A stretch of 64,000 bases of DNA from Candidatus Angelobacter sp. (GCA_035262465.1 DATFSU010000078.1:64013-128012), one strand, 5' to 3'; shown: positions 1 to 64,000, counted from the first letter of the stretch. Numbers and translations: made by a program. Notes: a model not told the origin generated them from the sequence alone.

Positions 1-639
1 CTGCCGTAAAAGCAGAGCCACGTTTTTCCCCCGGTCCCAGAGCCGTCCCACGGTGACGATATTTTTTTCCTTGGTCATGTGCGGATTAAACAAGCCGGGA
101 GTGCGTCCGTTGTAAATCGCCGAGCCCGAGCGAAGCTTGCCGTAGTTGAGCTCCATCTGTTCCAGCATCCAGCGTGAGGGCGCAACGACGGCTGTGGCGG
201 CGTTCAACGCGCGGGTAACAACCTCGCGATACCAGCGCAGCCACTTGGTTTCCGGCGGCTGCTTTTTCTGAACCGACGTCCACCAGCTTACGACGTCGCT
301 ATGAGCCACCACCACGCGGGGCAAATCACAGTCCAGCGCTCCGTAGTAATACTGGCTGAAGTGCAGCAAGTCAGGCTTGCTTTCCTGAATCACGGCCTGC
401 AGGTACTGCGCCGAGGCGATCATATCGGCTTCAGAATCCAGCATCCATTCCAGCTTGAACGCGGTTGGACGATAGTCGAAATTCTGAAGGTCCTCCATCC
501 AGCGAGTTTGTGCGGCGGAGGGAATATCGCCGAAGCTGACCAGTGTGACCCGTTCGCCGCGGCGCAGCAGCCCGGTCACCAACTCTCGCGTATATGTCCA
601 AACACCGCCGAGCGTATCAGCGGTGACTAAGATGTGCAT
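1..639 (-). CDS. Glycosyltransferase, GT4/GT-B type (N-terminal part; ORF continues past left edge)
   Basis: My translation of the minus strand from the ATG at 639-637 gives MHILVTADTLGGVWTYTRELVTGLLRRGERVTLVSF... The frame stays open to position 1. The glycine-rich N-terminus is typical of GT4 enzymes. The start overlaps the stop of the upstream rSAM gene by 23 nt. It is absent from the ORF track because there is no stop inside the window. Confidence 0.75.
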   Translation of the reverse strand, partial: MHILVTADTLGGVWTYTRELVTGLLRRGERVTLVSFGDIPSAAQTRWMEDLQNFDYRPTAFKLEWMLDSEADMIASAQYLQAVIQESKPDLLHFSQYYYGALDCDLPRVVVAHSDVVSWWTSVQKKQPPETKWLRWYREVVTRALNAATAVVAPSRWMLEQMELNYGKLRSGSAIYNGRTPGLFNPHMTKEKNIVTVGRLWDRGKNVALLLRQ

Positions 640-1921
640 GCTCCAGTTCCTCGATCGGGACAGGCATCTGTTCCTGAATATCGCTGTAACCTCGGGCAGC
701 GAACATGGAAGTGTAGTGGCTGTGCGCGCGTTCCCAGGCGCCGTCGTCAGGAGCAGCGGCAAAGGTTTCGGTATAAAGCGGGCTTCCGGGATAGGGGAAC
801 ATGGGCACCGGCTCGCTTACCCAAACGCCACGCGCCTTCAATTCGTCCTGCCAGCGGCGAATTAGCGCGCGATCGTCATGCTCGGTCAAAATCAAATTGG
901 CCTGAACCCAGGGAATGCGCTCGCGCGCATAAATCAACAGCTCTCGAATACGAGCGGTATCGATGCGGCAGTTTTTGTTCAGCTGTTTGCGGCCCTGATG
1001 TGTGATCGATTCAATGCCGCACTCCATCGAGATGCACCCGGCGCGGCCCAGCAACTCCAACGATTCCTCGTCCCAGAGATCGATGCGGGTCTGACAACCG
1101 ATCTTTACCGGACGTTCTGCAATCTCCTCCAGCAAGCGGCGGACGTTTGCGCCAACTCCGAAAATTTCGTCGATGAAATAAACGTAGCTGACGCCGCGGG
1201 CGATCAGCGTATCCACTTCCCGGAGCACGGCATCCACGCGGCGCTCGCGAAATTTATTGCGGAACAGCGTCTTGTTGCAGAAGGTGCAGGCCCAGGGACA
1301 GCCGCGGGCAAACTCCAGTTCGGCGCCCAGTCCGCTGTCACGGGTAAAGACGTGGTGGCGATGCCAGTGAGCTTCGACGTTATAGTTCCGGAAGTCAAGC
1401 GGGCCCAGAGCGCCCAGGTCGGCGACCGCTGACGACGGGCTGATATGAAATCCACCTTCCTCCTTGAAACAACAACCTGGAATCTCATTCCATGGCTTTG
1501 ACGCCAGATCGGCGAGGACCTGGTCAGGTTCGCCGCGCAGAGCTACGTCACATCCGGTCTTGCGAATGGTGGAGGCCGGTGTTGCTGAGGAATGCGGCCC
1601 GATCACCACTTTGATGGCGGAGCTCTCCAGACCGGCAAGCCACTCCATCGGCACCCGCAGCTCAGGCGGAGGACAACGCCAGAACAAATAGGAAGGCGCG
1701 GTGGGAATCACAAGGAAATCCGGGTGAAAACCATCGATGCGGCGTCTGGCTTCCTGCAGGTTGAGGTTGTCAGTTTGCGCATCGATCAGGAGAGGTTCGT
1801 GCCCGTTTAAACGCAACTGGCCGGCCGCGAACATCAGCTCCAGAGGGACGTGCGGATCTTTGCATCCGAAATAAGTGGACCCCTTGAAATCCCAGTTGGG
1901 ATTAAGCAGGGCAAATTTCAT
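617..1921 (-). CDS. B12-binding domain / radical SAM protein
   Basis: 434-aa ORF. It has an N-terminal B12-binding-like Rossmann region and a CxxxCxxC cluster motif ('GCPWACTFCNK'). Its ATGA start/stop overlaps the next gene. Confidence 0.9.
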   Translation of the reverse strand: MKFALLNPNWDFKGSTYFGCKDPHVPLELMFAAGQLRLNGHEPLLIDAQTDNLNLQEARRRIDGFHPDFLVIPTAPSYLFWRCPPPELRVPMEWLAGLESSAIKVVIGPHSSATPASTIRKTGCDVALRGEPDQVLADLASKPWNEIPGCCFKEEGGFHISPSSAVADLGALGPLDFRNYNVEAHWHRHHVFTRDSGLGAELEFARGCPWACTFCNKTLFRNKFRERRVDAVLREVDTLIARGVSYVYFIDEIFGVGANVRRLLEEIAERPVKIGCQTRIDLWDEESLELLGRAGCISMECGIESITHQGRKQLNKNCRIDTARIRELLIYARERIPWVQANLILTEHDDRALIRRWQDELKARGVWVSEPVPMFPYPGSPLYTETFAAAPDDGAWERAHSHYTSMFAARGYSDIQEQMPVPIEELEHAHLSHR

Positions 1922-3030
1922 CCCGCCCTCCCGGAAAGCTCTGTTGCCAGGGCAAATGGTGATGGCGCTGCCGAAGGAGCGCGACGGTGGGCCGCCAGCA
2001 CGCCATGATTCTCTTCCCAGAACCGCTGCAGAAGAGCGATGGTCTCCTTCAAGCCGATCTGCGGTTTCCAGCCGGTAGCGCAGGTGATCCTGGTGTTGTC
2101 AGTGATGTAGACGGACTGGTCGCCGACGCGGCGATCGCCTCGCTTCAATTCCATGCGATGCCCGGTGAGTGTTTCAAGCTCATCGACCAACTCCAGAAGC
2201 GACGTAGTGTTCGCCAGCCCGCCGCCGACGTTATAGACTTGAGCGCGCGTGGTCCTCAGATTCTGCCGCGCCGCGTCGAGGGCACGAATCAAATCGTGCA
2301 CGCAGAGCACATCGCGGACCTGCATGCCGTCGCCGTAAATGACCACCGGCCGGCCCTGCAAAGCGGAATAAACAAAGTGCGCGAGCCACCCCTGGTCTTC
2401 GGTACCAAATTGCCGCGGGCCAGCCACGCACGACAACCGGAATACGACTGTCGGCAAACCATAGACACGGCCAAAATCGCGCACGTACTGATCCGCCGCG
2501 CCCTTTGAGCAACCATAGGGCGAGTGAAAATCCAAAGGCTGAGACTCGGAGATACCTTCGTGGTCCGGGATCTGGTAGCGATTTCCACGAATCACCGGCT
2601 CACCCAGGCCCAAGTCACCATACACTTTGTTGGTGGAAGAGAATGCGATGAACGGGTTGTTGCCGCTCCGCCGGGCAGCATCCAGCACATTGAATGTGCC
2701 GGCCAAGTTGACTTCAAAATCATGCCGGGGGTCGGCCACCGAGGTGGTAACCGCGACCTGTGCCGCAAATTGATAAATCTCGGCGGCCCGCGCGACGGCT
2801 CTTTCCACCAGCCGGGCATCACGCACATCGCCGACGGTAACCTGCAAACGGTCAGAGTTGCCCGCGGTCTTCCTCAGCCACTCCAGATTGTGGTGCACGC
2901 CGGGGCGCGAGAGATTATCAAAGACATGCACCCTGGCGTCAGTATCTCTGAGCAGGGAGTACGCCAGGTTTGATCCGATGAAACCTGCACCACCAAAAAT
3001 TGTTACGGAGCGTACTTCTTGCTTCCGCAT
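1918..3030 (-). CDS. NAD-dependent epimerase/dehydratase (extended SDR, CDP-paratose 2-epimerase-like)
   Basis: 370 aa. It carries 'IFGGAGFIGSNL' (the GxxGxxG NAD motif) and 'YGCSKGAADQY' (YxxxK). Confidence 0.9.
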   Translation of the reverse strand: MRKQEVRSVTIFGGAGFIGSNLAYSLLRDTDARVHVFDNLSRPGVHHNLEWLRKTAGNSDRLQVTVGDVRDARLVERAVARAAEIYQFAAQVAVTTSVADPRHDFEVNLAGTFNVLDAARRSGNNPFIAFSSTNKVYGDLGLGEPVIRGNRYQIPDHEGISESQPLDFHSPYGCSKGAADQYVRDFGRVYGLPTVVFRLSCVAGPRQFGTEDQGWLAHFVYSALQGRPVVIYGDGMQVRDVLCVHDLIRALDAARQNLRTTRAQVYNVGGGLANTTSLLELVDELETLTGHRMELKRGDRRVGDQSVYITDNTRITCATGWKPQIGLKETIALLQRFWEENHGVLAAHRRAPSAAPSPFALATELSGRAG

Positions 3031-3057
3031 GGGTTTCCCCCTTTCACAATCTTGCGC

Positions 3058-4176
3058 TCAGGCGGTCAGCCCAAATTCGTCCAATCGGGCGACCGCTTCA
3101 GCGGCTCGGTCTTGTGGCTGTTGCGAACACAGCCACTGCACCAGATCCTTCAGTCCATCGGCAAAGCGCACCGTGGGCGTATAACCCAAGCATTTGCGCG
3201 CAGCCGAAATATCGGCAAAGCAGTGGCGAACATCACCTGCGCGGTATTTCAGGGTAAGCGCCGCGGGAATGGATTTCTTCATTTCGCGCGACAGCTCCGC
3301 GGCGACATCACAAATGGAAACTGGCTCACCTGATCCGATGTTGAGCGCCATTCCGTCTGCGCCGGAGCGCTCCATGGCCAGCAGGTTGGCGTGCACGATG
3401 TCGCGCACGCTCACGAAATCGCGCAGCTGCCTTCCATCTTCAAAAATCATAGGAGGATTACCGTTCATCAGCCGCGCGGCAAAGATCGCAGCGACGCCGG
3501 TATAAGGGTTGGAGAGCGCCTGCCGCGTTCCGTAAATGTTGAAATATCGCAGCGCGACTACGGGCAGCCCGTAGGTGCGTCCAAAAAGCAGGCACATCTC
3601 CTCCTGGTCTTTCTTGGAGAGCGAATAGATGGAGCTGCACTGCAGCGGCTTGGATTCATCCGTAGGAACCGGGGTAAGACCGGCTTCACAGCCAGGACAC
3701 CGCGGTTCCCACTGCCGGGTCCGGAGCTGATCAAGGGAACGCAAAGGCGGAGCGACCTCGCCGCAGCGCTCGCATAAATATTTCCCTTCACCGTAGATCG
3801 ACATGGACGAAGCCAAAACCAGCTTCTCTACCTGGCCCCTGCGGTGAAGAAGTTCCTGCAGCAGCACAGCCGTGCCCTGCGTGTTGGCTCCCATGTAGCG
3901 TTCGATTTCATACATGGACTGGCCCACGCCGACGGCTGCAGCCAGATGGAATACGACGTCAATGCGGTTCAGTGCGCGACGGACCGCGGAAGAATCCTGC
4001 ACGTCGCCGGCCACAAATTCCGCTTCGGGAGACAAATAGCCCGGAACATCGTGGTGATGAACCTGCTCGGTCAGGTTATCGAAGACGCGAACTTTGTGAC
4101 CGGCAGCCAGCAAGGCATCGGCGAGATGCGATCCCACAAACCCCGCGCCTCCCGTGATGAGAATGTTCTTTGCCAT
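3058..4176 (-). CDS. NAD-dependent epimerase/dehydratase with inserted Cys4 zinc-ribbon
   Basis: 372 aa. It has the 'ITGGAGFVGSHL' NAD motif and 'YSLSKKDQE' (YxxxK). An insertion, 'CERCGEVAPP...RCPGCEAG' (CxxC-x22-CxxC), lies between them. Confidence 0.9.
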   Translation of the reverse strand: MAKNILITGGAGFVGSHLADALLAAGHKVRVFDNLTEQVHHHDVPGYLSPEAEFVAGDVQDSSAVRRALNRIDVVFHLAAAVGVGQSMYEIERYMGANTQGTAVLLQELLHRRGQVEKLVLASSMSIYGEGKYLCERCGEVAPPLRSLDQLRTRQWEPRCPGCEAGLTPVPTDESKPLQCSSIYSLSKKDQEEMCLLFGRTYGLPVVALRYFNIYGTRQALSNPYTGVAAIFAARLMNGNPPMIFEDGRQLRDFVSVRDIVHANLLAMERSGADGMALNIGSGEPVSICDVAAELSREMKKSIPAALTLKYRAGDVRHCFADISAARKCLGYTPTVRFADGLKDLVQWLCSQQPQDRAAEAVARLDEFGLTA

Positions 4177-4178
4177 GC

Positions 4179-5093
4179 TTAGTCGGCTCCTATAAGGACT
4201 TCATTGCTCTTCTTCGCCGCGGCATACTTGCGCACCGACCAAACCGCAAACTCGATAAAGTCTTCCACGCGCCGGGGCGGGCTGGTGTAATGCGGAGCAA
4301 GGCCCATGTGTTCGGGGGTAAAGCACAGGGTCAGGGTCGTGGTAAACGGCTCCAATGCCTGCATCTGGCGATCAAACCAGGCTTCAGCATTGGGACGAAA
4401 CCAGTCCGCCCAGCTGATGCCGGTGCGCAGGTATTTCACTTGCAACCGTTTCAGCCATTCCACGGCGAGATCCAGCCGGTGATCCTCATAGTGAAACCAC
4501 TGGCAGATGCCCATGCCGAGGGGAAAGGAGCCGGCTGCCAGCTTGGGCGAGCCGTCTTCGCGCAACAGGCCCATATAATAATGACGATAGTAGGCGCTGC
4601 CTTCCGCCTCCTTGTGCCGGGTGGTTGCGGTCCAGGTGGCCGGGAGATCCAGCAGGCTATACCAGTGCACACGCTCCACCAGCGGCAACAGCAGCTCCGC
4701 CGTGCGTTCCAGGCCAAACACCTGGATCTCTTCTGCGCCGAACGAAGAAACACCGGCCTCCGATACCCACACCGGCTTACGAGTTACGGCACGAATCTCC
4801 TCGATCTTTTTGGGCCAGTCATGAATCTGCCAGTGATTCCAGTCGAGCGGAAAGCCGTGCACGGCGACCACATCCACAGCGTCAAGGGCGCCGTAGGAGC
4901 CGAGGAGTTCGATGAAATGGGGGTCGATCGGAGAAATGCCGCCCAGAACCAGCGGCAGCTCGGGATTTTCACGACGAATCGCTTTGCCCGCGGCGATCAC
5001 CATTTGCGCAAACAGCTTCCACTCAGGATCGAGTTTGAAATCCCAATGGGAAAGATTATTTGGCTCATTCCACAGCATTACTGCTTCAACCAT
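4179..5093 (-). CDS. Clan GH-A (TIM-barrel) glycoside hydrolase-like protein
   Basis: 'MLWNEPNN' matches the NEP acid/base motif and 'VWVSEAG' matches the nucleophile Glu context. The ORF-track start at 5111 is a TTG. I prefer the ATG at 5093, which is preceded by AAAGGTG. Confidence 0.75.
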   Translation of the reverse strand: MVEAVMLWNEPNNLSHWDFKLDPEWKLFAQMVIAAGKAIRRENPELPLVLGGISPIDPHFIELLGSYGALDAVDVVAVHGFPLDWNHWQIHDWPKKIEEIRAVTRKPVWVSEAGVSSFGAEEIQVFGLERTAELLLPLVERVHWYSLLDLPATWTATTRHKEAEGSAYYRHYYMGLLREDGSPKLAAGSFPLGMGICQWFHYEDHRLDLAVEWLKRLQVKYLRTGISWADWFRPNAEAWFDRQMQALEPFTTTLTLCFTPEHMGLAPHYTSPPRRVEDFIEFAVWSVRKYAAAKKSNEVLIGAD

Positions 5094-5124
5094 GCATGCA
5101 CCTTTGCACAAGAGCTGGGCTGGG

Positions 5125-5931
5125 CTACAGGGTGCCCGCTAATTCGTGGTCCAAGATAAACCTGCCGTCTTCTTTGGTGACCTGGGAGGGAACGCAAATC
5201 CATGTTTCCTGTTCCGGATGCGCCCGAATCTCCAGCCCCGAACTGCGCAGCATGGCTTCCATGGCGCCATGGTTGGGGATCCACCAGTTCGTCGGGTCTC
5301 CCGCATATTTTTTTTCAATAAAGTACATGCAGGGGAACTCCCGGTTATTAAAGATTTCCAGATTCCAGAAATGATAGTCATCGCAGAGCTCAGGACTGGT
5401 GAGCGAGCCGCGAACCATCGTTTGGAAAACCAGATTGCCTCTTACTTTCTTGATTACCTTGTCCAGCGCGAACAAAGGATAGCGCAAGTGGTAAAACACT
5501 CCCATGAACAGCACGTAATCAAACTGGCCGGGAACCGAATCAATATCATAGACAGAGCACTTTTGAAATTCGATGTCGAGGCCAAGGACCTGCGCGGCAA
5601 AGCGGGCCTGCTCGAGATAACGGTCATCCACGTCAAGGCCGAGCACGCGGCTGGCGCCCCGCTTTTTGAGTTCAATGGAATAGAAGCCGCCGTTGCAGCC
5701 AACATCGAGCACGCTGGCGCCGGAGAGGTCCTGGGGAATCGCCGGGGCCAGGCTCTTCCACTTGATATTGGGGAAGTCACCCAAAAAATGATTCGGCGCG
5801 GTAAGGACGCCATGCAGGTTGATATTGTGGAACCATTCACCCATCTCGGAAATCCGGCGAGTGAGTTCCTGGCGACCGTTCAACTGTTCCGCTATTGCTT
5901 CCCGAGTGATACTCGTTTGTGTTGTCACCAT
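5125..5931 (-). CDS. Class I SAM-dependent methyltransferase (CmoB/Methyltransf_9-like)
   Basis: 268 aa with the SAM motif I 'VLDVGCNGGFYSIEL'. It is the first gene of the minus-strand cassette 5931->1. Confidence 0.85.
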   Translation of the reverse strand: MVTTQTSITREAIAEQLNGRQELTRRISEMGEWFHNINLHGVLTAPNHFLGDFPNIKWKSLAPAIPQDLSGASVLDVGCNGGFYSIELKKRGASRVLGLDVDDRYLEQARFAAQVLGLDIEFQKCSVYDIDSVPGQFDYVLFMGVFYHLRYPLFALDKVIKKVRGNLVFQTMVRGSLTSPELCDDYHFWNLEIFNNREFPCMYFIEKKYAGDPTNWWIPNHGAMEAMLRSSGLEIRAHPEQETWICVPSQVTKEDGRFILDHELAGTL

Positions 5932-6063
5932 GTCAGGGACCGTTTTCTCTTTTCCTCGATTAGAGATGAGGCATGGTACTCGGGATGTCCTTTGCAGGTG
6001 GATCCCGGTGCAAACCGGCGCATAGTCTTAAACCGGCGCCGTTCAATGAGATTCCGTATTAAT

Positions 6064-6107
6064 AGAAAAAAGGAACGGGAGCCAATGCAGTGTGAGCTCC
6101 TGTTCCC
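6064..6107 (-). terminator. Rho-independent terminator downstream of the small membrane protein gene
   Basis: The stem is ggaacgggagc/gctcctgttcc (6072-6082 and 6096-6106, one mismatch). On the minus strand it is followed by TTTTTTCTATT. Confidence 0.6.
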
Positions 6108-6154
6108 TGTAGTCAACTTAAATGGCCGGCATGAAGCGGCATGAAAAGCGGTGG

Positions 6155-6301
6155 TCAGACTGTCCTGCGGCCGGTAACGAGGTTGATCACAGCCACAACC
6201 AGGGCAATCACTAAAAGCAGATGGATTAAACCGCCCGCCACATGGAATCCCCAGCCCAGAAGCCACAGGATAATGAGGATGGCAAAAATTGTCCAAAGCA
6301 T
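6155..6301 (-). CDS. lmo0937-family small membrane protein (48 aa)
   Basis: The sequence is MLWTIFAILIILWLLGWGFHVAGGLIHLLLVIALVVAVINLVTGRRTV. An AAGGGG RBS lies upstream of the ATG at 6301. The 100-aa ORF-track version has a non-protein-like N-terminal extension. Confidence 0.75.
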   Translation of the reverse strand: MLWTIFAILIILWLLGWGFHVAGGLIHLLLVIALVVAVINLVTGRRTV

Positions 6302-6487
6302 AGGTACCCCTTGAATCAGAAACAGGCATCGACTTGCTACAAAATTTGAGAGGCAGCTTCTTAGGCCGGAGTTGTCTCCGAGAGCAGGGATTTCCGAAGA
6401 ATTGAATGGCCGCGATCCACCTGATTCAACAGGCTTGAAATCGCGGCCGGTCTGCAACTTTTTTCTGGATTTAGACTTAGCAGCCCG

Positions 6488-7906
6488 CTATCTGGCTACG
6501 GGCGGCGAGTTGACCCAATGTGAGATTCCATATTCTTTCAGCTTGCGGTACAAGGTGGTTTTACCAATGCCGAGGGCGCGTGCGGTCATCAGCTTGTCTC
6601 CATTGAGCTGCTGGAGAGCGCCGAGGATCGCCTGCTTTTCCATCTCCGCCAGGGGAAGAATCTGGGCCTGACGGCCGGGCACAGGGGTACGCAGCGCGAC
6701 GGTACGAATGTGAGGCGGAAAATCTCCTGTCTGCAGGACCGGTCCAAGGCTCATGGCTGCCGCGCGCTCAAGACAATTTTCCAGTTCGCGGACGTTGCCG
6801 GGCCAGTCATACAGAAGCAGAAGCTTCATCGCTTCAGTGCTGATGGAATACTGAACGTGCTTGCCGCCGCCAATGCGATCGAGAAAATGTTCGGCCAGGA
6901 GGCGAATATCTTCTTTGCGGTCGCGCAGAGGCGGCAAGCGAAGGCCGACTACGTTCAGCCGGAAAAACAAGTCGCGGCGAAAAGTTCCCTGCTGCACAGC
7001 CATTTCCAGATCGCGGCTGGTGGCGGCAATAATGCGGGAATCCACCGGAACCGCTTTCCCGCTGCCCTGCACATGAAATTCTTTTTCCTGCAGAGCGCGG
7101 AACAATTTGGCTTGCATGTCGAGCGGCATTTCTCCGATCTCATCCAGGAAGAGCGTGCCGCCGCTGGCCAGCGCCAGCGTGCCTTCTTTTGTCTTGCCGT
7201 TGGTGGACTTCGCCGTGCCAAAAAGCTCCGCTTCGAGCACTCCAGGGGCCGCGGAAGCGCAATCGACCACGACAAACGGACGGTCCTGGTACGGGCCATC
7301 CGCATGAATGGCGCGCGCCACGGTCTCCTTGCCTGTTCCGCTTTCACCCTGCACCAGCACAGGGTGTTTGCTGGCGGCAACCTTGGCGACAATGCGATAC
7401 AGCTTCTGCATTTCCGCCGAAACGCCCAGCAGAGTCTTGTAGCCGGGATTGCTCTGCAGTTGTTCGCGGACGATGCGTTCTTCCAGCGAGTTACGCAGGC
7501 GGCCGGCGGCGCGTGTCAGCAGCGTCCGGAGCTCGTCGGCCTTGAACGGTTTGCGAATGAAGTCGCAGGCGCCGCTCTTCATGGCCGTTACCACGGAGTC
7601 AACCGTGGCCTGCCCGCTCGACATGATTACTTCAGTCTGGGGATGGATTTCTTTAAATTTGGCCAGCAAATCGAGTCCATCCTGAGCTGACTGGCGGACA
7701 TCCAGCAAGACCACATCAACCGGCTGAACTTCCATCTGGCGCAAGGCGGCGCGCGGGCTGTCGGCGCCGTAAACCTTGAAGCCTACACTCTCTGCAACTT
7801 CCCGGCACAAATCACGGACTGAGCGATCTCCATCCACGATGAGAAGGAACAACGATTCCGCAGGAGTGACTTCCTGCTGCGACATGATCCGTACTGCTGT
7901 CGACAT
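6488..7906 (-). CDS. NtrC-family response regulator (receiver + AAA+ + Fis-type HTH), GAFTGA motif absent
   Basis: 472 aa. The receiver has 'VVLLDV', Walker A is 'GESGTGKE', 'GGTLFLDEIGEM' is present, and there is a C-terminal HTH. The expected GAFTGA loop reads 'ELFGTAKSTNGKTKEG'. Confidence 0.9.
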   Translation of the reverse strand: MSTAVRIMSQQEVTPAESLFLLIVDGDRSVRDLCREVAESVGFKVYGADSPRAALRQMEVQPVDVVLLDVRQSAQDGLDLLAKFKEIHPQTEVIMSSGQATVDSVVTAMKSGACDFIRKPFKADELRTLLTRAAGRLRNSLEERIVREQLQSNPGYKTLLGVSAEMQKLYRIVAKVAASKHPVLVQGESGTGKETVARAIHADGPYQDRPFVVVDCASAAPGVLEAELFGTAKSTNGKTKEGTLALASGGTLFLDEIGEMPLDMQAKLFRALQEKEFHVQGSGKAVPVDSRIIAATSRDLEMAVQQGTFRRDLFFRLNVVGLRLPPLRDRKEDIRLLAEHFLDRIGGGKHVQYSISTEAMKLLLLYDWPGNVRELENCLERAAAMSLGPVLQTGDFPPHIRTVALRTPVPGRQAQILPLAEMEKQAILGALQQLNGDKLMTARALGIGKTTLYRKLKEYGISHWVNSPPVAR

Positions 7907-8346
7907 ATCTACTCTTCTCCGCTTTCTAGGACGTAAAACATTTTGGTGTCCCGGTCAGAACCTGTCGTCCTAAGAGCCATGCTGCTCTGGCCGAGTGACC
8001 CTCAAAATCGATTCATCTCCCCGCGTTCATGGCCGATACCAGATTTGGACAAAACGTAAATTATTATTGCGTTTCGCAAAAAAGTTAGCGTTCTGCAGCG
8101 TGAGCTCGGTTCACCTTACAAAATGAATCTGACTTGCAACTTAAATGACAGTTGAAGCTTTTCCACTCCACGACTTAAAAATTTCCGATTTCCGAACACC
8201 GGGAGGAGAAGGAACTAAGAAAAACAACTGCCCCAGGTGCAATGAACACTCAGGCAATAACCAATGAACTAAGTTGGCTTGACTTACCGTAAAGGCACGC
8301 GATACCTTCGCGGAAAGACCTACGCTGAATCCAGCGGGAGCAAATT

Positions 8347-9153
8347 GTGCCTTTTCAGAGGATGATCACACTCACCACCGATTTTGGTTTAACGGAGCAC
8401 TACGTTGGTGCAATGAAAGGGGTTATTTATAGCATTCATCCGTCAGTACAGCTGGTGGATATCACCAACGCGGTGCAGTCATTTGACGTTCTGGACGGAG
8501 CACTCGCTATCGCTCAGGCATACAGTTATTTCCCCAAAGATACAGTACATGTAGTGGTCGTCGACCCGGGCGTGGGAGGGCCACGTAGGCCCATTATTGC
8601 TAGTATTGGACAATATCTGTTTGTCGCACCGGACAATGGAGTGCTATCGCTGGTGTATGAGCGGGAGGAGCGGGTCACAGTACGGCACATCACCGCAGAA
8701 CATTATTTCCATCAACCGATCAGCAATACATTCCACGGCCGGGACATTTTTGCGCCAGTGGCCGCCTACCTGAGCAAGGGAGTAGAAGCCACCAAGTTCG
8801 GCGATGAGATCACTGACTACGTCCGTTTTGCCGCACCCAGGCCGAAGCCAGCCGGGACCAATGCCTGGAAGGGCATTGTGCTGAAGACCGACAAATTCGG
8901 CAACCTTATTACCAACATCACGGCAAGGGACGTTCCCCAGATTTTTGACGGCACCTCGAATGGACTCAAGATCACTGTAGGCAAAGCGGAGATCACCAAA
9001 CTCTGCTCCAGTTATGCCGAAGGCGCCCAGGGCGAGTTGTTCGCAATCGTGGGCAGCGCCGGCTTTCTCGAAATCTCCTGCAACAAGGCTGCGGCTTCAC
9101 GTGTGGCTGGAGCCGACAAAGGCAGCGAAGTGGGATTGATGATTGCCGGCTGA
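8347..9153 (+). CDS. SAM hydrolase / SAM-dependent halogenase family protein (DUF62)
   Basis: 268 aa. The N-terminus 'ITLTTDFGLTEHYVGAMKGVI' and 'VVVVDPGVG' are characteristic of the family. The GTG start at 8347 is uncertain; an ATG at 8362 is possible. Confidence 0.85.
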   Translation: MPFQRMITLTTDFGLTEHYVGAMKGVIYSIHPSVQLVDITNAVQSFDVLDGALAIAQAYSYFPKDTVHVVVVDPGVGGPRRPIIASIGQYLFVAPDNGVLSLVYEREERVTVRHITAEHYFHQPISNTFHGRDIFAPVAAYLSKGVEATKFGDEITDYVRFAAPRPKPAGTNAWKGIVLKTDKFGNLITNITARDVPQIFDGTSNGLKITVGKAEITKLCSSYAEGAQGELFAIVGSAGFLEISCNKAAASRVAGADKGSEVGLMIAG

Positions 9154-9202
9154 TTCCCTCGTCTGTCTGAAGTCAATGTCCTCTTGTTTATACTGATTGT
9201 TC

Positions 9203-9436
9203 ATGGGCCAGCTACTCCGCTTTTTCTGGAACTCAACCCGCGGACATCGTTTCGCGCCGTGGCGCAGCCCTTATCTGCGCTGGCGCATGGAAACATACTC
9301 CGGCCTCAAGATGGATAAGATCGGTTTCCTCGAATTCTGGGGCTTCATGTTTCGCGAACGAAAGCAGCTTCGCCATTTCTTGAAATGGACCTCTGAAATG
9401 GACAACTACGCGCGACCGAAGCCGAAGAATCCGTAA
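9203..9436 (+). CDS. Hypothetical small protein (77 aa)
   Basis: The ORF has an ATG at 9203 (the ORF-track start at 9197 is a TTG). It is Trp/Arg/Phe-rich with no recognisable domain. Confidence 0.4.
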   Translation: MGQLLRFFWNSTRGHRFAPWRSPYLRWRMETYSGLKMDKIGFLEFWGFMFRERKQLRHFLKWTSEMDNYARPKPKNP

Positions 9437-9582
9437 CGAACAGCGATCAGCCATCAGCTATCAGCGAAACCCGCATCACCGCAGAGGGCGCGGAGAACGC
9501 AGAGAAATGTCAAAACGACGCTGGGCGGTCTTCGCGTGGATCAGATGAGGTCTCGTTCAGATCATGTCTCGATGAGATCAAA

Positions 9583-9618
9583 TCACAAAATAAAACGGGA
9601 CGCATGCCGCGTCCCGTC
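9583..9618 (-). terminator. Rho-independent terminator after the FecR-like gene
   Basis: The stem is acgggacgc/gcgtcccgt (9595-9617). On the minus strand it is followed by TTTTATTTTGTG. Confidence 0.65.
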
Positions 9619-9659
9619 TCAAAAAGCAGTTCAATTAGCTTTCAATTACCTTCTTTCCA

Positions 9660-10751
9660 TTACCTGTGGAAGCCCATCGGATGGCTGGCGTGAGAGCCTC
9701 CGCCTGATCCTCCGTGAAAGCCTCCGTTTGAATCGCTGTGAAAAGCGGGCGGAGCACTGTGAACAGCACCGCTGTGAAACGCCGGCGGTGCGCTACGCAC
9801 TGCGCCGCCATGGAATGCCGGGGGCTCGGCAACTACGCCCGGTCTGCCTGAAACCACGGCTGGCCGTACCGGAACCGTGCCCACGAAGCCGGGCCGGAAG
9901 TGCACGAAGCCCGGATGGAATGGAGCTCCGAACCTGACGAACAGCGGAGAGCGGACCACCGCGAACGGCGAGAAGAATCCGCAGCCAAACGGGCTGAAGA
10001 GAACGCCGTCAGCAGGCACGAAGGTAAAGCCGCCAAAGACCGGCGACCAGTACCAGCCCGGGCCGATCCAGCCGGGGCCATAGTAGCCGTTGACCGCGTA
10101 GAGGCTCGCTGCGTTCACATTGGCTTCACCCAGATAGGTATTGCGCAAGCTGCTCCACTGATAGAGATCGCTCTGCTTGTAGTAGTCTTTATCGAAGCTG
10201 TGCGCTTTGAGTTCGGCGCCGGTGTTTAGTGCAACCATCTTTCCGCCGCCTACCGAGACGGTTCGGTCGCCGTCCTGAACGTGGGCCTTGCCGTCAAAAA
10301 CCAGAATGGCCTGCTGGTCAGCGTCAAATTCGTAAAGGCCTTTCTTGACCAGCTGGGTTTGAACCCCGCTCTGGCTGACGCGCAGATTGTTCTGGTCGTG
10401 GATCTCCGCCACTTCCACCATGGCGCGGCCCTGATCCACCTGGACCTGAGTATTGGTGATGCCGGGCGAGATCATTCGCACCGAGCTGTTGTCGTCAACG
10501 CGCAGAAAGACGCCGGGCGTAAGCAGGATTTCCGCCTTACCGGTACCGGTGTCCAGGGTTTGGCCGGGCGACAGCATGGCTGTGCCGACCGAATCGGCAT
10601 TGAGCGTCTCTGAACCGATGTTGACCTGGCCTTCGACGTAATTGATTGTTCCAGGCAGTGCAGAGCGTGCGTCCGGTGCAGCAAATGCAGGCGCAGACAA
10701 TATCACTGCCAGGAATAAGCTTGCTAGAGAAGTTATCCTCGACAGTTTCAT
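9660..10751 (-). CDS. Secreted FecR-domain-like protein with His/Pro-rich C-terminal tandem repeats
   Basis: The signal peptide is 'MKLSRITSLASLFLAVILSAPAFA'. A FecR-like segment reads 'GQTLDTGTGKAEILLTPGVFLRVDDNSSV'. The C-terminus has 'PPAFHGGAVRSAPPAFHSGAVHSAPPAFHS'. Confidence 0.8.
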   Translation of the reverse strand: MKLSRITSLASLFLAVILSAPAFAAPDARSALPGTINYVEGQVNIGSETLNADSVGTAMLSPGQTLDTGTGKAEILLTPGVFLRVDDNSSVRMISPGITNTQVQVDQGRAMVEVAEIHDQNNLRVSQSGVQTQLVKKGLYEFDADQQAILVFDGKAHVQDGDRTVSVGGGKMVALNTGAELKAHSFDKDYYKQSDLYQWSSLRNTYLGEANVNAASLYAVNGYYGPGWIGPGWYWSPVFGGFTFVPADGVLFSPFGCGFFSPFAVVRSPLFVRFGAPFHPGFVHFRPGFVGTVPVRPAVVSGRPGVVAEPPAFHGGAVRSAPPAFHSGAVHSAPPAFHSDSNGGFHGGSGGGSHASHPMGFHR

Positions 10752-11141
10752 TCCTATTGACTCCTTAGTTAATTAGATCGGATTTCTACCGAAAAGTTTC
10801 TGTCTCGGCACAAGGCTCTCAGAGAGACAAATGCTAAGAATTGTTACGCTGACGGTAATCGTTCTTTATAAAGCGAAAGTGGCGAAGACGGCGCTGCAGA
10901 TTGTGAAGTGACGGGCAGAGGGACTTTAAGTTGGAAGGTGGGTGTCGGGACGACAGTGTGATAGGACAAAAGGGCCTGGTCACCGCCAACCGGCATGGCT
11001 TCTGTCATTCCGCCATGTGCAAGCGGATGCCGAAGCGCCTTAAGTACGTGTTTGATTCCATCCGATTCTTTTTGGGGTTTTTGTGCTCTAAACTGAGTGT
11101 AGAATCCCGCATAAGAGCAGAAAAACATTTGGCGCATCACA

Positions 11142-12164
11142 ATGAATAACGAATTAATTTTGAAGATCGTGAGAGCGTCGAGAATGAACGATGAGAAAAC
11201 GGTTTCGTCTGCCGTTCGGGAACTGATCCGCCGTGAACGGAAACAAGGGCATAACAACGTAGCGGACCAGCTTGAACGAGTATTGTCCCTCCGCGCTCCT
11301 CATTCATCGCAGCGGACGATTCGCGACACTGTTACTGCACCCGCTGTTCCTCGAAGCAAAGGAGACGGGAGCGCATTGGTTGACGTAAGGAAATGCTCAA
11401 AGTCTCTAGACGACATTGTATTACGCGAGGAAACCGCTGCAAAGATATGTCGCTTCCTTCAGGAATATAGCAAACAAGAACTCCTGAATCGTTATGGCCT
11501 CTTACCGAAACAAAAGCTGCTTTTTTTTGGTCCTCCGGGAAACGGCAAAACATACGCCGCTGAAGTAATTGCAAGTGAACTTGGCCTTCCCCTTTTTTAT
11601 GTGAGATTTGACGGACTAGTGGGATCGTATCTTGGGGAAACAGCTTCGAATTTGAGAAAAGTCTTCGAATTTGCGCACTCGGGACTAGGAATTCTTTTTT
11701 TTGATGAGTTTGACGCCATCGCGAAGAGACGAAACGACCCGAACGACGTCGGCGAATTGAAACGCGTGGTTAATAGCTTCTTACAGCTTCTGGACGGCTA
11801 TCAAGGGAAGAGCCCTATCATTGCAGCAACCAATCATGAAGACATTTTGGACTATGCGTTGTGGCGACGGTTCGATGATGCAGTCTTTTTTCCACTACCG
11901 AATGAAGTCGAGTTGCAGCGCTACATTAAACTTCGGTTGTCAGGCTTCAGCATTGAAGGATTCGCTTCTGAGGATGTAGCAAAATGGGTACTGGGATTTT
12001 CATTTGCTGTTGTTCAACGGATCGTGACCGATGCCATTAAGACGATGATTCTGACCGGAGAAGGCGTAATCTCACGGGGTATGTTGAGGGACGCAATTGA
12101 ACGCTCAAGATCTTCTGAAATACACAAATTAGATCGGATGTCAGAGCCAAATATCCACCGCTAG
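11142..12164 (+). CDS. ietA: AAA+ ATPase (classical AAA, IetA-like)
   Basis: 340 aa. Walker A is 'GPPGNGKT', Walker B is 'ILFFDEFD', and 'IIAATNHEDILDYALWRRF' matches sensor 1 and the arginine region. The stop TAG (12162-12164) abuts the ATG of the next gene. The gene symbol is by analogy only. Confidence 0.8.
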   Translation: MNNELILKIVRASRMNDEKTVSSAVRELIRRERKQGHNNVADQLERVLSLRAPHSSQRTIRDTVTAPAVPRSKGDGSALVDVRKCSKSLDDIVLREETAAKICRFLQEYSKQELLNRYGLLPKQKLLFFGPPGNGKTYAAEVIASELGLPLFYVRFDGLVGSYLGETASNLRKVFEFAHSGLGILFFDEFDAIAKRRNDPNDVGELKRVVNSFLQLLDGYQGKSPIIAATNHEDILDYALWRRFDDAVFFPLPNEVELQRYIKLRLSGFSIEGFASEDVAKWVLGFSFAVVQRIVTDAIKTMILTGEGVISRGMLRDAIERSRSSEIHKLDRMSEPNIHR

Positions 12165-14582
12165 ATGCCGCACGTACGCCTGCAACATTTTCGAGATGAA
12201 GTTCGTCACCCGCGTAGAGGCGGGCCCGAATTACCCGAGCGTAACCAGGGTAGCCATGGCCGAGAACTCAGAAGAGAGCTCCGGGCTGCTATTCGTGATT
12301 ATGAGCAACAGCGCGCCCGAAGGTCACCGAATCTGCCTGGGTTGCCTGCAACAATTCAGCTGTTGGTGAAACCAGCGACAACAGCGACTGGAAAGCCCTT
12401 AATTGATGGTTCTGATGTCCCCCGGGGATGGAACCTTGAAATTGTGGAGCAGAGAAGAGACGGCACACTAGTCGGATTGTCTGCCGATCCAAATCTTGCC
12501 GGGCTTGAAACAGCACTAGATAACTATCAGCACAACCGCCGCACCCAAACTGGCAGGCTAAAGCGCGGTACTCGGCCGGTTTTTGGGGTTGATGAGCTTC
12601 AGTCTCCGACCCGGCAGATCAGAATTGGGGATGAGCTTGCATTGGCTCAACTACAGCCCAATCTTCAATATTCTGTCGATGTGGAAATAGCTGCCGGAAG
12701 AGAACATCCAGAAGGAGCAGGACGCCGGGACGCTTTTTCAGGATACCTTCGCGCTGGCAGAGCAGAGATCGCAGGCAATGGAGCGCTTATAGGCGCTGAC
12801 TATGCAGCATACAGGGTTACTGCATCAGGAAGCCTAATCTCGGACATGCTCGACTATCATCCGTGGGTAATTTCGGTTGACTTGCCACCGGTGGTGGAGC
12901 GTGAGGGCTTTGAATTACGGAACATCGGGGAGCCCAATCTTCCAGACTTTCCGCCGCCTCGACCGGATGATCCAGTAGTTGGTGTTATTGACGGCGGAAT
13001 CATTCCAGAGCACCCTCTAATTCGGTTGGCCGTCCGCGACCAACATCATCTGAGCTTTATCTCTAACTCTATCCTCGATGAGGGGCAAGAGGGGCATGCT
13101 ACTGCGGTTATTAGCTTGGTAGCACTGGGGAGTCTACGTGATGCGTTGCTTCACCCACTTGATCCGCTTGTTCCCCCCGTAAGAGTTGCCTTGGGACGGC
13201 TGCTTAATGGCGACACTCAAATTCCAACGAATATAGTTGCTCATCGAAGTCTTATAGAAGTTGTGCCCTTGATGTTCGCTGAAAACGCATGCAGAATCTT
13301 TAACCATTCTATTGCGAGCCGTGGACTGCTTAATCGCAACAGGATGTCGCTCTGGGCCGAAGCAATTGATGCACTTGCATACGATGAAGGCAACGAAGGA
13401 TTTTTATTCATAATTTCAGCCGGCAATATTGATGGTCAGGTGTCGCCTCTAATGCCTCAAGTTAGAGCATGGTTGGACGAACCCGGCCATCCACAATACT
13501 TGCTGGAACAACACTGCCGCTTACGCAACCCCGCTCAAGCGATCAATGCGCTGACTGTGGGCTCATATGTGCCTCTTGCGGCAGTTCCCTTTCATAATGC
13601 CCAAGCGCTTGGATATCGCCAAGTCTCACCAACAGGTTCGCCATCGCCGTTTACGCGCACTGGACCTGGGTTCCTTGGCGAAATCAAACCGGAAGTGGTC
13701 GAGGAAGGCGGGAATTGGTATTTGGCTGATGGCAACCGCCTGATCGATCGTCCTCAGTACACGGATGTTGCTGTTGCCAACTCTGGGTTTGCCGCTGAAG
13801 GACACATGATCAAGTTTGTCACAGGGACAAGCTTCGCTGCGGCGCGAACGTCAAATTTGGCTGGCTTGATCCAAAGGGCAATTCCAAATGCAAGTCCGGA
13901 CCTTGTGCGCGCTCTTATTATCAATAGTGCAGATTGGCCTGGACGCCTCAATTCTATTGACGACACGGTTAGGCTGTGGGGATATGGGGTGCCCCAACTT
14001 GAGAGAGCCTTGGATGCCCAAGGGCCGCGAAGTCTCATCATCATAGAAGACGAAATCGAAATTGGGCATGCGCAATTCTTCAAAATTCCATTTCCTCATG
14101 ATCTTTTCGAAGACAACCCGGAAATAATGGTGCGGGTCTCTGTCACCTTAAGCTATCGTGCCCCTGTCAGAAAAACGAATCGTAAGTACCGAGGAACTGT
14201 ACTTGAGTGGAGGTTTTCAAAGCGGGACGAATCACTGGCCCAATTTGCCGGAAGATGCGAAACAATTCCGGCGGCGGAGGTACTCGAAGAAGAAATAGAA
14301 GAAGAACCTGAACTGGCTCCCGGGGATTGGAATTGGACTATCCGGACACGCCGAAGGACACGTGGCACCGCACAAAAAGACTGGTTTGAAGCGGCTGCTG
14401 ACCAATTTCCGGACGAACTCTACTTCGCATTGATAGGCCGTCGCGGATGGTTAAGCAGAGCGCAACAACAAGCAGGGTTCCGCCAACGATACGCTGTAGC
14501 CATTTCGCTCGAAGTCATAGGAGCCGCCATTCCAATCCACGAGCGCATAGAGGCCCTGGTTCGCGTTCCGATTAGAGCATAG
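12165..14582 (+). CDS. ietS: S8 (subtilisin-like) serine peptidase, 805 aa (IetS-like)
   Basis: The catalytic triad contexts are 'VGVIDGGI' (Asp), 'GHATAVISL' (His) and 'GTSFAAARTSNLAG' (Ser). There are about 270 aa of N-terminal and about 160 aa of C-terminal extension with no recognisable domain. Confidence 0.85.
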   Translation: MPHVRLQHFRDEVRHPRRGGPELPERNQGSHGRELRRELRAAIRDYEQQRARRSPNLPGLPATIQLLVKPATTATGKPLIDGSDVPRGWNLEIVEQRRDGTLVGLSADPNLAGLETALDNYQHNRRTQTGRLKRGTRPVFGVDELQSPTRQIRIGDELALAQLQPNLQYSVDVEIAAGREHPEGAGRRDAFSGYLRAGRAEIAGNGALIGADYAAYRVTASGSLISDMLDYHPWVISVDLPPVVEREGFELRNIGEPNLPDFPPPRPDDPVVGVIDGGIIPEHPLIRLAVRDQHHLSFISNSILDEGQEGHATAVISLVALGSLRDALLHPLDPLVPPVRVALGRLLNGDTQIPTNIVAHRSLIEVVPLMFAENACRIFNHSIASRGLLNRNRMSLWAEAIDALAYDEGNEGFLFIISAGNIDGQVSPLMPQVRAWLDEPGHPQYLLEQHCRLRNPAQAINALTVGSYVPLAAVPFHNAQALGYRQVSPTGSPSPFTRTGPGFLGEIKPEVVEEGGNWYLADGNRLIDRPQYTDVAVANSGFAAEGHMIKFVTGTSFAAARTSNLAGLIQRAIPNASPDLVRALIINSADWPGRLNSIDDTVRLWGYGVPQLERALDAQGPRSLIIIEDEIEIGHAQFFKIPFPHDLFEDNPEIMVRVSVTLSYRAPVRKTNRKYRGTVLEWRFSKRDESLAQFAGRCETIPAAEVLEEEIEEEPELAPGDWNWTIRTRRRTRGTAQKDWFEAAADQFPDELYFALIGRRGWLSRAQQQAGFRQRYAVAISLEVIGAAIPIHERIEALVRVPIRA

Positions 14583-14708
14583 ATGCCGGAACATAAAGTC
14601 TGGCGAATCGCTTTCTTTCGCTACGGCTAAAGACTTCTGCATGCAAATCTCGATCCTTCTCGACCTCCCCACGGGCTTCGTCGGCGCGCTTCCACCCTTG
14701 ACCGCCCT

Positions 14709-15527
14709 TCACTTGCTCAACTCCTGAATCACCTCCCTCAACTCGATCACCTCCAGCGGACAATCTTCCCAGTTATGGATCCAGCACACAATCAATTCAC
14801 ATCCATCCACCGGATGCATATGCGCGATGAAATTCCGGCTCTCGTACTCCAGCTCAATTCTCACCGGCTGCCATCGATTCGCTTCCACCTCCCGCATCGC
14901 CTCCACGTCCGGAAACCCGGTCTGAACCCGCGTGACGGAAAATCCCAGCTTCTCCGCCACCCCGCCAAACACAAACAGCACGCCCTGCTCGTTCGTCGGC
15001 GCATAGCTGAAGGGCAGGTGCATCGGCTGCCCATACACCGGACGATCCTGCCGCACCCTGGCATCGGCCGGCCGCAGCCTTGTCCGCGCGAACGTCCGTG
15101 TGCTCCCTGTTCTGCCCCGGCAGTGCTCCGCCACAACGTCCAGCACGTCTTTCCACTCGCCTTCCAGGCGCTGCTGGAGAGCATAATCCGACATCGCTGT
15201 CGCCACGTCCTTCCAGCTCTTGTACCGCCTGGCAAAAGGCCTAACGCTGTACCTTCCATGCAGTTCGTACTCGCTCATGGTCGGTACCTTCCCCAGTTTT
15301 CTTACCGTGGCGGCCCAGTCCGCAAACAGCGACTCCATCTTCACCAGGTACCCGCATCCCTGCCGTTCCAGCCCGCTGGCAGCCAGCAGGCGTGTGTGGT
15401 TGCCAAAGGTCTTGCGTATATCGTGCTTGGTCACATTCGCGTTTTTCACCAGCTCCATGACGCTCGGGGCGTGCCCCAGCCTCTCCGCACACGCTTTCAC
15501 CGCTGCAATGATTTCTTCTTTGCTCAT
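14709..15527 (-). CDS. Protein with two homing-endonuclease-associated (HNH_repeat-like) repeats and a C-terminal PD-(D/E)xK-like module
   Basis: The two repeats are 'EEIIAAVKACAERLGHAPSVMELVKNANVTKHDIRKTFGNHTRLLAASGL' and 'LFADWAATVRKLGKVPTMSEYELHGRYSVRPFARRYKSWKDVATAM'. The C-terminus has 'GFPDVEAM...VRIELEYESRNF'. Confidence 0.7.
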   Translation of the reverse strand: MSKEEIIAAVKACAERLGHAPSVMELVKNANVTKHDIRKTFGNHTRLLAASGLERQGCGYLVKMESLFADWAATVRKLGKVPTMSEYELHGRYSVRPFARRYKSWKDVATAMSDYALQQRLEGEWKDVLDVVAEHCRGRTGSTRTFARTRLRPADARVRQDRPVYGQPMHLPFSYAPTNEQGVLFVFGGVAEKLGFSVTRVQTGFPDVEAMREVEANRWQPVRIELEYESRNFIAHMHPVDGCELIVCWIHNWEDCPLEVIELREVIQELSK

Positions 15528-15535
15528 GCTTCCTC

Positions 15536-15566
15536 GTAAAATAAAAAAGCCACCCGCAGGTGGCTC
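15536..15566 (-). terminator. Rho-independent terminator after the receiver-like gene
   Basis: The stem is agccacc/ggtggct (15548-15565). On the minus strand it is followed by TTTTTTATTTT. Confidence 0.7.
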
Positions 15567-15612
15567 TTGTTCCTGGTTTTGCTTTCTTGGTTTTGCTGAT
15601 GGACGGAAGACC

Positions 15613-15993
15613 TTACCGGAAACCAGCAGCTCTGACCGGTTGTCGTGAATCTGCCTCCAGGGCCGCCTTTACCGCCTCCAGCAATACAGCTGGGCCATCC
15701 TGTGCGTTGACGTAAAAACTGGCTTGAGGAATGGGTGCCTGGCCGTGCCTGAGAATTGAAAGCAAGGGAGCAGAGCATACGGCGCGCAGGGCGAGAAGCA
15801 GGATCACTTTGTCCTTTTGCGGCATCGAATGACCCATCAAAATCAAATCGTAGTCATGATCCGCTGAACACGCCTCCATAGCCTCAGCAAAGCCGAACGC
15901 AGAAATGACAGCGTAGCCCGCCCTCTCCAGAAGCAGTTGCCGGGTAACCAGCAATGGCTTGTCGTACGAGATCGATAGGATGTGCTTCTTCAT
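15613..15993 (-). CDS. Single-domain receiver-like protein (probable pseudo-receiver)
   Basis: 126 aa from the ATG at 15993 (MKKHILSISYDKPLL...). It has a CheY-like pattern, but the phospho-acceptor position reads 'DLILMGHSMP' (Asp replaced by Gly). The longer 178-aa ORF has an implausible N-terminus. Confidence 0.6.
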   Translation of the reverse strand: MKKHILSISYDKPLLVTRQLLLERAGYAVISAFGFAEAMEACSADHDYDLILMGHSMPQKDKVILLLALRAVCSAPLLSILRHGQAPIPQASFYVNAQDGPAVLLEAVKAALEADSRQPVRAAGFR

Positions 15994-16684
15994 TGGGCCT
16001 CTGGGCTTCTCCTGCGGAGATGAATAGTAGGGTGTTCTCGTGCAACAGTAGGCCCAAAGGGAAGTAGCTGAATGCGTCAAGATGCGCCATCCATCGACGA
16101 CCTCTCGGTCGCACTCGAAGGCTTGGCTGGAAACGGCCGCCACGGACACACTTCAACTGCTGGATTTTCTCAAGGTGCCACGGCAGGCGGAGTCCCCGCG
16201 GACCGTAACAAAGTTGCAGGCCTTTTGGGATTCGTGGACCGCAGGCCCAAGGCCCCCGGCAAGCCCGCCTTTGGCTTGATGGGGCAAAGTAGCCCTCGCC
16301 TGCGACACCATTCCCCCGACGCCGCTCTCGGTTTTAGGGAGCTAATAGTTTGCCTCTTCTTTGCCCGAAAGTCAAGCGAAAACATGCGTTTTGGCTTCCA
16401 AAGTCCCGACCAACTGGCGTGACCTATATCACAGCCCAATTTGCCGAGTGCGCGTACCGTCATCGACAGGCGGAAAAAATGAAAGGGTTTGAGTCCCTTT
16501 CTCCTGCTAATGGCCCCCGAGCCGCGCTTGCTGCCCTGGCAGTATCGAACGCCGCCGGGGGCGTTTATCCATCCGCAAGAAAGTCCCTCCCCACCCCATT
16601 CTCTTTGGTTACACTGATTCGCTCCGACGGTATTCACAGAAGATAGCGGCATCGACCGACATGGAGCGATGGCGAGGAGGCGGT

Positions 16685-18034
16685 ATGAGCAGATGGGCGC
16701 GGTGTTGGTTTGCAGCAACGTTGTTATTGGCCTTGTTATTGACCTTCCGGTTGGCGATCGCACAGAACGGCCCGGGCCTTGCGGGACGATGGACCGTCAC
16801 GGTCGACATCAACGGAACCCCGCTGGACTGGCGAATGGATATGGCGCAGCAGGGCGACAAGATCTCGGGCGACTTTGCCGGCGACAAGTTTGAGGGCACG
16901 ATCAGCGGCAACAGCATGCATTTTCTGGCCAAGGATGAGCACGGCAGCACGTCAGAGGTGACGGCGACGATCGCGCAGGCGGCCAAGCAGCCGACCACTT
17001 TCAACGGCACGGTGAAGTTTACCGATGCTGATGATAAAGAACATCCAACCACGCACGCGATTGCGGGCAGGCTTACGCCGAAGCGTCCGGAGGGAGGACC
17101 GCAGCGGCACGAGTTCACGCCGACCGCGTTCTATCGTTCGTTTTCCGCGTTGAACCCGGTGGCGCTCACGGTGTGGCCGGGCGATACGATTCACGCCACG
17201 ACGGTCGATGCCGGAGGAGCGGACGAAAACGGCAAAGACCGCGTGGCGGGAGGAAATCCTGAGACCGGACCTTTCTACATCGAGACGGCTTTGCCCGGCG
17301 ACACGCTGGTGGTCCACCTGACGCGGCTGCGGCTGAACCGCGACTATGCCATCAGCGACGATGCGCTGGTCCCCAGGGCCATGACTCCCGATTTGGCGGT
17401 CAAGATGAAAGACGGCGGGAAGGATGTGCGCTGGCATCTGGATCGCGAGCACGGTACGGCGTCGCCGGAGAAGCCGGCTGAGCACCTCACGAGTTATTCA
17501 GTTCCGGTGCGGCCGATGCTGGGATGCATCGCGGCAGCGCCACCGCGCGCGGCCCAGGCTCCGCCGGGCGCAGGCGATTCCGGAGGCTGGGGCGGCAACA
17601 TGGACTTCAACGAGATCGTGGAAGGCGCGACGGTCTACCTGCCGGTTTCAACGCCCGGCGCAATGCTCTACGTGGGCGACGGACACGCGCTGCAGGGAGA
17701 TGGCGAGTTGAACGGAAATGCGCTGGAAACTTCGATGGACGTGGAGTTCACTGTGGATGTGATTCACAGCGAGCACAGGATTCCGGGCCCGCGGGTGGAG
17801 TCGGCGACGCACATCATGGCGATGGGACTCGGTGGCTCGCTGGACGACGCTTTTCGCGGAGCTACCGGCAACATGTCGCAATGGCTGATTGACACCTACG
17901 GGCTGACGCCTTCGGAGGTGGCGCAGGTGCTGGGCACGTCGGCTGAGTTCAAGGTGAGCGAGGTGGCTGACAGGAATGCGGGTATCGTGGTCAAGATTAA
18001 TAAGGAGAGATTGCAGGGATTGAAAAAGAAATGA
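16685..18034 (+). CDS. Acetamidase/formamidase-family amidohydrolase with signal peptide
   Basis: 'GPFYIETALPGDTLVVHLTRLRLNRDYA' and 'YVGDGHALQGDGELNGNALE' are typical of the FmdA/AmdA family. The ATG at 16685 is preceded by GAGGAGG. The signal-like N-terminus is 'MSRWARCWFAATLLLALLL'. Confidence 0.85.
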   Translation: MSRWARCWFAATLLLALLLTFRLAIAQNGPGLAGRWTVTVDINGTPLDWRMDMAQQGDKISGDFAGDKFEGTISGNSMHFLAKDEHGSTSEVTATIAQAAKQPTTFNGTVKFTDADDKEHPTTHAIAGRLTPKRPEGGPQRHEFTPTAFYRSFSALNPVALTVWPGDTIHATTVDAGGADENGKDRVAGGNPETGPFYIETALPGDTLVVHLTRLRLNRDYAISDDALVPRAMTPDLAVKMKDGGKDVRWHLDREHGTASPEKPAEHLTSYSVPVRPMLGCIAAAPPRAAQAPPGAGDSGGWGGNMDFNEIVEGATVYLPVSTPGAMLYVGDGHALQGDGELNGNALETSMDVEFTVDVIHSEHRIPGPRVESATHIMAMGLGGSLDDAFRGATGNMSQWLIDTYGLTPSEVAQVLGTSAEFKVSEVADRNAGIVVKINKERLQGLKKK

Positions 18035-18405
18035 TTCAACGCGGTTTTGGCAAGCCACGGTTGGTCCGCACAGGCAAGAGTGCCTGTGCCACAAAGGCAA
18101 TTCGGGTTCGGCCATAGGCGATCCATGATTCAACTAAGGTGAACGTGTCAGACGTTTTGGCTAAGTCTCGACTTTTGTCAGCGTTGGCAGACAGCGCTCA
18201 AGAACGCTAATCCAGGCATCTGGCGAAGGCCGGTTACCCTCCCCGTAAGTGCATGAACCTTAGGGGGGAAACGCTAATTGACAATTTCTGTCAACCGGAA
18301 CACAATCGGCCTACTCACGTTTTTCCCTGATCAGCGGCTGTTCCCCACCAGCCTCTTCGGAAAAGGTGCGCTTGAGTCAAATTCATTCCAGGACCTGCTA
18401 GAACT

Positions 18406-20124
18406 ATGTCGCAACGGTTAGGCGATCTTCTGGTCAAAGAGAAGATCATCACCCCGGACCAACTCGATAGAGCGCTGAAGGCGCAGCGGGAGCAGGGTCC
18501 GAATTCGCGTCTGGGATCAACGCTGGTTCACCTGGGTTTTGTAAGCGACGAGGAGGTCACGAACTTCCTCTCCCGCCAGTACGGCGTACCGGCCATTAAC
18601 CTGCAATATTTTGAGATCGACGCTTCGGTGGTGAAGCTGGTTCCGGAAGACACGGCCAAGCGCTACCAGATCCTGCCGCTGAGCCGGGTAGGCGCATCGC
18701 TAACGATTGCCATGGTGGATCCGACGAACGTTTTTGCCATGGACGATATCAAGTTCATGACCGGCTTCAACATTGAGCCGGTAGTGGCGAGCGAATCGGC
18801 GATCATGGACGCCATCGACAAGGCGTATGGCGGATCGTCGCAGAACGAGAACGTGGACGAACTGCTGGCGTCGATGGGCGAAGAAGCCGACGTCGAGCTG
18901 CAGGCCGACCAGGAAGAGATTGATCTCAGCGAGTTGGAGAAATCGGCCGACGAAGCCCCGATCGTCAAGCTGGTGAATATCGTTCTGAGCGATGCCGTAA
19001 AGCGCGGCGCCAGCGACATCCATATTGAACCGTACGAAAAAGAATACCGCGTGCGCTTCCGCATTGACGGCGTTCTGCAAAATATCATGTCCCCTCCGAT
19101 GAAGCTGAAGGATGCCATCACGAGCCGTATAAAAATTATGGCGAAGATGGATATATCAGAAAAACGGCTTCCGCAGGACGGCCGTATCATGTTGAAAATG
19201 CAGATCGGAGGCAAAAAAAAGCAGCTTGATTTTCGCGTCAACTGCCTGCCGACGCTCTGGGGTGAGAAGGTCGTTCTCCGGCTTCTGGACAAAGAAAACC
19301 TCCGGCTCGACATGACCAAGCTCGGCTTCGAGCCCGAGTCTCTGGAGAAATTTCAACGCGCCGTGCTGAAGCCCTACGGCATGGTGCTGGTTACGGGACC
19401 CACGGGATCGGGCAAAACCAACACTCTTTACTCTTCGGTCTCGCTCCTGAATAAGCCTGACACCAACATCATGACCGCCGAAGATCCAGTCGAATTCCAG
19501 TTGCACGGCGTAAACCAGGTGCAGATGAAGGAATCGATCGGCCTGAATTTCGCCGCGGCGCTGCGCGCTTTCCTGCGCCAGGATCCCAACGTGATCCTGG
19601 TCGGTGAGATCCGCGACTTCGAAACCGCGGAAATCGCCATCAAGGCCGCCCTCACCGGACACCTGGTGCTCTCTACCCTGCACACCAACGGCGCGCCGGA
19701 AACCATCAGCCGCCTGATGAACATGGGTATCGAACCCTTCCTGGTCGCAACGGCCGTGCACTTGATCTGCGCTCAGCGACTGATTCGACGGATCTGCGTT
19801 GAATGCCGCGAAGAAGTGCCCATGCCGCCGCAGGCGAAGGTGGAAGCCGGGTACACTGCGGAAGAAGCCAAGACCGTGAAGATTTTCAAAGGCCGCGGCT
19901 GCACCAACTGCAACGGCACCGGATACAAGGGCCGCGCCGGCCTCTATGAAGTAATGGAAGTGGACGATGAGATCCGCGAGTTGATTCTGATCGGCGCATC
20001 CGCCGTGGAATTGAAGAAGAAAGCGATTGAACGGGGCATGATCACGCTGCGGCGCAGCGGATTGACGAAAGTGAAAGACGGCGTGACCACGCTCGAAGAA
20101 GTCGCGCGTGAAACACTGCACTAG
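18406..20124 (+). CDS. pilB: Type IV pilus assembly ATPase PilB (GspE family)
   Basis: 572 aa. It has the N-terminal 'LGDLLVKEKIITPDQLDRAL' T2SSE_N domain, Walker A 'GPTGSGKT', and a tetracysteine motif 'CVECRE...CTNCNGTGY'. Confidence 0.95.
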   Translation: MSQRLGDLLVKEKIITPDQLDRALKAQREQGPNSRLGSTLVHLGFVSDEEVTNFLSRQYGVPAINLQYFEIDASVVKLVPEDTAKRYQILPLSRVGASLTIAMVDPTNVFAMDDIKFMTGFNIEPVVASESAIMDAIDKAYGGSSQNENVDELLASMGEEADVELQADQEEIDLSELEKSADEAPIVKLVNIVLSDAVKRGASDIHIEPYEKEYRVRFRIDGVLQNIMSPPMKLKDAITSRIKIMAKMDISEKRLPQDGRIMLKMQIGGKKKQLDFRVNCLPTLWGEKVVLRLLDKENLRLDMTKLGFEPESLEKFQRAVLKPYGMVLVTGPTGSGKTNTLYSSVSLLNKPDTNIMTAEDPVEFQLHGVNQVQMKESIGLNFAAALRAFLRQDPNVILVGEIRDFETAEIAIKAALTGHLVLSTLHTNGAPETISRLMNMGIEPFLVATAVHLICAQRLIRRICVECREEVPMPPQAKVEAGYTAEEAKTVKIFKGRGCTNCNGTGYKGRAGLYEVMEVDDEIRELILIGASAVELKKKAIERGMITLRRSGLTKVKDGVTTLEEVARETLH

Positions 20125-20128
20125 GGTG

Positions 20129-20202
20129 GGCTCTTGGCTATTGGCTCTTAGCCTTTAGTCAGAAAGCCTTAACCAAAAGCCAAAGGCCAAGAGCGAAGAG
20201 CC
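20129..20202. repeat. Imperfect roughly 30-bp-arm hairpin built from GGCTCTTGGC-like tandem units (pilB-pilT spacer)
   Basis: The left arm is ggctcttggctattggctcttagcctttag. The reverse complement of the right arm is ggctcttcgctcttggcctttggcttttgg. Confidence 0.7.
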
Positions 20203-20250
20203 GATGGCCAGGAAGTGCAAGCGGGAAGAATTCGGAGAGAACGGGGACAA

Positions 20251-21360
20251 ATGAATATTTCACTCAGTGATCTGTTGAAGAAGATGCTGGATATGGCAGG
20301 CTCAGACCTCCATATCACCACAAATTCCCCGCCGCAGGTGCGGGTCCACGGGCATTTGCAACCGCTGGATATGCCGCCGCTCACGCCGTCGGAGACTAAG
20401 CAACTGGCGTACAGCGTGCTCACCGACGCGCAGAAGCACCGCTTCGAGGAAAACATGGAGCTCGACTTCTCTTTCGGACTGAAGGGACTGGCCCGCTTCC
20501 GCGGCAACTGCTTCAACCAGCGCGGCGCCGTAGGCGCTGTTTATCGCGTGATTCCGTTTGAGATTAAAACCTTCCAGCAGCTGAATCTGCCGCAGGTGAT
20601 TTCCCGGCTGTGCGATAAGCCGCGCGGGCTGATTTTGGTGACCGGTCCGACCGGTTCCGGCAAGTCCACCACATTGGCGGCCATGCTCGACAAAATCAAC
20701 GTTGAGCGGCATGACCACATTATTACGATTGAGGATCCAATCGAATTTGTACACCAGAACAAGAGTTGCCTGGTGAACCAGCGCGAGGTGCATTCCGATA
20801 CGCAGTCATTCACCAACGCACTCCGCGCCGCGCTGCGTGAAGATCCTGACGTGGTGCTGATCGGCGAAATGCGCGACCTGGAGACGATTGAATCCGCTCT
20901 GCGCATCGCCGAAACCGGCCACCTGACCTTCGGCACGCTGCATACCAACTCTGCCGCGTCCACCATCAACCGTATTATTGACGTCTTTCCGTCACACCAG
21001 CAATCGCAGATTCGCGCGCAGCTCTCGCTGGTGCTGGAAGGGATTCTTTGCCAATCGCTGCTGCCGCGCGTTGGCGGGCAAGGCCGCGTCATGGCGATGG
21101 AAATCCTGGTTCCCAATGCCGCGGTGAGAAACCTGATCCGCGAAGACAAGATTCACCAGATTTATTCCGCAATGCAGTCCGGGCAGGAAAAGTTCGGCAT
21201 GCAAACGTTCAACCAGTCGCTGGCGACCCTTTATTTCCAGAAAGCCATCACCCTGGAGACCGCGTTGCAGCGTTCATCCATGCCGGATGAATTGCAGGAT
21301 ATGATCAACCGCGGCGTGCAGGCAACGAAAACAGCTGCAGCAACGCCGCAGCGCAGATAG
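20251..21360 (+). CDS. pilT: Twitching-motility (retraction) ATPase PilT
   Basis: 'MNISLSDLLKKMLDMAGSDLHI', Walker A 'GPTGSGKST', and 'AHLVFGTLHT'-type 'GHLTFGTLHTNSA' are present. The ATG at 20251 is preceded by GGAGAGAACGGGG. Confidence 0.95.
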   Translation: MNISLSDLLKKMLDMAGSDLHITTNSPPQVRVHGHLQPLDMPPLTPSETKQLAYSVLTDAQKHRFEENMELDFSFGLKGLARFRGNCFNQRGAVGAVYRVIPFEIKTFQQLNLPQVISRLCDKPRGLILVTGPTGSGKSTTLAAMLDKINVERHDHIITIEDPIEFVHQNKSCLVNQREVHSDTQSFTNALRAALREDPDVVLIGEMRDLETIESALRIAETGHLTFGTLHTNSAASTINRIIDVFPSHQQSQIRAQLSLVLEGILCQSLLPRVGGQGRVMAMEILVPNAAVRNLIREDKIHQIYSAMQSGQEKFGMQTFNQSLATLYFQKAITLETALQRSSMPDELQDMINRGVQATKTAAATPQRR

Positions 21361-21362
21361 TT

Positions 21363-21460
21363 GGTCAGTTTAAAACTGACAAACTATCTGGTATCAGCGT
21401 CTAGCGATTCGCTCGCGAATCGCGGGCCTTTAGGCAGACGGTTCATCGCGAAGCGATGAA
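21363..21460. repeat. About 100-nt three-hairpin intergenic repeat, copy 1 (inverted relative to copy 2 at 61948-62048)
   Basis: Sub-hairpins are gtcagttt/aaactgac, gcgattcgc/gcgaatcgc and ttcatcgc/gcgatgaa. The reverse complement of 21391-21460 aligns with 61948-62016 with only a few mismatches. Confidence 0.85.
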
Positions 21461-21549
21461 AAAAACAGAACGTTAGAGTGTTCTCCAACACTCCCCCTGG
21501 TTGGTTAGGCCGTAGTCGGTAGGCAAATAGGACGAGAGGAGTATTTGGT

Positions 21550-22758
21550 ATGCCGGTATTCACATTCACAGGCACCGATGCCCAGGGTAAGAAGATCGCC
21601 GGGGAGCGGTTGGCCGACAGTAAAGCCGCGGTCACCATGCAGTTGCGCCGCGAGCGCATTACTCCGGGCGCCATCAAGGAGAAGGGCAAAGAGTTCAATC
21701 TGCCTAAAATTGGCACCGGCAAAGTTCCCATCAAGGACCTGGCCGTCTTCTTCCGCCAGTTCTCCGTGATGATTGACGCCGGCCTGCCGCTGGTGCAGTG
21801 CTTGGAGATTCTGGCCGCCAACCAGGAAAATCTGTTCTTCCAGAAATGCCTCACTGGCGTCCGCACCAGCGTGGAAAGCGGCTCGACGCTCTCCAACGCC
21901 ATGCGCCAGTATCCCAAGATCTTTGACGACCTCACCACCAACATGATCGAGGCGGGTGAAGCCGGCGGTATTCTGGATACCATTCTGCAGCGCCTGGCCA
22001 CCTACGTGGAAAAAGCGGTGAAGTTGAAATCCGCGGTCAAATCGGCATTGATCTACCCGGTCTCCGTCATTTCGATTGCCGCCCTGGTGGTGGGATGCCT
22101 GCTTAAGTTCGTGGTGCCCATCTTCGCCAATATGTTCAACAGCATGGGCGTCGACCTGCCGCTGCCTACCAAGATCGTGATCGGGCTCAGTAATTTCGTC
22201 GGCCGGTTCTGGTGGCTTGGCTTCCTGATGCTCATCTTTATGGTGGTCGGCATCAAGTACATCCGCAAGGACCCCAAGGGCCGTTACATGCTCGATAAAT
22301 TCCTTCTGAACCTGCCGGTCCTCGGCGTGGTACTAAGGAAAATTGCGGTGGCGCGCTTCACGCGTACGTTGGGTACTCTGATCACCTCGGGCGTGCCGAT
22401 CCTGGAAGGCCTGGCCATTACCGCAAGAACATCAGGTAACGCCGTTCTAGAAGATGCGCTGATGAAAGTCCGCAAGGCCGTGGAAGAAGGCCGGACGATT
22501 GTAGATCCTCTCAAGGAGTGCGGCGTCTTTCCCAACATGGTGACGCAGATGATCGGCGTGGGTGAAGCCACCGGCGCCATGGATGCCATGCTCCAGAAGA
22601 TCGCCGATTTCTATGAGGATGAGGTCGATGCAGCGACCAAAGACATGTTGACGCTCCTGGAGCCGATCATGATCGGCTTTCTCGGCGTCGCCGTCGGCGG
22701 AATTGTGATTTCGTTGTACATGCCGCTGTTCTCGATGATCGCCAAGCTGTCCGGCTAG
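21550..22758 (+). CDS. pilC: Type IV pilus inner-membrane platform protein PilC (GspF family)
   Basis: 402 aa with two GspF repeats ('FFRQFSVMIDAGLPLVQCLE', 'FTRTLGTLITSGVPILEGL'). Confidence 0.95.
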   Translation: MPVFTFTGTDAQGKKIAGERLADSKAAVTMQLRRERITPGAIKEKGKEFNLPKIGTGKVPIKDLAVFFRQFSVMIDAGLPLVQCLEILAANQENLFFQKCLTGVRTSVESGSTLSNAMRQYPKIFDDLTTNMIEAGEAGGILDTILQRLATYVEKAVKLKSAVKSALIYPVSVISIAALVVGCLLKFVVPIFANMFNSMGVDLPLPTKIVIGLSNFVGRFWWLGFLMLIFMVVGIKYIRKDPKGRYMLDKFLLNLPVLGVVLRKIAVARFTRTLGTLITSGVPILEGLAITARTSGNAVLEDALMKVRKAVEEGRTIVDPLKECGVFPNMVTQMIGVGEATGAMDAMLQKIADFYEDEVDAATKDMLTLLEPIMIGFLGVAVGGIVISLYMPLFSMIAKLSG

Positions 22759-22856
22759 GAAACAGGCATCCGGCGCTACAACTTCTGACCCGCCTGCCAT
22801 AAAGCGGGCGGGTCTTTAACCGATGAACGAAAGACCGGCAACAGAGACCAGTAAAG

Positions 22857-24503
22857 ATGGGTGATATTCGGTTCAACGAGCGGGCATGGCTGGCATGGCT
22901 TGTTAAAGTCCGTGTCGTCATTATTTCGTTTCTGCTCGCTGTTGAGTTGATGATTGCGAAGCTCACGCCAAACAACGTCAATACCCGGCTTTTTATCACC
23001 GTCGTTCTCGTTTGGTACACCACCTCTGTCTTCTTTATTGTCCTGCACTCACTGTGGGAGGAATTCAAGCTCCAGGCCATCGTCCAGATCTTTACTGACC
23101 TGGCTTTTGCCACCGGCGTGGTCTACGTCACCGGCGGCATCGATACCTTTTTTAACTTTCTTTATCCGCTGGTCATCATCGTGGCCAGTATTCTGCTGCC
23201 TCGTTACTGGGCTTACCTGACGGCCGCAGTCTCGTTCATCTGTTTCGGTGCGGTGCTCGAACTCAGCTACTTTGAGCGCATCCCCACCTTCCAGGTCACG
23301 GCGCGCGGCGATCTGAAATCGCTGCAGGTCGTCATTCTGGTCAATTTCTGCGCCTATCTGGCGGTGGCTCATCTCGCCAGCGCGCTGGCCGCCAAGCTCC
23401 GTCAGGCCGGCATCGAACTGCGCGACAAGAGCGGCGAACTGCTCAGCCTCCAGGCGCTCCATGAGAACGTGATTCACTCCATTCGCAGCGGCCTGATCAC
23501 CGCCGATCTGGAGGGCCGGGTCACGTTGATGAATTCTCCGGGCCAGAAGCTGCTGGAACGCACAGCCTCCTCGGTTTACGGGCGGCACATCTCGGACCTG
23601 TTTGTTGACCATCTTCCCAATATTGACGCCGGCCAATGCGAAGTTCGCTGTCTTACCCCCGCAGGAAAAGAAAAAACCTTTGACGTGAACGTGACCGCCC
23701 TGATCGTTCCCGAACAGGGCACCATCGGATACGTTTATACCTTTGAGGACCGCACTGAACTGCGCCGGTTGGAGCAGGAAGTGCGCATGCGCGACCGCCT
23801 GGCCGCCGTGGGACGCCTGGCCGCCGGCATCGCCCACGAGATTCGCAATCCCCTGGCTTCGATTGCCGGCTCGATCAACGTGCTCTCACAGGTAACGCCA
23901 TTCAACGAAGAACAAAAGACGCTGGTCAACATCATCACGCGCGAATCAACCCGGCTCAATTCCATCATCTCCGACTTCCTGGTCTATTCCCGGGAAAAGA
24001 GTTTCAAGTTCACGCGGACCGATCTCCTGCCCTTGCTGAACGACGCTCTCGTGTTGCTGGCCAATCGTTCCCAGGGCGGCGAGTTGAACATCGTCCGCGA
24101 ATATGCCGTAGCTGACGCTTTTGCGGCGATTGACGCCGACCGCATCAAACAGGTCTTCTGGAACCTGCTGGAAAATGCCGTGCGCGCGATGGGCGGCAAA
24201 GGCACCATCACTGTTTCTGTCCGCACGGCCGGCGACTTTCTCCGCATCGGAGTTCGCGACACCGGCCCCGGCATTCCACCACAACTGGCGGAAAAGATCT
24301 TCGAACCGTTCCAGTCGCAGTTTGATGGCGGCACCGGGCTGGGCCTGGCGATTGTGTATCAGATTGTGCGGGCGCACGGGGCCAAGATATTCGTCCAGTC
24401 AGCGCCGGGCCGGGGCGCGGAGTTCATTCTGGAGATCCTGCACGCCAAAGCCGCCGCCGAGCCCGAGCCCGCGCCGCTGAGTACGGAGGTTTCGCATGGC
24501 TAG
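22857..24503 (+). CDS. pilS: Membrane sensor histidine kinase (PilS-like)
   Basis: It has a multi-TM N-terminus, a PAS-like region, the H-box 'AHEIRNPLASI', and G-boxes 'DTGPGI' and 'GGTGLGLAIV'. The symbol is assigned by synteny with pilB/T/C/R. Confidence 0.85.
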   Translation: MGDIRFNERAWLAWLVKVRVVIISFLLAVELMIAKLTPNNVNTRLFITVVLVWYTTSVFFIVLHSLWEEFKLQAIVQIFTDLAFATGVVYVTGGIDTFFNFLYPLVIIVASILLPRYWAYLTAAVSFICFGAVLELSYFERIPTFQVTARGDLKSLQVVILVNFCAYLAVAHLASALAAKLRQAGIELRDKSGELLSLQALHENVIHSIRSGLITADLEGRVTLMNSPGQKLLERTASSVYGRHISDLFVDHLPNIDAGQCEVRCLTPAGKEKTFDVNVTALIVPEQGTIGYVYTFEDRTELRRLEQEVRMRDRLAAVGRLAAGIAHEIRNPLASIAGSINVLSQVTPFNEEQKTLVNIITRESTRLNSIISDFLVYSREKSFKFTRTDLLPLLNDALVLLANRSQGGELNIVREYAVADAFAAIDADRIKQVFWNLLENAVRAMGGKGTITVSVRTAGDFLRIGVRDTGPGIPPQLAEKIFEPFQSQFDGGTGLGLAIVYQIVRAHGAKIFVQSAPGRGAEFILEILHAKAAAEPEPAPLSTEVSHG

Positions 24504-25869
24504 CATTCTGGTATGCGATGACCAGCGCTCGATCTGCGAGATGCTCGATATCTCGCTCCGCAAGGATGGCCACCGCGTGGAAACCGTCAACGGCGGTGAG
24601 GCCGCAAAGAAGAAACTCAGCTCCGCCAATTACGAGCTTCTGATCACCGACATCAAGATGCCGCAGACTGACGGCATTGAGGTGCTCCGCTACGCGCGCC
24701 AGTCGTCGCCGGACACCTCGGTCATCCTCATCACTGCCGTGGAAGATTACGAGGCGGCAGTGCAGGCGGTTAAGGGCGGCGCCTTCGATTACATTCACAA
24801 GGGCCCGGGCCTGCTCGAGGAGCTGAAGGTCTCTGTCGGTCGCGCGCTGGAAACCCTGGCGTTACAGCAGGAGAATTTCGCTCTCAAGCGCGATGCCGCC
24901 AGCCGCAACTCGCTCGATAACATCGTCGGCGGCAGCCCGGCAGTAGAGAAATTGAAAGGCACGATCCGCACCGTGGCCCCCACCGGCAGCACGGTGCTGA
25001 TCTATGGCGAAAGCGGCACGGGAAAGGAGCTGGTGGCGCGGGCTGTCCACGCCTGTTCGCCGCGCTCCTCTGACCCGTTTGTCTCCATCAATTGCGGCGC
25101 ATTTCCTGAAACCCTTCTGGAAAGCGAGCTCTTCGGCTACGTGAAAGGCGCATTTACCGGCGCCAGCCAGAACAAACGCGGGCTGTTCGAAGTGGCCAAC
25201 GGGGGAACGATCTTTCTGGATGAGATCGGGGAGATGAGCGTCTCCATGCAGGTAAAGCTGCTGCGTGTCCTGCAGGAGCGCACCATTCGCGCCGTAGGCG
25301 GCACACAGGAAGCCCCGATCGACGTGCGCGTGATCGCCGCCACCAATAAAGACCTGCGCCAGATGGTGGCAGCCGGCAGCTTCCGCGAAGACCTTTATTA
25401 TCGCGTCAGCGTGATTCCGATCCAGGTGCCGCCCTTGCGCGAACGACGCGATGACGTGGAGCTTCTGGCCAATCATTTCCTCAAGAAATACGCCAACGCG
25501 GCGCAAAAGAGCATTCTGCGCATCCGTCCGGAATCGCTCGAAGCGCTCAGGAGTTTCGATTGGCCCGGCAACGTGCGGCAGCTGGAAAACACCATCGAAC
25601 GCGCCGTGGCCATGGAGACAAGCGATGTGCTGAAGGTGGACCTGGAAGCCGATCATCCGCCGGCAAGGGCGGCCAACGGTTCCGGCAATGGCCACCATCC
25701 CAACGTCCCGGCTGACGGCATGGATTTCGAAAAATATGTCGCCGACATTGAACGGTCGTTGATCGAATCCGCCCTGGAGCAATCCGGCGGCGTGCAGACC
25801 CGCGCAGCCGAGCTGCTGAAAGTCTCTTACCGCTCGTTCCGCCACTTGCTGAAGAAATACGATATCTAG
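24496..25869 (+). CDS. pilR: Sigma-54-dependent response regulator (PilR-like)
   Basis: The receiver has 'LLITDIKMP', Walker A is 'GESGTGKE', GAFTGA is intact ('GYVKGAFTGAS'), and there is a C-terminal Fis-type HTH. It overlaps the kinase gene by 8 nt. Confidence 0.9.
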   Translation: MASILVCDDQRSICEMLDISLRKDGHRVETVNGGEAAKKKLSSANYELLITDIKMPQTDGIEVLRYARQSSPDTSVILITAVEDYEAAVQAVKGGAFDYIHKGPGLLEELKVSVGRALETLALQQENFALKRDAASRNSLDNIVGGSPAVEKLKGTIRTVAPTGSTVLIYGESGTGKELVARAVHACSPRSSDPFVSINCGAFPETLLESELFGYVKGAFTGASQNKRGLFEVANGGTIFLDEIGEMSVSMQVKLLRVLQERTIRAVGGTQEAPIDVRVIAATNKDLRQMVAAGSFREDLYYRVSVIPIQVPPLRERRDDVELLANHFLKKYANAAQKSILRIRPESLEALRSFDWPGNVRQLENTIERAVAMETSDVLKVDLEADHPPARAANGSGNGHHPNVPADGMDFEKYVADIERSLIESALEQSGGVQTRAAELLKVSYRSFRHLLKKYDI

Positions 25870-25894
25870 CTTTTTGCCGAATCAAGAGCATGAA

Positions 25895-25924
25895 ACAAAA
25901 AAGCCCCTTTGCAGGGGCTTTTTG
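25895..25924. terminator. Bidirectional rho-independent terminator
   Basis: The sequence aaaaaAGCCCCTttgcAGGGGCTtttt lies between convergent genes (pilR on the plus strand and 25938.. on the minus strand). Confidence 0.8.
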
Positions 25925-25937
25925 ACTCTATAACTAT

Positions 25938-27593
25938 TTAGTCTTCATCATGGTCTTCCGGAGCGAACGTCACGCCACGCAACACCTCGCCGGATTGAGC
26001 TGAGCGAATCGTGGTGAAGACGCCCGCCGAGCCGTCTCCATCTCCATGCCCATCGCCGTGCAGCTGTGAAAGCGAAGTCGCTCTCAGGCGGTCGGTAACG
26101 CGCACCAGTTTGTTTGGATCGGCGCCCTGATCGCCGCTGGGGCTGATGGTTGAGGTTACGGCAAAAATCTCAACGCGGTCGCCATTGACTCTGCCGGTGA
26201 TGTTGCGGCAGCCGCCCGTGGCCGGATTGAGCGCGGCCGGATAGTTCGGCACGCTGTACGGAATGCCGATGTTCAGGCCGTTCTGCAGAACGTACGCCAG
26301 GCTCCAGACACCATTGCTGCGGACCCATTTCTGGACACCTGCGGTTGACTGGCTCGCCGGCGTCGCCACGTTGCCGTTGACGGCCGGCGTCACCAGAGTT
26401 CCGTCGCCTTCATCGCAAACATAAAGCGTGTTGGCATCGGCAAACCAGATTCCGAACGGAAACGAGACCGGCGCCGGGTTACCCTTCTGGTCTGTTCCAT
26501 TCGCCAGCGAGGTTGGAAACCCCGGCAGAATCGTGATGGGCGTGGCAGCAAGCTGCGCCGTGGTTCCGGATGGAAGAACACCGGCATCGCCTACCTGATA
26601 GACCGTGTTGATCCCGTTGCCACCGCTTCCCTTGGTAACAAAGAGCGTGTTGTTAAAGATGGTCACACTGCGGAAATTATTGTCCTTGCCGGCTTTATCC
26701 GGGTTGGCGTAACCAACCTGCGTGATGGCAAACTCGCCGATCTTGTTGATGTTCGGCGGCACCGGCGCGGTCTGGCCGGGAAAGAGCAGTTCCACGCCCG
26801 TCGAGGTAATCAGGTTCACGCCAACTTGCGTGGTGGTTAGCTGGGCCGACGACAGACCGCCGTTGTTGTCATTCCCGGCAAGAAAATATGTTCCATGGGA
26901 CTTGATTGCAGCGCGTCCGTTATTCCCACTGTAAGCATTCCCTTCCGTGAACTGGAAGTGACCACGAGCATCCACCTCCGTGACTGCGCGGAAGTACTGC
27001 GTCACTACCGGGTTTGTGGGATCGACCACGCCTGGCGTGTTGGAATTGGAAATGTCGAGAAGATTTGGCGCGGTGGGGAAACCTGGGCCGCCACGATAAG
27101 CGAGGAAGGTAATGGATTTGCCGTCGGTCGAGCGGTTCAGGGCCAGCTCCGATTTCGAACTGAAGCTGGTTACCACCTGGTCAGACGGCACAGCCAATGT
27201 GCCAAGCGTTTTTCCTTCAGTCGTAATGTTGTCAAGGAAGATCGGCGCCGTGATCCCGAAGCTGCCGTCGGGGCCGTCATTGTTGAAGACTGTGGGATAG
27301 GTGCCGTCCGCGACTGCCTTGGCGCATTTCACTTTCACCGTTGTGGTGCCACCGCCCAGCAGCGGAAGCGTGACGGTGCCGGCCACGCAGCCTGGCGGCA
27401 GCGTCTGCCCTACGGTCACGGACGCGGCGTTGCCTGCATACACACTGCGGCTCACGACCAGTGTCCCGTTCTTGAATCTGAATCCATCGTGATCGTCTTC
27501 AACCGCGGATGCTTTCGGAATGAATGGACCTGCTGACAACAACAATACAAATGCAACCTCAAGTACTGAACATACAAGAGTTTTTTTCTTCAC
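25938..27593 (-). CDS. Secreted hypothetical protein (Gly/Thr/Asn-rich, probably beta-rich)
   Basis: The long ORF has the signal-like 'KKKTLVCSVLEVAFVLLLSAGPFIPKASA' and an acidic/His C-terminus 'HGDGHGDGDG...EDHDED'. The start is uncertain: I prefer the GTG at 27593, while the ORF track extends to 27656. Confidence 0.75.
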   Translation of the reverse strand: MKKKTLVCSVLEVAFVLLLSAGPFIPKASAVEDDHDGFRFKNGTLVVSRSVYAGNAASVTVGQTLPPGCVAGTVTLPLLGGGTTTVKVKCAKAVADGTYPTVFNNDGPDGSFGITAPIFLDNITTEGKTLGTLAVPSDQVVTSFSSKSELALNRSTDGKSITFLAYRGGPGFPTAPNLLDISNSNTPGVVDPTNPVVTQYFRAVTEVDARGHFQFTEGNAYSGNNGRAAIKSHGTYFLAGNDNNGGLSSAQLTTTQVGVNLITSTGVELLFPGQTAPVPPNINKIGEFAITQVGYANPDKAGKDNNFRSVTIFNNTLFVTKGSGGNGINTVYQVGDAGVLPSGTTAQLAATPITILPGFPTSLANGTDQKGNPAPVSFPFGIWFADANTLYVCDEGDGTLVTPAVNGNVATPASQSTAGVQKWVRSNGVWSLAYVLQNGLNIGIPYSVPNYPAALNPATGGCRNITGRVNGDRVEIFAVTSTISPSGDQGADPNKLVRVTDRLRATSLSQLHGDGHGDGDGSAGVFTTIRSAQSGEVLRGVTFAPEDHDED

Positions 27594-27725
27594 GAATTTT
27601 TGGCCCTCCTGGGCAGCCAACATAATTTCATGGCGTTTCCCTAAGTGGGCCTGCACGAGTGTTAAATTTCGGTGAAGTTTTGAATAGCAGGATCGCTGTA
27701 AAGTTATGCAAAGCTCAAGCGCCTG

Positions 27726-28067
27726 CTAGACGATCGGCGCCAGAAAGTCGATCATCCGCGCCTTGATGTCCGCAACCTCTTTCTCAATCGCGCCGAACTG
27801 TTTTCCGTTGGTTTTTTGCGGCGGTTCGCTGTCCTGCAGCGTGATCCACTCTTCTTTGAATTTGCGCGCGGTCTCGCGGACGTCCTTTGGCTGGGAATCG
27901 TCTTGTGACAATTTCTTGCACATCAACGCCAGAATGATAGCGTCAACTTTTTCCAGATTTTCTCTGCCGATCATGCTTGGGATTCTAGCAGGACCGCCGG
28001 AATCACCGAAACTGCCATAAGATCGCTGAATTGACCCGCTGAAGACGGATAAATCTTTTCTTTTCAT
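27726..28067 (-). CDS. Hypothetical protein (113 aa)
   Basis: The ORF lies 40 nt downstream of the mutase gene on the same strand. Its charged composition is protein-like, and no domain is recognisable. Confidence 0.5.
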   Translation of the reverse strand: MKRKDLSVFSGSIQRSYGSFGDSGGPARIPSMIGRENLEKVDAIILALMCKKLSQDDSQPKDVRETARKFKEEWITLQDSEPPQKTNGKQFGAIEKEVADIKARMIDFLAPIV

Positions 28068-28107
28068 TTTCGGCGGCCTTTGGCCATTGTGACATTACCG
28101 GCACATT

Positions 28108-29712
28108 TCAAATGACCACGGTTTCCTGATACTCGCCGAAAACGCGGCGCAGGGCGTCGGAAATTTCGCCGACGGTGCAGTAGTTCTCGACGGCGTGGAC
28201 GATGTGCGGCATAAGGTTGGCCTCGGCGCGTGCGGCGTCTTCCACCTGCTTGATCGCCTGTTCCCACGCGCCTTTATCGCGGCGCTGGCGCAGCGCGCGC
28301 AGCCGCTCCACCTGCCGGCTCTCCAGCGCTTCATCGATGCGCTGAATAGGAGTGCCCTTTTCGTCTTCGGTCTGAAAGCGATTCACACCGACAACTACGT
28401 TTTCCAGGTGATCAACCCCCTGCTGGAAGTCGTAGGCGGCGTTCTGAATCTCCTGCTGAATGTAGCCCTGCTCGATGGCTTGCAACGTACCGCCCATGGC
28501 TTCAATCTTCTCCAGATACAGCTCCGCGCGACGCTCAATCTCGTTGGTCAACGATTCAATGTAGTAAGAGCCGGCCAGGGGATCGATGGTATTAGCCACT
28601 CCGGTTTCGTATCCGACAATCTGCTGCGTGCGCAGCGCAATGCGCGCCGCCTCTTCCGTCGGCAGGCCGAGCGCCTCATCATAGCTGTTGGTGTGGAGCG
28701 ATTGTGTTCCGCCCAGCACTGCTGCCAGCGCCTGCAGAGCCGTGCGCACGATGTTATTTTCCGGCTGCTGCGCCGTGAGCGTGGAACCGGCGGTCTGCGT
28801 ATGAAAGCGTAGCATCTGCGACCGTGGATTCCTGGCCCCAAAGTGATCTTTCATGATTCGCGCCCACATGCGCCGGGCCGCCCGGAATTTAGCTACCTCT
28901 TCCAGAAAATTGTTATGCGCGTTGAAAAAGAACGAAAGCCGCGGCGCGAATTTGTCCACGTCTAGCCCGGCGTGCAGCGCGGCATCGACATAGGCGATGG
29001 CGTTGGCCAGAGTGAAGGCAACTTCCTGCACGGCGGTGCAGCCGGCCTCGCGCATGTGATAGCCGGAAATCGAAATTGGATTCCATTCGGGCACCTGCTC
29101 ATTGGCGTAGGCAAACATGTCCGTGATGATGCGCAGCGCCTGCCGCGGCGGGTAGATATAGGTTCCCCGCGCGATATATTCCTTGAGAATATCGTTTTGA
29201 ACGGTACCACTCAGCTTGCGAACCTGAGCTCCCGCACGCTTTGCCACAGCGATATACAACCCCAGCAGGATGGCGGCGCTGGCGTTGATGGTCATTGAGG
29301 TGGAGATTTTTTCCAGATCGATGCCGGCGAAAAGACGCTCCATGTCCTCAATGGAATCGATGGCCACGCCGACCTTGCCCACTTCGCCAATGGCCATGGG
29401 ATGGTCAGAATCCATGCCGATCTGCGTCGGTAGATCGAACGCGACAGAAAGGCCGGTGGTGCCGTTGGCCAGCAGGTAGCGATAACGTTTGTTGGATTCT
29501 TCGGCGTCGCCCATGCCGGCGTACTGGCGCATGGTCCAGAGGCGCCCGCGGTACATCGTGGGCTGCACCCCGCGAGTGAAAGGAAATTCGCCGGGATAGC
29601 TGACATCGGCGCCGTATTCCCATCCTTCCAGGTTCGCCGGCGTGTAGAGAGGCTGAGGATCAATCTTTCTGAGCTGGCTGATTTCGGATTCGAGTTTGAG
29701 GTCGTTGGACAT
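28108..29712 (-). CDS. Methylmalonyl-CoA mutase family, catalytic (large/N-terminal) subunit only
   Basis: 534 aa. '[26 protein letters not shown]' and '[16 protein letters not shown]' are typical of acyl-CoA mutases. There is no C-terminal B12-binding domain. Confidence 0.9.
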
Positions 29713-29730
29713 TTTTAAACAAAATTTAAT

Positions 29731-29937
29731 TCGTCATCCTGACGGCCGTAAAGCGAGCATGCGCATTCGGGTCCCCATTCGCGCCCGACTTTGGCGGGTA
29801 TGGGCGGATCAGCATGCGAGTAGGCCGGAAGGACCTTGCGCTTCCTTAAAATAATACTCCCGCAAGCGCAAGGTCCCTCACTCCTATTCCGGTCGCTGAA
29901 GACTGCGCGCCCTCATTGACGGAGTTCGGGATGACGT
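29731..29937. repeat. About 207-nt palindromic MITE-like element
   Basis: The termini are tcgtcatcc...gggatgacg. The central perfect 13-bp stem is ggaccttgcgctt (29831-29843) / aagcgcaaggtcc (29864-29876). The two halves are imperfect reverse complements of each other. Confidence 0.7.
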
Positions 29938-29966
29938 TTCCGCAAGGAGAATCGAGGTATTGCCAA

Positions 29967-30287
29967 TTATTTCCTTTTTTTTATGGTTTGGCTGGCCCTA
30001 ACAAATGACTGGACAGTGAAGTATGCACAGACCAAAGTAAAGACGCTCACGACCAACAGGTGTGTATGGTTAGCGAAATGATCGGCACGATAGTGCTTAA
30101 TGAGCCAGGCAATTCCTAGGCTGGTAAAGAAAACGTATAGCAGCCCTGTCGTTTGCAGCCAGAAAGCGTACAGAACCCGGGCCAGTGAACTTACCAGGGA
30201 TTTTCCACCGGCGAAAACCGCGCCCAGAATGCGGTCTTTCTTTACAACGGTTTGCAGGGCATTTTTGACATTGGAAATTTCCGGCAT
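29967..30287 (-). CDS. Hypothetical membrane protein (106 aa)
   Basis: The ORF has two or three hydrophobic helices ('LYAFWLQTTGLLYVFFTSLGIAWLI', 'LLVVSVFTLVCAYFTV'). Confidence 0.55.
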   Translation of the reverse strand: MPEISNVKNALQTVVKKDRILGAVFAGGKSLVSSLARVLYAFWLQTTGLLYVFFTSLGIAWLIKHYRADHFANHTHLLVVSVFTLVCAYFTVQSFVRASQTIKKRK

Positions 30288-30383
30288 TTTGCCTATTGTA
30301 GCTCGAAAATCAGCGTATCCTTGGGAAAGGGTAAAACGGAAGTATCCCTGCAGGCATCCAATGAAACAGCAGAGGAGTTTGCC

Positions 30384-30668
30384 GTGAATCCACGCCTGAA
30401 ACAGCTGATGAAAGATCTGGGGGAGGCCATCAACGGCTCCCTGGCTGAGTCCGACCAGATCGCGCAGGTAATCGCAAAGATCAAAGAAGAGGGATTTGAC
30501 ATATTTCTGGTGCTGGAAGCCACAATTGGCTTCAACCGGCGCGACGAAGAGGCTGCGCCGGAGCTGGTTAGCTCACGCCGGAAAAATGCCGATCCCGAGT
30601 TCAGTATTAATGCTCACGATGTGCGCTTTCTCAAGTCTCTGCGCATCAGCGTTGATGACGCTGCATGA
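30384..30668 (+). CDS. Hypothetical protein (94 aa)
   Basis: The GTG at 30384 is preceded by GAGGAG. The sequence is VNPRLKQLMKDLGEAINGSLAESDQIAQVIAKIKEEGFDIFLVLEA... The ORF-track upstream extension looks non-coding. Confidence 0.5.
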   Translation: MNPRLKQLMKDLGEAINGSLAESDQIAQVIAKIKEEGFDIFLVLEATIGFNRRDEEAAPELVSSRRKNADPEFSINAHDVRFLKSLRISVDDAA

Positions 30669-30768
30669 ACCAACTCCTCTGGCTTTAGATCCCGGCGCCT
30701 GAGCTGCGCCGGGATTTCTTTTTTCTGCTAGCATTAAAAAAGTCCGGAGCAAGACGATTAGCCTCGAT

Positions 30769-32022
30769 ATGAAAGACACGCTTGGAGTACTTCTGGCCGG
30801 AGGCGCCGGTGAGCGCCTTTATCCCTTGACGCGTGACCGCGCTAAACCCGCGGTGACTTTCGGTGGCAACTATCGCATCATCGATATCACGCTTTCCAAT
30901 TGCATTAACTCCGATCTGCGCCGGGTTTATATCCTTACCCAGTACAAGGCGCTCTCCCTGAATCGCCACATCCGCGAAGGCTGGGGCTCAGTGGTGGCCC
31001 GGGAGTTGGGCGAGTTCGTGGAGATCCTCCCACCCATGAAGCGCGTGAGCGATAACTGGTATCTTGGCACCGCCGACGCGGTGTACCAGAACATTTATTC
31101 CGTCGGCAGCGAGCAGTGCAAACGCGTCATTATTCTCTCCGGCGACCACATCTACAAGATGAATTACCAGCTGATGCTGGATCAGCATATGGCTGCGGAC
31201 GCCGACGTAACCCTGGCGACAATCCTGGTTGAACCCAGCGAAACCCATCACTTCGGCGTGATGGAGATCGACCGCAGCGGCCGTATCACCGGCTTTCTGG
31301 AAAAGCCCAGGAACACCGATCTGCGCTCGCCCTACAATCCGGAGATGGTTTCCGCTTCCATGGGCGTTTATATCTTCAACACTGACGTGCTTTTGCCCGT
31401 CCTGCTCAAAGACGCGGAGGACCCGAATTCATCGCACGACTTCGGCAAGGACATTCTTCCCAAGATTCTCGACCAGTACAAAATCTATTCTTACAACTTC
31501 ATTGACGAGAATATGAAGGAAGCGCAGTACTGGCGCGATGTAGGCACGCTGGAAGCGTATTACGAAGCCAACATGGACCTGGTTGCGGTGTCACCGGTCT
31601 TCAACCTGTACGACAAGCACTGGCCCATCCGCACGCACCAGCGCCAGTATCCGCCGGCGAAGTTTGTGTTTGGCGAGCCTGGCCGCACCGGCTCCGCGAT
31701 TGATTCCATCGTCTGTCCGGGTTGCATTCTTTCCGGCGGCTCGGTGCGCAACTGCGTGCTCTCGCCTGACGTGCGTGTGAATTCCTATTCTGAAGTGGAA
31801 GAGACCATTATCTTTTCCCACGTGAATATCGGGCGCCACTGCCGCATCCGGCGGGCCATCATCGATCGCGACGTGCATATCCCTGAAGGCACGATCATCG
31901 GCTTTGATCCGGAACAGGATGCGAGAAACTATATCGTCACCGAATCCGGCATCACGGTAGTGACGCGCGACTATTCACTGTTTGAGAGCCCGGTGGCAGT
32001 GGACTACTTCACGAGTGAATAA
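30769..32022 (+). CDS. glgC: Glucose-1-phosphate adenylyltransferase
   Basis: 417 aa with 'VLLAGGAGERLYPLTRDRAKPAVTFGGNYRIIDITLSNCINS', the canonical GlgC N-terminus. Confidence 0.95.
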   Translation: MKDTLGVLLAGGAGERLYPLTRDRAKPAVTFGGNYRIIDITLSNCINSDLRRVYILTQYKALSLNRHIREGWGSVVARELGEFVEILPPMKRVSDNWYLGTADAVYQNIYSVGSEQCKRVIILSGDHIYKMNYQLMLDQHMAADADVTLATILVEPSETHHFGVMEIDRSGRITGFLEKPRNTDLRSPYNPEMVSASMGVYIFNTDVLLPVLLKDAEDPNSSHDFGKDILPKILDQYKIYSYNFIDENMKEAQYWRDVGTLEAYYEANMDLVAVSPVFNLYDKHWPIRTHQRQYPPAKFVFGEPGRTGSAIDSIVCPGCILSGGSVRNCVLSPDVRVNSYSEVEETIIFSHVNIGRHCRIRRAIIDRDVHIPEGTIIGFDPEQDARNYIVTESGITVVTRDYSLFESPVAVDYFTSE

Positions 32023-32167
32023 ATCTTTGTATCACTTCGACTACAAGCTGTCTGCGCGAGCATATTGAACGTCGCAACCACGCAGCGCCAGCATTAATTT
32101 TTCTTGCCTGCACCGACTTCAAAGCTTTACGATTCCCCACCTCAAGCTGCTTACGGGGAAGATAACT

Positions 32168-33169
32168 TTGAACAACACCGACGATGGCATTTTTGATGAT
32201 AATTTGGGGTTAGGCGACGAAGTCCAAACCTTTTCCGATTTCATTCAGCAACCGGCTCTACATGCATGGGTAGCAGCACATGTGAGACGCGAATTCCCGC
32301 GCCTTGCCGCCGGGATCATCGTTTACGATCCTGCCTCTAAGCAATTTCAAGGCATGGCCATGCCGAATTCATCGCCTACACCAAATGAATTTTGGGAGAT
32401 CCACCACTTTTCCCTAGTGGCTGCGTACAAGAGAATTCGCGAAGAAGGCCGAAGGCTTGTTGGGTTTTTCTCGACTCGATATCCTGGAAAGCCGCCTACG
32501 CCAGAACAAATCAACGGTACGTGGATAGACCGGGCCTATTGGATTGTTTCCACCAACCCTATGGGGGATGCAACCGATAGCATCGCCTATTTTCATGGCG
32601 ATTCGAAGACATATAAGCCCCTAACCGCTAAATTTAGTGTCAATCCCAATACGCAAATATTCGCGACTACGACCCAGGTAATCGGCTCTGTTGTCCAAAC
32701 CGCAAATGGAGAGCTAATGCGATGGCTGCAGAAGCATCCCCATGATCTGCTGCAAGTTCATCCTGGCACGTTTGAGCAGATTATTGCTGAGCTATTCCGA
32801 GATCAAGGATTTGACGTAGAAGTCTTAGGTTCTTGGAATCAGCCGGACGGAGGAATTGACATTATTGCTGTACGCAAGAACACTCTGGCAGGCACGTTTC
32901 GTGTTGGAATTCAATGCAAACGATTTGTAAAGACAGGTGTGGTTAAAGCTGATCTAGTTTGGGCGCTTGAGGGACGCATGGATAAGTTCCGCCTCAACAA
33001 AGGGGTACTAGCCACCACGGCACACTTCGAGAAATCTGTGCTTGCAGATTTGAAAGATCATCTTTGGCGAATCGAACTCCGCGATTTTGAAGCCTTGACG
33101 CAAGACCTGCAATCTTGGGGGCGATATGAGCATGACTCCACGGGGTTGTGGCTTCCAAAACGACCTTGA
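32168..33169 (+). CDS. Mrr_cat-type restriction endonuclease domain protein with N-terminal domain of unknown function
   Basis: The C-terminal half has 'FEQIIAELFRDQGFDVEVLG...DGGIDIIAV...VGIQCKRF', matching the PD-(D/E)xK Mrr core. The N-terminal roughly 190 aa are unassigned. It has a TTG start and sits in a visibly AT-richer stretch. Confidence 0.75.
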   Translation: MNNTDDGIFDDNLGLGDEVQTFSDFIQQPALHAWVAAHVRREFPRLAAGIIVYDPASKQFQGMAMPNSSPTPNEFWEIHHFSLVAAYKRIREEGRRLVGFFSTRYPGKPPTPEQINGTWIDRAYWIVSTNPMGDATDSIAYFHGDSKTYKPLTAKFSVNPNTQIFATTTQVIGSVVQTANGELMRWLQKHPHDLLQVHPGTFEQIIAELFRDQGFDVEVLGSWNQPDGGIDIIAVRKNTLAGTFRVGIQCKRFVKTGVVKADLVWALEGRMDKFRLNKGVLATTAHFEKSVLADLKDHLWRIELRDFEALTQDLQSWGRYEHDSTGLWLPKRP

Positions 33170-33387
33170 TCTCGTCGCCCATTCCGAAGCACTTACTTGA
33201 GTCGGTTTGAATGAAAGCCCGCACTCCATGCCTGCCTATTTTTCTGTTTGTCCTGACAGAGTTTAGGCTTACAAGCCTTCCGTCGGCGCGCTGGCGGGTC
33301 GGACTACTTTACATCTGAATAGCAAATGGCAACTGGCAATGAGTGCGAAGCTGCTTGTTCGAGCAGCTTCGCATCAAAAACGATTGT

Positions 33388-34761
33388 CTATCTCCGCAGC
33401 AATTTCAGCAACAATCCCGATCCCAACGAAATCAATCCAAACAATGCTAACAACGGTTGCGGTGAGGCGGTTGCGGGCAACTTTTGTTCCGGTGCTGGTT
33501 CCGGAGTCGGCTCGGGCTCAGCTTGCGCCACCTGTTCCGGCTCAATTGAGCCGGTCACACGGACGGCGACGGTCTTGGTATCGGAGCCGCCGCAGACATT
33601 GGTGGCTGTGAGCTTGAAGGTCTTGGTCTCATCCACCGGGCCGGGATTGGTCTGAGTCGGCGAAACCTCCACGCTCTGTGTGCCGCTGCTTCCGCTCACA
33701 GACCCAACCGGATCGATGGTCACAGAATCTGCATTGGCAGCGCTCCACTGCAGATCGGCTTTGCCTTGCTCTTGGACCTGGTCGCCCACTTTGACAAAGC
33801 GAACCTCGGGCGACGAAGAAGTGAGCGATGCTTGCACCGTGGGATCGACGTTCACATTGACGTCCTTGACCACGGTTCCACCGGGACCAGCGGCGCGAAA
33901 CTGATATTTCGTCGTTTGCTTGGGCTGCACCGTCAGATCGCCGGAAGCGGATTCGGCCAGCTTCTCATTGTTGGCGCTCACCGTGGTTACCGTTCCCTCC
34001 TTCGAACTCCAGGTCAGTTTGACCGGCTCGTTGCACTTGATGTCGGGGTGATCTACAGAAAGGCTGGCTGTGACCGGCGCTACAGCGATCGTCGCCGAAG
34101 CGGTGCCGGCTTCAAAGCGTTTCAGGTCTTTGATGTCCTTCCCTTTTCCCCAATCCTTATAGACGATATGCGCGTTGTCGTGGCCTTTCACGTAAACAAT
34201 CAGGCGCTTGTTTGCTTTTACGTCGACCTGGCCTGCCCAGATGGGCTGGTCAGTCTTGCGCCGCACAATGGTGAGCTGATGCGTTCCCACCGGAACAATC
34301 AGCTGCTGCTTGGCGATGAAATTGTTATTCATCTCGTCCGCGTGGCCGACAAAGAACTCAGGCGTCGTGCCGTTCATGAAGACCAGAGAATTGCCGGGAA
34401 CGCCCTCGATTTGAATTCGTCCCCAGGGACCGCTGACTCTGCCGGGCACAGGCTGCAGATGCACATCGAATTGTTGTGTATCTCCGCCTGCGACTGTTAC
34501 GGTCTGCGTCTTGGGCGTAAAACCGTAGTTATAGACGGTGATGGTGTGCTCTCCTGGAGCCAGGTGAAGAAAGCTGCTGCGATGAGTAGCCGGCTTCCCA
34601 TCAACCCAGATATAGGCCTCTTCCGGAAGCACACCGACATACACCTCGCCCGGAGCCTTGCTGTCGCTCGTACCTTTTGTATCTTGCAGCGCCCAGGCAA
34701 GCCCGGCACCGGCAATCAGAAATAAAGCAGCGATGGAGAAGCGCCGTAATTCAATGTTCAT
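33388..34761 (-). CDS. Secreted PEGA-domain / Ig-like repeat protein with C-terminal LPxTA-type sorting signal
   Basis: It starts at the ATG at 34761 (MNIELRRFSIAALFLIAGAGLAWA). The PEGA-like segment is 'GVLPEEAYIWVDGKP...GEHTITVYNYGF'. The C-terminus is 'LPATASPQPLLALFGLISLGSGLLLKLLRR'. Confidence 0.8.
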   Translation of the reverse strand: MNIELRRFSIAALFLIAGAGLAWALQDTKGTSDSKAPGEVYVGVLPEEAYIWVDGKPATHRSSFLHLAPGEHTITVYNYGFTPKTQTVTVAGGDTQQFDVHLQPVPGRVSGPWGRIQIEGVPGNSLVFMNGTTPEFFVGHADEMNNNFIAKQQLIVPVGTHQLTIVRRKTDQPIWAGQVDVKANKRLIVYVKGHDNAHIVYKDWGKGKDIKDLKRFEAGTASATIAVAPVTASLSVDHPDIKCNEPVKLTWSSKEGTVTTVSANNEKLAESASGDLTVQPKQTTKYQFRAAGPGGTVVKDVNVNVDPTVQASLTSSSPEVRFVKVGDQVQEQGKADLQWSAANADSVTIDPVGSVSGSSGTQSVEVSPTQTNPGPVDETKTFKLTATNVCGGSDTKTVAVRVTGSIEPEQVAQAEPEPTPEPAPEQKLPATASPQPLLALFGLISLGSGLLLKLLRR

Positions 34762-35109
34762 ACCTCCTCCTTGAGGCTTGCCTTTGCGCGGATTCAAAGA
34801 TGCTGCGGGAACAAGCCTCCTTCCTTTCCTTTTTGGATGGAAGAGGCCACTGCTGATGGCCGAGGGTGGCGCATCTCCGGCTCTCGCTGATTTTCGCGGG
34901 AGGAAACTTGCGCTGAGCCAACATAGAACCGGATTCAATTCCGGGTGCTGAGATGCACAAAATTCGGGGTGAAACCATAAGCGGCAAATGTGCACGGAAT
35001 TTCTCCCTTTCCATTTTGGGATTTAGATTTTTCTTATTTACATTAGGTTCAATCAGGGCATGCCCCTTCGCAGCTACGATGGCCTGCTGTAACTAAGGAG
35101 CCACTGCAA

Positions 35110-35976
35110 ATGAGAGCACGCAGAATTTATCTTGCTGTTTTAGTTCTTGCCCTGATGGAAGTCGGGCTCGCAGGCATGCCGGCTGAGGCCCAGACGGCTT
35201 TTACCTTCACGCAGCTCGATGTTCCGGGCAGCACGGCCACGGAGGCGGATGGCATTAACGCCCAGGGAGAGATTGTAGGTTTCTTTTTTGACGCAGCCGG
35301 CCGGCAGCACGGCTTCCTGGATCAAAACGGCTCTTTCACCCAACTGGATTTTCCCGGCGCTACCGCGACGCGCACCGTCAACCTGAACAGCGCGGGCGTC
35401 ATCGCCGGCGCATTTACTGACGCTGCGGGAGTGCAGCACGGTCTGTTTGGCCGCGCCAACGACTTTACCCGCTTTGATTTCCCTGGCAGCACATCAACAC
35501 TGGGCTTGGGGATTAATGCCGCGGGAACCATTGTGGGATCGTTCGCTGACGCCGCGGGACAGACGCACGCATTCATCAAACGCGGCCAGACGTTTACGCA
35601 ATTCGATTTTCCCGGCGGACACGATACGGTTGCTTTCGCCATCAACAATCGGGACGAGATTGTCGGTGGTTTTACTGACGCTGCCGGCGTCTCCCACGCG
35701 TTCACGCTTCGCCGTGGCATCTTCAACCTGCTCGATCCTCCCGGCGCGACCAGTTCGGTGGCATTCGGGATAAGCGTTCAGGGATTCGTGATGGGCAGCT
35801 TCACCGATGCCGCGGGCAACGGACATGGATTCTTCGACCGGCGCGGCGTTTTCACTCAGCTGGATTTTCCCGGAGCTGCGTCGACCGATGGAAACGGAAT
35901 CAATGCCTCAGGCACGATCGTGGGCGATTTCTTTGACCATGCCGGCGTGGAGCACGGATACATCGCCGTGCATTGA
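35110..35976 (+). CDS. Secreted HAF-family extracellular repeat protein
   Basis: It has a signal peptide and about six 43-aa repeats of the form 'FTQLDxPGxxxTxxxGINxxGxIVGxFxDAAGxxHxF'. Confidence 0.85.
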   Translation: MRARRIYLAVLVLALMEVGLAGMPAEAQTAFTFTQLDVPGSTATEADGINAQGEIVGFFFDAAGRQHGFLDQNGSFTQLDFPGATATRTVNLNSAGVIAGAFTDAAGVQHGLFGRANDFTRFDFPGSTSTLGLGINAAGTIVGSFADAAGQTHAFIKRGQTFTQFDFPGGHDTVAFAINNRDEIVGGFTDAAGVSHAFTLRRGIFNLLDPPGATSSVAFGISVQGFVMGSFTDAAGNGHGFFDRRGVFTQLDFPGAASTDGNGINASGTIVGDFFDHAGVEHGYIAVH

Positions 35977-36045
35977 AGCCGGACCGGATGAATCGCGCCC
36001 TGGAAATGCTTCCTGTTCGTACCTGAGAAAGGAGACTTCTGCCCT

Positions 36046-36990
36046 ATGCGTCACTATGTCAATTCTATAAAGAACAACTTCTTCTTCATTTTGCTGAGTG
36101 CGGTCGCACTGATTGGGTTGCCGGCACGCAGCTATTCCCAGTCTGCCTGTATCAATCAATCTCCGCGAAATGTCTTGTACCAACCGCCGATCGGTGCGCC
36201 GCCGGCGCCGGGGTTGGATTACAACTACAAAAGCACGGCTCCCGTAGTCACCTTCGGCGCGGATCCCACTACGGTCAACTACCAGGGGCGCGTCCTCCAC
36301 GTATGTGACCAGCATTACCATGTGCCGGTGGAGAACGTTCAAGGCTGCACCAACGAGAAGCAGGGCGTACCTCCGCCGCACGGGACACCGCCGCCGGTGG
36401 GGCAGTGGATCGAGGTACACACCGTTTATGCGGCGGAAGTGGATAACTCTCCTGAATGCGCCGGGGCACCGGACCGCAATCTGGCCTGCTGCAAGAAACC
36501 GCCGTTTGTGGTCAGAGGATTCAGCGCCAGGGTCGCACAGCCGTCAGGTTCCTCGGCGCCGCCGATCCCTCAGCCTGCGACTGGCCTTCTGGTTGAATGG
36601 TCAGGGTCGAACACGAGTCCCGACGACAACACCGGGTGCAAGCCGCTGCCGGCACAATGGAGTTTTCGCCTGGGCTGCCAATTTGAGGTCCGCCAGAACC
36701 TGCTGGATCCGCATAGGTTCGAAGCGCACGGAGCAAGGCCGGTGCAGCCGCCCAACCGTGTAAGCCCGGACATGACTCTTGTCGGAGACGCTCGCGAGTT
36801 GGACAACAAGGCGTGCCGTCCGGTACGCACAACGCCGATCGCCAGCGACGCGATTGCCAAGCAGTGGGGCTGCCCGGTTGCCTGCAAACCTCCGCTTAGC
36901 AGCTTTAACGGAGATTGGAGAAACGTTCCGGACAACCTGACTCCTCAATATGCGCTGTGCACTTGCTGCGCGCCTGACCGGCCACAGTAA
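36046..36990 (+). CDS. Secreted Cys-rich protein, possible carbonic-anhydrase-like fold (weak)
   Basis: The signal peptide is 'FFFILLSAVALIGLPARSYS'. 'INQSP', 'CDQHYHVP' and 'WIEVHTVYA' loosely recall the alpha-CA QSPI / HxH / ExHxVH landmarks. There is a Cys-rich C-terminal module. Confidence 0.7.
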   Translation: MRHYVNSIKNNFFFILLSAVALIGLPARSYSQSACINQSPRNVLYQPPIGAPPAPGLDYNYKSTAPVVTFGADPTTVNYQGRVLHVCDQHYHVPVENVQGCTNEKQGVPPPHGTPPPVGQWIEVHTVYAAEVDNSPECAGAPDRNLACCKKPPFVVRGFSARVAQPSGSSAPPIPQPATGLLVEWSGSNTSPDDNTGCKPLPAQWSFRLGCQFEVRQNLLDPHRFEAHGARPVQPPNRVSPDMTLVGDARELDNKACRPVRTTPIASDAIAKQWGCPVACKPPLSSFNGDWRNVPDNLTPQYALCTCCAPDRPQ

Positions 36991-37035
36991 GCGCAGTTTG
37001 GTTCGCGCAGAGCAGATATTTCTTGTTTGCAGGAT

Positions 37036-37614
37036 TCATACCTTGGCGAGTTCCGCATATCGGAAGCAAGTTACCAGGTGATCATTCACCATGCCGACCG
37101 CCTGCATGAAGGCGTAGCAGATGGTGGGTCCGACAAAGCGGAAGCCCCGCTTCAGCAGGTCTTTGCTCATGGCTTCCGATTCCGCCGTTTGCGCCGGTAC
37201 GCCCTTCATCGAGCTGATCTGGTTGATCTTCGGCCGGCCGCCGACAAATTTCCAGACGTATGCATGGAAGCTGCCGAATTCCTTCTGCACTTTGAGGAAG
37301 GCCTGCGCGTTGGCAATGGTGGCGGCGATCTTCAGCCGGTTGCGGACTATCCCGTCGTTCGCCAGCAGGGCTTTGACCTTTTTGGAATCGTATTTTGCGA
37401 CCCGCGCCGGATCAAAGCTGCTGAAAGCTTTACGGTAGGCTTCCCTCTTGTTGAGGATGGTGGACCAGCTCAAGCCCGCTTGCGCTCCTTCAAGTATCAG
37501 GAACTCGAAAAGCACGCGGTCATCGTGTTGCGGCACACCCCACTCGCGGTCGTGGTATTCGATCATCGCGGGCGTGGTGGCCCAGGAGCAGCGAGTGGGT
37601 TCAGAAATAGGCAT
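37036..37614 (-). CDS. tag: DNA-3-methyladenine glycosylase I
   Basis: 192 aa with 'RCSWATTPAMIEYHDREWGVPQHDDRVLFEFLILEGAQAGLSW', the hallmark Tag sequence. Confidence 0.95.
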   Translation of the reverse strand: MPISEPTRCSWATTPAMIEYHDREWGVPQHDDRVLFEFLILEGAQAGLSWSTILNKREAYRKAFSSFDPARVAKYDSKKVKALLANDGIVRNRLKIAATIANAQAFLKVQKEFGSFHAYVWKFVGGRPKINQISSMKGVPAQTAESEAMSKDLLKRGFRFVGPTICYAFMQAVGMVNDHLVTCFRYAELAKV

Positions 37615-37807
37615 GTCCTCCGCATTGTAAAGCAGAGGGCAAAAAGTGATATCTACGGCGGAGACGCGGGGCGCGAAGGATCAACGCGAATGAGCGCGCG
37701 GATCTGATAGATCCGCTTGCGCGATGAAGATCTGCCTGAAATCGTGCGTCCCGCCGCCAGAGCGTGCGACGCTGATGCTGTTCGTGGGGCAGTTTGTCAA
37801 ACTGCCC

Positions 37808-37845
37808 AGAAAAAGAAAAAGCCTGCCATAGCGGCAGGCTTTTTC
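37808..37845 (-). terminator. Rho-independent terminator after the phosphoesterase gene
   Basis: The stem is gcctgcc/ggcaggc (37821-37839). On the minus strand it is followed by TTTTTCTTTTTCTG. Confidence 0.7.
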
Positions 37846-37867
37846 AAGCAGGGAGAGTGCTCCGGGG

Positions 37868-39487
37868 TTACTGGGGCGTACAGTCCTGGGCGGGTGGAGC
37901 GGCCTGCCCAATCCTGGTATTCAGTGAAGGCGAGGTGTTGAAGTCGAACATGTCGAGCAGCGGGTTGGCGAACTGATCGCGTAGGGTCAGATGCGGATGC
38001 GGCGCGAGGTCGTCATCGTCGCCATCGCCGTGCTGCGGCTTTACGCTGGCCGGGGTCATGAAGATGGTTTCAATCAGCGCCAGAATCGACGTGTGATCAC
38101 CGGTGGTGTGCGAAACGTAGTGCGGCTTCGAGAACGGCGAGATCGCCATGAAGGGCACGCGGAAGCCCAGCTGATCGAAGTTAGCGCAGGATCCAGGGAA
38201 TGGACCAGTGGGAGAAAAGCCTGGGCAAAGCTGCGCTGCCGTGGCTTTGCTGATGGTGCACTGCGCACCACCACCGGGCTGCTCGCTGGCCGGGGGATTG
38301 GAGAGATCAGCGCACTGACCGGGGTTGATGCCGTCTGGATTGGGGGCATGGTGCCGCTGCGCCCGCGGCGGAGCTACGTGATCGTAAGAGCCGCCGTGCT
38401 CGTCATAGGTAATGAGAATGATGCTGTCCTGCCAGAGCGGGCCGTTGCGAACGGCATTCACTACCTGCGAAACAAAGGCCTGGCCGCGCTGAATGTCGGT
38501 GGGCGGATGCTCGTCGTTTTCGGTCTTGAATCCACCGAGCAGGCCAAAGTTGGGATCAACAAAGGAGACCTGCGGCAGCGTGCCCACGCCGGGAACACCT
38601 GCAACCTGGGCGAGGAACAGCTTCAGGGGCAGAAAGTGAGGATCAGGCGGAGCGACCAGTCCGATGGAGCGGAAAGTGCCGCCTTGTGGGAAGTCCTGGA
38701 AGTAGTCGGCCCAGGTGACCTTGTTTGCTTCCATCAAATCAAGAATGGTTCCGGTGATCGGCTTGTATCCGGTGGTACCGGCCGGCGGGCCGATTTCAGA
38801 GGTGGTGAGGTGGCCGAAGGATGTCGCTGCCATGAGGTAGGAGCGATTGGGAAAGGTCGGGCCCAGCACGGAGCAAAAATAGCGATCGCTGATGGCGAAT
38901 TTTTGCGCCAGATCGTAATAGAACGGAAGCTCGTCCTGATTGTAGAAATTCATGGTCTGGTCATCGGTCGGATTTTCGACGCCCTTGTCGACCTGCTCGG
39001 TGACGTCATTCACGCGGACAAAGCCGTCACTCAAGGTGTGTCCCAGCGCGCCGTTGGGATCGAGGAAGTTGGCTTCGTGATGGGTGGAGGTCCAGCCGTG
39101 GTCCAGGTCGGGCGCGACGCAACGGCGCGAATCGTGAAAAGCGAAGACCGTGCTGCCGTCGTCATCCAGGTTGGAGTTGGAACAGCGGAAATTGCCCGCG
39201 GCATCGACGCGGCAGGTAAGGCCGTCAACACAGGAGTGATCTTCCGGGCGACAGCCGCCATTGCGGTCATCGCCGTCGCCATCGCCGTCTCTGCGCGGCG
39301 AGTGATATGGGCTGCCCGGTGCATAAGCCAGCGCGCCAAAATAATTATCGAAGGAATGGTTTTCCTGCATGATGACGATGATGTGTTTGACCTTGTGCGG
39401 ATCGCCCTGGGCGTGGGCCAGGTACGTGCATGCAAAAGCGGCGGCAAGCAAGAGCAGAGCTGCGCGGATGCGTGCTGAGAAGCGCAT
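37868..39487 (-). CDS. Phosphoesterase family protein (non-haemolytic phospholipase C / AcpA acid phosphatase family)
   Basis: 539 aa with a signal peptide and the hallmark 'IVIMQENHSFDNYFG'. Confidence 0.9.
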   Translation of the reverse strand: MRFSARIRAALLLLAAAFACTYLAHAQGDPHKVKHIIVIMQENHSFDNYFGALAYAPGSPYHSPRRDGDGDGDDRNGGCRPEDHSCVDGLTCRVDAAGNFRCSNSNLDDDGSTVFAFHDSRRCVAPDLDHGWTSTHHEANFLDPNGALGHTLSDGFVRVNDVTEQVDKGVENPTDDQTMNFYNQDELPFYYDLAQKFAISDRYFCSVLGPTFPNRSYLMAATSFGHLTTSEIGPPAGTTGYKPITGTILDLMEANKVTWADYFQDFPQGGTFRSIGLVAPPDPHFLPLKLFLAQVAGVPGVGTLPQVSFVDPNFGLLGGFKTENDEHPPTDIQRGQAFVSQVVNAVRNGPLWQDSIILITYDEHGGSYDHVAPPRAQRHHAPNPDGINPGQCADLSNPPASEQPGGGAQCTISKATAAQLCPGFSPTGPFPGSCANFDQLGFRVPFMAISPFSKPHYVSHTTGDHTSILALIETIFMTPASVKPQHGDGDDDDLAPHPHLTLRDQFANPLLDMFDFNTSPSLNTRIGQAAPPAQDCTPQ

Positions 39488-39735
39488 GGGGGAGTCTCCT
39501 TTTTTACAACCGCCGAATTAAACAGGAGCTCTGAGAAGCCATTGTGAAAAGAAGATGAAAATTGTGTTACGCCCGCTCAAAACGGGCAGCTCACGCTCTT
39601 GAACTTCCGTTAACGCCCCAAGGCAGCGTGTTAATCCCCGCGCAACTGATTCAGCTATCTCCCGGGCGGAGGCGAACAATCGTCGCAGCCATTCACATCC
39701 TAGTTGTTACACAGCCAACATCAGGGGGTATCCAT

Positions 39736-40587
39736 ATGAAGGCTTTAAAATTCAGCAATCAACTTGCAATCGGTCTTTTCTGCCTGCTGGTTTCGGCAGT
39801 GATGATCGCCCAGGTACAAACCGAGACATCCACAGAGAAGGGAAAACAAACGGTTAATACCACCGTGGAGCGCGGCGAGGTCGTCTATGTTTCGGGCAAC
39901 GATCTGGTAGTGAAGATGGAAGATGGCCAGATACGGAATTTTTCCAATGTTCCCGACAGCGCAACGGTCACCGTGGATGGAAAGCAGCTCACAGTCCATG
40001 ATCTGAAGCCGGGCATGAAGCTGCAGCGCACTCTTACCACCACCACGACGCCCAAGACCGTGACGACCGTGAGGACTGTAAACGGAACGGTGTGGCATGT
40101 GACTCCGCCCAGTACGCTGGTCCTGACGTTGGAAGACGGCACCAACCAGAAATTCAGCATTCCATCCGGCCAGAAATTCAACGTAAATGGCAAGGAGACG
40201 AATGCCTGGGGCCTGCGCAAAGGAATGAAGGTCTCGGCTACGCAGATCGTCACCACACCTGTGACCGTGACCACTGCGTCGAGCAAGGTTACAGGCGAAG
40301 CGCCGCCGCCGCCGCAAGTATCAAGTGACCAGTTCCAGGGGCCGGTGCTGGTTGTGGTGGTCCCGGCAAAAAGTACCCAGGCTGCAGAAGCCAAGCCAAC
40401 AGAACCTCCGGCAGCTTCGACAGAAACTCAACAGGCTCAGACAGAAGCTCCGGCTGGCAACGAAGCTGCGCACGCCAAAAAAGAATTACCGCAGACCGCT
40501 GGCGAACTGCCTTTGACGGCGCTGATGGGAATGCTGCTGCTCTTGTCGGGAGCAGCGATGCGCATCGCCAGGACGCGTAGACGCTAG
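39736..40587 (+). CDS. Secreted Thr/Val-rich protein with C-terminal LPxTG-like sorting signal
   Basis: The ATG at 39736 follows GGGGG. The signal peptide is 'MKALKFSNQLAIGLFCLLVSAVMIAQ'. The C-terminus is 'LPQTAGELPLTALMGMLLLLSGAAMRIARTRRR'. Confidence 0.8.
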   Translation: MKALKFSNQLAIGLFCLLVSAVMIAQVQTETSTEKGKQTVNTTVERGEVVYVSGNDLVVKMEDGQIRNFSNVPDSATVTVDGKQLTVHDLKPGMKLQRTLTTTTTPKTVTTVRTVNGTVWHVTPPSTLVLTLEDGTNQKFSIPSGQKFNVNGKETNAWGLRKGMKVSATQIVTTPVTVTTASSKVTGEAPPPPQVSSDQFQGPVLVVVVPAKSTQAAEAKPTEPPAASTETQQAQTEAPAGNEAAHAKKELPQTAGELPLTALMGMLLLLSGAAMRIARTRRR

Positions 40588-40614
40588 ACGCCGCTTCGGC
40601 AGCACGGAAAACGG

Positions 40615-40655
40615 ATGCAAAACGGAGCGCCGGCAGGCGCTCCGTGCGTTTTGCC
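40615..40655. terminator. Bidirectional rho-independent terminator
   Basis: The perfect 10-bp stem acggagcgcc/ggcgctccgt (40622-40645) is flanked by an A-run and a T-run. It lies between convergent genes. Confidence 0.75.
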
Positions 40656-40723
40656 CACACTTAACTATGTTTGCTCGTGCGGGTGGGAGCCAAAGCAGTC
40701 AAGCCGTTCAGATGGTGCACGTC

Positions 40724-41140
40724 TCATGGCTTTGACTGCGGTGAATTGAAACGAGCCTCAGCGATAATCGGCTCGAACAGTTCGACCGGATTGCCCGAAG
40801 GGTCTTCGACCAGGATTTGTTTGCCCCCGACGCCGGTTACGATCTCATTGCGGAACCGGGCTCCGGCCGCGCGCAAGGCAGCGACTGTGGCTCCCAGATC
40901 CGGGACCTCGATGGCGAACCTGTTCCATCCGCCAGGTTCCTGCTGCCTGCCATCCGGCATGGGCTGTCCGCCGCCGGCCGAGGGATTCGGAGCGCTCAAC
41001 ACCAGTCGTAGATCATCTCGCGTCAGCATGGCAAAGGCCGGCGCTGGGTGCATCACTTCCTTAAATCCGAGATGCTGGCAATAGAATGCGATGGCTGCAT
41101 CAACGTCATTTACGATGTAACGGACTTGCACGGTAGCCAC
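40724..41140 (-). CDS. VOC (glyoxalase/bleomycin-resistance/dioxygenase) family protein
   Basis: The GTG at 41140 is preceded by GGGAGGG. The sequence 'VQVRYIVNDVDAAIAFYCQHLGFKEV...GNPVELFEP' is typical of VOC proteins. Confidence 0.8.
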   Translation of the reverse strand: MATVQVRYIVNDVDAAIAFYCQHLGFKEVMHPAPAFAMLTRDDLRLVLSAPNPSAGGGQPMPDGRQQEPGGWNRFAIEVPDLGATVAALRAAGARFRNEIVTGVGGKQILVEDPSGNPVELFEPIIAEARFNSPQSKP

Positions 41141-41253
41141 TGGAACCCTCCCGCTATTTTTATTTACCTTCAATAAAGAGTTAGACGGTCCGAATTTGCA
41201 CCTCACCCTCATTTCCTGTAAACCTTTGATCGAAAGCTCAATACGACCCAATT

Positions 41254-41279
41254 TGAACCGAATGCCCGGAATCTACGTA
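41254..41279 (+). promoter_or_regulatory. Candidate ECF-type (autoregulated) promoter
   Basis: TGAACC (41254-41259), a 16-nt spacer, then CGTA (41276-41279) lie about 22 nt upstream of the ECF sigma start. This matches the general ECF -35 'GAAC' / -10 'CGT' architecture. Confidence 0.35.
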
Positions 41280-41300
41280 TCTCTTTGACGGGGAGACTGC

Positions 41301-41903
41301 TTGGAAGAGCAACAAACAGGGGCACTTGTACGCAGATGCCTGGCCGGCGACAGCGCCGCCTGGGAAGATCTGGTGCGCCTGTACAACCGCAGGATTTACA
41401 ACCTGTGCTATCGGTTCACGAACTCTTCTGATGACGCGCAGGACCTGACGCAGGAGGTTTTCATCCGGGTGTATCGAACCATGGGCAGCTATAACATTGA
41501 AAAAGGGGCATTTAACACTTGGTTGACTACCCTGGCCCGCAATCTTCTGGTCGACCATTTCCGCCGCACCAAGCACGAACGTATAACCGATTCAATTGAC
41601 GCAGGTTTGCGGGAAGAGGATGATTCCCTCTCGCTGGCGGGCCGCCTCGAAGACACGCGGCCTGCGCCGGATGACCGGTTGGCCAGCAAAGAAACCCAGA
41701 AGATGGTGCAGCAGGCGCTCGCCAGGATCAGCCCCGATCTGCGGGAAGCAGTGATTCTAAGGGACTTACAGGATATGGACTACAAGGAGATCGCGGTAGT
41801 GCTGCGGGTGCCCGAGGGGACAGTCAAATCGCGGATAAACCGCGGAAGAATGGAACTTGCGCGATTACTTTCTCGTAATAAAAGGCAGGCGAGCAATGAA
41901 TAA
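41301..41903 (+). CDS. ECF (group 4) sigma-70 family sigma factor
   Basis: 200 aa. Region 2 is 'DAQDLTQEVFIRVYRTMGSY' and region 4 is 'DMDYKEIAVVLRVPEGTVKSRINRGR'. It has a TTG start after GGGGAGA. Confidence 0.9.
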   Translation: MEEQQTGALVRRCLAGDSAAWEDLVRLYNRRIYNLCYRFTNSSDDAQDLTQEVFIRVYRTMGSYNIEKGAFNTWLTTLARNLLVDHFRRTKHERITDSIDAGLREEDDSLSLAGRLEDTRPAPDDRLASKETQKMVQQALARISPDLREAVILRDLQDMDYKEIAVVLRVPEGTVKSRINRGRMELARLLSRNKRQASNE

Positions 41904-42624
41904 CGAGTATCCAAACCGGCTGGAGTGCAGCGAGTTCGAAGCCCTCCTGGCAGAAGCGCTTGATGGCGCTCTGAGCGCCGAAACCCGGGAAAGCTTTGAG
42001 GCCCATGGCCGAAGCTGCCGGGTTTGCGGTCCGCAGTGGAGCGAGGCGTTGGAAGGCCTGGAGCTGATGCGATCGCTGGGCGAAGCGGAGCCGCCGAAGA
42101 ACCTGGTGCATAACATCCTGGCGGCGACGAGCATGAAGCAGGCACAAGCGTCGTCAGTGGCAGCGCCGGTGAAGGGCGGGTGGCTGGACCGGCTGCGGGC
42201 AGGATGGCGGCCGTCGTTTGCCGGCCTGATGCATTCGCGCTTTGCCACGTCGTTCGCCATGGCGTTCTTCTCGCTGAGCCTCACGCTGACGCTGGCGGGA
42301 GTAAAGATCTCCGATGTCAGGAATGTGGATTGGCACCCCAGCGCGCTGCGCAAGAGCATGGTATTGGGATTCACGCAAGTGGAAGCAAAAGTCACCAGCT
42401 ATTACGAAAACATGCGCCTAGTGTATGAAGTACAGGCGCGGGTTCGCGAGCTGAGAAAGACCGCGGCACCGGCATCGGGCACGGGCAATGAAAACAAGCA
42501 ACAAAACCGGATCACCGCTCCCGATGATGGCGGGCGTCCGCAGCAGCAGGAAAATTACAGCCGGGAAGTGGATGGCACCCTGATGGCCCAGTTCCCTGCT
42601 AAACACCAAGGAGCCCAACTATGA
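41896..42624 (+). CDS. Anti-sigma factor (zf-HC2 type) with one TM segment
   Basis: The ATG at 41896 overlaps the sigma gene stop. The motif 'HGRSCRVC' is Hx3Cx2C. There is a central hydrophobic segment, 'FATSFAMAFFSLSLTLTLAG'. Confidence 0.8.
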   Translation: MNNEYPNRLECSEFEALLAEALDGALSAETRESFEAHGRSCRVCGPQWSEALEGLELMRSLGEAEPPKNLVHNILAATSMKQAQASSVAAPVKGGWLDRLRAGWRPSFAGLMHSRFATSFAMAFFSLSLTLTLAGVKISDVRNVDWHPSALRKSMVLGFTQVEAKVTSYYENMRLVYEVQARVRELRKTAAPASGTGNENKQQNRITAPDDGGRPQQQENYSREVDGTLMAQFPAKHQGAQL

Positions 42625-43367
42625 ATTGCGCCGTACACAATCAAACCGAGGCAGTAGCGTTCTGCCGCACTTGCGGCAAACCGCTCTGCGAGGATTGCAA
42701 GCGCGACGTAATGGGCGCTATCTACTGTGAACCGTGCATTGCCGCGCGGCTACAGGGACAGCCTCCGGTGGGAGCGACAATGCAGCCACCGGCAATGGCA
42801 CAGCCCTCAGCGCCAAACCCGGTGATGGCCGGGATCCTGGGCTTCATTCCCGGCGTAGGGGCGATGTACAACGGGCAATTCGTGAAAGCCTTTGCTCACG
42901 TTGTGATCTTCGTGTTGTTGATTCTGGCGTCCAGCAACATATCCGGGATGTTTGGGATCGGGATCGGCTTCTTCGTCATCTACATGGCGTTCGAAGCCTA
43001 CAAGACCGCCGAAGCGCGACGTCTCGGCCTGCCCGCCCCGGATCCGCTTGGCCTGGATAAGCTATTCGGCATCCAGGAGACCGCGCATCACGGCGGACAC
43101 AATGCAGTCCCGACGGCAACTGCAGCCGGCGGGGTACCAAATCCTCCGCCGTCGGCCCCCGTGTCGTCGCCGCTCCAGGTTGCTCCTCCTCCGCCGCCCA
43201 CACAGGACACCACACCCGTCGGCGCCATTGTTCTCCTCGCGCTTGGCTTCCTCTTCTTGCTGAGTAATTTCGGTTTCCTTCATGTGGGCAGGATGTGGCC
43301 GTTGATTTTGATCGGTTTCGGTTTGTGGATCGCATATAAACGCACGGCCCAGGGGAGGGTGCAATGA
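42621..43367 (+). CDS. B-box-type zinc-finger membrane protein
   Basis: The N-terminus is 'CAVHNQTEAVAFCRTCGKPLCEDCKRDVMGAIYCEPC'. It is followed by several TM helices and a Pro-rich linker. It has an ATGA overlap with the upstream gene. Confidence 0.8.
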   Translation: MNCAVHNQTEAVAFCRTCGKPLCEDCKRDVMGAIYCEPCIAARLQGQPPVGATMQPPAMAQPSAPNPVMAGILGFIPGVGAMYNGQFVKAFAHVVIFVLLILASSNISGMFGIGIGFFVIYMAFEAYKTAEARRLGLPAPDPLGLDKLFGIQETAHHGGHNAVPTATAAGGVPNPPPSAPVSSPLQVAPPPPPTQDTTPVGAIVLLALGFLFLLSNFGFLHVGRMWPLILIGFGLWIAYKRTAQGRVQ

Positions 43368-43705
43368 ATCCGTATGTGAGGAACAGGAATTGCTCGTGCG
43401 TGCGATGCCGGGCGCATGGAATGATGGGCGCTGCCGTTCTCATCACCCTCGGCGTCCTCTTCCTGCTCGAGAACTACAGTGACGTCCCGTTTGACAAAAG
43501 CTTTCCGGTATTGCTGCTGGTGATCGGCGCCGTTTTGCTGGTCTCGCGCAGCGGATCGACCGAAGGACACATAGATCCACAAGCATACGGCAACGTGATC
43601 GCTCCTCCGGTTACCGCGCCGCAACCCCAGCAACAATGGACCACGGGAACTCCAGCACCGCCGGCCCCGACCCACGAACCAAATGAACCTCAGGTGAAGC
43701 CATGA
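43364..43705 (+). CDS. Small membrane protein (LiaF/DUF5668-like TM pair)
   Basis: 113 aa with 'GAAVLITLGVLFLLENY' and 'FPVLLLVIGAVLLV'. It overlaps both neighbouring genes by 4 nt. Confidence 0.7.
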   Translation: MNPYVRNRNCSCVRCRAHGMMGAAVLITLGVLFLLENYSDVPFDKSFPVLLLVIGAVLLVSRSGSTEGHIDPQAYGNVIAPPVTAPQPQQQWTTGTPAPPAPTHEPNEPQVKP

Positions 43706-45084
43706 GCACACCCAGTCCGGTACCTCCGCAACCGCCTTCTTACTATCGGCCAAGGCCCCGCTCGATCTTCGGGCCGCTGGTGCTGATCTCACTTGGTGTG
43801 CTCTTTTTGCTGCGCACCACCGGCGTGATCCAATCGCAGAGTTTGCACTTGTGGTTTGCTCGTTATTGGCCGCTGCTGCTGATCGTCTGGGGCGCAGCCA
43901 AGTTGCTGGAGCATCTGTGGGCCCGCCACCGAGGCGAGCCTACGCCGCGGCTCGGCGGAGGCAGCATTGTCTTCCTCGTGTTCTTCATCCTGTTTGCCAC
44001 CGGTTTCAGCAGAACATACAACTGGAACTGGGGAGGGATGGGCGATGACTGGAATTGGGGACACGGGTGGGATCCCTTCAACAATCGCTACGAATACACT
44101 GACAATTTTGCCCAGCCTCTGACTGGCGCGAACCAGATCAAAGTTCTCTGCAACCAGGGCGATATCACCGTCAGCGCCAGTGAAGACGACCAGGCGCACG
44201 CCGTGGTCCACAAGACCGTGCGCACCGATTCCCAGAGCAACGCCGACCGATTGAATGAATCCACCAAACCCAAATTTACCCAGCAGGGGCAGATATGGCT
44301 GCTGGACCTGACCGGCGGCGACTTTGAAAACACCCGCTTCGACCTGGATCTGCAATTGCCCCGGCAAGCTGCGCTCTCAATTGCCACGCGCAGGGGAAAC
44401 CTCAGCGTGAGCCAGCGCGATGGTAACGTCGACCTGGCCACCGACCACGGCAACGCCAGCGTGGAGCAGGTGAAGGGCTACGCAACGCTGCGACTGAATG
44501 GTGACGTCACGGTGAAAAACGTGACCGGCAATGTCCAGATCGAGGGCTCCGTGGACGACGGTGACATTTCCGACGTAAACGGCACTCTCATGTTCAATGC
44601 CGGCTACAACGGCAACATTCAGCTCGCGCGCATCAAGCAGCAGCTGCACTTGAAATCAGTCCGCACTGACCTGCAACTGGCCAAGCTTGATGGCGAACTC
44701 AACATGGGTCATGGCGACCTGCAGGGTAGCTCGATCTCCGGACCCGTGAAATTGACGACGCGCTCCAATGAGGTACACCTGGAAGACGTCTCCGGCGAAA
44801 TCGACGTGGAGAACCGCAACGGCGTAGTCGAGTTGAAAGCCAAAGGGCCGCTCGGCCCCATCGACATCAGCAATGTCCATGGCGGCATTGAGCTTGATCT
44901 GCCGGAAAATGCAAACTTCCGGCTGGATGCCAAGAGCACCAGCGGCAACATCGACATCAGCGATTTCAGCGTGAATGTCGACAACAGCGGGTCCGATGCC
45001 ACAGCGCGAGGAACGGTCGGCAAGGGCGGTCCGGATATCCGCCTGCGGGCTGATCGCGGAACCATTCAGATTCGCAAGCAGTAA
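43702..45084 (+). CDS. Membrane-anchored DUF4097 (putative adhesin, beta-strand repeat) protein
   Basis: 460 aa. The N-terminal TM helices resemble the preceding gene. The C-terminal repeats are of the type 'GNVxV...GDVxV...GNIxL' ('SGEIDVENRNGVVEL', 'HGGIELDLPENANFRLDAKSTSGNIDI'). Confidence 0.8.
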   Translation: MSTPSPVPPQPPSYYRPRPRSIFGPLVLISLGVLFLLRTTGVIQSQSLHLWFARYWPLLLIVWGAAKLLEHLWARHRGEPTPRLGGGSIVFLVFFILFATGFSRTYNWNWGGMGDDWNWGHGWDPFNNRYEYTDNFAQPLTGANQIKVLCNQGDITVSASEDDQAHAVVHKTVRTDSQSNADRLNESTKPKFTQQGQIWLLDLTGGDFENTRFDLDLQLPRQAALSIATRRGNLSVSQRDGNVDLATDHGNASVEQVKGYATLRLNGDVTVKNVTGNVQIEGSVDDGDISDVNGTLMFNAGYNGNIQLARIKQQLHLKSVRTDLQLAKLDGELNMGHGDLQGSSISGPVKLTTRSNEVHLEDVSGEIDVENRNGVVELKAKGPLGPIDISNVHGGIELDLPENANFRLDAKSTSGNIDISDFSVNVDNSGSDATARGTVGKGGPDIRLRADRGTIQIRKQ

Positions 45085-45357
45085 ATGCAAAAAGTTCGTT
45101 TTCGTGAAAACATCAGAAGCGCGCGGCCAAACTTGGCGTACCTGAACGTTGCAATCCAACTATCCAGACTAGTATATTGCCCGGTTAGCCTGGAGGGGAC
45201 TGACCAACCCTTAGCTAACTCCGTGGCCGTGGCTCCCGCGTATAAACCACGGCCCGGATTCTGGTCATCCTGTTGAGTCGTCCCACTCGAAGGCATGAAA
45301 AGCTGCCTGGATTTTGTAACAGTTGGATTGGTAACGCCCACGCAGGCTGAGCCTGTT

Positions 45358-46068
45358 CTATTTTGAAGAGATGGCTGCCAGCTTTGCGTCCACCAGTTCA
45401 ACGGCACGCGCCAGCACCTGATCCAGGGTGAGATAGGTGGAATCGATCTGCACGGCATCCGGCGCCGCCACCAGCGGAGAATTCGCACGGGCGCGATCGC
45501 GCTGATCACGGGCGTGCATCTCTGCCAGCACCTCAGCTGCGGGCGTTTCAGAGGCAGGGCTTTGCAGAAAGCGCCTTGTGCCGCGAACTTCCGGCGCGGC
45601 ATCCAGAAAGATTTTTACCTCGGCATCGGGAAACACCTTGGTGCCTATGTCGCGTCCTTCCATCACCACGCCGCCGCCGGCTCCGAGTTGACGTTGGCTT
45701 GCCACCATCCATTCGCGGACCGGCGGATGTACGGAAACCTTGGAAGCAGCGTCAGTCACATCCTGGCTGCGCAGCCGCTCAGTCACATCCTTACGGTCCA
45801 GCAGCACCCGATTCCCTTCCGCCGTCGGCACGAGCTCGATCTGCGATTGCCCCGCCAGGCCGGCTAGTTTGCCTCCATCGTCCAGGGGAATGTCGCGTTC
45901 AATGGCTTTGAGAGCCAGCGCGCGATACATCGCGCCCGTCTCAATGTTGATGTAGTTGTATCTTCGCGCCAGCAGTGCCGCCAGGGTGCTTTTGCCTGAT
46001 CCGGCCGGGCCGTCGATCGCGATCACAATCCTCGTCCGGCCGCCTGCCGTGGAGACCGCGTCACCCAT
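45358..46068 (-). CDS. cmk: Cytidylate kinase
   Basis: 'IVIAIDGPAGSGKSTLAALLARRYNYINIETGAMYRALA' is the canonical Cmk sequence. Confidence 0.95.
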   Translation of the reverse strand: MGDAVSTAGGRTRIVIAIDGPAGSGKSTLAALLARRYNYINIETGAMYRALALKAIERDIPLDDGGKLAGLAGQSQIELVPTAEGNRVLLDRKDVTERLRSQDVTDAASKVSVHPPVREWMVASQRQLGAGGGVVMEGRDIGTKVFPDAEVKIFLDAAPEVRGTRRFLQSPASETPAAEVLAEMHARDQRDRARANSPLVAAPDAVQIDSTYLTLDQVLARAVELVDAKLAAISSK

Positions 46069-46927
46069 GCGTGCGTCTCCGCTGCTGCTCCGGTGGAGGC
46101 GTCATGCGAATCAGTGTCCGGCTGCCGACAGTCACAAAACTCAGCTCGCGCGCCTGCAACAGCGCATTCACCGCTTCGCGGATCTTGGAGCGCGAAGTCA
46201 GATTGGAAAAGAATTGTTCGATCTCCTCCTGCTCGGCTGCAACCGACGCTTCAAGGTACTTGCTGACCAGAGCCGAGATGGCTTCAGGCTGGGAGATCTG
46301 TATACCCTCTTTCACCGCTTGCGGCGCCCAGCGGTAGAGCACATCCCATTGCGCACCTTCATCCGGGGTGTAACCAACCCGCGTGATCTTGAGAATTGAC
46401 CACAACTCGCTCAGCGCGCGCTCCAGCGCGGTGATGCTGGCTTCCCCGCCGACGCGCTGCTGCAACTGGCCTTTGCTCAGCGGTCCGTGCTCCTGCAGCA
46501 CCGCAAACACCCGCATCCCAAGAGCAGATACCGCTGCGCCCTGGGCTTTGATCTTGGGCGGCGATTTGGGTGTCCGGTCGCCAATGAGCGCATAGAAAAA
46601 CGGAAACAGCGGCGCCGAGCTGATCAGGGTCAAGTCGCCGGGCAGGATCATTTCAAAGGCTGACTTCTCCCGCAACAGCCCCACCAGCAGATCGGTGGCC
46701 TGCTGCGCACGCGGATCAGAGAAAGCGCGCTTTGCATCCGGCAGTCCCGTGGCTGACCCGGCAAAAGCGCCGATAAAGCTGGGCACCAACGGCAACAAGC
46801 GTTCTGGATACTGCAGACAAAATCCGACGGCATCCACGAAGGCGCGCCCCTCTTCGATGGTCTGCACGGCGCTTCCGCCGGTGCGCCAGTTGGCGGCTCG
46901 ATGTTCTGTGAGTTCCTGTTCAGTCAT
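46061..46927 (-). CDS. Hypothetical protein with winged-helix-like segment
   Basis: 288-aa ORF overlapping cmk by 8 nt. 'LSKGQLQQRVGGEASITALERALSELW' looks wHTH-like. The resemblance to AlkZ/YcaQ-type proteins is only tentative. Confidence 0.65.
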   Translation of the reverse strand: MTEQELTEHRAANWRTGGSAVQTIEEGRAFVDAVGFCLQYPERLLPLVPSFIGAFAGSATGLPDAKRAFSDPRAQQATDLLVGLLREKSAFEMILPGDLTLISSAPLFPFFYALIGDRTPKSPPKIKAQGAAVSALGMRVFAVLQEHGPLSKGQLQQRVGGEASITALERALSELWSILKITRVGYTPDEGAQWDVLYRWAPQAVKEGIQISQPEAISALVSKYLEASVAAEQEEIEQFFSNLTSRSKIREAVNALLQARELSFVTVGSRTLIRMTPPPEQQRRRTHG

Positions 46928-46945
46928 GGTGCGTGAGTTTGGCTG

Positions 46946-48904
46946 TTAGATCCGCTTGAACGCCTTCTGTATCTCCTTTACAGAATACCGCAGCACCACC
47001 GGCCGGCCGTGCGGGCACGTCATGGGACACTCGGTTTTTGCCAGCTCCTGCAGCAGCCACTCCATCTTGTTCTGCTCCAGCGGCATGTTGATCTTGATGG
47101 CGGCATGGCAGGCGATGCTGGCCGCAATCCTGGCCCTGATTTTCTCCAGGTTGAGCACCTGTTCTTCCTGCTGAAACTGGTCCAGCAGTTCAACCAGCAT
47201 CTTCTCCACTTCAGCGGGACGCACGCCGCCTGGTGCGGTCTTCACAGCGATGGTCCGCGTGCCGAAGAGCTCGACTTCAAAGCCGTTGTGCTGAAGTTCT
47301 TCGGAAATCTCGGTAAACACCGCCTGCTGGCCGGGAGTAAGCTCCACGATCAGCGGCATAAGCAGCCGCTGTCCATTGTGCGCCGGACTGTTTTGCGCGC
47401 GCTCGCGCAGGATTCGTTCGAACAGCACGCGCTCGTGCGCCACGTGCTGGTCGATGATCCACAGGCCGTCCGGATTAACAGCCAAAATGAACGAATCCCG
47501 CACCTGCCCAAGCGGCTTCAGGCTGGCGAGCGCAAGCTGGTCGACCACTTCCTGCGGCTCGTCCGGCAGAACGTTGCCGCACGCATCCGCATGGCCGTTG
47601 ACCGTGACGGGCGCGATGGTGGGCGCCGGCACAGCGCCAAATCCGCTGATCGCCACGTTGCCTTCAACCGCGATCGGTTCGCCGCCGAACTGCAGGCGCT
47701 CGTTGACAGCCGGCTGCACCGGCGGCTGAAGAGCAAAATCCGTGGACCCGGCCATCGGCGCTGCGCTCATGGCCGCGCCGGGACTCAATCCCGGGGAAGC
47801 GGTGGGCTGGGCCGTGATCTCGCGCGTGAATTGCGGAACCGGGCGGGCCTTCATCAGCGCGGCCCGCACCGATTCGCGCACGAAGTCGTGCACCAGCGAT
47901 TGCTGGCGGAAACGCACCTCGGTCTTCGAAGGATGCACGTTGGCATCCACCTCTTCATGCGGCAGCTCGATGAAGAGCAATACCACGGGAAAGACCGTAG
48001 GCGGAAGAATGTTGCGATAGGCCTCGGTGAGCGCGTGCTGCACCAGGCGGTCGCGGATCAGACGGCCATTCACGAAGACGAAGATGGAGTTGCGGTTCAG
48101 CTTCTGCAGCTCAGGCTTGGAGATGAAGCCGTGCAGCCGAATATCGCCGGGCGTGCGCGGGGAGTAGTCTTCGTCGCGACGCCAGGGTGGCGGCTCGGGA
48201 ATGCCGACGCGATCGAGCTTCATAGTCGCCGCCAGCGGAACCAACTGGTCGAGGGTTTCGCGGCCAAATATCTGGTAGATGCGGTCGGAGTGCGAAGCTA
48301 CCGGCGCTGCAATCAGCATGGCTTCCGTAGCTGAGTGCAGCTCAAAATGCTTTTCCGGATGCGCCAGCGCATAGTGCGTTACCAGCGAGGCGATGTGCGA
48401 AAGCTCGGTCGATTCTGCCTTCAGGAATTTCTTGCGCGCCGGAGTGTTGAAGAAGAGATCGCGCACGGCGAACGATGTTCCCTGCGGCAGGCCGGCTTCT
48501 TCGACGCGCAGAATCTTGCCACCGGCAATTTCAACCACTGTTCCGCCGGGTTCGTCGGCTGCACGTGTTTCCAAAAGAACGCGAGCGACGGACGCGATGG
48601 ACGGCAGAGCTTCACCGCGAAAGCCGAGCGTGTGAATGTTGAGCAGATCGTCGGCGTTCTGAATTTTTGAGGTTGCGTGGCGTTCGAAGGCCAGCAGGGC
48701 GTCGTCGCGCACCATGCCGGAGCCGTTGTCAGTGACCTGGATCAGCTTCTTGCCCCCGCCCTCCACCTGCACGCGGATGCGCGTTGCCCCGGCATCAAGC
48801 GAGTTTTCCAGGAGCTCCTTCAGGACAGAAGCAGGACGCTCCACGACTTCGCCGGCGGCGATCTTGTTGGCAACGTGTTCGGGAAGGACGTGAATGCGGC
48901 CCAT
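46946..48904 (-). CDS. mutL: DNA mismatch repair protein MutL
   Basis: 652 aa with 'IHVLPEHVANKIAAGEVVERPASVLKELLENSLDAGA', the GHKL N-terminus of MutL. Confidence 0.95.
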   Translation of the reverse strand: MGRIHVLPEHVANKIAAGEVVERPASVLKELLENSLDAGATRIRVQVEGGGKKLIQVTDNGSGMVRDDALLAFERHATSKIQNADDLLNIHTLGFRGEALPSIASVARVLLETRAADEPGGTVVEIAGGKILRVEEAGLPQGTSFAVRDLFFNTPARKKFLKAESTELSHIASLVTHYALAHPEKHFELHSATEAMLIAAPVASHSDRIYQIFGRETLDQLVPLAATMKLDRVGIPEPPPWRRDEDYSPRTPGDIRLHGFISKPELQKLNRNSIFVFVNGRLIRDRLVQHALTEAYRNILPPTVFPVVLLFIELPHEEVDANVHPSKTEVRFRQQSLVHDFVRESVRAALMKARPVPQFTREITAQPTASPGLSPGAAMSAAPMAGSTDFALQPPVQPAVNERLQFGGEPIAVEGNVAISGFGAVPAPTIAPVTVNGHADACGNVLPDEPQEVVDQLALASLKPLGQVRDSFILAVNPDGLWIIDQHVAHERVLFERILRERAQNSPAHNGQRLLMPLIVELTPGQQAVFTEISEELQHNGFEVELFGTRTIAVKTAPGGVRPAEVEKMLVELLDQFQQEEQVLNLEKIRARIAASIACHAAIKINMPLEQNKMEWLLQELAKTECPMTCPHGRPVVLRYSVKEIQKAFKRI

Positions 48905-48923
48905 GAGCGAAGAGACAATTTAA

Positions 48924-48989
48924 CCACAAAGGACACGAAGGAACACGGAGGCTGATGAAAACCTCTGTGTTCTTCAGTGCCCTCTGTGG
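48924..48989. repeat. Cargo-less inverted repeat of the 'CACnGCAGAG..GAGAAC' family (28-nt arms, 10-nt loop)
   Basis: The left arm is ccacaaaggacacgaaggaacacggagg. The reverse complement of the right arm is ccacagagggcactgaagaacacagagg, giving 22/28 matches. Confidence 0.75.
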
Positions 48990-49003
48990 TAAAGGAAAGG
49001 CCG

Positions 49004-50671
49004 TTAGTTTGAAGCCGTGACCGTGCTCAGAGCCGGCGCCGGATACTGCGGCAGCTTCTCGCGCGTGTGGTTGGCGCGCTGGATCTCCAGTTCGCCAAAC
49101 AGCACTGATGGGCTCACGATGGCGCTGGGCAGCGGTTCCGTACGGTTGTAGACGTAGGTATCGTTGCCGGCGGCGACGATGTCGCTGCGCAGAGCGCGGG
49201 TATCCAGCTGCTTGAATATGGCTCCGCGGACCAGCTCCATATGGCCGTCATTCACGTAGACGCGCCACAGCAGGCGTGGCGAAAGCTGCGGCCCGGTGGT
49301 TTCGACGTAGTAGCCGTAAGGCCGGCCCTGGTCTTTGCACATGTCGATCAGCTTCTTCTTCAATTCTTCAAAGGAGGCGCCGTTGGCGGCTTTGAAGATC
49401 AGATTGGAGATGCTCGGACGCGGCGCTCCGCCCAGCGCGGTGCGGCCGTGACCATTGGAATGCGGGAAATCGCGGATCGGTTCGCGGCCCAACAGGTAGT
49501 TGGTCAGAATGCCCTTATCGATCACGGTGACCTTCTGCGCTTCCACGCCTTCATCGTCCACATCGTAGTTTCCCGCCAGCGTCTGGTGGTCGATCTCCTT
49601 TGCCTTGGGATCGTCGACCACGGTAAACATGTCGGGCAAGACGCGTCCCTTGTAATAGGAGGCAAATTCGCCGTTGGTGCGCGCCGGGTTCCCCAGGTCA
49701 GGACGAATGCCAAGAATGTTAGGCACAATGAGGCGCTCAAACATTGAGGTCGCAGCATCAGCCGAAAACAGCACCGGGCCGCGATAATCGTCTTCTACCA
49801 GGGGTGCCTTCTCCAGCGCCTTGAAAGTACCGATCAGCTGTTTGGCTTCTTTCTGAATCTCATTGGGCTTCGGCAATTCGTCTGGACGCGTGACCACCCA
49901 GCCGTGGCTGCGTTCAATCCACATGCCGTCATCGGCCTGGCCGGTGCCGGAAAACGCATAGGAGTAAACCGCCTTGCCGCTCCGGGTGATGGTTCCCTCA
50001 GTATTGACGTAATAGCGGTTGAGCACGCGGAAACTCAGAAAAGCGTTCGAGCTTTCAAGCGACGCGTCAGAGCGGAAGATATCCGAGGTGGAGCGCAGCA
50101 TCTGCTTCCACTTTTCCATGTCCACACTGGACCTAGCCAGGTCGCCGACGGATTGGCTGGGTTTTTCCTGGGAAAAATCCACCAGATCGGTTTCCGTCTC
50201 CACGTTCTTGAGTGCAGCCTCTTTCTCGGTGAAGCCCGTCAGCGCCGCCTTGTATGCCTTGTCGGTGGCGAGCCAAAGCTGGCGGCGAAGCGCCAGTTCC
50301 TGATCGTCAGTCGGCATCATTTCGACTGCGCCCGTGCCTGAGCCGAAATAGCTATCCTGCTTGTAATCTCCAATGCGGACAACTACCCGCACCAGGCGGC
50401 CGGCGTTGACCTGATCCGAACGCAGCGCGCCGAGCGTTGCGTCGGCGGTCTGGTCCTCGAGTTCGCTGACCTGATATTCGATGTAGTACGGCCGCTGCAG
50501 CTGACCCAGTTGAAGCTTTTCCTGCGAGCGTTTCAGCTCGGCGATCATAGCTTTGAGTACGGGATCGCCGTGGTCATCCGTGGGAGCGGCTGAGGGCGGC
50601 GCGCTTTCGGCAGCCAGGGCAAATACGCTCATCGTGACGAACAGGAGGATGGTGGAAAGGAAACGCTGCAT
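49004..50671 (-). CDS. Secreted TldD/PmbA-family metallopeptidase-like protein
   Basis: 555 aa. The signal peptide is 'LSTILLFVTMSVFALA'. PmbA/TldD-like C-terminal motifs are present ('YDVDDEGV', 'SNGHGR'). Confidence 0.8.
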   Translation of the reverse strand: MQRFLSTILLFVTMSVFALAAESAPPSAAPTDDHGDPVLKAMIAELKRSQEKLQLGQLQRPYYIEYQVSELEDQTADATLGALRSDQVNAGRLVRVVVRIGDYKQDSYFGSGTGAVEMMPTDDQELALRRQLWLATDKAYKAALTGFTEKEAALKNVETETDLVDFSQEKPSQSVGDLARSSVDMEKWKQMLRSTSDIFRSDASLESSNAFLSFRVLNRYYVNTEGTITRSGKAVYSYAFSGTGQADDGMWIERSHGWVVTRPDELPKPNEIQKEAKQLIGTFKALEKAPLVEDDYRGPVLFSADAATSMFERLIVPNILGIRPDLGNPARTNGEFASYYKGRVLPDMFTVVDDPKAKEIDHQTLAGNYDVDDEGVEAQKVTVIDKGILTNYLLGREPIRDFPHSNGHGRTALGGAPRPSISNLIFKAANGASFEELKKKLIDMCKDQGRPYGYYVETTGPQLSPRLLWRVYVNDGHMELVRGAIFKQLDTRALRSDIVAAGNDTYVYNRTEPLPSAIVSPSVLFGELEIQRANHTREKLPQYPAPALSTVTASN

Positions 50672-52410
50672 TATCGGCCTCCCGGATTGGCGTTCTGCTG
50701 CTGGCTTGCTACTTCAGGTTTTTCCACTCCCGGCGGCGGCAGCACCGGCGGACGCTCATGCCCCTGCGCCACTTTTTGCACCTCGATCTCAGAGAACAGC
50801 ATGGCCGGAGCAGCGGCAGAAACCGGCACCGAACCCGATTCGGCGCCACACTCGCCGTTGAAGACATCGATCTTCTGCCCGGTCAGGACAATGCGGTTAA
50901 GCGCCTGCAACGGCGTTCCAATAATGTCGACGCCGCGCACCAGTTCATCGGGACGCCCGTCCGGATAGACCTTCCATACCATCAGCGGCATCACCTGAAA
51001 CGCCTGCGGCATGTTGCGCATCGTAAGCGTAAACCCGCCGGCGATGTCTTCAAAGTAGAGGCCGAAGGGCTTCTTCTGCTTCCTGATCTCATTGATCAAC
51101 TCTTTGCGCAGCTCCGAATCCGGCACGGTCTTGGTGGAGCGCACGATCAGATTGCCCTGGCGTCCGACCGGCATCAGACCGCTCTGTCCGCGGCCGTGAC
51201 CGTTGGATTGCATAAAGCCCTTCACCGGCATGCGCGACATCAGAAACTGTTTGAGAATCCCGTTCGAGATCAGATCCACCCGGCGGCTCTTCTCGCCTTC
51301 TTCGTCATAGTTGTAATTGCCGCTCAACTCCACGCCTCCGAGCGAGGGCAGCGTTGGGTCGTCTTCCACGCTGAGGAACTTCGGCAACACCGGCTGGCCG
51401 ATCATCTTGGTAAAGGTCTGGCCTTCATTTTCGCCGCGCTGGCGCTGGCCTTCCAGGCGATGGCCCACCACCTCATGGAAAAATACCGCGGCGGCGCGAC
51501 CGGAAAGCAATGCCGGGCCGTTGAACGGCTCGACGATCGGCGCCTTCTTCAGCTTCTGCAGGTCCTGCGCGATCTTTTCGATTTTGGCGGTCATGACCTG
51601 ATCCGAATCGAGCTTGTCAAACGACGAAGCATCAAAAGTCTCTGAGCGCGCCAGCTCCATGCCGTCGCTCGACCGGGTATTGCCCAGCGCCAGCACGCGA
51701 ATCAACGGGCGCGAATCCACCAGACGGGAACCTTCACTCGAAACAAAGTAGCGCGTGGAATCCTCGATCAGCAGGACGACGGTCGAGTTTTCAATATCAG
51801 GATACTTGGAGAAGATGGAGGAGTAGCGGCGTATCCGGTCTTCCCACGCTTTACGATCAAAGCTCTCCGGCGCAATGCCCTTGCCGATGAAGACCTGCGG
51901 CTTCTCGACAGAAAAATCCGGAGAAGAATCTTCTTCCTCGGCGCGCACCTTGGTATCAGTCTTCACTTCCATGAAGCCCTGCGCCGCCTTCTTGTACATA
52001 CGATCGGTATTCAGCCAGAGCACGCGGGCGATGGCATCCGGCTTGTCGTCGAGGGGCAGCGCTGCGGTGGTAATGGCGTTGTAGCGATTGTCACCGTGCG
52101 TGTTGTCCAGATCGCGGCTGCCGACCCGTACCGAGATGTCCGCAGTGCGATCATGACGGTTCGCGTTCGCCACCAGGGCGCCGTTGCTGGCCATCACGAC
52201 TGCGCCGGATTCCTCGGTAACGGCATAACTGATGAAATACGGTGCAGGATCGGCCTTGCTGAGCGACGTCATCGCGCGGTCGAGCTCTTGCTGCATGGTA
52301 TTCAACAACACCTGGTTGCTAGCGCCGGCCGGGGCTGTTTGCCCCAGCAGTGCCGGCCCGGCCAGGACCAAGCTGAAAAGACACAAAAATAGCGGCTTCT
52401 TGAATGACAT
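50671..52410 (-). CDS. Secreted TldD/PmbA-family metallopeptidase (TldD-like, HExxxH present)
   Basis: 579 aa with a signal peptide. 'FFHEVVGHRLEGQR', 'YNYDEEGE' and 'SNGHGR' are present. Its stop overlaps the start of the downstream paralogue by 1 nt. Confidence 0.85.
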   Translation of the reverse strand: MSFKKPLFLCLFSLVLAGPALLGQTAPAGASNQVLLNTMQQELDRAMTSLSKADPAPYFISYAVTEESGAVVMASNGALVANANRHDRTADISVRVGSRDLDNTHGDNRYNAITTAALPLDDKPDAIARVLWLNTDRMYKKAAQGFMEVKTDTKVRAEEEDSSPDFSVEKPQVFIGKGIAPESFDRKAWEDRIRRYSSIFSKYPDIENSTVVLLIEDSTRYFVSSEGSRLVDSRPLIRVLALGNTRSSDGMELARSETFDASSFDKLDSDQVMTAKIEKIAQDLQKLKKAPIVEPFNGPALLSGRAAAVFFHEVVGHRLEGQRQRGENEGQTFTKMIGQPVLPKFLSVEDDPTLPSLGGVELSGNYNYDEEGEKSRRVDLISNGILKQFLMSRMPVKGFMQSNGHGRGQSGLMPVGRQGNLIVRSTKTVPDSELRKELINEIRKQKKPFGLYFEDIAGGFTLTMRNMPQAFQVMPLMVWKVYPDGRPDELVRGVDIIGTPLQALNRIVLTGQKIDVFNGECGAESGSVPVSAAAPAMLFSEIEVQKVAQGHERPPVLPPPGVEKPEVASQQQNANPGGR

Positions 52411-52487
52411 AGGTATAGAAGAGTGTACCTCAACCCTTAGACACCAGAAATGTTACTTGCGGGCTGGGTAGCCCTCAATAGGGCATT

Positions 52488-52517
52488 CACCGCAGAGTGC
52501 GCAGAGAACGCTGAGAA
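52488..52517. repeat. Left arm of the inverted repeat bracketing the GxxExxY gene
   Basis: caccgcagagtgcgcagagaacgctgagaa pairs with the reverse complement of 52901-52930, cactgcggagaacgcagagagcgctgagaa. I count 25 of 30 positions identical. Confidence 0.8.
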
Positions 52518-52524
52518 TTAAGCA

Positions 52525-52938
52525 CTAGAGACCATTTACGATTCGCCTATAACCCTCCTTGAGGCGAACTACGTGAAAGTTGATGAGGAGACCTAATCGT
52601 TTTCCGCTGAGCTTTAGATAAGAAAGGAGCTGAGCCTCATGTACCGGTATTAATCGCTCGGCTGCCTTTATTTCAATAATGACGAGATCCTCGACGACGA
52701 TATCCAGCCGGTACGAAGCATCCACAAAGACTTCGCGATACCTGATGGGCAAAGGAACTTGGGTCTCGATCCTCAGGCCGCGGCTTCGCAATTCATACGC
52801 TAAACATGCCTGGTATGCGCTCTCGAGAAGACCGGGACCAAGCGCAGTGTGAACAGCAATAGCTGCATCCAGGACGATCCCGCTGATCTGGTTCTCCCGT
52901 TTCTCAGCGCTCTCTGCGTTCTCCGCAGTGATATCCAT
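52525..52938 (-). CDS. GxxExxY-family protein (PD-(D/E)xK-like)
   Basis: 137 aa. 'GPGLLESAYQACLAYEL' contains the GxxExxY motif, and 'DIVVEDLVIIEIKA' is the D...ExK core. The low-complexity N-terminus 'ITAENAESAEKREN' is encoded by the right repeat arm. Confidence 0.9.
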   Translation of the reverse strand: MDITAENAESAEKRENQISGIVLDAAIAVHTALGPGLLESAYQACLAYELRSRGLRIETQVPLPIRYREVFVDASYRLDIVVEDLVIIEIKAAERLIPVHEAQLLSYLKLSGKRLGLLINFHVVRLKEGYRRIVNGL

Positions 52939-52950
52939 TCGTGCGGTCTG

Positions 52951-54462
52951 TCATTCCCCGGCGGTTTTGGCCGCGGCGGGCTTCCATCTCAGCACCGGCT
53001 TACGGGCAGCGGCGGTTTCGTCCAAACGCTTGACCCGGGTGGTATGAGGGGCGTTCTTCACCAGTTCGGGATCTTCTTCGGCTTCGCGCGCAATGGACTT
53101 CATGGCATCAATCAGAAGGTCCAGCTCTTCGACCGATTCGCTCTCCGTGGGCTCAATCATGATGGCCCCATGGACCACCAGCGGGAATGACACCGTATAA
53201 GGATGGAAGCCGTAGTCAATCAGGCGTTTAGCGATGTCGCCGGTCTTGACGCCCTTTTGCTCCTGAATCTCGTCACTAAAGACAACCTCGTGCATCGACG
53301 GGCTGGAATACGGCAGATGGTATTCGCCTTCCAGCTTTTTACGAATGTAGTTGGCGTTGAGCACGGCATCTTCCGTGGTCTGGCGCAGACCGTCAGGACC
53401 ATTGGCCATGATGTAAGCTAGGGCCCGGACGTGCATGCCGTAATTGCCGTAAAACATGCGTACCCGGCCGACCGATTGAGGCCGGTCATAGTCCCAGGCC
53501 AGCGAGCCGTCGGGGCGTTCCACGATTACCGGTTTGGGCAGGAAGGGTTCGAGGGATTTTTTGCACGCTACGGGACCAGATCCCGGACCGCCTCCGCCGT
53601 GCGGGGTGGAGAAGGTCTTGTGCAGGTTCAAGTGCATCACGTCAACGCCGAAGTCTCCTGGGCGGGTCTTGCCGACCAGGGCGTTCATGTTGGCGCCGTC
53701 CATGTAAAGCAGGCCGCCCTTGCTGTGGAGGATCTCGGCAATCTTGTGAATTTCCTGCTCAAAGATACCCAGCGTATTGGGATTGGTGAGCATGAGCCCG
53801 GCAACGTCTTCATTCATCTGAGCCGCCAGAGCGCTTACGTCGACCATGCCGCGGGCATTGGATTTCAGGTTCTCGACCGCGTAACCGCAGATCGCCGCCG
53901 TGGCCGGGTTGGTGCCGTGGGCCGAGTCCGGGATCAGGATCTTTTTGCGCGGGTTCCCTTTCGACTGCAGGTAGGCATGCATCAGCAGGATGCCGGTCAT
54001 CTCGCCATGCGCGCCGGCCGCGGGCTGGAGCGTGATGGCATCCATGCCGGTGATGTCGATCAGGCAGTCAGAAAGCGTCTTCATCACGCGCATCGCGCCC
54101 TGGGAAGCTATGGCGGGCTGATACGGATGCGCGTTGGCCAGGCCGGGAAAACGGGCCACAACTTCATTCACACGCGCGTTGTACTTCATGGTGCAGGAGC
54201 CCAGCGGGTACATGCCGAGATCGATAGCGTAGTTCCAGGTGGAGAGCCGCGTGAAGTGGCGGATGATCTCCATCTCGCTCACCTCGGGCATGCTGCCGAG
54301 ATCGGCGCGCGCAGCGGAGCCAAGGGCCTTTTGGTAATCCACTGCGGGAACGTCGAGCGGCGCCAGCCGGTAGGCCTTCTTGCCCGGCGACGAGCGCTCA
54401 AAGATCAGCCCTTCATTCTGGTTGACGTGTCGCGTAGCTTTCCTGATGTATTTGTCGCTCAT
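52951..54462 (-). CDS. gcvPB: Glycine dehydrogenase (decarboxylating) subunit 2
   Basis: It starts at the ATG at 54462 ([12 protein letters not shown]...), overlapping the gcvPA stop as ATGA. The PLP-lysine context '[16 protein letters not shown]' is present. Confidence 0.95.
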
Positions 54463-55784
54463 TGGCCCACCGCCTGTGCCGCTGCATCGATCTGTTCTTT
54501 GGAGTTGAGTTCCGTGCAGCACCATACGGCTGCGTTGCCTAGTTCGGGATAGTGCCAGCTCAGCGGGAACCCACCGATGGTTTTTTGCTTCAGCAGGCGC
54601 TCATTGATCTTGATGGGATCGTCCTTGGTCTGGACCACGAACTCGTTGAAGCGCGGCGCGCCGGCAAAGAGAATCTTTCCTCTTTTGCCGAACTCGGCGG
54701 CCGCATAGGTCGCTTTGGCCAGGTTTTGTGCGGCAAGCTCTTTCAGGCCTTCGCGGCCGTAGATGGTCATATAGATGGTGGCCATGGTAGCGATCAGCGC
54801 CTGGTTGGTACAGATGTTGGAGGTCGCTTTCTCACGGCGGATATGCTGCTCGCGCGTGGAAAGCGTGAGCACGAAGCCCCGTTTGCCGTCCCTGTCCCTG
54901 GTCTCGCCGACCAGCCGGCCGGGCATCTGGCGAACATACTTCTCTTTGGTCGCCATCACCCCGGCGTATGGCCCGCCATATCCCAGCGGCACCCCGAAAG
55001 ACTGCGATTCCATGGAAACGATATCCGCTTCGACCGGCGGCCTCACGATTCCAAGCGAAAGCGCTTCGGCAATGGAGACGATCAGCAATGCGCCCTTTTT
55101 GTGGGCCAGGTCGGCAACGGCGGCAACGTCCTCGATGGTGCCGAAGAAGTTCGGTGATTGAATGAGCACGCCGGCGGTGTCCGCGGTGATCTTCCGGTCG
55201 AGATCGGCCATGTCGACGCGGCCGTTTTCCAGGAAGTTGCATTCGCTGATGGGCAGGCCCTGATGCTGGGTGTAGGTGTGCATCACCTCGCGGTATTCGG
55301 GATGAACGCTGCGCGCCACCACGCCGGCCTTGCGCCCGGTGACGCGGACGGCCATCATCATGGCCTCGGCCGCGCCGGTAGAACCGTCATACATGCTGGC
55401 GTTGGCTACTTCCATGCCGGTGAGTTCGCAGACCATGGTCTGAAATTCAAAGATGGCCTGCAGGGTTCCCTGCGCGATCTCCGCCTGGTACGGCGTGTAG
55501 GAAGTGAGGAATTCGCCGCGCGAGACCATCGCGTCAATCACCACGGGACGGTAATGATGATAGGCGCCGGCGCCAAGAAACATCGCGTAGCCGGCGGCGC
55601 TGCCGGAAGCCTGCTCCTGGAAGTAGTCGATGATCTCTGACTCGGCCATCTGCCGCGGAACTTTCACATCTCGGGTAAGGCGATATTCCGCCGGAATCGG
55701 CGCGAACAGATCGTCGATGGACTTACAGCCGATCTCGCGCAGCATCTGCGCCCGATCAGCAGGGGATTTGGGTAAGTAGCGCAT
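54459..55784 (-). CDS. gcvPA: Glycine dehydrogenase (decarboxylating) subunit 1
   Basis: 441 aa with '[19 protein letters not shown]' and '[24 protein letters not shown]'. Confidence 0.95.
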
Positions 55785-55940
55785 AGGGATTTAGTAATTG
55801 AGTAATCTGGTAATTGAGTAATTTCAAGTCGATGGTAACGCTATCACTGCGGCAAATGAGCAGCAGGTCATTGGGCGCGCGAAACTGAATTGCACCGTTC
55901 AGGGTCCCGGCATAATTGCCCAATTACCAAATTACTCAAT
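55783..55940. repeat. Long hairpin in the gcvH-gcvPA spacer; about 31-nt AT-rich arms made of tandem GGTAATTGAGTAAT units
   Basis: The left arm is agtaattgagtaatctggtaattgagtaatt. The reverse complement of the right arm is ggtaattgagtaatttggtaattgggcaatt, giving 27/31 matches. About 90 nt lie between the arms. Confidence 0.8.
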
Positions 55941-55952
55941 TACCAAATTTCT

Positions 55953-56336
55953 TCATTTCTCTTCCGCGATGTACTTCTCGTAATCATCCGCTGCCATCAG
56001 CGTATCCACTTCCTTCGGGTTGGAAAGTTCGATTTTGATCATCCAGGCGCTGTGGGCGTCCTTATTGATGGCTTCAGGCGCCTGGTTCAGGCTCTCATTG
56101 ATTTCGATCACTTTGCCGGAAACCGGCGCATATAGTTCCGAAACCGCCTTCACGGATTCAACGGTGCCGAAGCTCTTGCCCGCTTGAAGTTGCAGGCTGC
56201 TCTTCGGCAGCTCGACGAAGACGATGTCGCCCAGCGACTCCTGCGCGTGGTCCGTGATGCCGACCAGTCCAGTGTTGCCCTTCACCTGAACCCACTCGTG
56301 CTCTTTCGTATATCGATAATCTTTCGGATATGGCAT
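55953..56336 (-). CDS. gcvH: Glycine cleavage system protein H
   Basis: 127 aa. The lipoyl-lysine context 'VESVKAVSELYAPVSG' is present, and the N-terminus is 'YTKEHEWV'. Confidence 0.95.
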   Translation of the reverse strand: MPYPKDYRYTKEHEWVQVKGNTGLVGITDHAQESLGDIVFVELPKSSLQLQAGKSFGTVESVKAVSELYAPVSGKVIEINESLNQAPEAINKDAHSAWMIKIELSNPKEVDTLMAADDYEKYIAEEK

Positions 56337-56514
56337 CTTCTTTTTCCAGGGAGCAACAACCCCTTCGACTTCGCTCAGGGTGTTGCACCCTCATGCTCCT
56401 TTGGGGCCCCCGACGAGTCTGTTGTTGGCTCGTTGGAGCAGTTTCGCGCGGATCAGCGCTCACTCCGCATTTCACCCGCTTATTTTTACTTCCAATAACT
56501 CAACGTTTCGCTGC

Positions 56515-57657
56515 TCAAGATTTCTTTGCCCGCCTATAAAACGGCGTGGGCACGACTTTGCACTTGACCCTCTGACCGCGAATCTCGACAAACACCTCAT
56601 GGCCGACTTCCGAGTGCGACGGCGGCACGTAAGCCAGCGCGATGTTCTTCTTGAGATATGGCGCCGGCGATCCGCTGGTGACGTAGCCGATTTCCGCTCC
56701 CGCGGCGTCGAAAACCTTGTAACCGTCACGCGGGATGCCGCGATCGACGGCTTCGAGGCCGACCAGAATGCGCTTGAGGCCGGCGGCCTTGGCTTTTTCC
56801 AGAGCAGCGCGGCCGACAAAATCGGGCTTTTCCATCTTGCAGAAGCGATCCAGCGCCGCTTCCCAGACATTGATGGTGTCTGAGATTTCGTGGCCGTAGA
56901 GCGCCATCTTGCCTTCCAGCCGCAGCGTGTTCCGCGCGCCCAGGCCGCAAGGTACTATGCCGAATTCCCTGCCCGCCTCAACGACTTCATTCCATACGCG
57001 CTCGCTGGTGGGAACGTCAGAGGGAGCATAGATTTCAAAGCCATCTTCGGCGGTGTAACCGGTGCGGGCGATCAGCGTGTTGGGCAGCCCGCAGACTGTT
57101 CCATGCTTGAACCAGTAATTCTTGATCTGCGAGAGATCGACATTGGTGAGCTTTTGTAGCGTGGCTTCAGCCTTGGGACCCTGGATGGCGATCTGCGTGT
57201 AGTAATCGCCGACGTCGTCGGCATGGCAGCGGAAACGGCTGACGTTCTTGCGCACCCAGCTGTGGTCCTTTTCGCGCGTGCCGGCGTTGATGACGAGAAG
57301 ATAGTCGTTCGCGCCCATCTTGTGAACGATTACATCGTCCACGAACGTCCCTTCGGGATACAACAACGCGGAGTAATGCGCCTGGCCTTCCTGCAGCTTG
57401 GAGGCATCATTCATGCTGATCCACTGCACGGCGTCGAGCGCCTGGGGGCCGCGGATCAGAATGTCGCCCATGTGGGAGACGTCAAACATGCCGACGCCGG
57501 TACGGACGGCCATGTGTTCCTTGACCAGCCCGCCGCTCGAGGGATATTCCACAGGCATATCCCACCCGCCAAAGTCCACCATTTTGGCGCCGGTGCGCCG
57601 GTGCAGCGCGTTGAGCGCAGTTTTCCTGAGAGTCTGGCCTTCTGCGGTTGAGGACAA
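56515..57657 (-). CDS. gcvT: Glycine cleavage system aminomethyltransferase T
   Basis: 380 aa with 'LRKTALNALHRRTGAKMVDFGGWDMPVEY'. It has a TTG start (there is no upstream in-frame ATG). Confidence 0.9.
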   Translation of the reverse strand: MSSTAEGQTLRKTALNALHRRTGAKMVDFGGWDMPVEYPSSGGLVKEHMAVRTGVGMFDVSHMGDILIRGPQALDAVQWISMNDASKLQEGQAHYSALLYPEGTFVDDVIVHKMGANDYLLVINAGTREKDHSWVRKNVSRFRCHADDVGDYYTQIAIQGPKAEATLQKLTNVDLSQIKNYWFKHGTVCGLPNTLIARTGYTAEDGFEIYAPSDVPTSERVWNEVVEAGREFGIVPCGLGARNTLRLEGKMALYGHEISDTINVWEAALDRFCKMEKPDFVGRAALEKAKAAGLKRILVGLEAVDRGIPRDGYKVFDAAGAEIGYVTSGSPAPYLKKNIALAYVPPSHSEVGHEVFVEIRGQRVKCKVVPTPFYRRAKKS

Positions 57658-57902
57658 GCTGTTTAACCCTTTCAGAATTTTCGCGCCGGAAGACAGAACC
57701 CGCCAACCCGGCCAAGGTGCGACTGCAGCGTGACTGGGCGGCGACGAACCCTCAAGGTTAACACTCGCGTTTTGCAGGGGTCAATTGATTGCCAGAATTG
57801 CCAAACATTGCCAAAGATCGCCGGGGATTTATGAGGGTTCCCCTGGGTCCTGCACCATTGTCCCGTTGCCGCCGGGCCGGATTCGCGTTAATCTCCGGCT
57901 AT

Positions 57903-58082
57903 ATGGCCAAGGAATTCGTCTGCACCATCTGTGATATGCCGGAACGTAGCTGCACTTGCAACCGGTACTGCTGGCTTTGCCAGAGTCTCCACGAGGTGCG
58001 CCTTTGTGAAGACGGCCAGTACTATTGCCGTCCCTGCCGCGAGTCCTGCGACCTGCAGGCACAATATAAGACCGCAGAATAA
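57903..58082 (+). CDS. Hypothetical Cys-rich miniprotein (59 aa, 10 Cys)
   Basis: The sequence is MAKEFVCTICDMPERSCTCNRYCWLCQSLHEVRLCEDGQYYCRPCRESCDLQAQYKTAE, with several CxxC pairs. The RBS is weak, so this call is tentative. Confidence 0.4.
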   Translation: MAKEFVCTICDMPERSCTCNRYCWLCQSLHEVRLCEDGQYYCRPCRESCDLQAQYKTAE

Positions 58083-58175
58083 AAAAGACAGCCGATCTAA
58101 ACTGAAGAGCCCGCTTTCGATCAACGCGGAGCTGTGTGCACGGGTTGCACCGTCTCGACTGGGTAGAATGGAATT

Positions 58176-59105
58176 ATGTCGAAACTCACAACCATGCGGC
58201 AGGCCATCACCGAGCATGTGCCCGACGGCGCCTCTGTTGCCCTGGGCCTGCAGATGGAGCAGATGATCCCATTTGGAGCAGGCCATGAAATCCTGCGCCA
58301 GAAAAAACGCGATCTGCGCTTGATCGGCCCGATCTCCGACATTCTTTTTGACCAGCTCATCGGCGGAGCCTGCGTGAAGGATGTAGTAGCGGCCTGGGTC
58401 GGCAACGTGATGATGGGTTCGGCCTACAACTTTCGCCACGCCACCGAAACGGAGAACCCCGGCACGCCTGGCGACAAGCTGCGCGTCTTTAATATGACCA
58501 ATTTCACCCTCGCCCTGGCGCTCGAGGCCGGCGCCATGGGCGTGCCGTTCCTGCCGACGCGCACAGCGATGGGCAGCGATGTGCCTAAGGGCAATCATTT
58601 TTTCTACCAGATCATCTCGCCCTTTGAGCCCAAAGAGACGCTGCTGGCGGTGCGGGCGCTGGTGCCGGACGTAGCCATCGTCCACCTGCAGCGCGCCGAC
58701 CAGCATGGCAACGCGCACTGCTGGGGCAATTTTGGCGTGATGCTGGAAGGTGTCCGCGCGGCCAAGAAGGTGATTGTCTGCGCCGAAGAAATTGTCGCTG
58801 AGTCTGTGATTGCCAGCGATCCCAACCGCACGGTGATTCCCGGATTTCTGGTGACCGCGGTGGTGGAATGCAAGCTGGGTGCGCATCCCTCGCCGGTGCA
58901 GGGTTACTACAAGCGAGATGACGCCTTTTTCCAGCAATATCACGCGGAGACGAAAACGCCCGCGGAGTTCGCCGCCTGGGCTGCACGCTGGGTGCACGGG
59001 GTGGCTGATCGTGCGGCCTATGAGCGGCTCCTGGGCCCGGATCGCGTGGCCGAGTTGGGCGTGAAGCAGCACGCGTATGCTGCGCCGGCGGATTTCGGAT
59101 ACTAG
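58176..59105 (+). CDS. CoA-transferase family I, subunit A-like (glutaconate CoA-transferase GctA-like)
   Basis: 309 aa. 'MSKLTTMRQAITEHVPDGASVALGL' and 'DVAIVHLQRADQHGNAH' are typical of subunit A. The 394-aa antisense ORF is a shadow ORF. Confidence 0.85.
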   Translation: MSKLTTMRQAITEHVPDGASVALGLQMEQMIPFGAGHEILRQKKRDLRLIGPISDILFDQLIGGACVKDVVAAWVGNVMMGSAYNFRHATETENPGTPGDKLRVFNMTNFTLALALEAGAMGVPFLPTRTAMGSDVPKGNHFFYQIISPFEPKETLLAVRALVPDVAIVHLQRADQHGNAHCWGNFGVMLEGVRAAKKVIVCAEEIVAESVIASDPNRTVIPGFLVTAVVECKLGAHPSPVQGYYKRDDAFFQQYHAETKTPAEFAAWAARWVHGVADRAAYERLLGPDRVAELGVKQHAYAAPADFGY

Positions 59106-59280
59106 GCAACAGTGATGTGGATTATCTGCCGCCGACGCGGTATCCTGTTAGGTCAGAGGAGATTAACGAACGTCCGTTCGGGAAAACCGTGGCATCACAA
59201 AACGCCAAGTGTTTCGGTGCGTCAGGTATATCGAGGTCCGTGTTTTGGCCAGTTGCTGATTGCCAGTTGCTGATTGCTGC

Positions 59281-59775
59281 ATGAAAAAAGAACTGATCGA
59301 ACTTCGCGTGAACGGCCGCCTGCAGGAGCTGGCGATTGAGCCCAGCGAACTGCTGCTTGACGTCCTGCGCCAGGAACTGCAGCTCACCGGCTCCAAGCGC
59401 GGCTGCGACGACTCTTCCTGCGGCGCGTGTACGGTGCTGGTGGATGGCGTTCCTACCCTCAGCTGCACCGCTCTGGCCATGAGCCATGCCGTGGATGAGC
59501 AGTCGGCGCCGGAGATCACGACGGTGGAAGGCATTGCCGATCACGGAGCGCTGGCGGCGATCCAGAAAGCTTACGGCGACTGGGGCGGCGCACAGTGCGG
59601 CTACTGTACGCCCGGCTTCATGATTACCGTGAAAGCGCTGCTCGACCACAATTCTGACCCGAGCGAAGACGACATTCGCCACGCACTCAGCGGAAACCTG
59701 TGCCGGTGCACCGGGTACACGCAGATGTATCAGGCGATCAAGGCAGCGATTGCTGCTGAGCAACGCAGCCGATGA
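59281..59775 (+). CDS. (2Fe-2S)-binding small subunit of a xanthine dehydrogenase/aldehyde oxidase-family enzyme
   Basis: 'GCDDSSCGACTV' and 'QCGYCTPGF...GNLCRCTGY' are the two [2Fe-2S] motifs of the CoxS/HcrC type. Confidence 0.9.
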   Translation: MKKELIELRVNGRLQELAIEPSELLLDVLRQELQLTGSKRGCDDSSCGACTVLVDGVPTLSCTALAMSHAVDEQSAPEITTVEGIADHGALAAIQKAYGDWGGAQCGYCTPGFMITVKALLDHNSDPSEDDIRHALSGNLCRCTGYTQMYQAIKAAIAAEQRSR

Positions 59776-59823
59776 TTGGTTTGCCCTGAGCGCAGGCGGG
59801 ACCTGGACAGCTGCAGACAACGA

Positions 59824-60336
59824 ATGACCGAACCCCTCAAACCCGCGTGGAGCACACCCCTGCCGGAGAATTTTGAACTCAGGGAATTCGCCACCGGTGT
59901 GCTCGAGATTGCCAAAGAGAACCTGCAGCGCGACCAGGAACTGGTTTCCACGGCCTTCGCCATCACGGCCGCAGAAATTCAGTGCTATTCCGTCGTGTTT
60001 TCCGATCATGACGAGAAAGCCATGGTGTACCAGCAGCTGATCGAAACGGCCCGGCGCAATGGTGCAACCGCTCTGATTACGTGCAATGACGCATTCATCG
60101 GCGAACAAGCGACTCCAGATTTTCTTGAAAGCTACTATCCTGGAAAGCTTAAAGCAGATGGTGCGCAGGAATGCATCATGCTGGCCATCAGTGGTCCCGC
60201 AATACAGACGTGGGTCATTGAAGTTCCCTACGAAAGAACCGGGGACAAGATTGAGTTTGGCCGCATACGGGAAGAAATTGGCGGCGAGCTCGGCTTTCTT
60301 GAAGGCTGGGCGTCAGAGGAGCCGGAAGTGCAATAA
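59824..60336 (+). CDS. Hypothetical protein (170 aa) lying between duplicated 2Fe-2S gene 3' ends
   Basis: The ORF runs from the ATG at 59824 (MTEPLKPAWSTPLPENFELREF...). No domain is recognised. The RBS is weak. Confidence 0.5.
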   Translation: MTEPLKPAWSTPLPENFELREFATGVLEIAKENLQRDQELVSTAFAITAAEIQCYSVVFSDHDEKAMVYQQLIETARRNGATALITCNDAFIGEQATPDFLESYYPGKLKADGAQECIMLAISGPAIQTWVIEVPYERTGDKIEFGRIREEIGGELGFLEGWASEEPEVQ

Positions 60337-60459
60337 ATGCCGGGCGGCACGATCGTTCATGTTGAATACTGCGGAAACCTGTGCCGGTGCACCCCGGACA
60401 CGCAGATGTACCAGGCAATCAAGGCGGCGATTGCTGCGGAGAAAGAACACCGTCGCTGA
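60337..60459 (+). pseudogene. Relic of a 2Fe-2S subunit gene 3' end
   Basis: The 40-codon ORF ends ...GNLCRCTPDTQMYQAIKAAIAAEKEHRR*. Positions 60371-60441 match 59690-59760 at 64 of 71 nt (7 mismatches by my count). Confidence 0.7.
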
Positions 60460-60576
60460 CCGTAAGGGAAAAGCCTAAAGACACGACCTTCCGTGCCAAG
60501 GATTCAGGCGCAAATGCCGGTCGGGAACTCTGAATTTTCTTGATCGTTCCTGTAATCCAGAGCACAATGTCCCGCT

Positions 60577-61908
60577 ATGTCACACCCATTCCTGAAAGCA
60601 GCCGCCCTTTCCCTCGCCATTATATTTTGCTTCATTTTTGCCTTCGCAAACGACAAGCCAGCCGTACAGCCGATGAGCAATCAGCAGCGAGATCTTGCTA
60701 GAGCCATCCTCAAAAATACGATGGATACGGTGAAGAAACATTACTATGATAAGGCCTATCACGGATTGGATCTGGATCTAAGACTTAAGCAAGCGGATGA
60801 AAAGATTGGCCAGAGCCAGACATTGAGCGATGCCTTTGGAGTGATAGCATGGGCCCTCGATGGTTTGAATGATTCTCATACCTACTTCGCACCGCCGCGG
60901 CGACCCTTCGATATAGAGAATGGATGGGAAACTAGATTCGCCGGCGAGAAATGCTTTATTACAGCCGTGAAGCCGGGATCGAATGCCGATCAGCAGGGAA
61001 TCAAGCCCGGCGATCAGGTCCTTGCTATGGAGGGGTTCACGCCGACCAGAGACACTCTCTCGAAATTGCAGTATGCCTTCAATTCCCTGGCTCCGCGTTC
61101 GGCTTTCCATCTCGTTTTGGCCACTCCGGGCGGGCAAACACGCAATCTGCTGGTAGCAGCCAGCGTACATCAACAGCCAAAGGTTCTGGAATTCTCGCGG
61201 GATATCTGGGATATCGTGCGCCAGCAGGATAGCTACGACCAGGAACTGAAATCGCGCGGCGTTGAATTGCCCGGAGATGTCTTCGTCTGGAAGCTCCCTG
61301 CCTTTTTGGAAGAACAATCTGAGATTGATAGTTGGATATCTCGGGCCCGCAAACATAAAGCATTGGTCATGGACCTCCGCGGAAATTTTGGCGGCCGCGA
61401 GGACCTGCTCGAGCATGTCCTCTCTAGCCTGTTTGAGAACGGCTTCACCCTGGGCGAGCACGTATCGCGCGGCGAGCATAAACCGATTGTCATCAAAGGG
61501 CATGGAGGCCATGCGTTCACAGGCACTTTGGTAGTTCTTATTGACAGCGCATCAGCTTCCGGCGCGGAAATCTTTGCGCGTGCGATTCAACTGCAAAAAA
61601 GGGGTACGGTTATAGGCGACAGGTCTTCGGGAAAAGTGATGGTTGCCGAGGTATTTCCGATGAATCAAGGCCTGGATTCGAGCATGCCCTATGCCGTAGA
61701 GGTGACTGTTGCTGACTTTCCGCTCAGCGACGGCAAAAGCCTGGAGCGGCAAGGCGTACAGCCCGATGAGCTGTTGTTGCCGTCTCCACAAGATTTGGCC
61801 GCAGGCCGGGATATCCAGCTCGCAAGGGCGATCGCGCTGGCCGGAGGCTCCATGACAGCCGAGCAGGCGGGCACCCTTTTTCCTATCATCTGGAGGAGAA
61901 AGGATTAG
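60577..61908 (+). CDS. S41-family (C-terminal processing / tail-specific) peptidase with PDZ domain
   Basis: 443 aa. The PDZ-like segment is 'GIKPGDQVLAMEG'. 'ALVMDLRGNFGG' and 'LVVLIDSASASGAEIFA' are the Ser/Lys-dyad S41 landmarks. Confidence 0.85.
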   Translation: MSHPFLKAAALSLAIIFCFIFAFANDKPAVQPMSNQQRDLARAILKNTMDTVKKHYYDKAYHGLDLDLRLKQADEKIGQSQTLSDAFGVIAWALDGLNDSHTYFAPPRRPFDIENGWETRFAGEKCFITAVKPGSNADQQGIKPGDQVLAMEGFTPTRDTLSKLQYAFNSLAPRSAFHLVLATPGGQTRNLLVAASVHQQPKVLEFSRDIWDIVRQQDSYDQELKSRGVELPGDVFVWKLPAFLEEQSEIDSWISRARKHKALVMDLRGNFGGREDLLEHVLSSLFENGFTLGEHVSRGEHKPIVIKGHGGHAFTGTLVVLIDSASASGAEIFARAIQLQKRGTVIGDRSSGKVMVAEVFPMNQGLDSSMPYAVEVTVADFPLSDGKSLERQGVQPDELLLPSPQDLAAGRDIQLARAIALAGGSMTAEQAGTLFPIIWRRKD

Positions 61909-61947
61909 GCCGGCAGCGCCGGATGGTAGTGGTACAGTCGTGCTGGA

Positions 61948-62048
61948 TTCATCGTTATCGCGATGAACGTCTGCTGAAGGCCCGCGATTCGCCTGCGAAT
62001 CGCTAGACGCTGATACTGCTAGTGGTTCCGTTTTTCAAACTGAACCAC
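61948..62048. repeat. About 100-nt three-hairpin intergenic repeat, copy 2
   Basis: The sequence is ttcatcgttatcgcgatgaacgtctgctgaaggcccgcgattcgcctgcgaatcgctagacgctgatac plus a gtggttc...gaaccac hairpin. See copy 1 at 21363-21460. Confidence 0.85.
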
Positions 62049-62095
62049 TACCCGCCGGATGAGAATTAGGCTGGCAGGTGATAACCTGTCAGAGA

Positions 62096-64000
62096 ATGAG
62101 TGATTTCTCCATTATCGGTAAACGGGTTGCGCTGGTAGACTCCGCCGGCAAGACCACCGGCCAGGGCAAGTATGCCGATGATCTCTCTGTGCCCGGCATG
62201 CTCACGGGCAAGATTCTGCATTCGCCCTTGCCGCACGCCAGGATCAAACGCATCGATGCCTCGAAAGCCGAGGCGCTCGATGGCGTCATCTGCGTGGTCA
62301 CCGGGCCGGACGCGCCGAACAAGTACGGCATCCTTCCTGTCGGCCACGATGAAACGGCGCTTGCGGTCGAAAAAGTGCGCTACGTCGGCGACAACGTTGC
62401 CTGCGTGGTTGCGGTTTCGGAATCGATCGCGGAAAAAGCTCTGGATCTCATCGAGGTCGAGTATGAGTCCCTCCCGGCGTGGTTTGATCCCGAAGATTCA
62501 ATGAAGGCGGAGCGCGACTGGATCCACCCGCAGCGCCCCAACAACATCGAAAAGGAATATCACCACGTCTTCGGCGATCCTGAAAAAGGTTTTGCCGAAG
62601 CTGACGCCGTCAGCGAACACCGCTATATCGCCGGCGAGGTCACGCACGCTGCCATGGAGCCGCACTCCACGCTGGCCTCGTTTGAGATCGATTCGCTCAC
62701 CGGCAAGCCTGGACGTCTCACTGTCTGGTCTTCAACCCAGGTGCCGTATTATCTGCAGCACAAGCTCTCCATCGTGCTGGAGATGCCGATGCAGCAGATT
62801 CGCGTGATCAAGCCGCTGGTGGGCGGCGGTTTCGGCGGCAAGAGCGAGGTGATTCCACTCGAAATCATCGCTGCGGTCGCGGCGCGGAAAGCCAGGGCGC
62901 CGGTCAAGATCACCTACACGCGGGAAGAGGTTTTCTGGGCGCATCGCGGGCGGCCGCGCACGATCATCGATCTGAAAATCGGCGCAAAAAAAGACGGCCA
63001 CCTCACCTCGGTCGCCGCCAGGGTGATCCAGGATGGCGGCGCTTACTGCTCGTACGGCGTGGTTACCATCCTCTATTCCGGAGCGCTGCTGGGCGCGCTC
63101 TATGACATCCCAAATATTCGTTACGACGGCTACCGCGTTCTCACCAACAAGCCGGCCTGCGGCGCCATGCGCGGACACGGTACGGTAAACGTGCGCTTTG
63201 CGTTTGAGTCGCAGCTGGACGAGGTGGCGGCGCAACTGAACATCGACTCGGCTGAGATACGCCGCATCAACCTGCTTAAGCCGCCCTGCATTACGGTGAA
63301 CAATCTGCGCGTGCAGAGTTATGGCCTTCCTGAGTGCATTGACCAGGTCATCAACCGTTCCGGCTGGCAGGAGCGCCGCAATCAGCTGCCGCCCGGCCGC
63401 GGCCTGGGCATGGCATGCAGCCACTATGTGAGCGGCGCAGCCAACAGCATTATCCGGTCGGACATGCCGCACTCCACCGTCAATATCAAGATCGATCGCG
63501 ATGGCGGCGTGGTGATCTACACCGGCGCATCCGACATCGGCCAAGGCTCTGACACCATGGTGGCGCAGATCGTCGCCGAGGTTCTGGGCATCAGCCTGGG
63601 CCGTATTCGCGTGATCGCCGCCGACACCGACCTCACGCCCATCGATATCGGGTCCTACTCCAGCCGCGTCACCTTCATGAACGGCAACGCCTCATTGCGA
63701 GCAGCGGAAGACGTAAAAAAGAAGATCGTTGCCGCAGCAGCGCAGAAGATGAACTGCGCTCCGGAAGACGTGTTCATGCGCGACGATCGCGTATGGAAGC
63801 GCGGCGCAAAACTCACGGCGCCCACAAACGGCGCGCAACGCGACCATGACTCCGCCGAAGCTCCGCGCGGCAACGTGAAAGAGGTCAGCGGGCGCGTGGA
63901 AGGCCAGACGCTTCGGGGATCGCTGCAGCAGAAGCGGAAGGAGGAAGGTCCCAAGGACCAGATGAGCTTTGAAGAAGCCGTGGTCTCGGCCATCGACTTC
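62096..64000 (+). CDS. Molybdopterin-binding large subunit of a xanthine dehydrogenase/aldehyde oxidase-family enzyme (N-terminal 635 aa; continues past right edge)
   Basis: My translation from the ATG at 62096 gives MSDFSIIGKRVALVDSAGKTTGQGKYADDLSVPGMLTGKILHSPLPHARI... It also contains 'VGGGFGGK' and 'ACGAMRGHG'. The frame is open to 64000. It is absent from the ORF track because there is no stop in the window. Confidence 0.9.
   Translation, partial: MSDFSIIGKRVALVDSAGKTTGQGKYADDLSVPGMLTGKILHSPLPHARIKRIDASKAEALDGVICVVTGPDAPNKYGILPVGHDETALAVEKVRYVGDNVACVVAVSESIAEKALDLIEVEYESLPAWFDPEDSMKAERDWIHPQRPNNIEKEYHHVFGDPEKGFAEADAVSEHRYIAGEVTHAAMEPHSTLASFEIDSLTGKPGRLTVWSSTQVPYYLQHKLSIVLEMPMQQIRVIKPLVGGGFGGKSEVIPLEIIAAVAARKARAPVKITYTREEVFWAHRGRPRTIIDLKIGAKKDGHLTSVAARVIQDGGAYCSYGVVTILYSGALLGALYDIPNIRYDGYRVLTNKPACGAMRGHGTVNVRFAFESQLDEVAAQLNIDSAEIRRINLLKPPCITVNNLRVQSYGLPECIDQVINRSGWQERRNQLPPGRGLGMACSHYVSGAANSIIRSDMPHSTVNIKIDRDGGVVIYTGASDIGQGSDTMVAQIVAEVLGISLGRIRVIAADTDLTPIDIGSYSSRVTFMNGNASLRAAEDVKKKIVAAAAQKMNCAPEDVFMRDDRVWKRGAKLTAPTNGAQRDHDSAEAPRGNVKEVSGRVEGQTLRGSLQQKRKEEGPKDQMSFEEAVVSAIDF

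Follow-up and report, generated by a model that had tools for sequence, protein, structure and literature searches.

The Locus and Its Gene Products

Within the window, by which we mean the entire 64-kb stretch of DNA that was analyzed, an ATPase gene (ietA) is directly followed by a subtilase gene (ietS), and a convergent gene, here called gene3, lies beyond them (Table 1). The flanking genes are of housekeeping type. ORF calling recovered ietA and ietS exactly where an earlier note on this DNA had placed them, and the junction sequence (...ccgcTAGATGccg) confirms its claim that the two abut, with the IetA stop codon at 12162-12164 and the IetS ATG at 12165. Because stop and start adjoin in this way, we infer that one transcript probably serves both genes, with their translation coupled. 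A sigma-70 consensus search of the presumed ietA promoter region gave no match, and the operon as a whole yielded neither a promoter nor a terminator consensus, which counts against the interpretation that we favor below.

Table 1. Features of the ietAS locus, numbered from the first nucleotide of the window
Feature	Position	Strand	Description
Presumed ietA promoter and 5′ leader	10909..11141	+	Insert-specific upstream region (blastn against the closest relative, L047; sequence reading)
ietA	11142..12164	+	340-aa classical-clade AAA+ ATPase; presumed antitoxin/regulator
ietA/ietS junction	12162..12167	+	TAG followed by ATG, no spacer; sequence reading
ietS	12165..14582	+	805-aa cytoplasmic S8 subtilase; presumed toxin/effector
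AT-richer foreign segment	10909..14708	.	ietAS cassette by composition (GC and GC3)
gene3	14709..15527	-	Convergent, 272 aa; two HNH_repeat helical units and an uncatalogued C-terminal domain
126-aa ORF	15613..15993	-	Weakly receiver-like; inside the block absent from L047
Block missing from the FecR–FmdA junction of the closest relative	10909..16166	.	ietA, ietS, gene3 and the 126-aa ORF

IetA might start at 11142 or at 11184, the latter being chosen by some gene callers, and the former is supported by the conservation of residues 1-11 in at least 80% of 16 IetA sequences. The protein matches the Pfam AAA model (E=4.3e-31), and its best relatives of solved structure are Cdc48/p97. The Walker motifs and the Asp/His/Ser triad, which the earlier note had described as intact, are also conserved. 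Across the 16 IetA sequences, including that of the Agrobacterium plasmid pTiC58, Walker A (GPPGNGKT, residues 130-137), Walker B (ILFFDEFD, D188/E189), the pore loop (Y163-L-G165), sensor-1 N231 and R242/R243 are all invariant or at least 80% identical; D276, H311, N421 and S556 of IetS are invariant in an alignment of 24 homologues. ATPase and protease activities are both needed in the IetAS systems that have been tested.

IetS begins with an N-terminal region specific to the family (aa 1-~265), followed by a catalytic domain (aa ~269-620) and a C-terminal region (aa ~620-800) that contains an invariant G-T-x-Q-K-D-W motif at residues 734-740. Pfam Peptidase_S8 matches aa 269-589 (E=5.2e-32). 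In the AF2 model (pLDDT 77.8, pTM 0.70) the C-terminal part is predicted to form a β-rich domain, and the top Foldseek matches are ProN-Tk-SP, KP-43, SubHal, Kex2 and PCSK9, among which Tk-SP, KP-43 and the kexins are subtilases that presumably carry a C-terminal β domain as well.

This resemblance to pro-subtilisins, together with the housekeeping-type neighbors, might be expected of a housekeeping protease served by a dedicated AAA+ chaperone, for example one that helps an extracellular subtilase to mature or to be secreted. However, the N-terminus of IetS is highly charged and, on reading the sequence, has no hydrophobic signal peptide. The pair is also foreign in composition, patchy and context-independent in distribution, and missing from the closest relative, and its specific profile matches point elsewhere. 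This explanation is thus disfavored, and we consider it extremely improbable.

Assignment to the IetAS Family

The earlier note had assigned the pair to IetAS, and both PADLOC profiles and BLASTP comparison with the pTiC58 pair agree. The PADLOC IetA profile PDLC02196 matches aa 4-328 (profile positions 5-327 of 374; E=1.2e-92), and the IetS profile PDLC02198 matches aa 91-780 (positions 81-759 of 795; E=1.3e-63), extending well past the generic S8 domain. PHROG 3757 matches IetA (E=2.7e-98), and a PHROG match to IetS spans aa 103-800; these full-length matches show the pair to be carried by phages and prophages as well. The N- and C-terminal extensions of the subtilase, which had been described as lacking a recognizable domain, are therefore covered by family profiles and are hallmarks of IetS proteins. 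The domain families named in the earlier note (PF00004-type AAA, Peptidase_S8 and, for gene3, PF18780) were all matched.

The top NCBIfam matches are likewise 'anti-phage ATPase IteA' (NF042959) and 'peptidase IteS' (NF042956), but both fall short of the equivalog cut-offs (255.4 versus 510 bits and 95.7 versus 900 bits, respectively), which counts against the assignment. The pair is therefore best classed as a divergent subfamily and not as an equivalog of the curated NCBIfam clade, so its function must be inferred rather than transferred. The clade is small: it counts some 35 close IetS relatives (identity of 38% or higher) and three full-length 50%-identity representatives that score above 950 bits, within a family whose representatives at E<=1e-30 number at least 1035. 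IetS homologues are also present in 480 plasmid records.

Several known systems can be compared with the locus. The anti-phage ietAS system reportedly goes back to Gao et al. 2020, and later work reportedly tested its homologues in B. cereus m1293 and E. coli ECOR52. It has the same two-gene architecture of an AAA+ ATPase and an S8 protease, and the PADLOC IetA and IetS profiles match near full length, PDLC02198 being the best IetS sub-model. The founding toxin-antitoxin pair, from the Agrobacterium Ti plasmid pTiC58 (NC_003065.3, 97873-98859 and 98863-101373), has the same gene order and tight spacing, and its ATPase motifs match. Its IetA is 40% identical to ours over 257 aa (E=1e-62) and its IetS 25% identical over 574 aa (E=3e-29; aa 244-782 of the window protein). 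The IetS homology covers the catalytic and C-terminal domains and, weakly, the extreme N-terminus; the N-terminal ~240 aa barely align pairwise. Because of this 25% identity, and because the plasmid homologues are only ~26-32% identical, function is extrapolated across a large distance, which also counts against our interpretation. The pTiC58 pair resides on a conjugative plasmid, whereas the window pair is chromosomal in a member of the Acidobacteriota.

The TA132/133 AAA-ATPase/subtilisin-like pair of Mycoplasma (PMC8562856) is likewise chromosomal, with the antitoxin gene first, a zero intergenic gap, proteins of similar size (353 and 757 aa) and signs of horizontal transfer, but it belongs to a very different phylum, and the likeness is one of described features. 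The ietHAS system (Liu-DS4; PMC13069673) has the IetA and IetS core in common with the window pair but requires an additional SNF2 helicase gene. No helicase domain, SNF2-type or other, turned up in the genes called up to 10 kb on either side of the pair, so the locus does not qualify as ietHAS. It is an ordinary additional member of an already known defense/toxin-antitoxin family.

Probable Horizontal Acquisition of the Pair

An AT-rich segment at ~10.8-14.7 kb had been noticed by eye, and computation bears it out. The GC content of the ietAS segment is 0.5105, whereas other non-overlapping 3.8-kb intervals have a mean of 0.576 (sd 0.019, minimum 0.518); the lowest value over all 3.8-kb intervals, 0.503, belongs to one that starts at 10701 and overlaps the segment. 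The GC3 values of IetA and IetS are 0.466 and 0.463, respectively, compared with a mean of 0.665 (sd 0.078) for the 46 ORFs of at least 150 aa in the window. The dip in GC stops at the IetS stop codon.

Wherever the sequence of a related locus extends upstream, the gene immediately before IetS is IetA. Their tight coupling is conserved, with spacings of -1 to 31 nt in 13 of 14 relatives, and the 71-nt gap of the remaining one (L019) reflects a tblastn match that begins at IetS residue 22. These loci lie in unrelated contexts: in one (L042) the pair adjoins two integrases along with a phage capsid gene, and in two others (L044 and L045) it stands alone amid housekeeping genes. In L047, the closest relative found, FecR and FmdA are 582 bp apart, compared with 5.7 kb in the window. 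By blastn, the two sequences are collinear up to 10908 and again from 16596, and tblastn found none of ietA, ietS, gene3 and the 126-aa ORF in L047. Because it is empty in this relative, the FecR–FmdA site is variable. The intergenic site as a whole is a recombination/insertion hot spot. Foreign composition, unrelated contexts elsewhere and this empty site together support horizontal acquisition of the pair, as the earlier note had suggested. Two observations count against so simple a picture. The difference from L047 exceeds the AT-rich islet, taking in gene3 and the 126-aa ORF, and a single-step event involving all four genes is conceivable. In addition, no flanking repeats, tRNA or integrase marking an insertion were found within the 64-kb window.

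The joint absence of the four genes from L047, and the existence of three-gene variants such as ietHAS (PMC13069673), could mean that IetA, IetS and gene3, with or without the receiver-like ORF, arrived together as parts of a single multi-component system. Yet gene3 homologues were not detectable in any of the related IetAS loci compared, no third gene recurs in the flanks of 17 such loci, and gene3 has no PADLOC match. The gene3 family numbers at least 984 homologues, against the ~35 close IetS relatives, and its members occur in other contexts without IetAS. Moreover, gene3 is convergent and therefore outside the operon, and its composition (GC 0.596, GC3 0.751 versus 0.46 for the pair) is native-like. 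A joint system is thus largely refuted and very improbable. The earlier note had left open a third component or an independent gene, and by these comparisons gene3 is the latter, an independent accessory gene. We consider it very likely that 10909-14708 came in by horizontal transfer as a self-contained IetAS module of two genes, to which gene3 does not belong.

A different question is whether such a module defends its host at all. According to PMC13069673 (citing Yamamoto 2009) and PMC8562856, IetAS was originally described as a plasmid-stability toxin-antitoxin system. Together with the homologues on plasmids and the relative that adjoins integrases, this would suit a pair that merely stabilizes its carrier element by post-segregational killing, with no anti-phage role in this host. 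However, the window pair is alone in a chromosome without mobile-element genes, homologues do protect against phage, and defense and addiction are compatible with each other. A role in addiction only is therefore distinctly unlikely.

Proposed Mechanism and Significance

In characterized systems, ietA acts as the antitoxin and defense needs protease activity, but the mechanism is not established (PMC13069673). Protection works through abortive infection, which a phage gene sets off when expressed (10.1101/2022.08.27.505566), and in the Mycoplasma pair deletion of just the ATPase gene is lethal (PMC8562856). By homology, IetS would be a growth-arresting protease that IetA holds harmless through its ATPase activity. 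This balance would be upset either by a trigger that a phage encodes or by the module being lost, and the freed protease would arrest or kill the infected cell; the same imbalance could give post-segregational stabilization of the carrying element. The intact substrate-translocating pore loop (Y-L-G) of IetA and the family-specific N-terminal region of IetS beside its catalytic domain suggest that IetS is probably a direct target of IetA, which would bind, remodel or unfold it.

With this locus, the range of IetAS comes to include Acidobacteriota (soil bacteria of the 'Candidatus Angelobacter' type), where it represents a small divergent clade, and offers a clean natural comparison of a filled and an empty site. 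Divergent members with conserved motifs also help to define what is essential to IetAS. Candidates are the IetA pore loop, the IetS G-T-x-Q-K-D-W motif and the IetS N-terminal region, which suggest testable contacts between ATPase and protease. Otherwise, this is a routine defense-system annotation.

The Neighboring Gene

The two homing-endonuclease-associated repeats reported earlier for gene3 are indeed present, as two PF18780 HNH_repeat units (E=4.4e-19), its only Pfam match. An HNH homing endonuclease was considered and rejected, since neither Pfam nor NCBIfam finds an HNH domain. Plasmid matches of gene3 to haloarchaeal 'HNH endonuclease' genes cover only the repeat region (aa 1-~115).

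Searched alone against Pfam and NCBIfam, the C-terminal domain gave no match. Its order in the AF2 model (pLDDT 81.8) is α-β-β-β-α-β-β-α, and E180, P206-D207, E225-x-E227, H236-x-H238, C248 and C256 are invariant in the family. The PD-(D/E)xK core has the order α-β-β-β-α-β, in which α1 carries an E, β2 opens with a D and β3 holds the (D/E)xK. The topology of gene3 fits this core (helix 181-190, strands 196-201, 208-215 and 218-229, helix 232-235, strand 245-250), and so do E180, P206-D207 and E225-x-E227, but the Lys is missing, and comparison of full-length gene3 with PDB sequence profiles and folds gave no significant match.

It is conceivable, though unlikely, that gene3 represents an uncatalogued family of ~1000 or more members in which HNH_repeat DNA-binding units are joined to a restriction-endonuclease-like domain of a new kind, marked by an invariant H-x-H...C...C site. 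Under this proposal, the family might consist of selfish or homing-type nucleases, and insertion hot spots such as FecR–FmdA might be seeded by them; the ietAS cassette would have landed at one of these, and the neighboring ~400-bp segment X would have flipped between close relatives, perhaps redirecting a promoter. The gene3 family is found largely in Acidobacteriota-type soil and peat metagenomes.

Identity of the ATPase-protease pair

The two genes ietA and ietS constitute a true yet divergent member of the IetAS family, as judged from profile matches, homology to the founding toxin-antitoxin pair of the Agrobacterium Ti plasmid pTiC58, and conserved residues. All three reading frames described in the earlier note were recovered at its coordinates (see table), with the ietA stop codon directly abutting the ietS start (...ccgcTAG/ATGccg). 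Pfam assigns an AAA domain to the first product (E=4.3e-31) and Peptidase_S8 to the second (aa 269-589, E=5.2e-32). Moreover, PADLOC models cover almost the whole of each protein, PDLC02196 for IetA (aa 4-328, E=1.2e-92) and PDLC02198 for IetS (aa 91-780, E=1.3e-63). NCBIfam ranks 'anti-phage ATPase IteA' and 'anti-phage peptidase IteS' first, at scores far below the curated equivalog cut-offs (255 against 510 bits and 96 against 900 bits, respectively). Compared with the pTiC58 pair (NC_003065.3; ATP-binding protein 97873-98859, S8 peptidase 98863-101373), IetA shares 40% identity across 257 aa (E=1e-62). IetS shares 25% identity across 574 aa that take in the catalytic and C-terminal domains, with the extreme N-terminus also matching weakly. 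The IetAS-like identity proposed in the earlier note is borne out by the PADLOC matches and this homology, and the HMM searches it suggested all gave matches (AAA, Peptidase_S8 and both PADLOC models, as well as HNH_repeat in the neighbouring gene).

The Asp/His/Ser triad that the earlier note described as intact is so, and the Walker motifs that it read are conserved. Residues D276, H311, N421 and S556 of IetS do not vary among 24 homologues, while the Walker A, Y-L-G pore loop, Walker B, sensor-1 Asn and RRFD arginines of IetA are kept (invariant or at least 80% identical) in 14 relatives and pTiC58. The nearest solved relatives of IetA are Cdc48/p97 (E about 1e-50).

Features of the window discussed in the text
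Feature	Position	Strand	Size	Basis
ietA (AAA+ ATPase)	11142-12164	+	340 aa	ORF call
ietS (S8 subtilase)	12165-14582	+	805 aa	ORF call
gene3	14709-15527	-	272 aa	ORF call
126-aa ORF	15613-15993 (longer reading to 16149)	-	126 aa	Weak, sub-threshold receiver match (PF00072, E=0.009)
Segment X (intergenic)	16167-16560		~400 bp	Alignment with L047
Mrr_cat ORF	32168-33169	+	333 aa	Restriction-endonuclease domain (PF04471, E=1e-17)

The earlier note found no recognisable domain in the extensions of IetS on either side of the catalytic domain. This does not hold, because the IetS-family profiles of both PADLOC and PHROGs (phrog_3964, aa 103-800, E=2.9e-75) span the two extensions. Among 1.84 billion cluster representatives, a profile search picked out at least 1035 proteins at E<=1e-30, many of them matching positions ~2-803, and IetS homologues bear the newer Pfam families PF27210 (labelled 'Y4kK_2nd' in one gene-context table) and PF27160. 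Hence, both extensions are standard features of the IetS family.

In an AlphaFold2 model of IetS (pLDDT 77.8, pTM 0.70), α/β modules come before the catalytic domain, and aa ~620-800 fold into a β-rich domain. The best solved Foldseek matches of the model are ProN-Tk-SP, KP-43, SubHal, Kex2, PCSK9 and furin, several of which have a β-sandwich or P-domain at the C-terminus. The top match, ProN-Tk-SP, still has its propeptide attached, and the N-terminal region of IetS might be a propeptide equivalent, the comparison being one of whole folds. By sequence, the PDB contains no IetS structure (nothing at E<=1e-3), which marks the S8 domain as highly divergent. The IetS N-terminus reads as highly charged and without a signal peptide, which makes IetS a cytoplasmic protease.

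A possible mode of action

Characterised ietAS systems act by abortive infection, and a single SPbeta gene is toxic, when expressed, solely to cells carrying ietAS (10.1101/2022.08.27.505566). Defence depends on the protease activity of IetS, ietA behaves like an antitoxin (no construct that carries a mutated ietA can be obtained), and how the system counters phage 'remains unknown' (PMC13069673). For an AAA-ATPase/subtilase pair of Mycoplasma, deletion of just the ATPase gene kills the cell (PMC8562856). By analogy, we infer that the pair in the window works like these systems. The AAA+ protein IetA would restrain the cytoplasmic protease IetS in an ATP-dependent manner, and proteolysis, unleashed when a phage gives a cue or the module is lost, would arrest the cell. 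The conserved pore loop suggests that IetA may engage IetS directly.

Composition and insertion site

The AT-richer islet that the earlier note had judged by eye is real once computed, and the profile is not flat. The GC content of positions 10909-14708 is 0.5105, compared with 0.576±0.019 (minimum 0.518) for non-overlapping 3.8-kb windows, and the 3.8-kb window with the lowest value of all begins at 10701 (0.503) and overlaps this stretch. In ietA and ietS, GC3 is 0.466 and 0.463, respectively, against 0.665±0.078 in the 46 ORFs of the window that reach 150 aa or more. The dip ends at the ietS stop codon, and gene3, the convergent neighbour, has a native-like GC3 of 0.751.

The closest relative found (L047) has a FecR protein 89% identical to that of the window, and flanking DNA about 86-91% identical. 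Collinear homology stops at 10908 and restarts at 16596, and the gap between FecR and FmdA is 582 bp in L047. The stretch 10909-16166, with ietA, ietS, gene3 and the 126-aa ORF, is missing from L047 as a whole. The difference in GC3 (0.46 for ietAS, 0.75 for gene3) argues that ietAS was acquired separately from gene3, and a single event bringing in all four genes is unlikely. In the more distant loci L048 and L049, the pil cluster is inverted relative to FecR and different small genes occupy the junction. Another contig lacks ietAS and has, immediately 5' of the FmdA-PilB-PilT-PilC array, a gene3 homologue together with an HTH gene and part of a Y1 transposase. Taken together, the empty site, the inversions and this contig mark the FecR-FmdA junction as a hot spot at which DNA is rearranged and inserted. 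No tRNA gene, a potential integration site, occurs in the window, no integrase marking the ietAS insertion was found, repeats flanking it near 10.9, 14.6 and 16.2 kb are limited to chance-level matches of at most 8 nt, and related loci share no conserved cassette-end sequences.

The inverted block of L048 and L049, which are Angelobacter-like, corresponds to PilB-PilT-PilC-PilS-PilR (window 16661-25869) and is reversed relative to FecR/SAM_HAT. One inversion breakpoint coincides with the FecR-proximal junction where the window has ietAS, and FmdA is undetectable in both loci.

Elsewhere, genomic contexts vary among the 31 related IetS loci that we collected from species-representative genomes and metagenomes, and an IetA gene lies immediately 5' of IetS in all those having upstream DNA. 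The pair is accompanied by two integrases and a phage capsid gene in L042, by peptidase genes on one side and a two-component system on the other in L044, and by SurA-like and ribose-5-phosphate isomerase genes in L045. Homologues of gene3, FecR, SAM_HAT, the 126-aa ORF and FmdA are absent from all 31 loci, and clustering of flanking ORFs in the 17 loci compared yielded no recurring neighbour except among near-identical contigs. With its foreign composition, unrelated contexts elsewhere and the empty site in L047, the pair sits at a variable site and was probably acquired horizontally. The observation and main interpretation of the earlier note were correct. The system is of a known kind, IetAS, and is a new, divergent representative in an under-sampled phylum at a variable chromosomal hot spot. 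The finding is useful for annotation and for comparison, but not surprising.

Seven peat or soil metagenome contigs (L026-L030, L032, L033) contain only frameshifted C-terminal IetS pieces (aa ~503-803, 60-78% identity per piece; for example, L026 10001-10882) and have no IetA gene 5' of them. The toxin gene seems to be in decay there.

The neighbouring gene and segment X

The earlier note left gene3 as either a third component or an independent gene. Only the latter reading stands, as gene3 homologues occur in 0 of 31 related IetS loci when checked for co-occurrence, its family is far larger, and its contexts differ. The family has at least 984 database matches, many full-length at 50-69% identity, mostly from soil/peat metagenomes and 'Candidatus Angelobacter' MAGs, and often adjoining PIN/PhdYeFM pairs or Y1 (IS200-like) transposase genes.

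The protein comprises two helical HNH_repeat units (Pfam, E=4.4e-19) followed by an α-β-β-β-α-β-β-α domain modelled at pLDDT about 88-93 across most of aa 181-271; an HNH catalytic domain is absent. Invariant residues are E180, P206-D207, E225-x-E227, H236-x-H238, C248 and C256. The order of elements and acidic residues in the C-terminal domain fits a PD-(D/E)xK core, lacking the Lys, but this assignment is unsupported by fold, PDB-profile, Pfam or NCBIfam matches. The domain alone has zero Pfam or NCBIfam matches, a single-sequence PDB search with gene3 stayed at chance level (best E=0.0068), and a profile search of PDB gave no match. Foldseek with the whole model found none in PDB at E<=1e-3, a search probably hurt by flexible linkers, and in BFVD gave marginal matches (about 113 columns) to uncharacterised phage proteins. 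Gene3 may act as a nuclease, either selfish/homing or in defence, or as a regulator that binds DNA.

The spacer 5' of gene3 (15528-15612) contains a bidirectional terminator-like hairpin at 15545-15568. A 44-nt stretch of this spacer recurs at 91% identity on another contig (L041 153-195), immediately before a gene3 homologue of 66% identity, so gene3 seems to move together with an upstream element of its own. In L037, a gene3 homologue and a 51%-identical homologue of the 126-aa ORF are 3 kb apart.

Promoter and terminator scans gave no more sites than shuffled sequence, none usefully positioned for an ietAS operon. The spacer between ietS and gene3 forms no stable structure (z=+0.65), and Rfam matches neither the 10.6-16.8 kb region nor segment X. 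Segment X is kept in L047 (78-85% identity) but reversed relative to the flanking FecR and FmdA. Its minus strand carries a stable GC-rich hairpin and intrinsic terminator (-42.9 kcal/mol, z=-3.1), followed by a promoter-like site (TTGACT...TATTAG) read by eye and unreported by the consensus promoter scan. This site faces the 126-aa ORF in the window and FmdA in L047.

About 18 kb from ietAS, the Mrr_cat ORF has a similarly foreign composition (GC 0.489, GC3 0.473) and appears to be another singleton of defence type gained by horizontal transfer.
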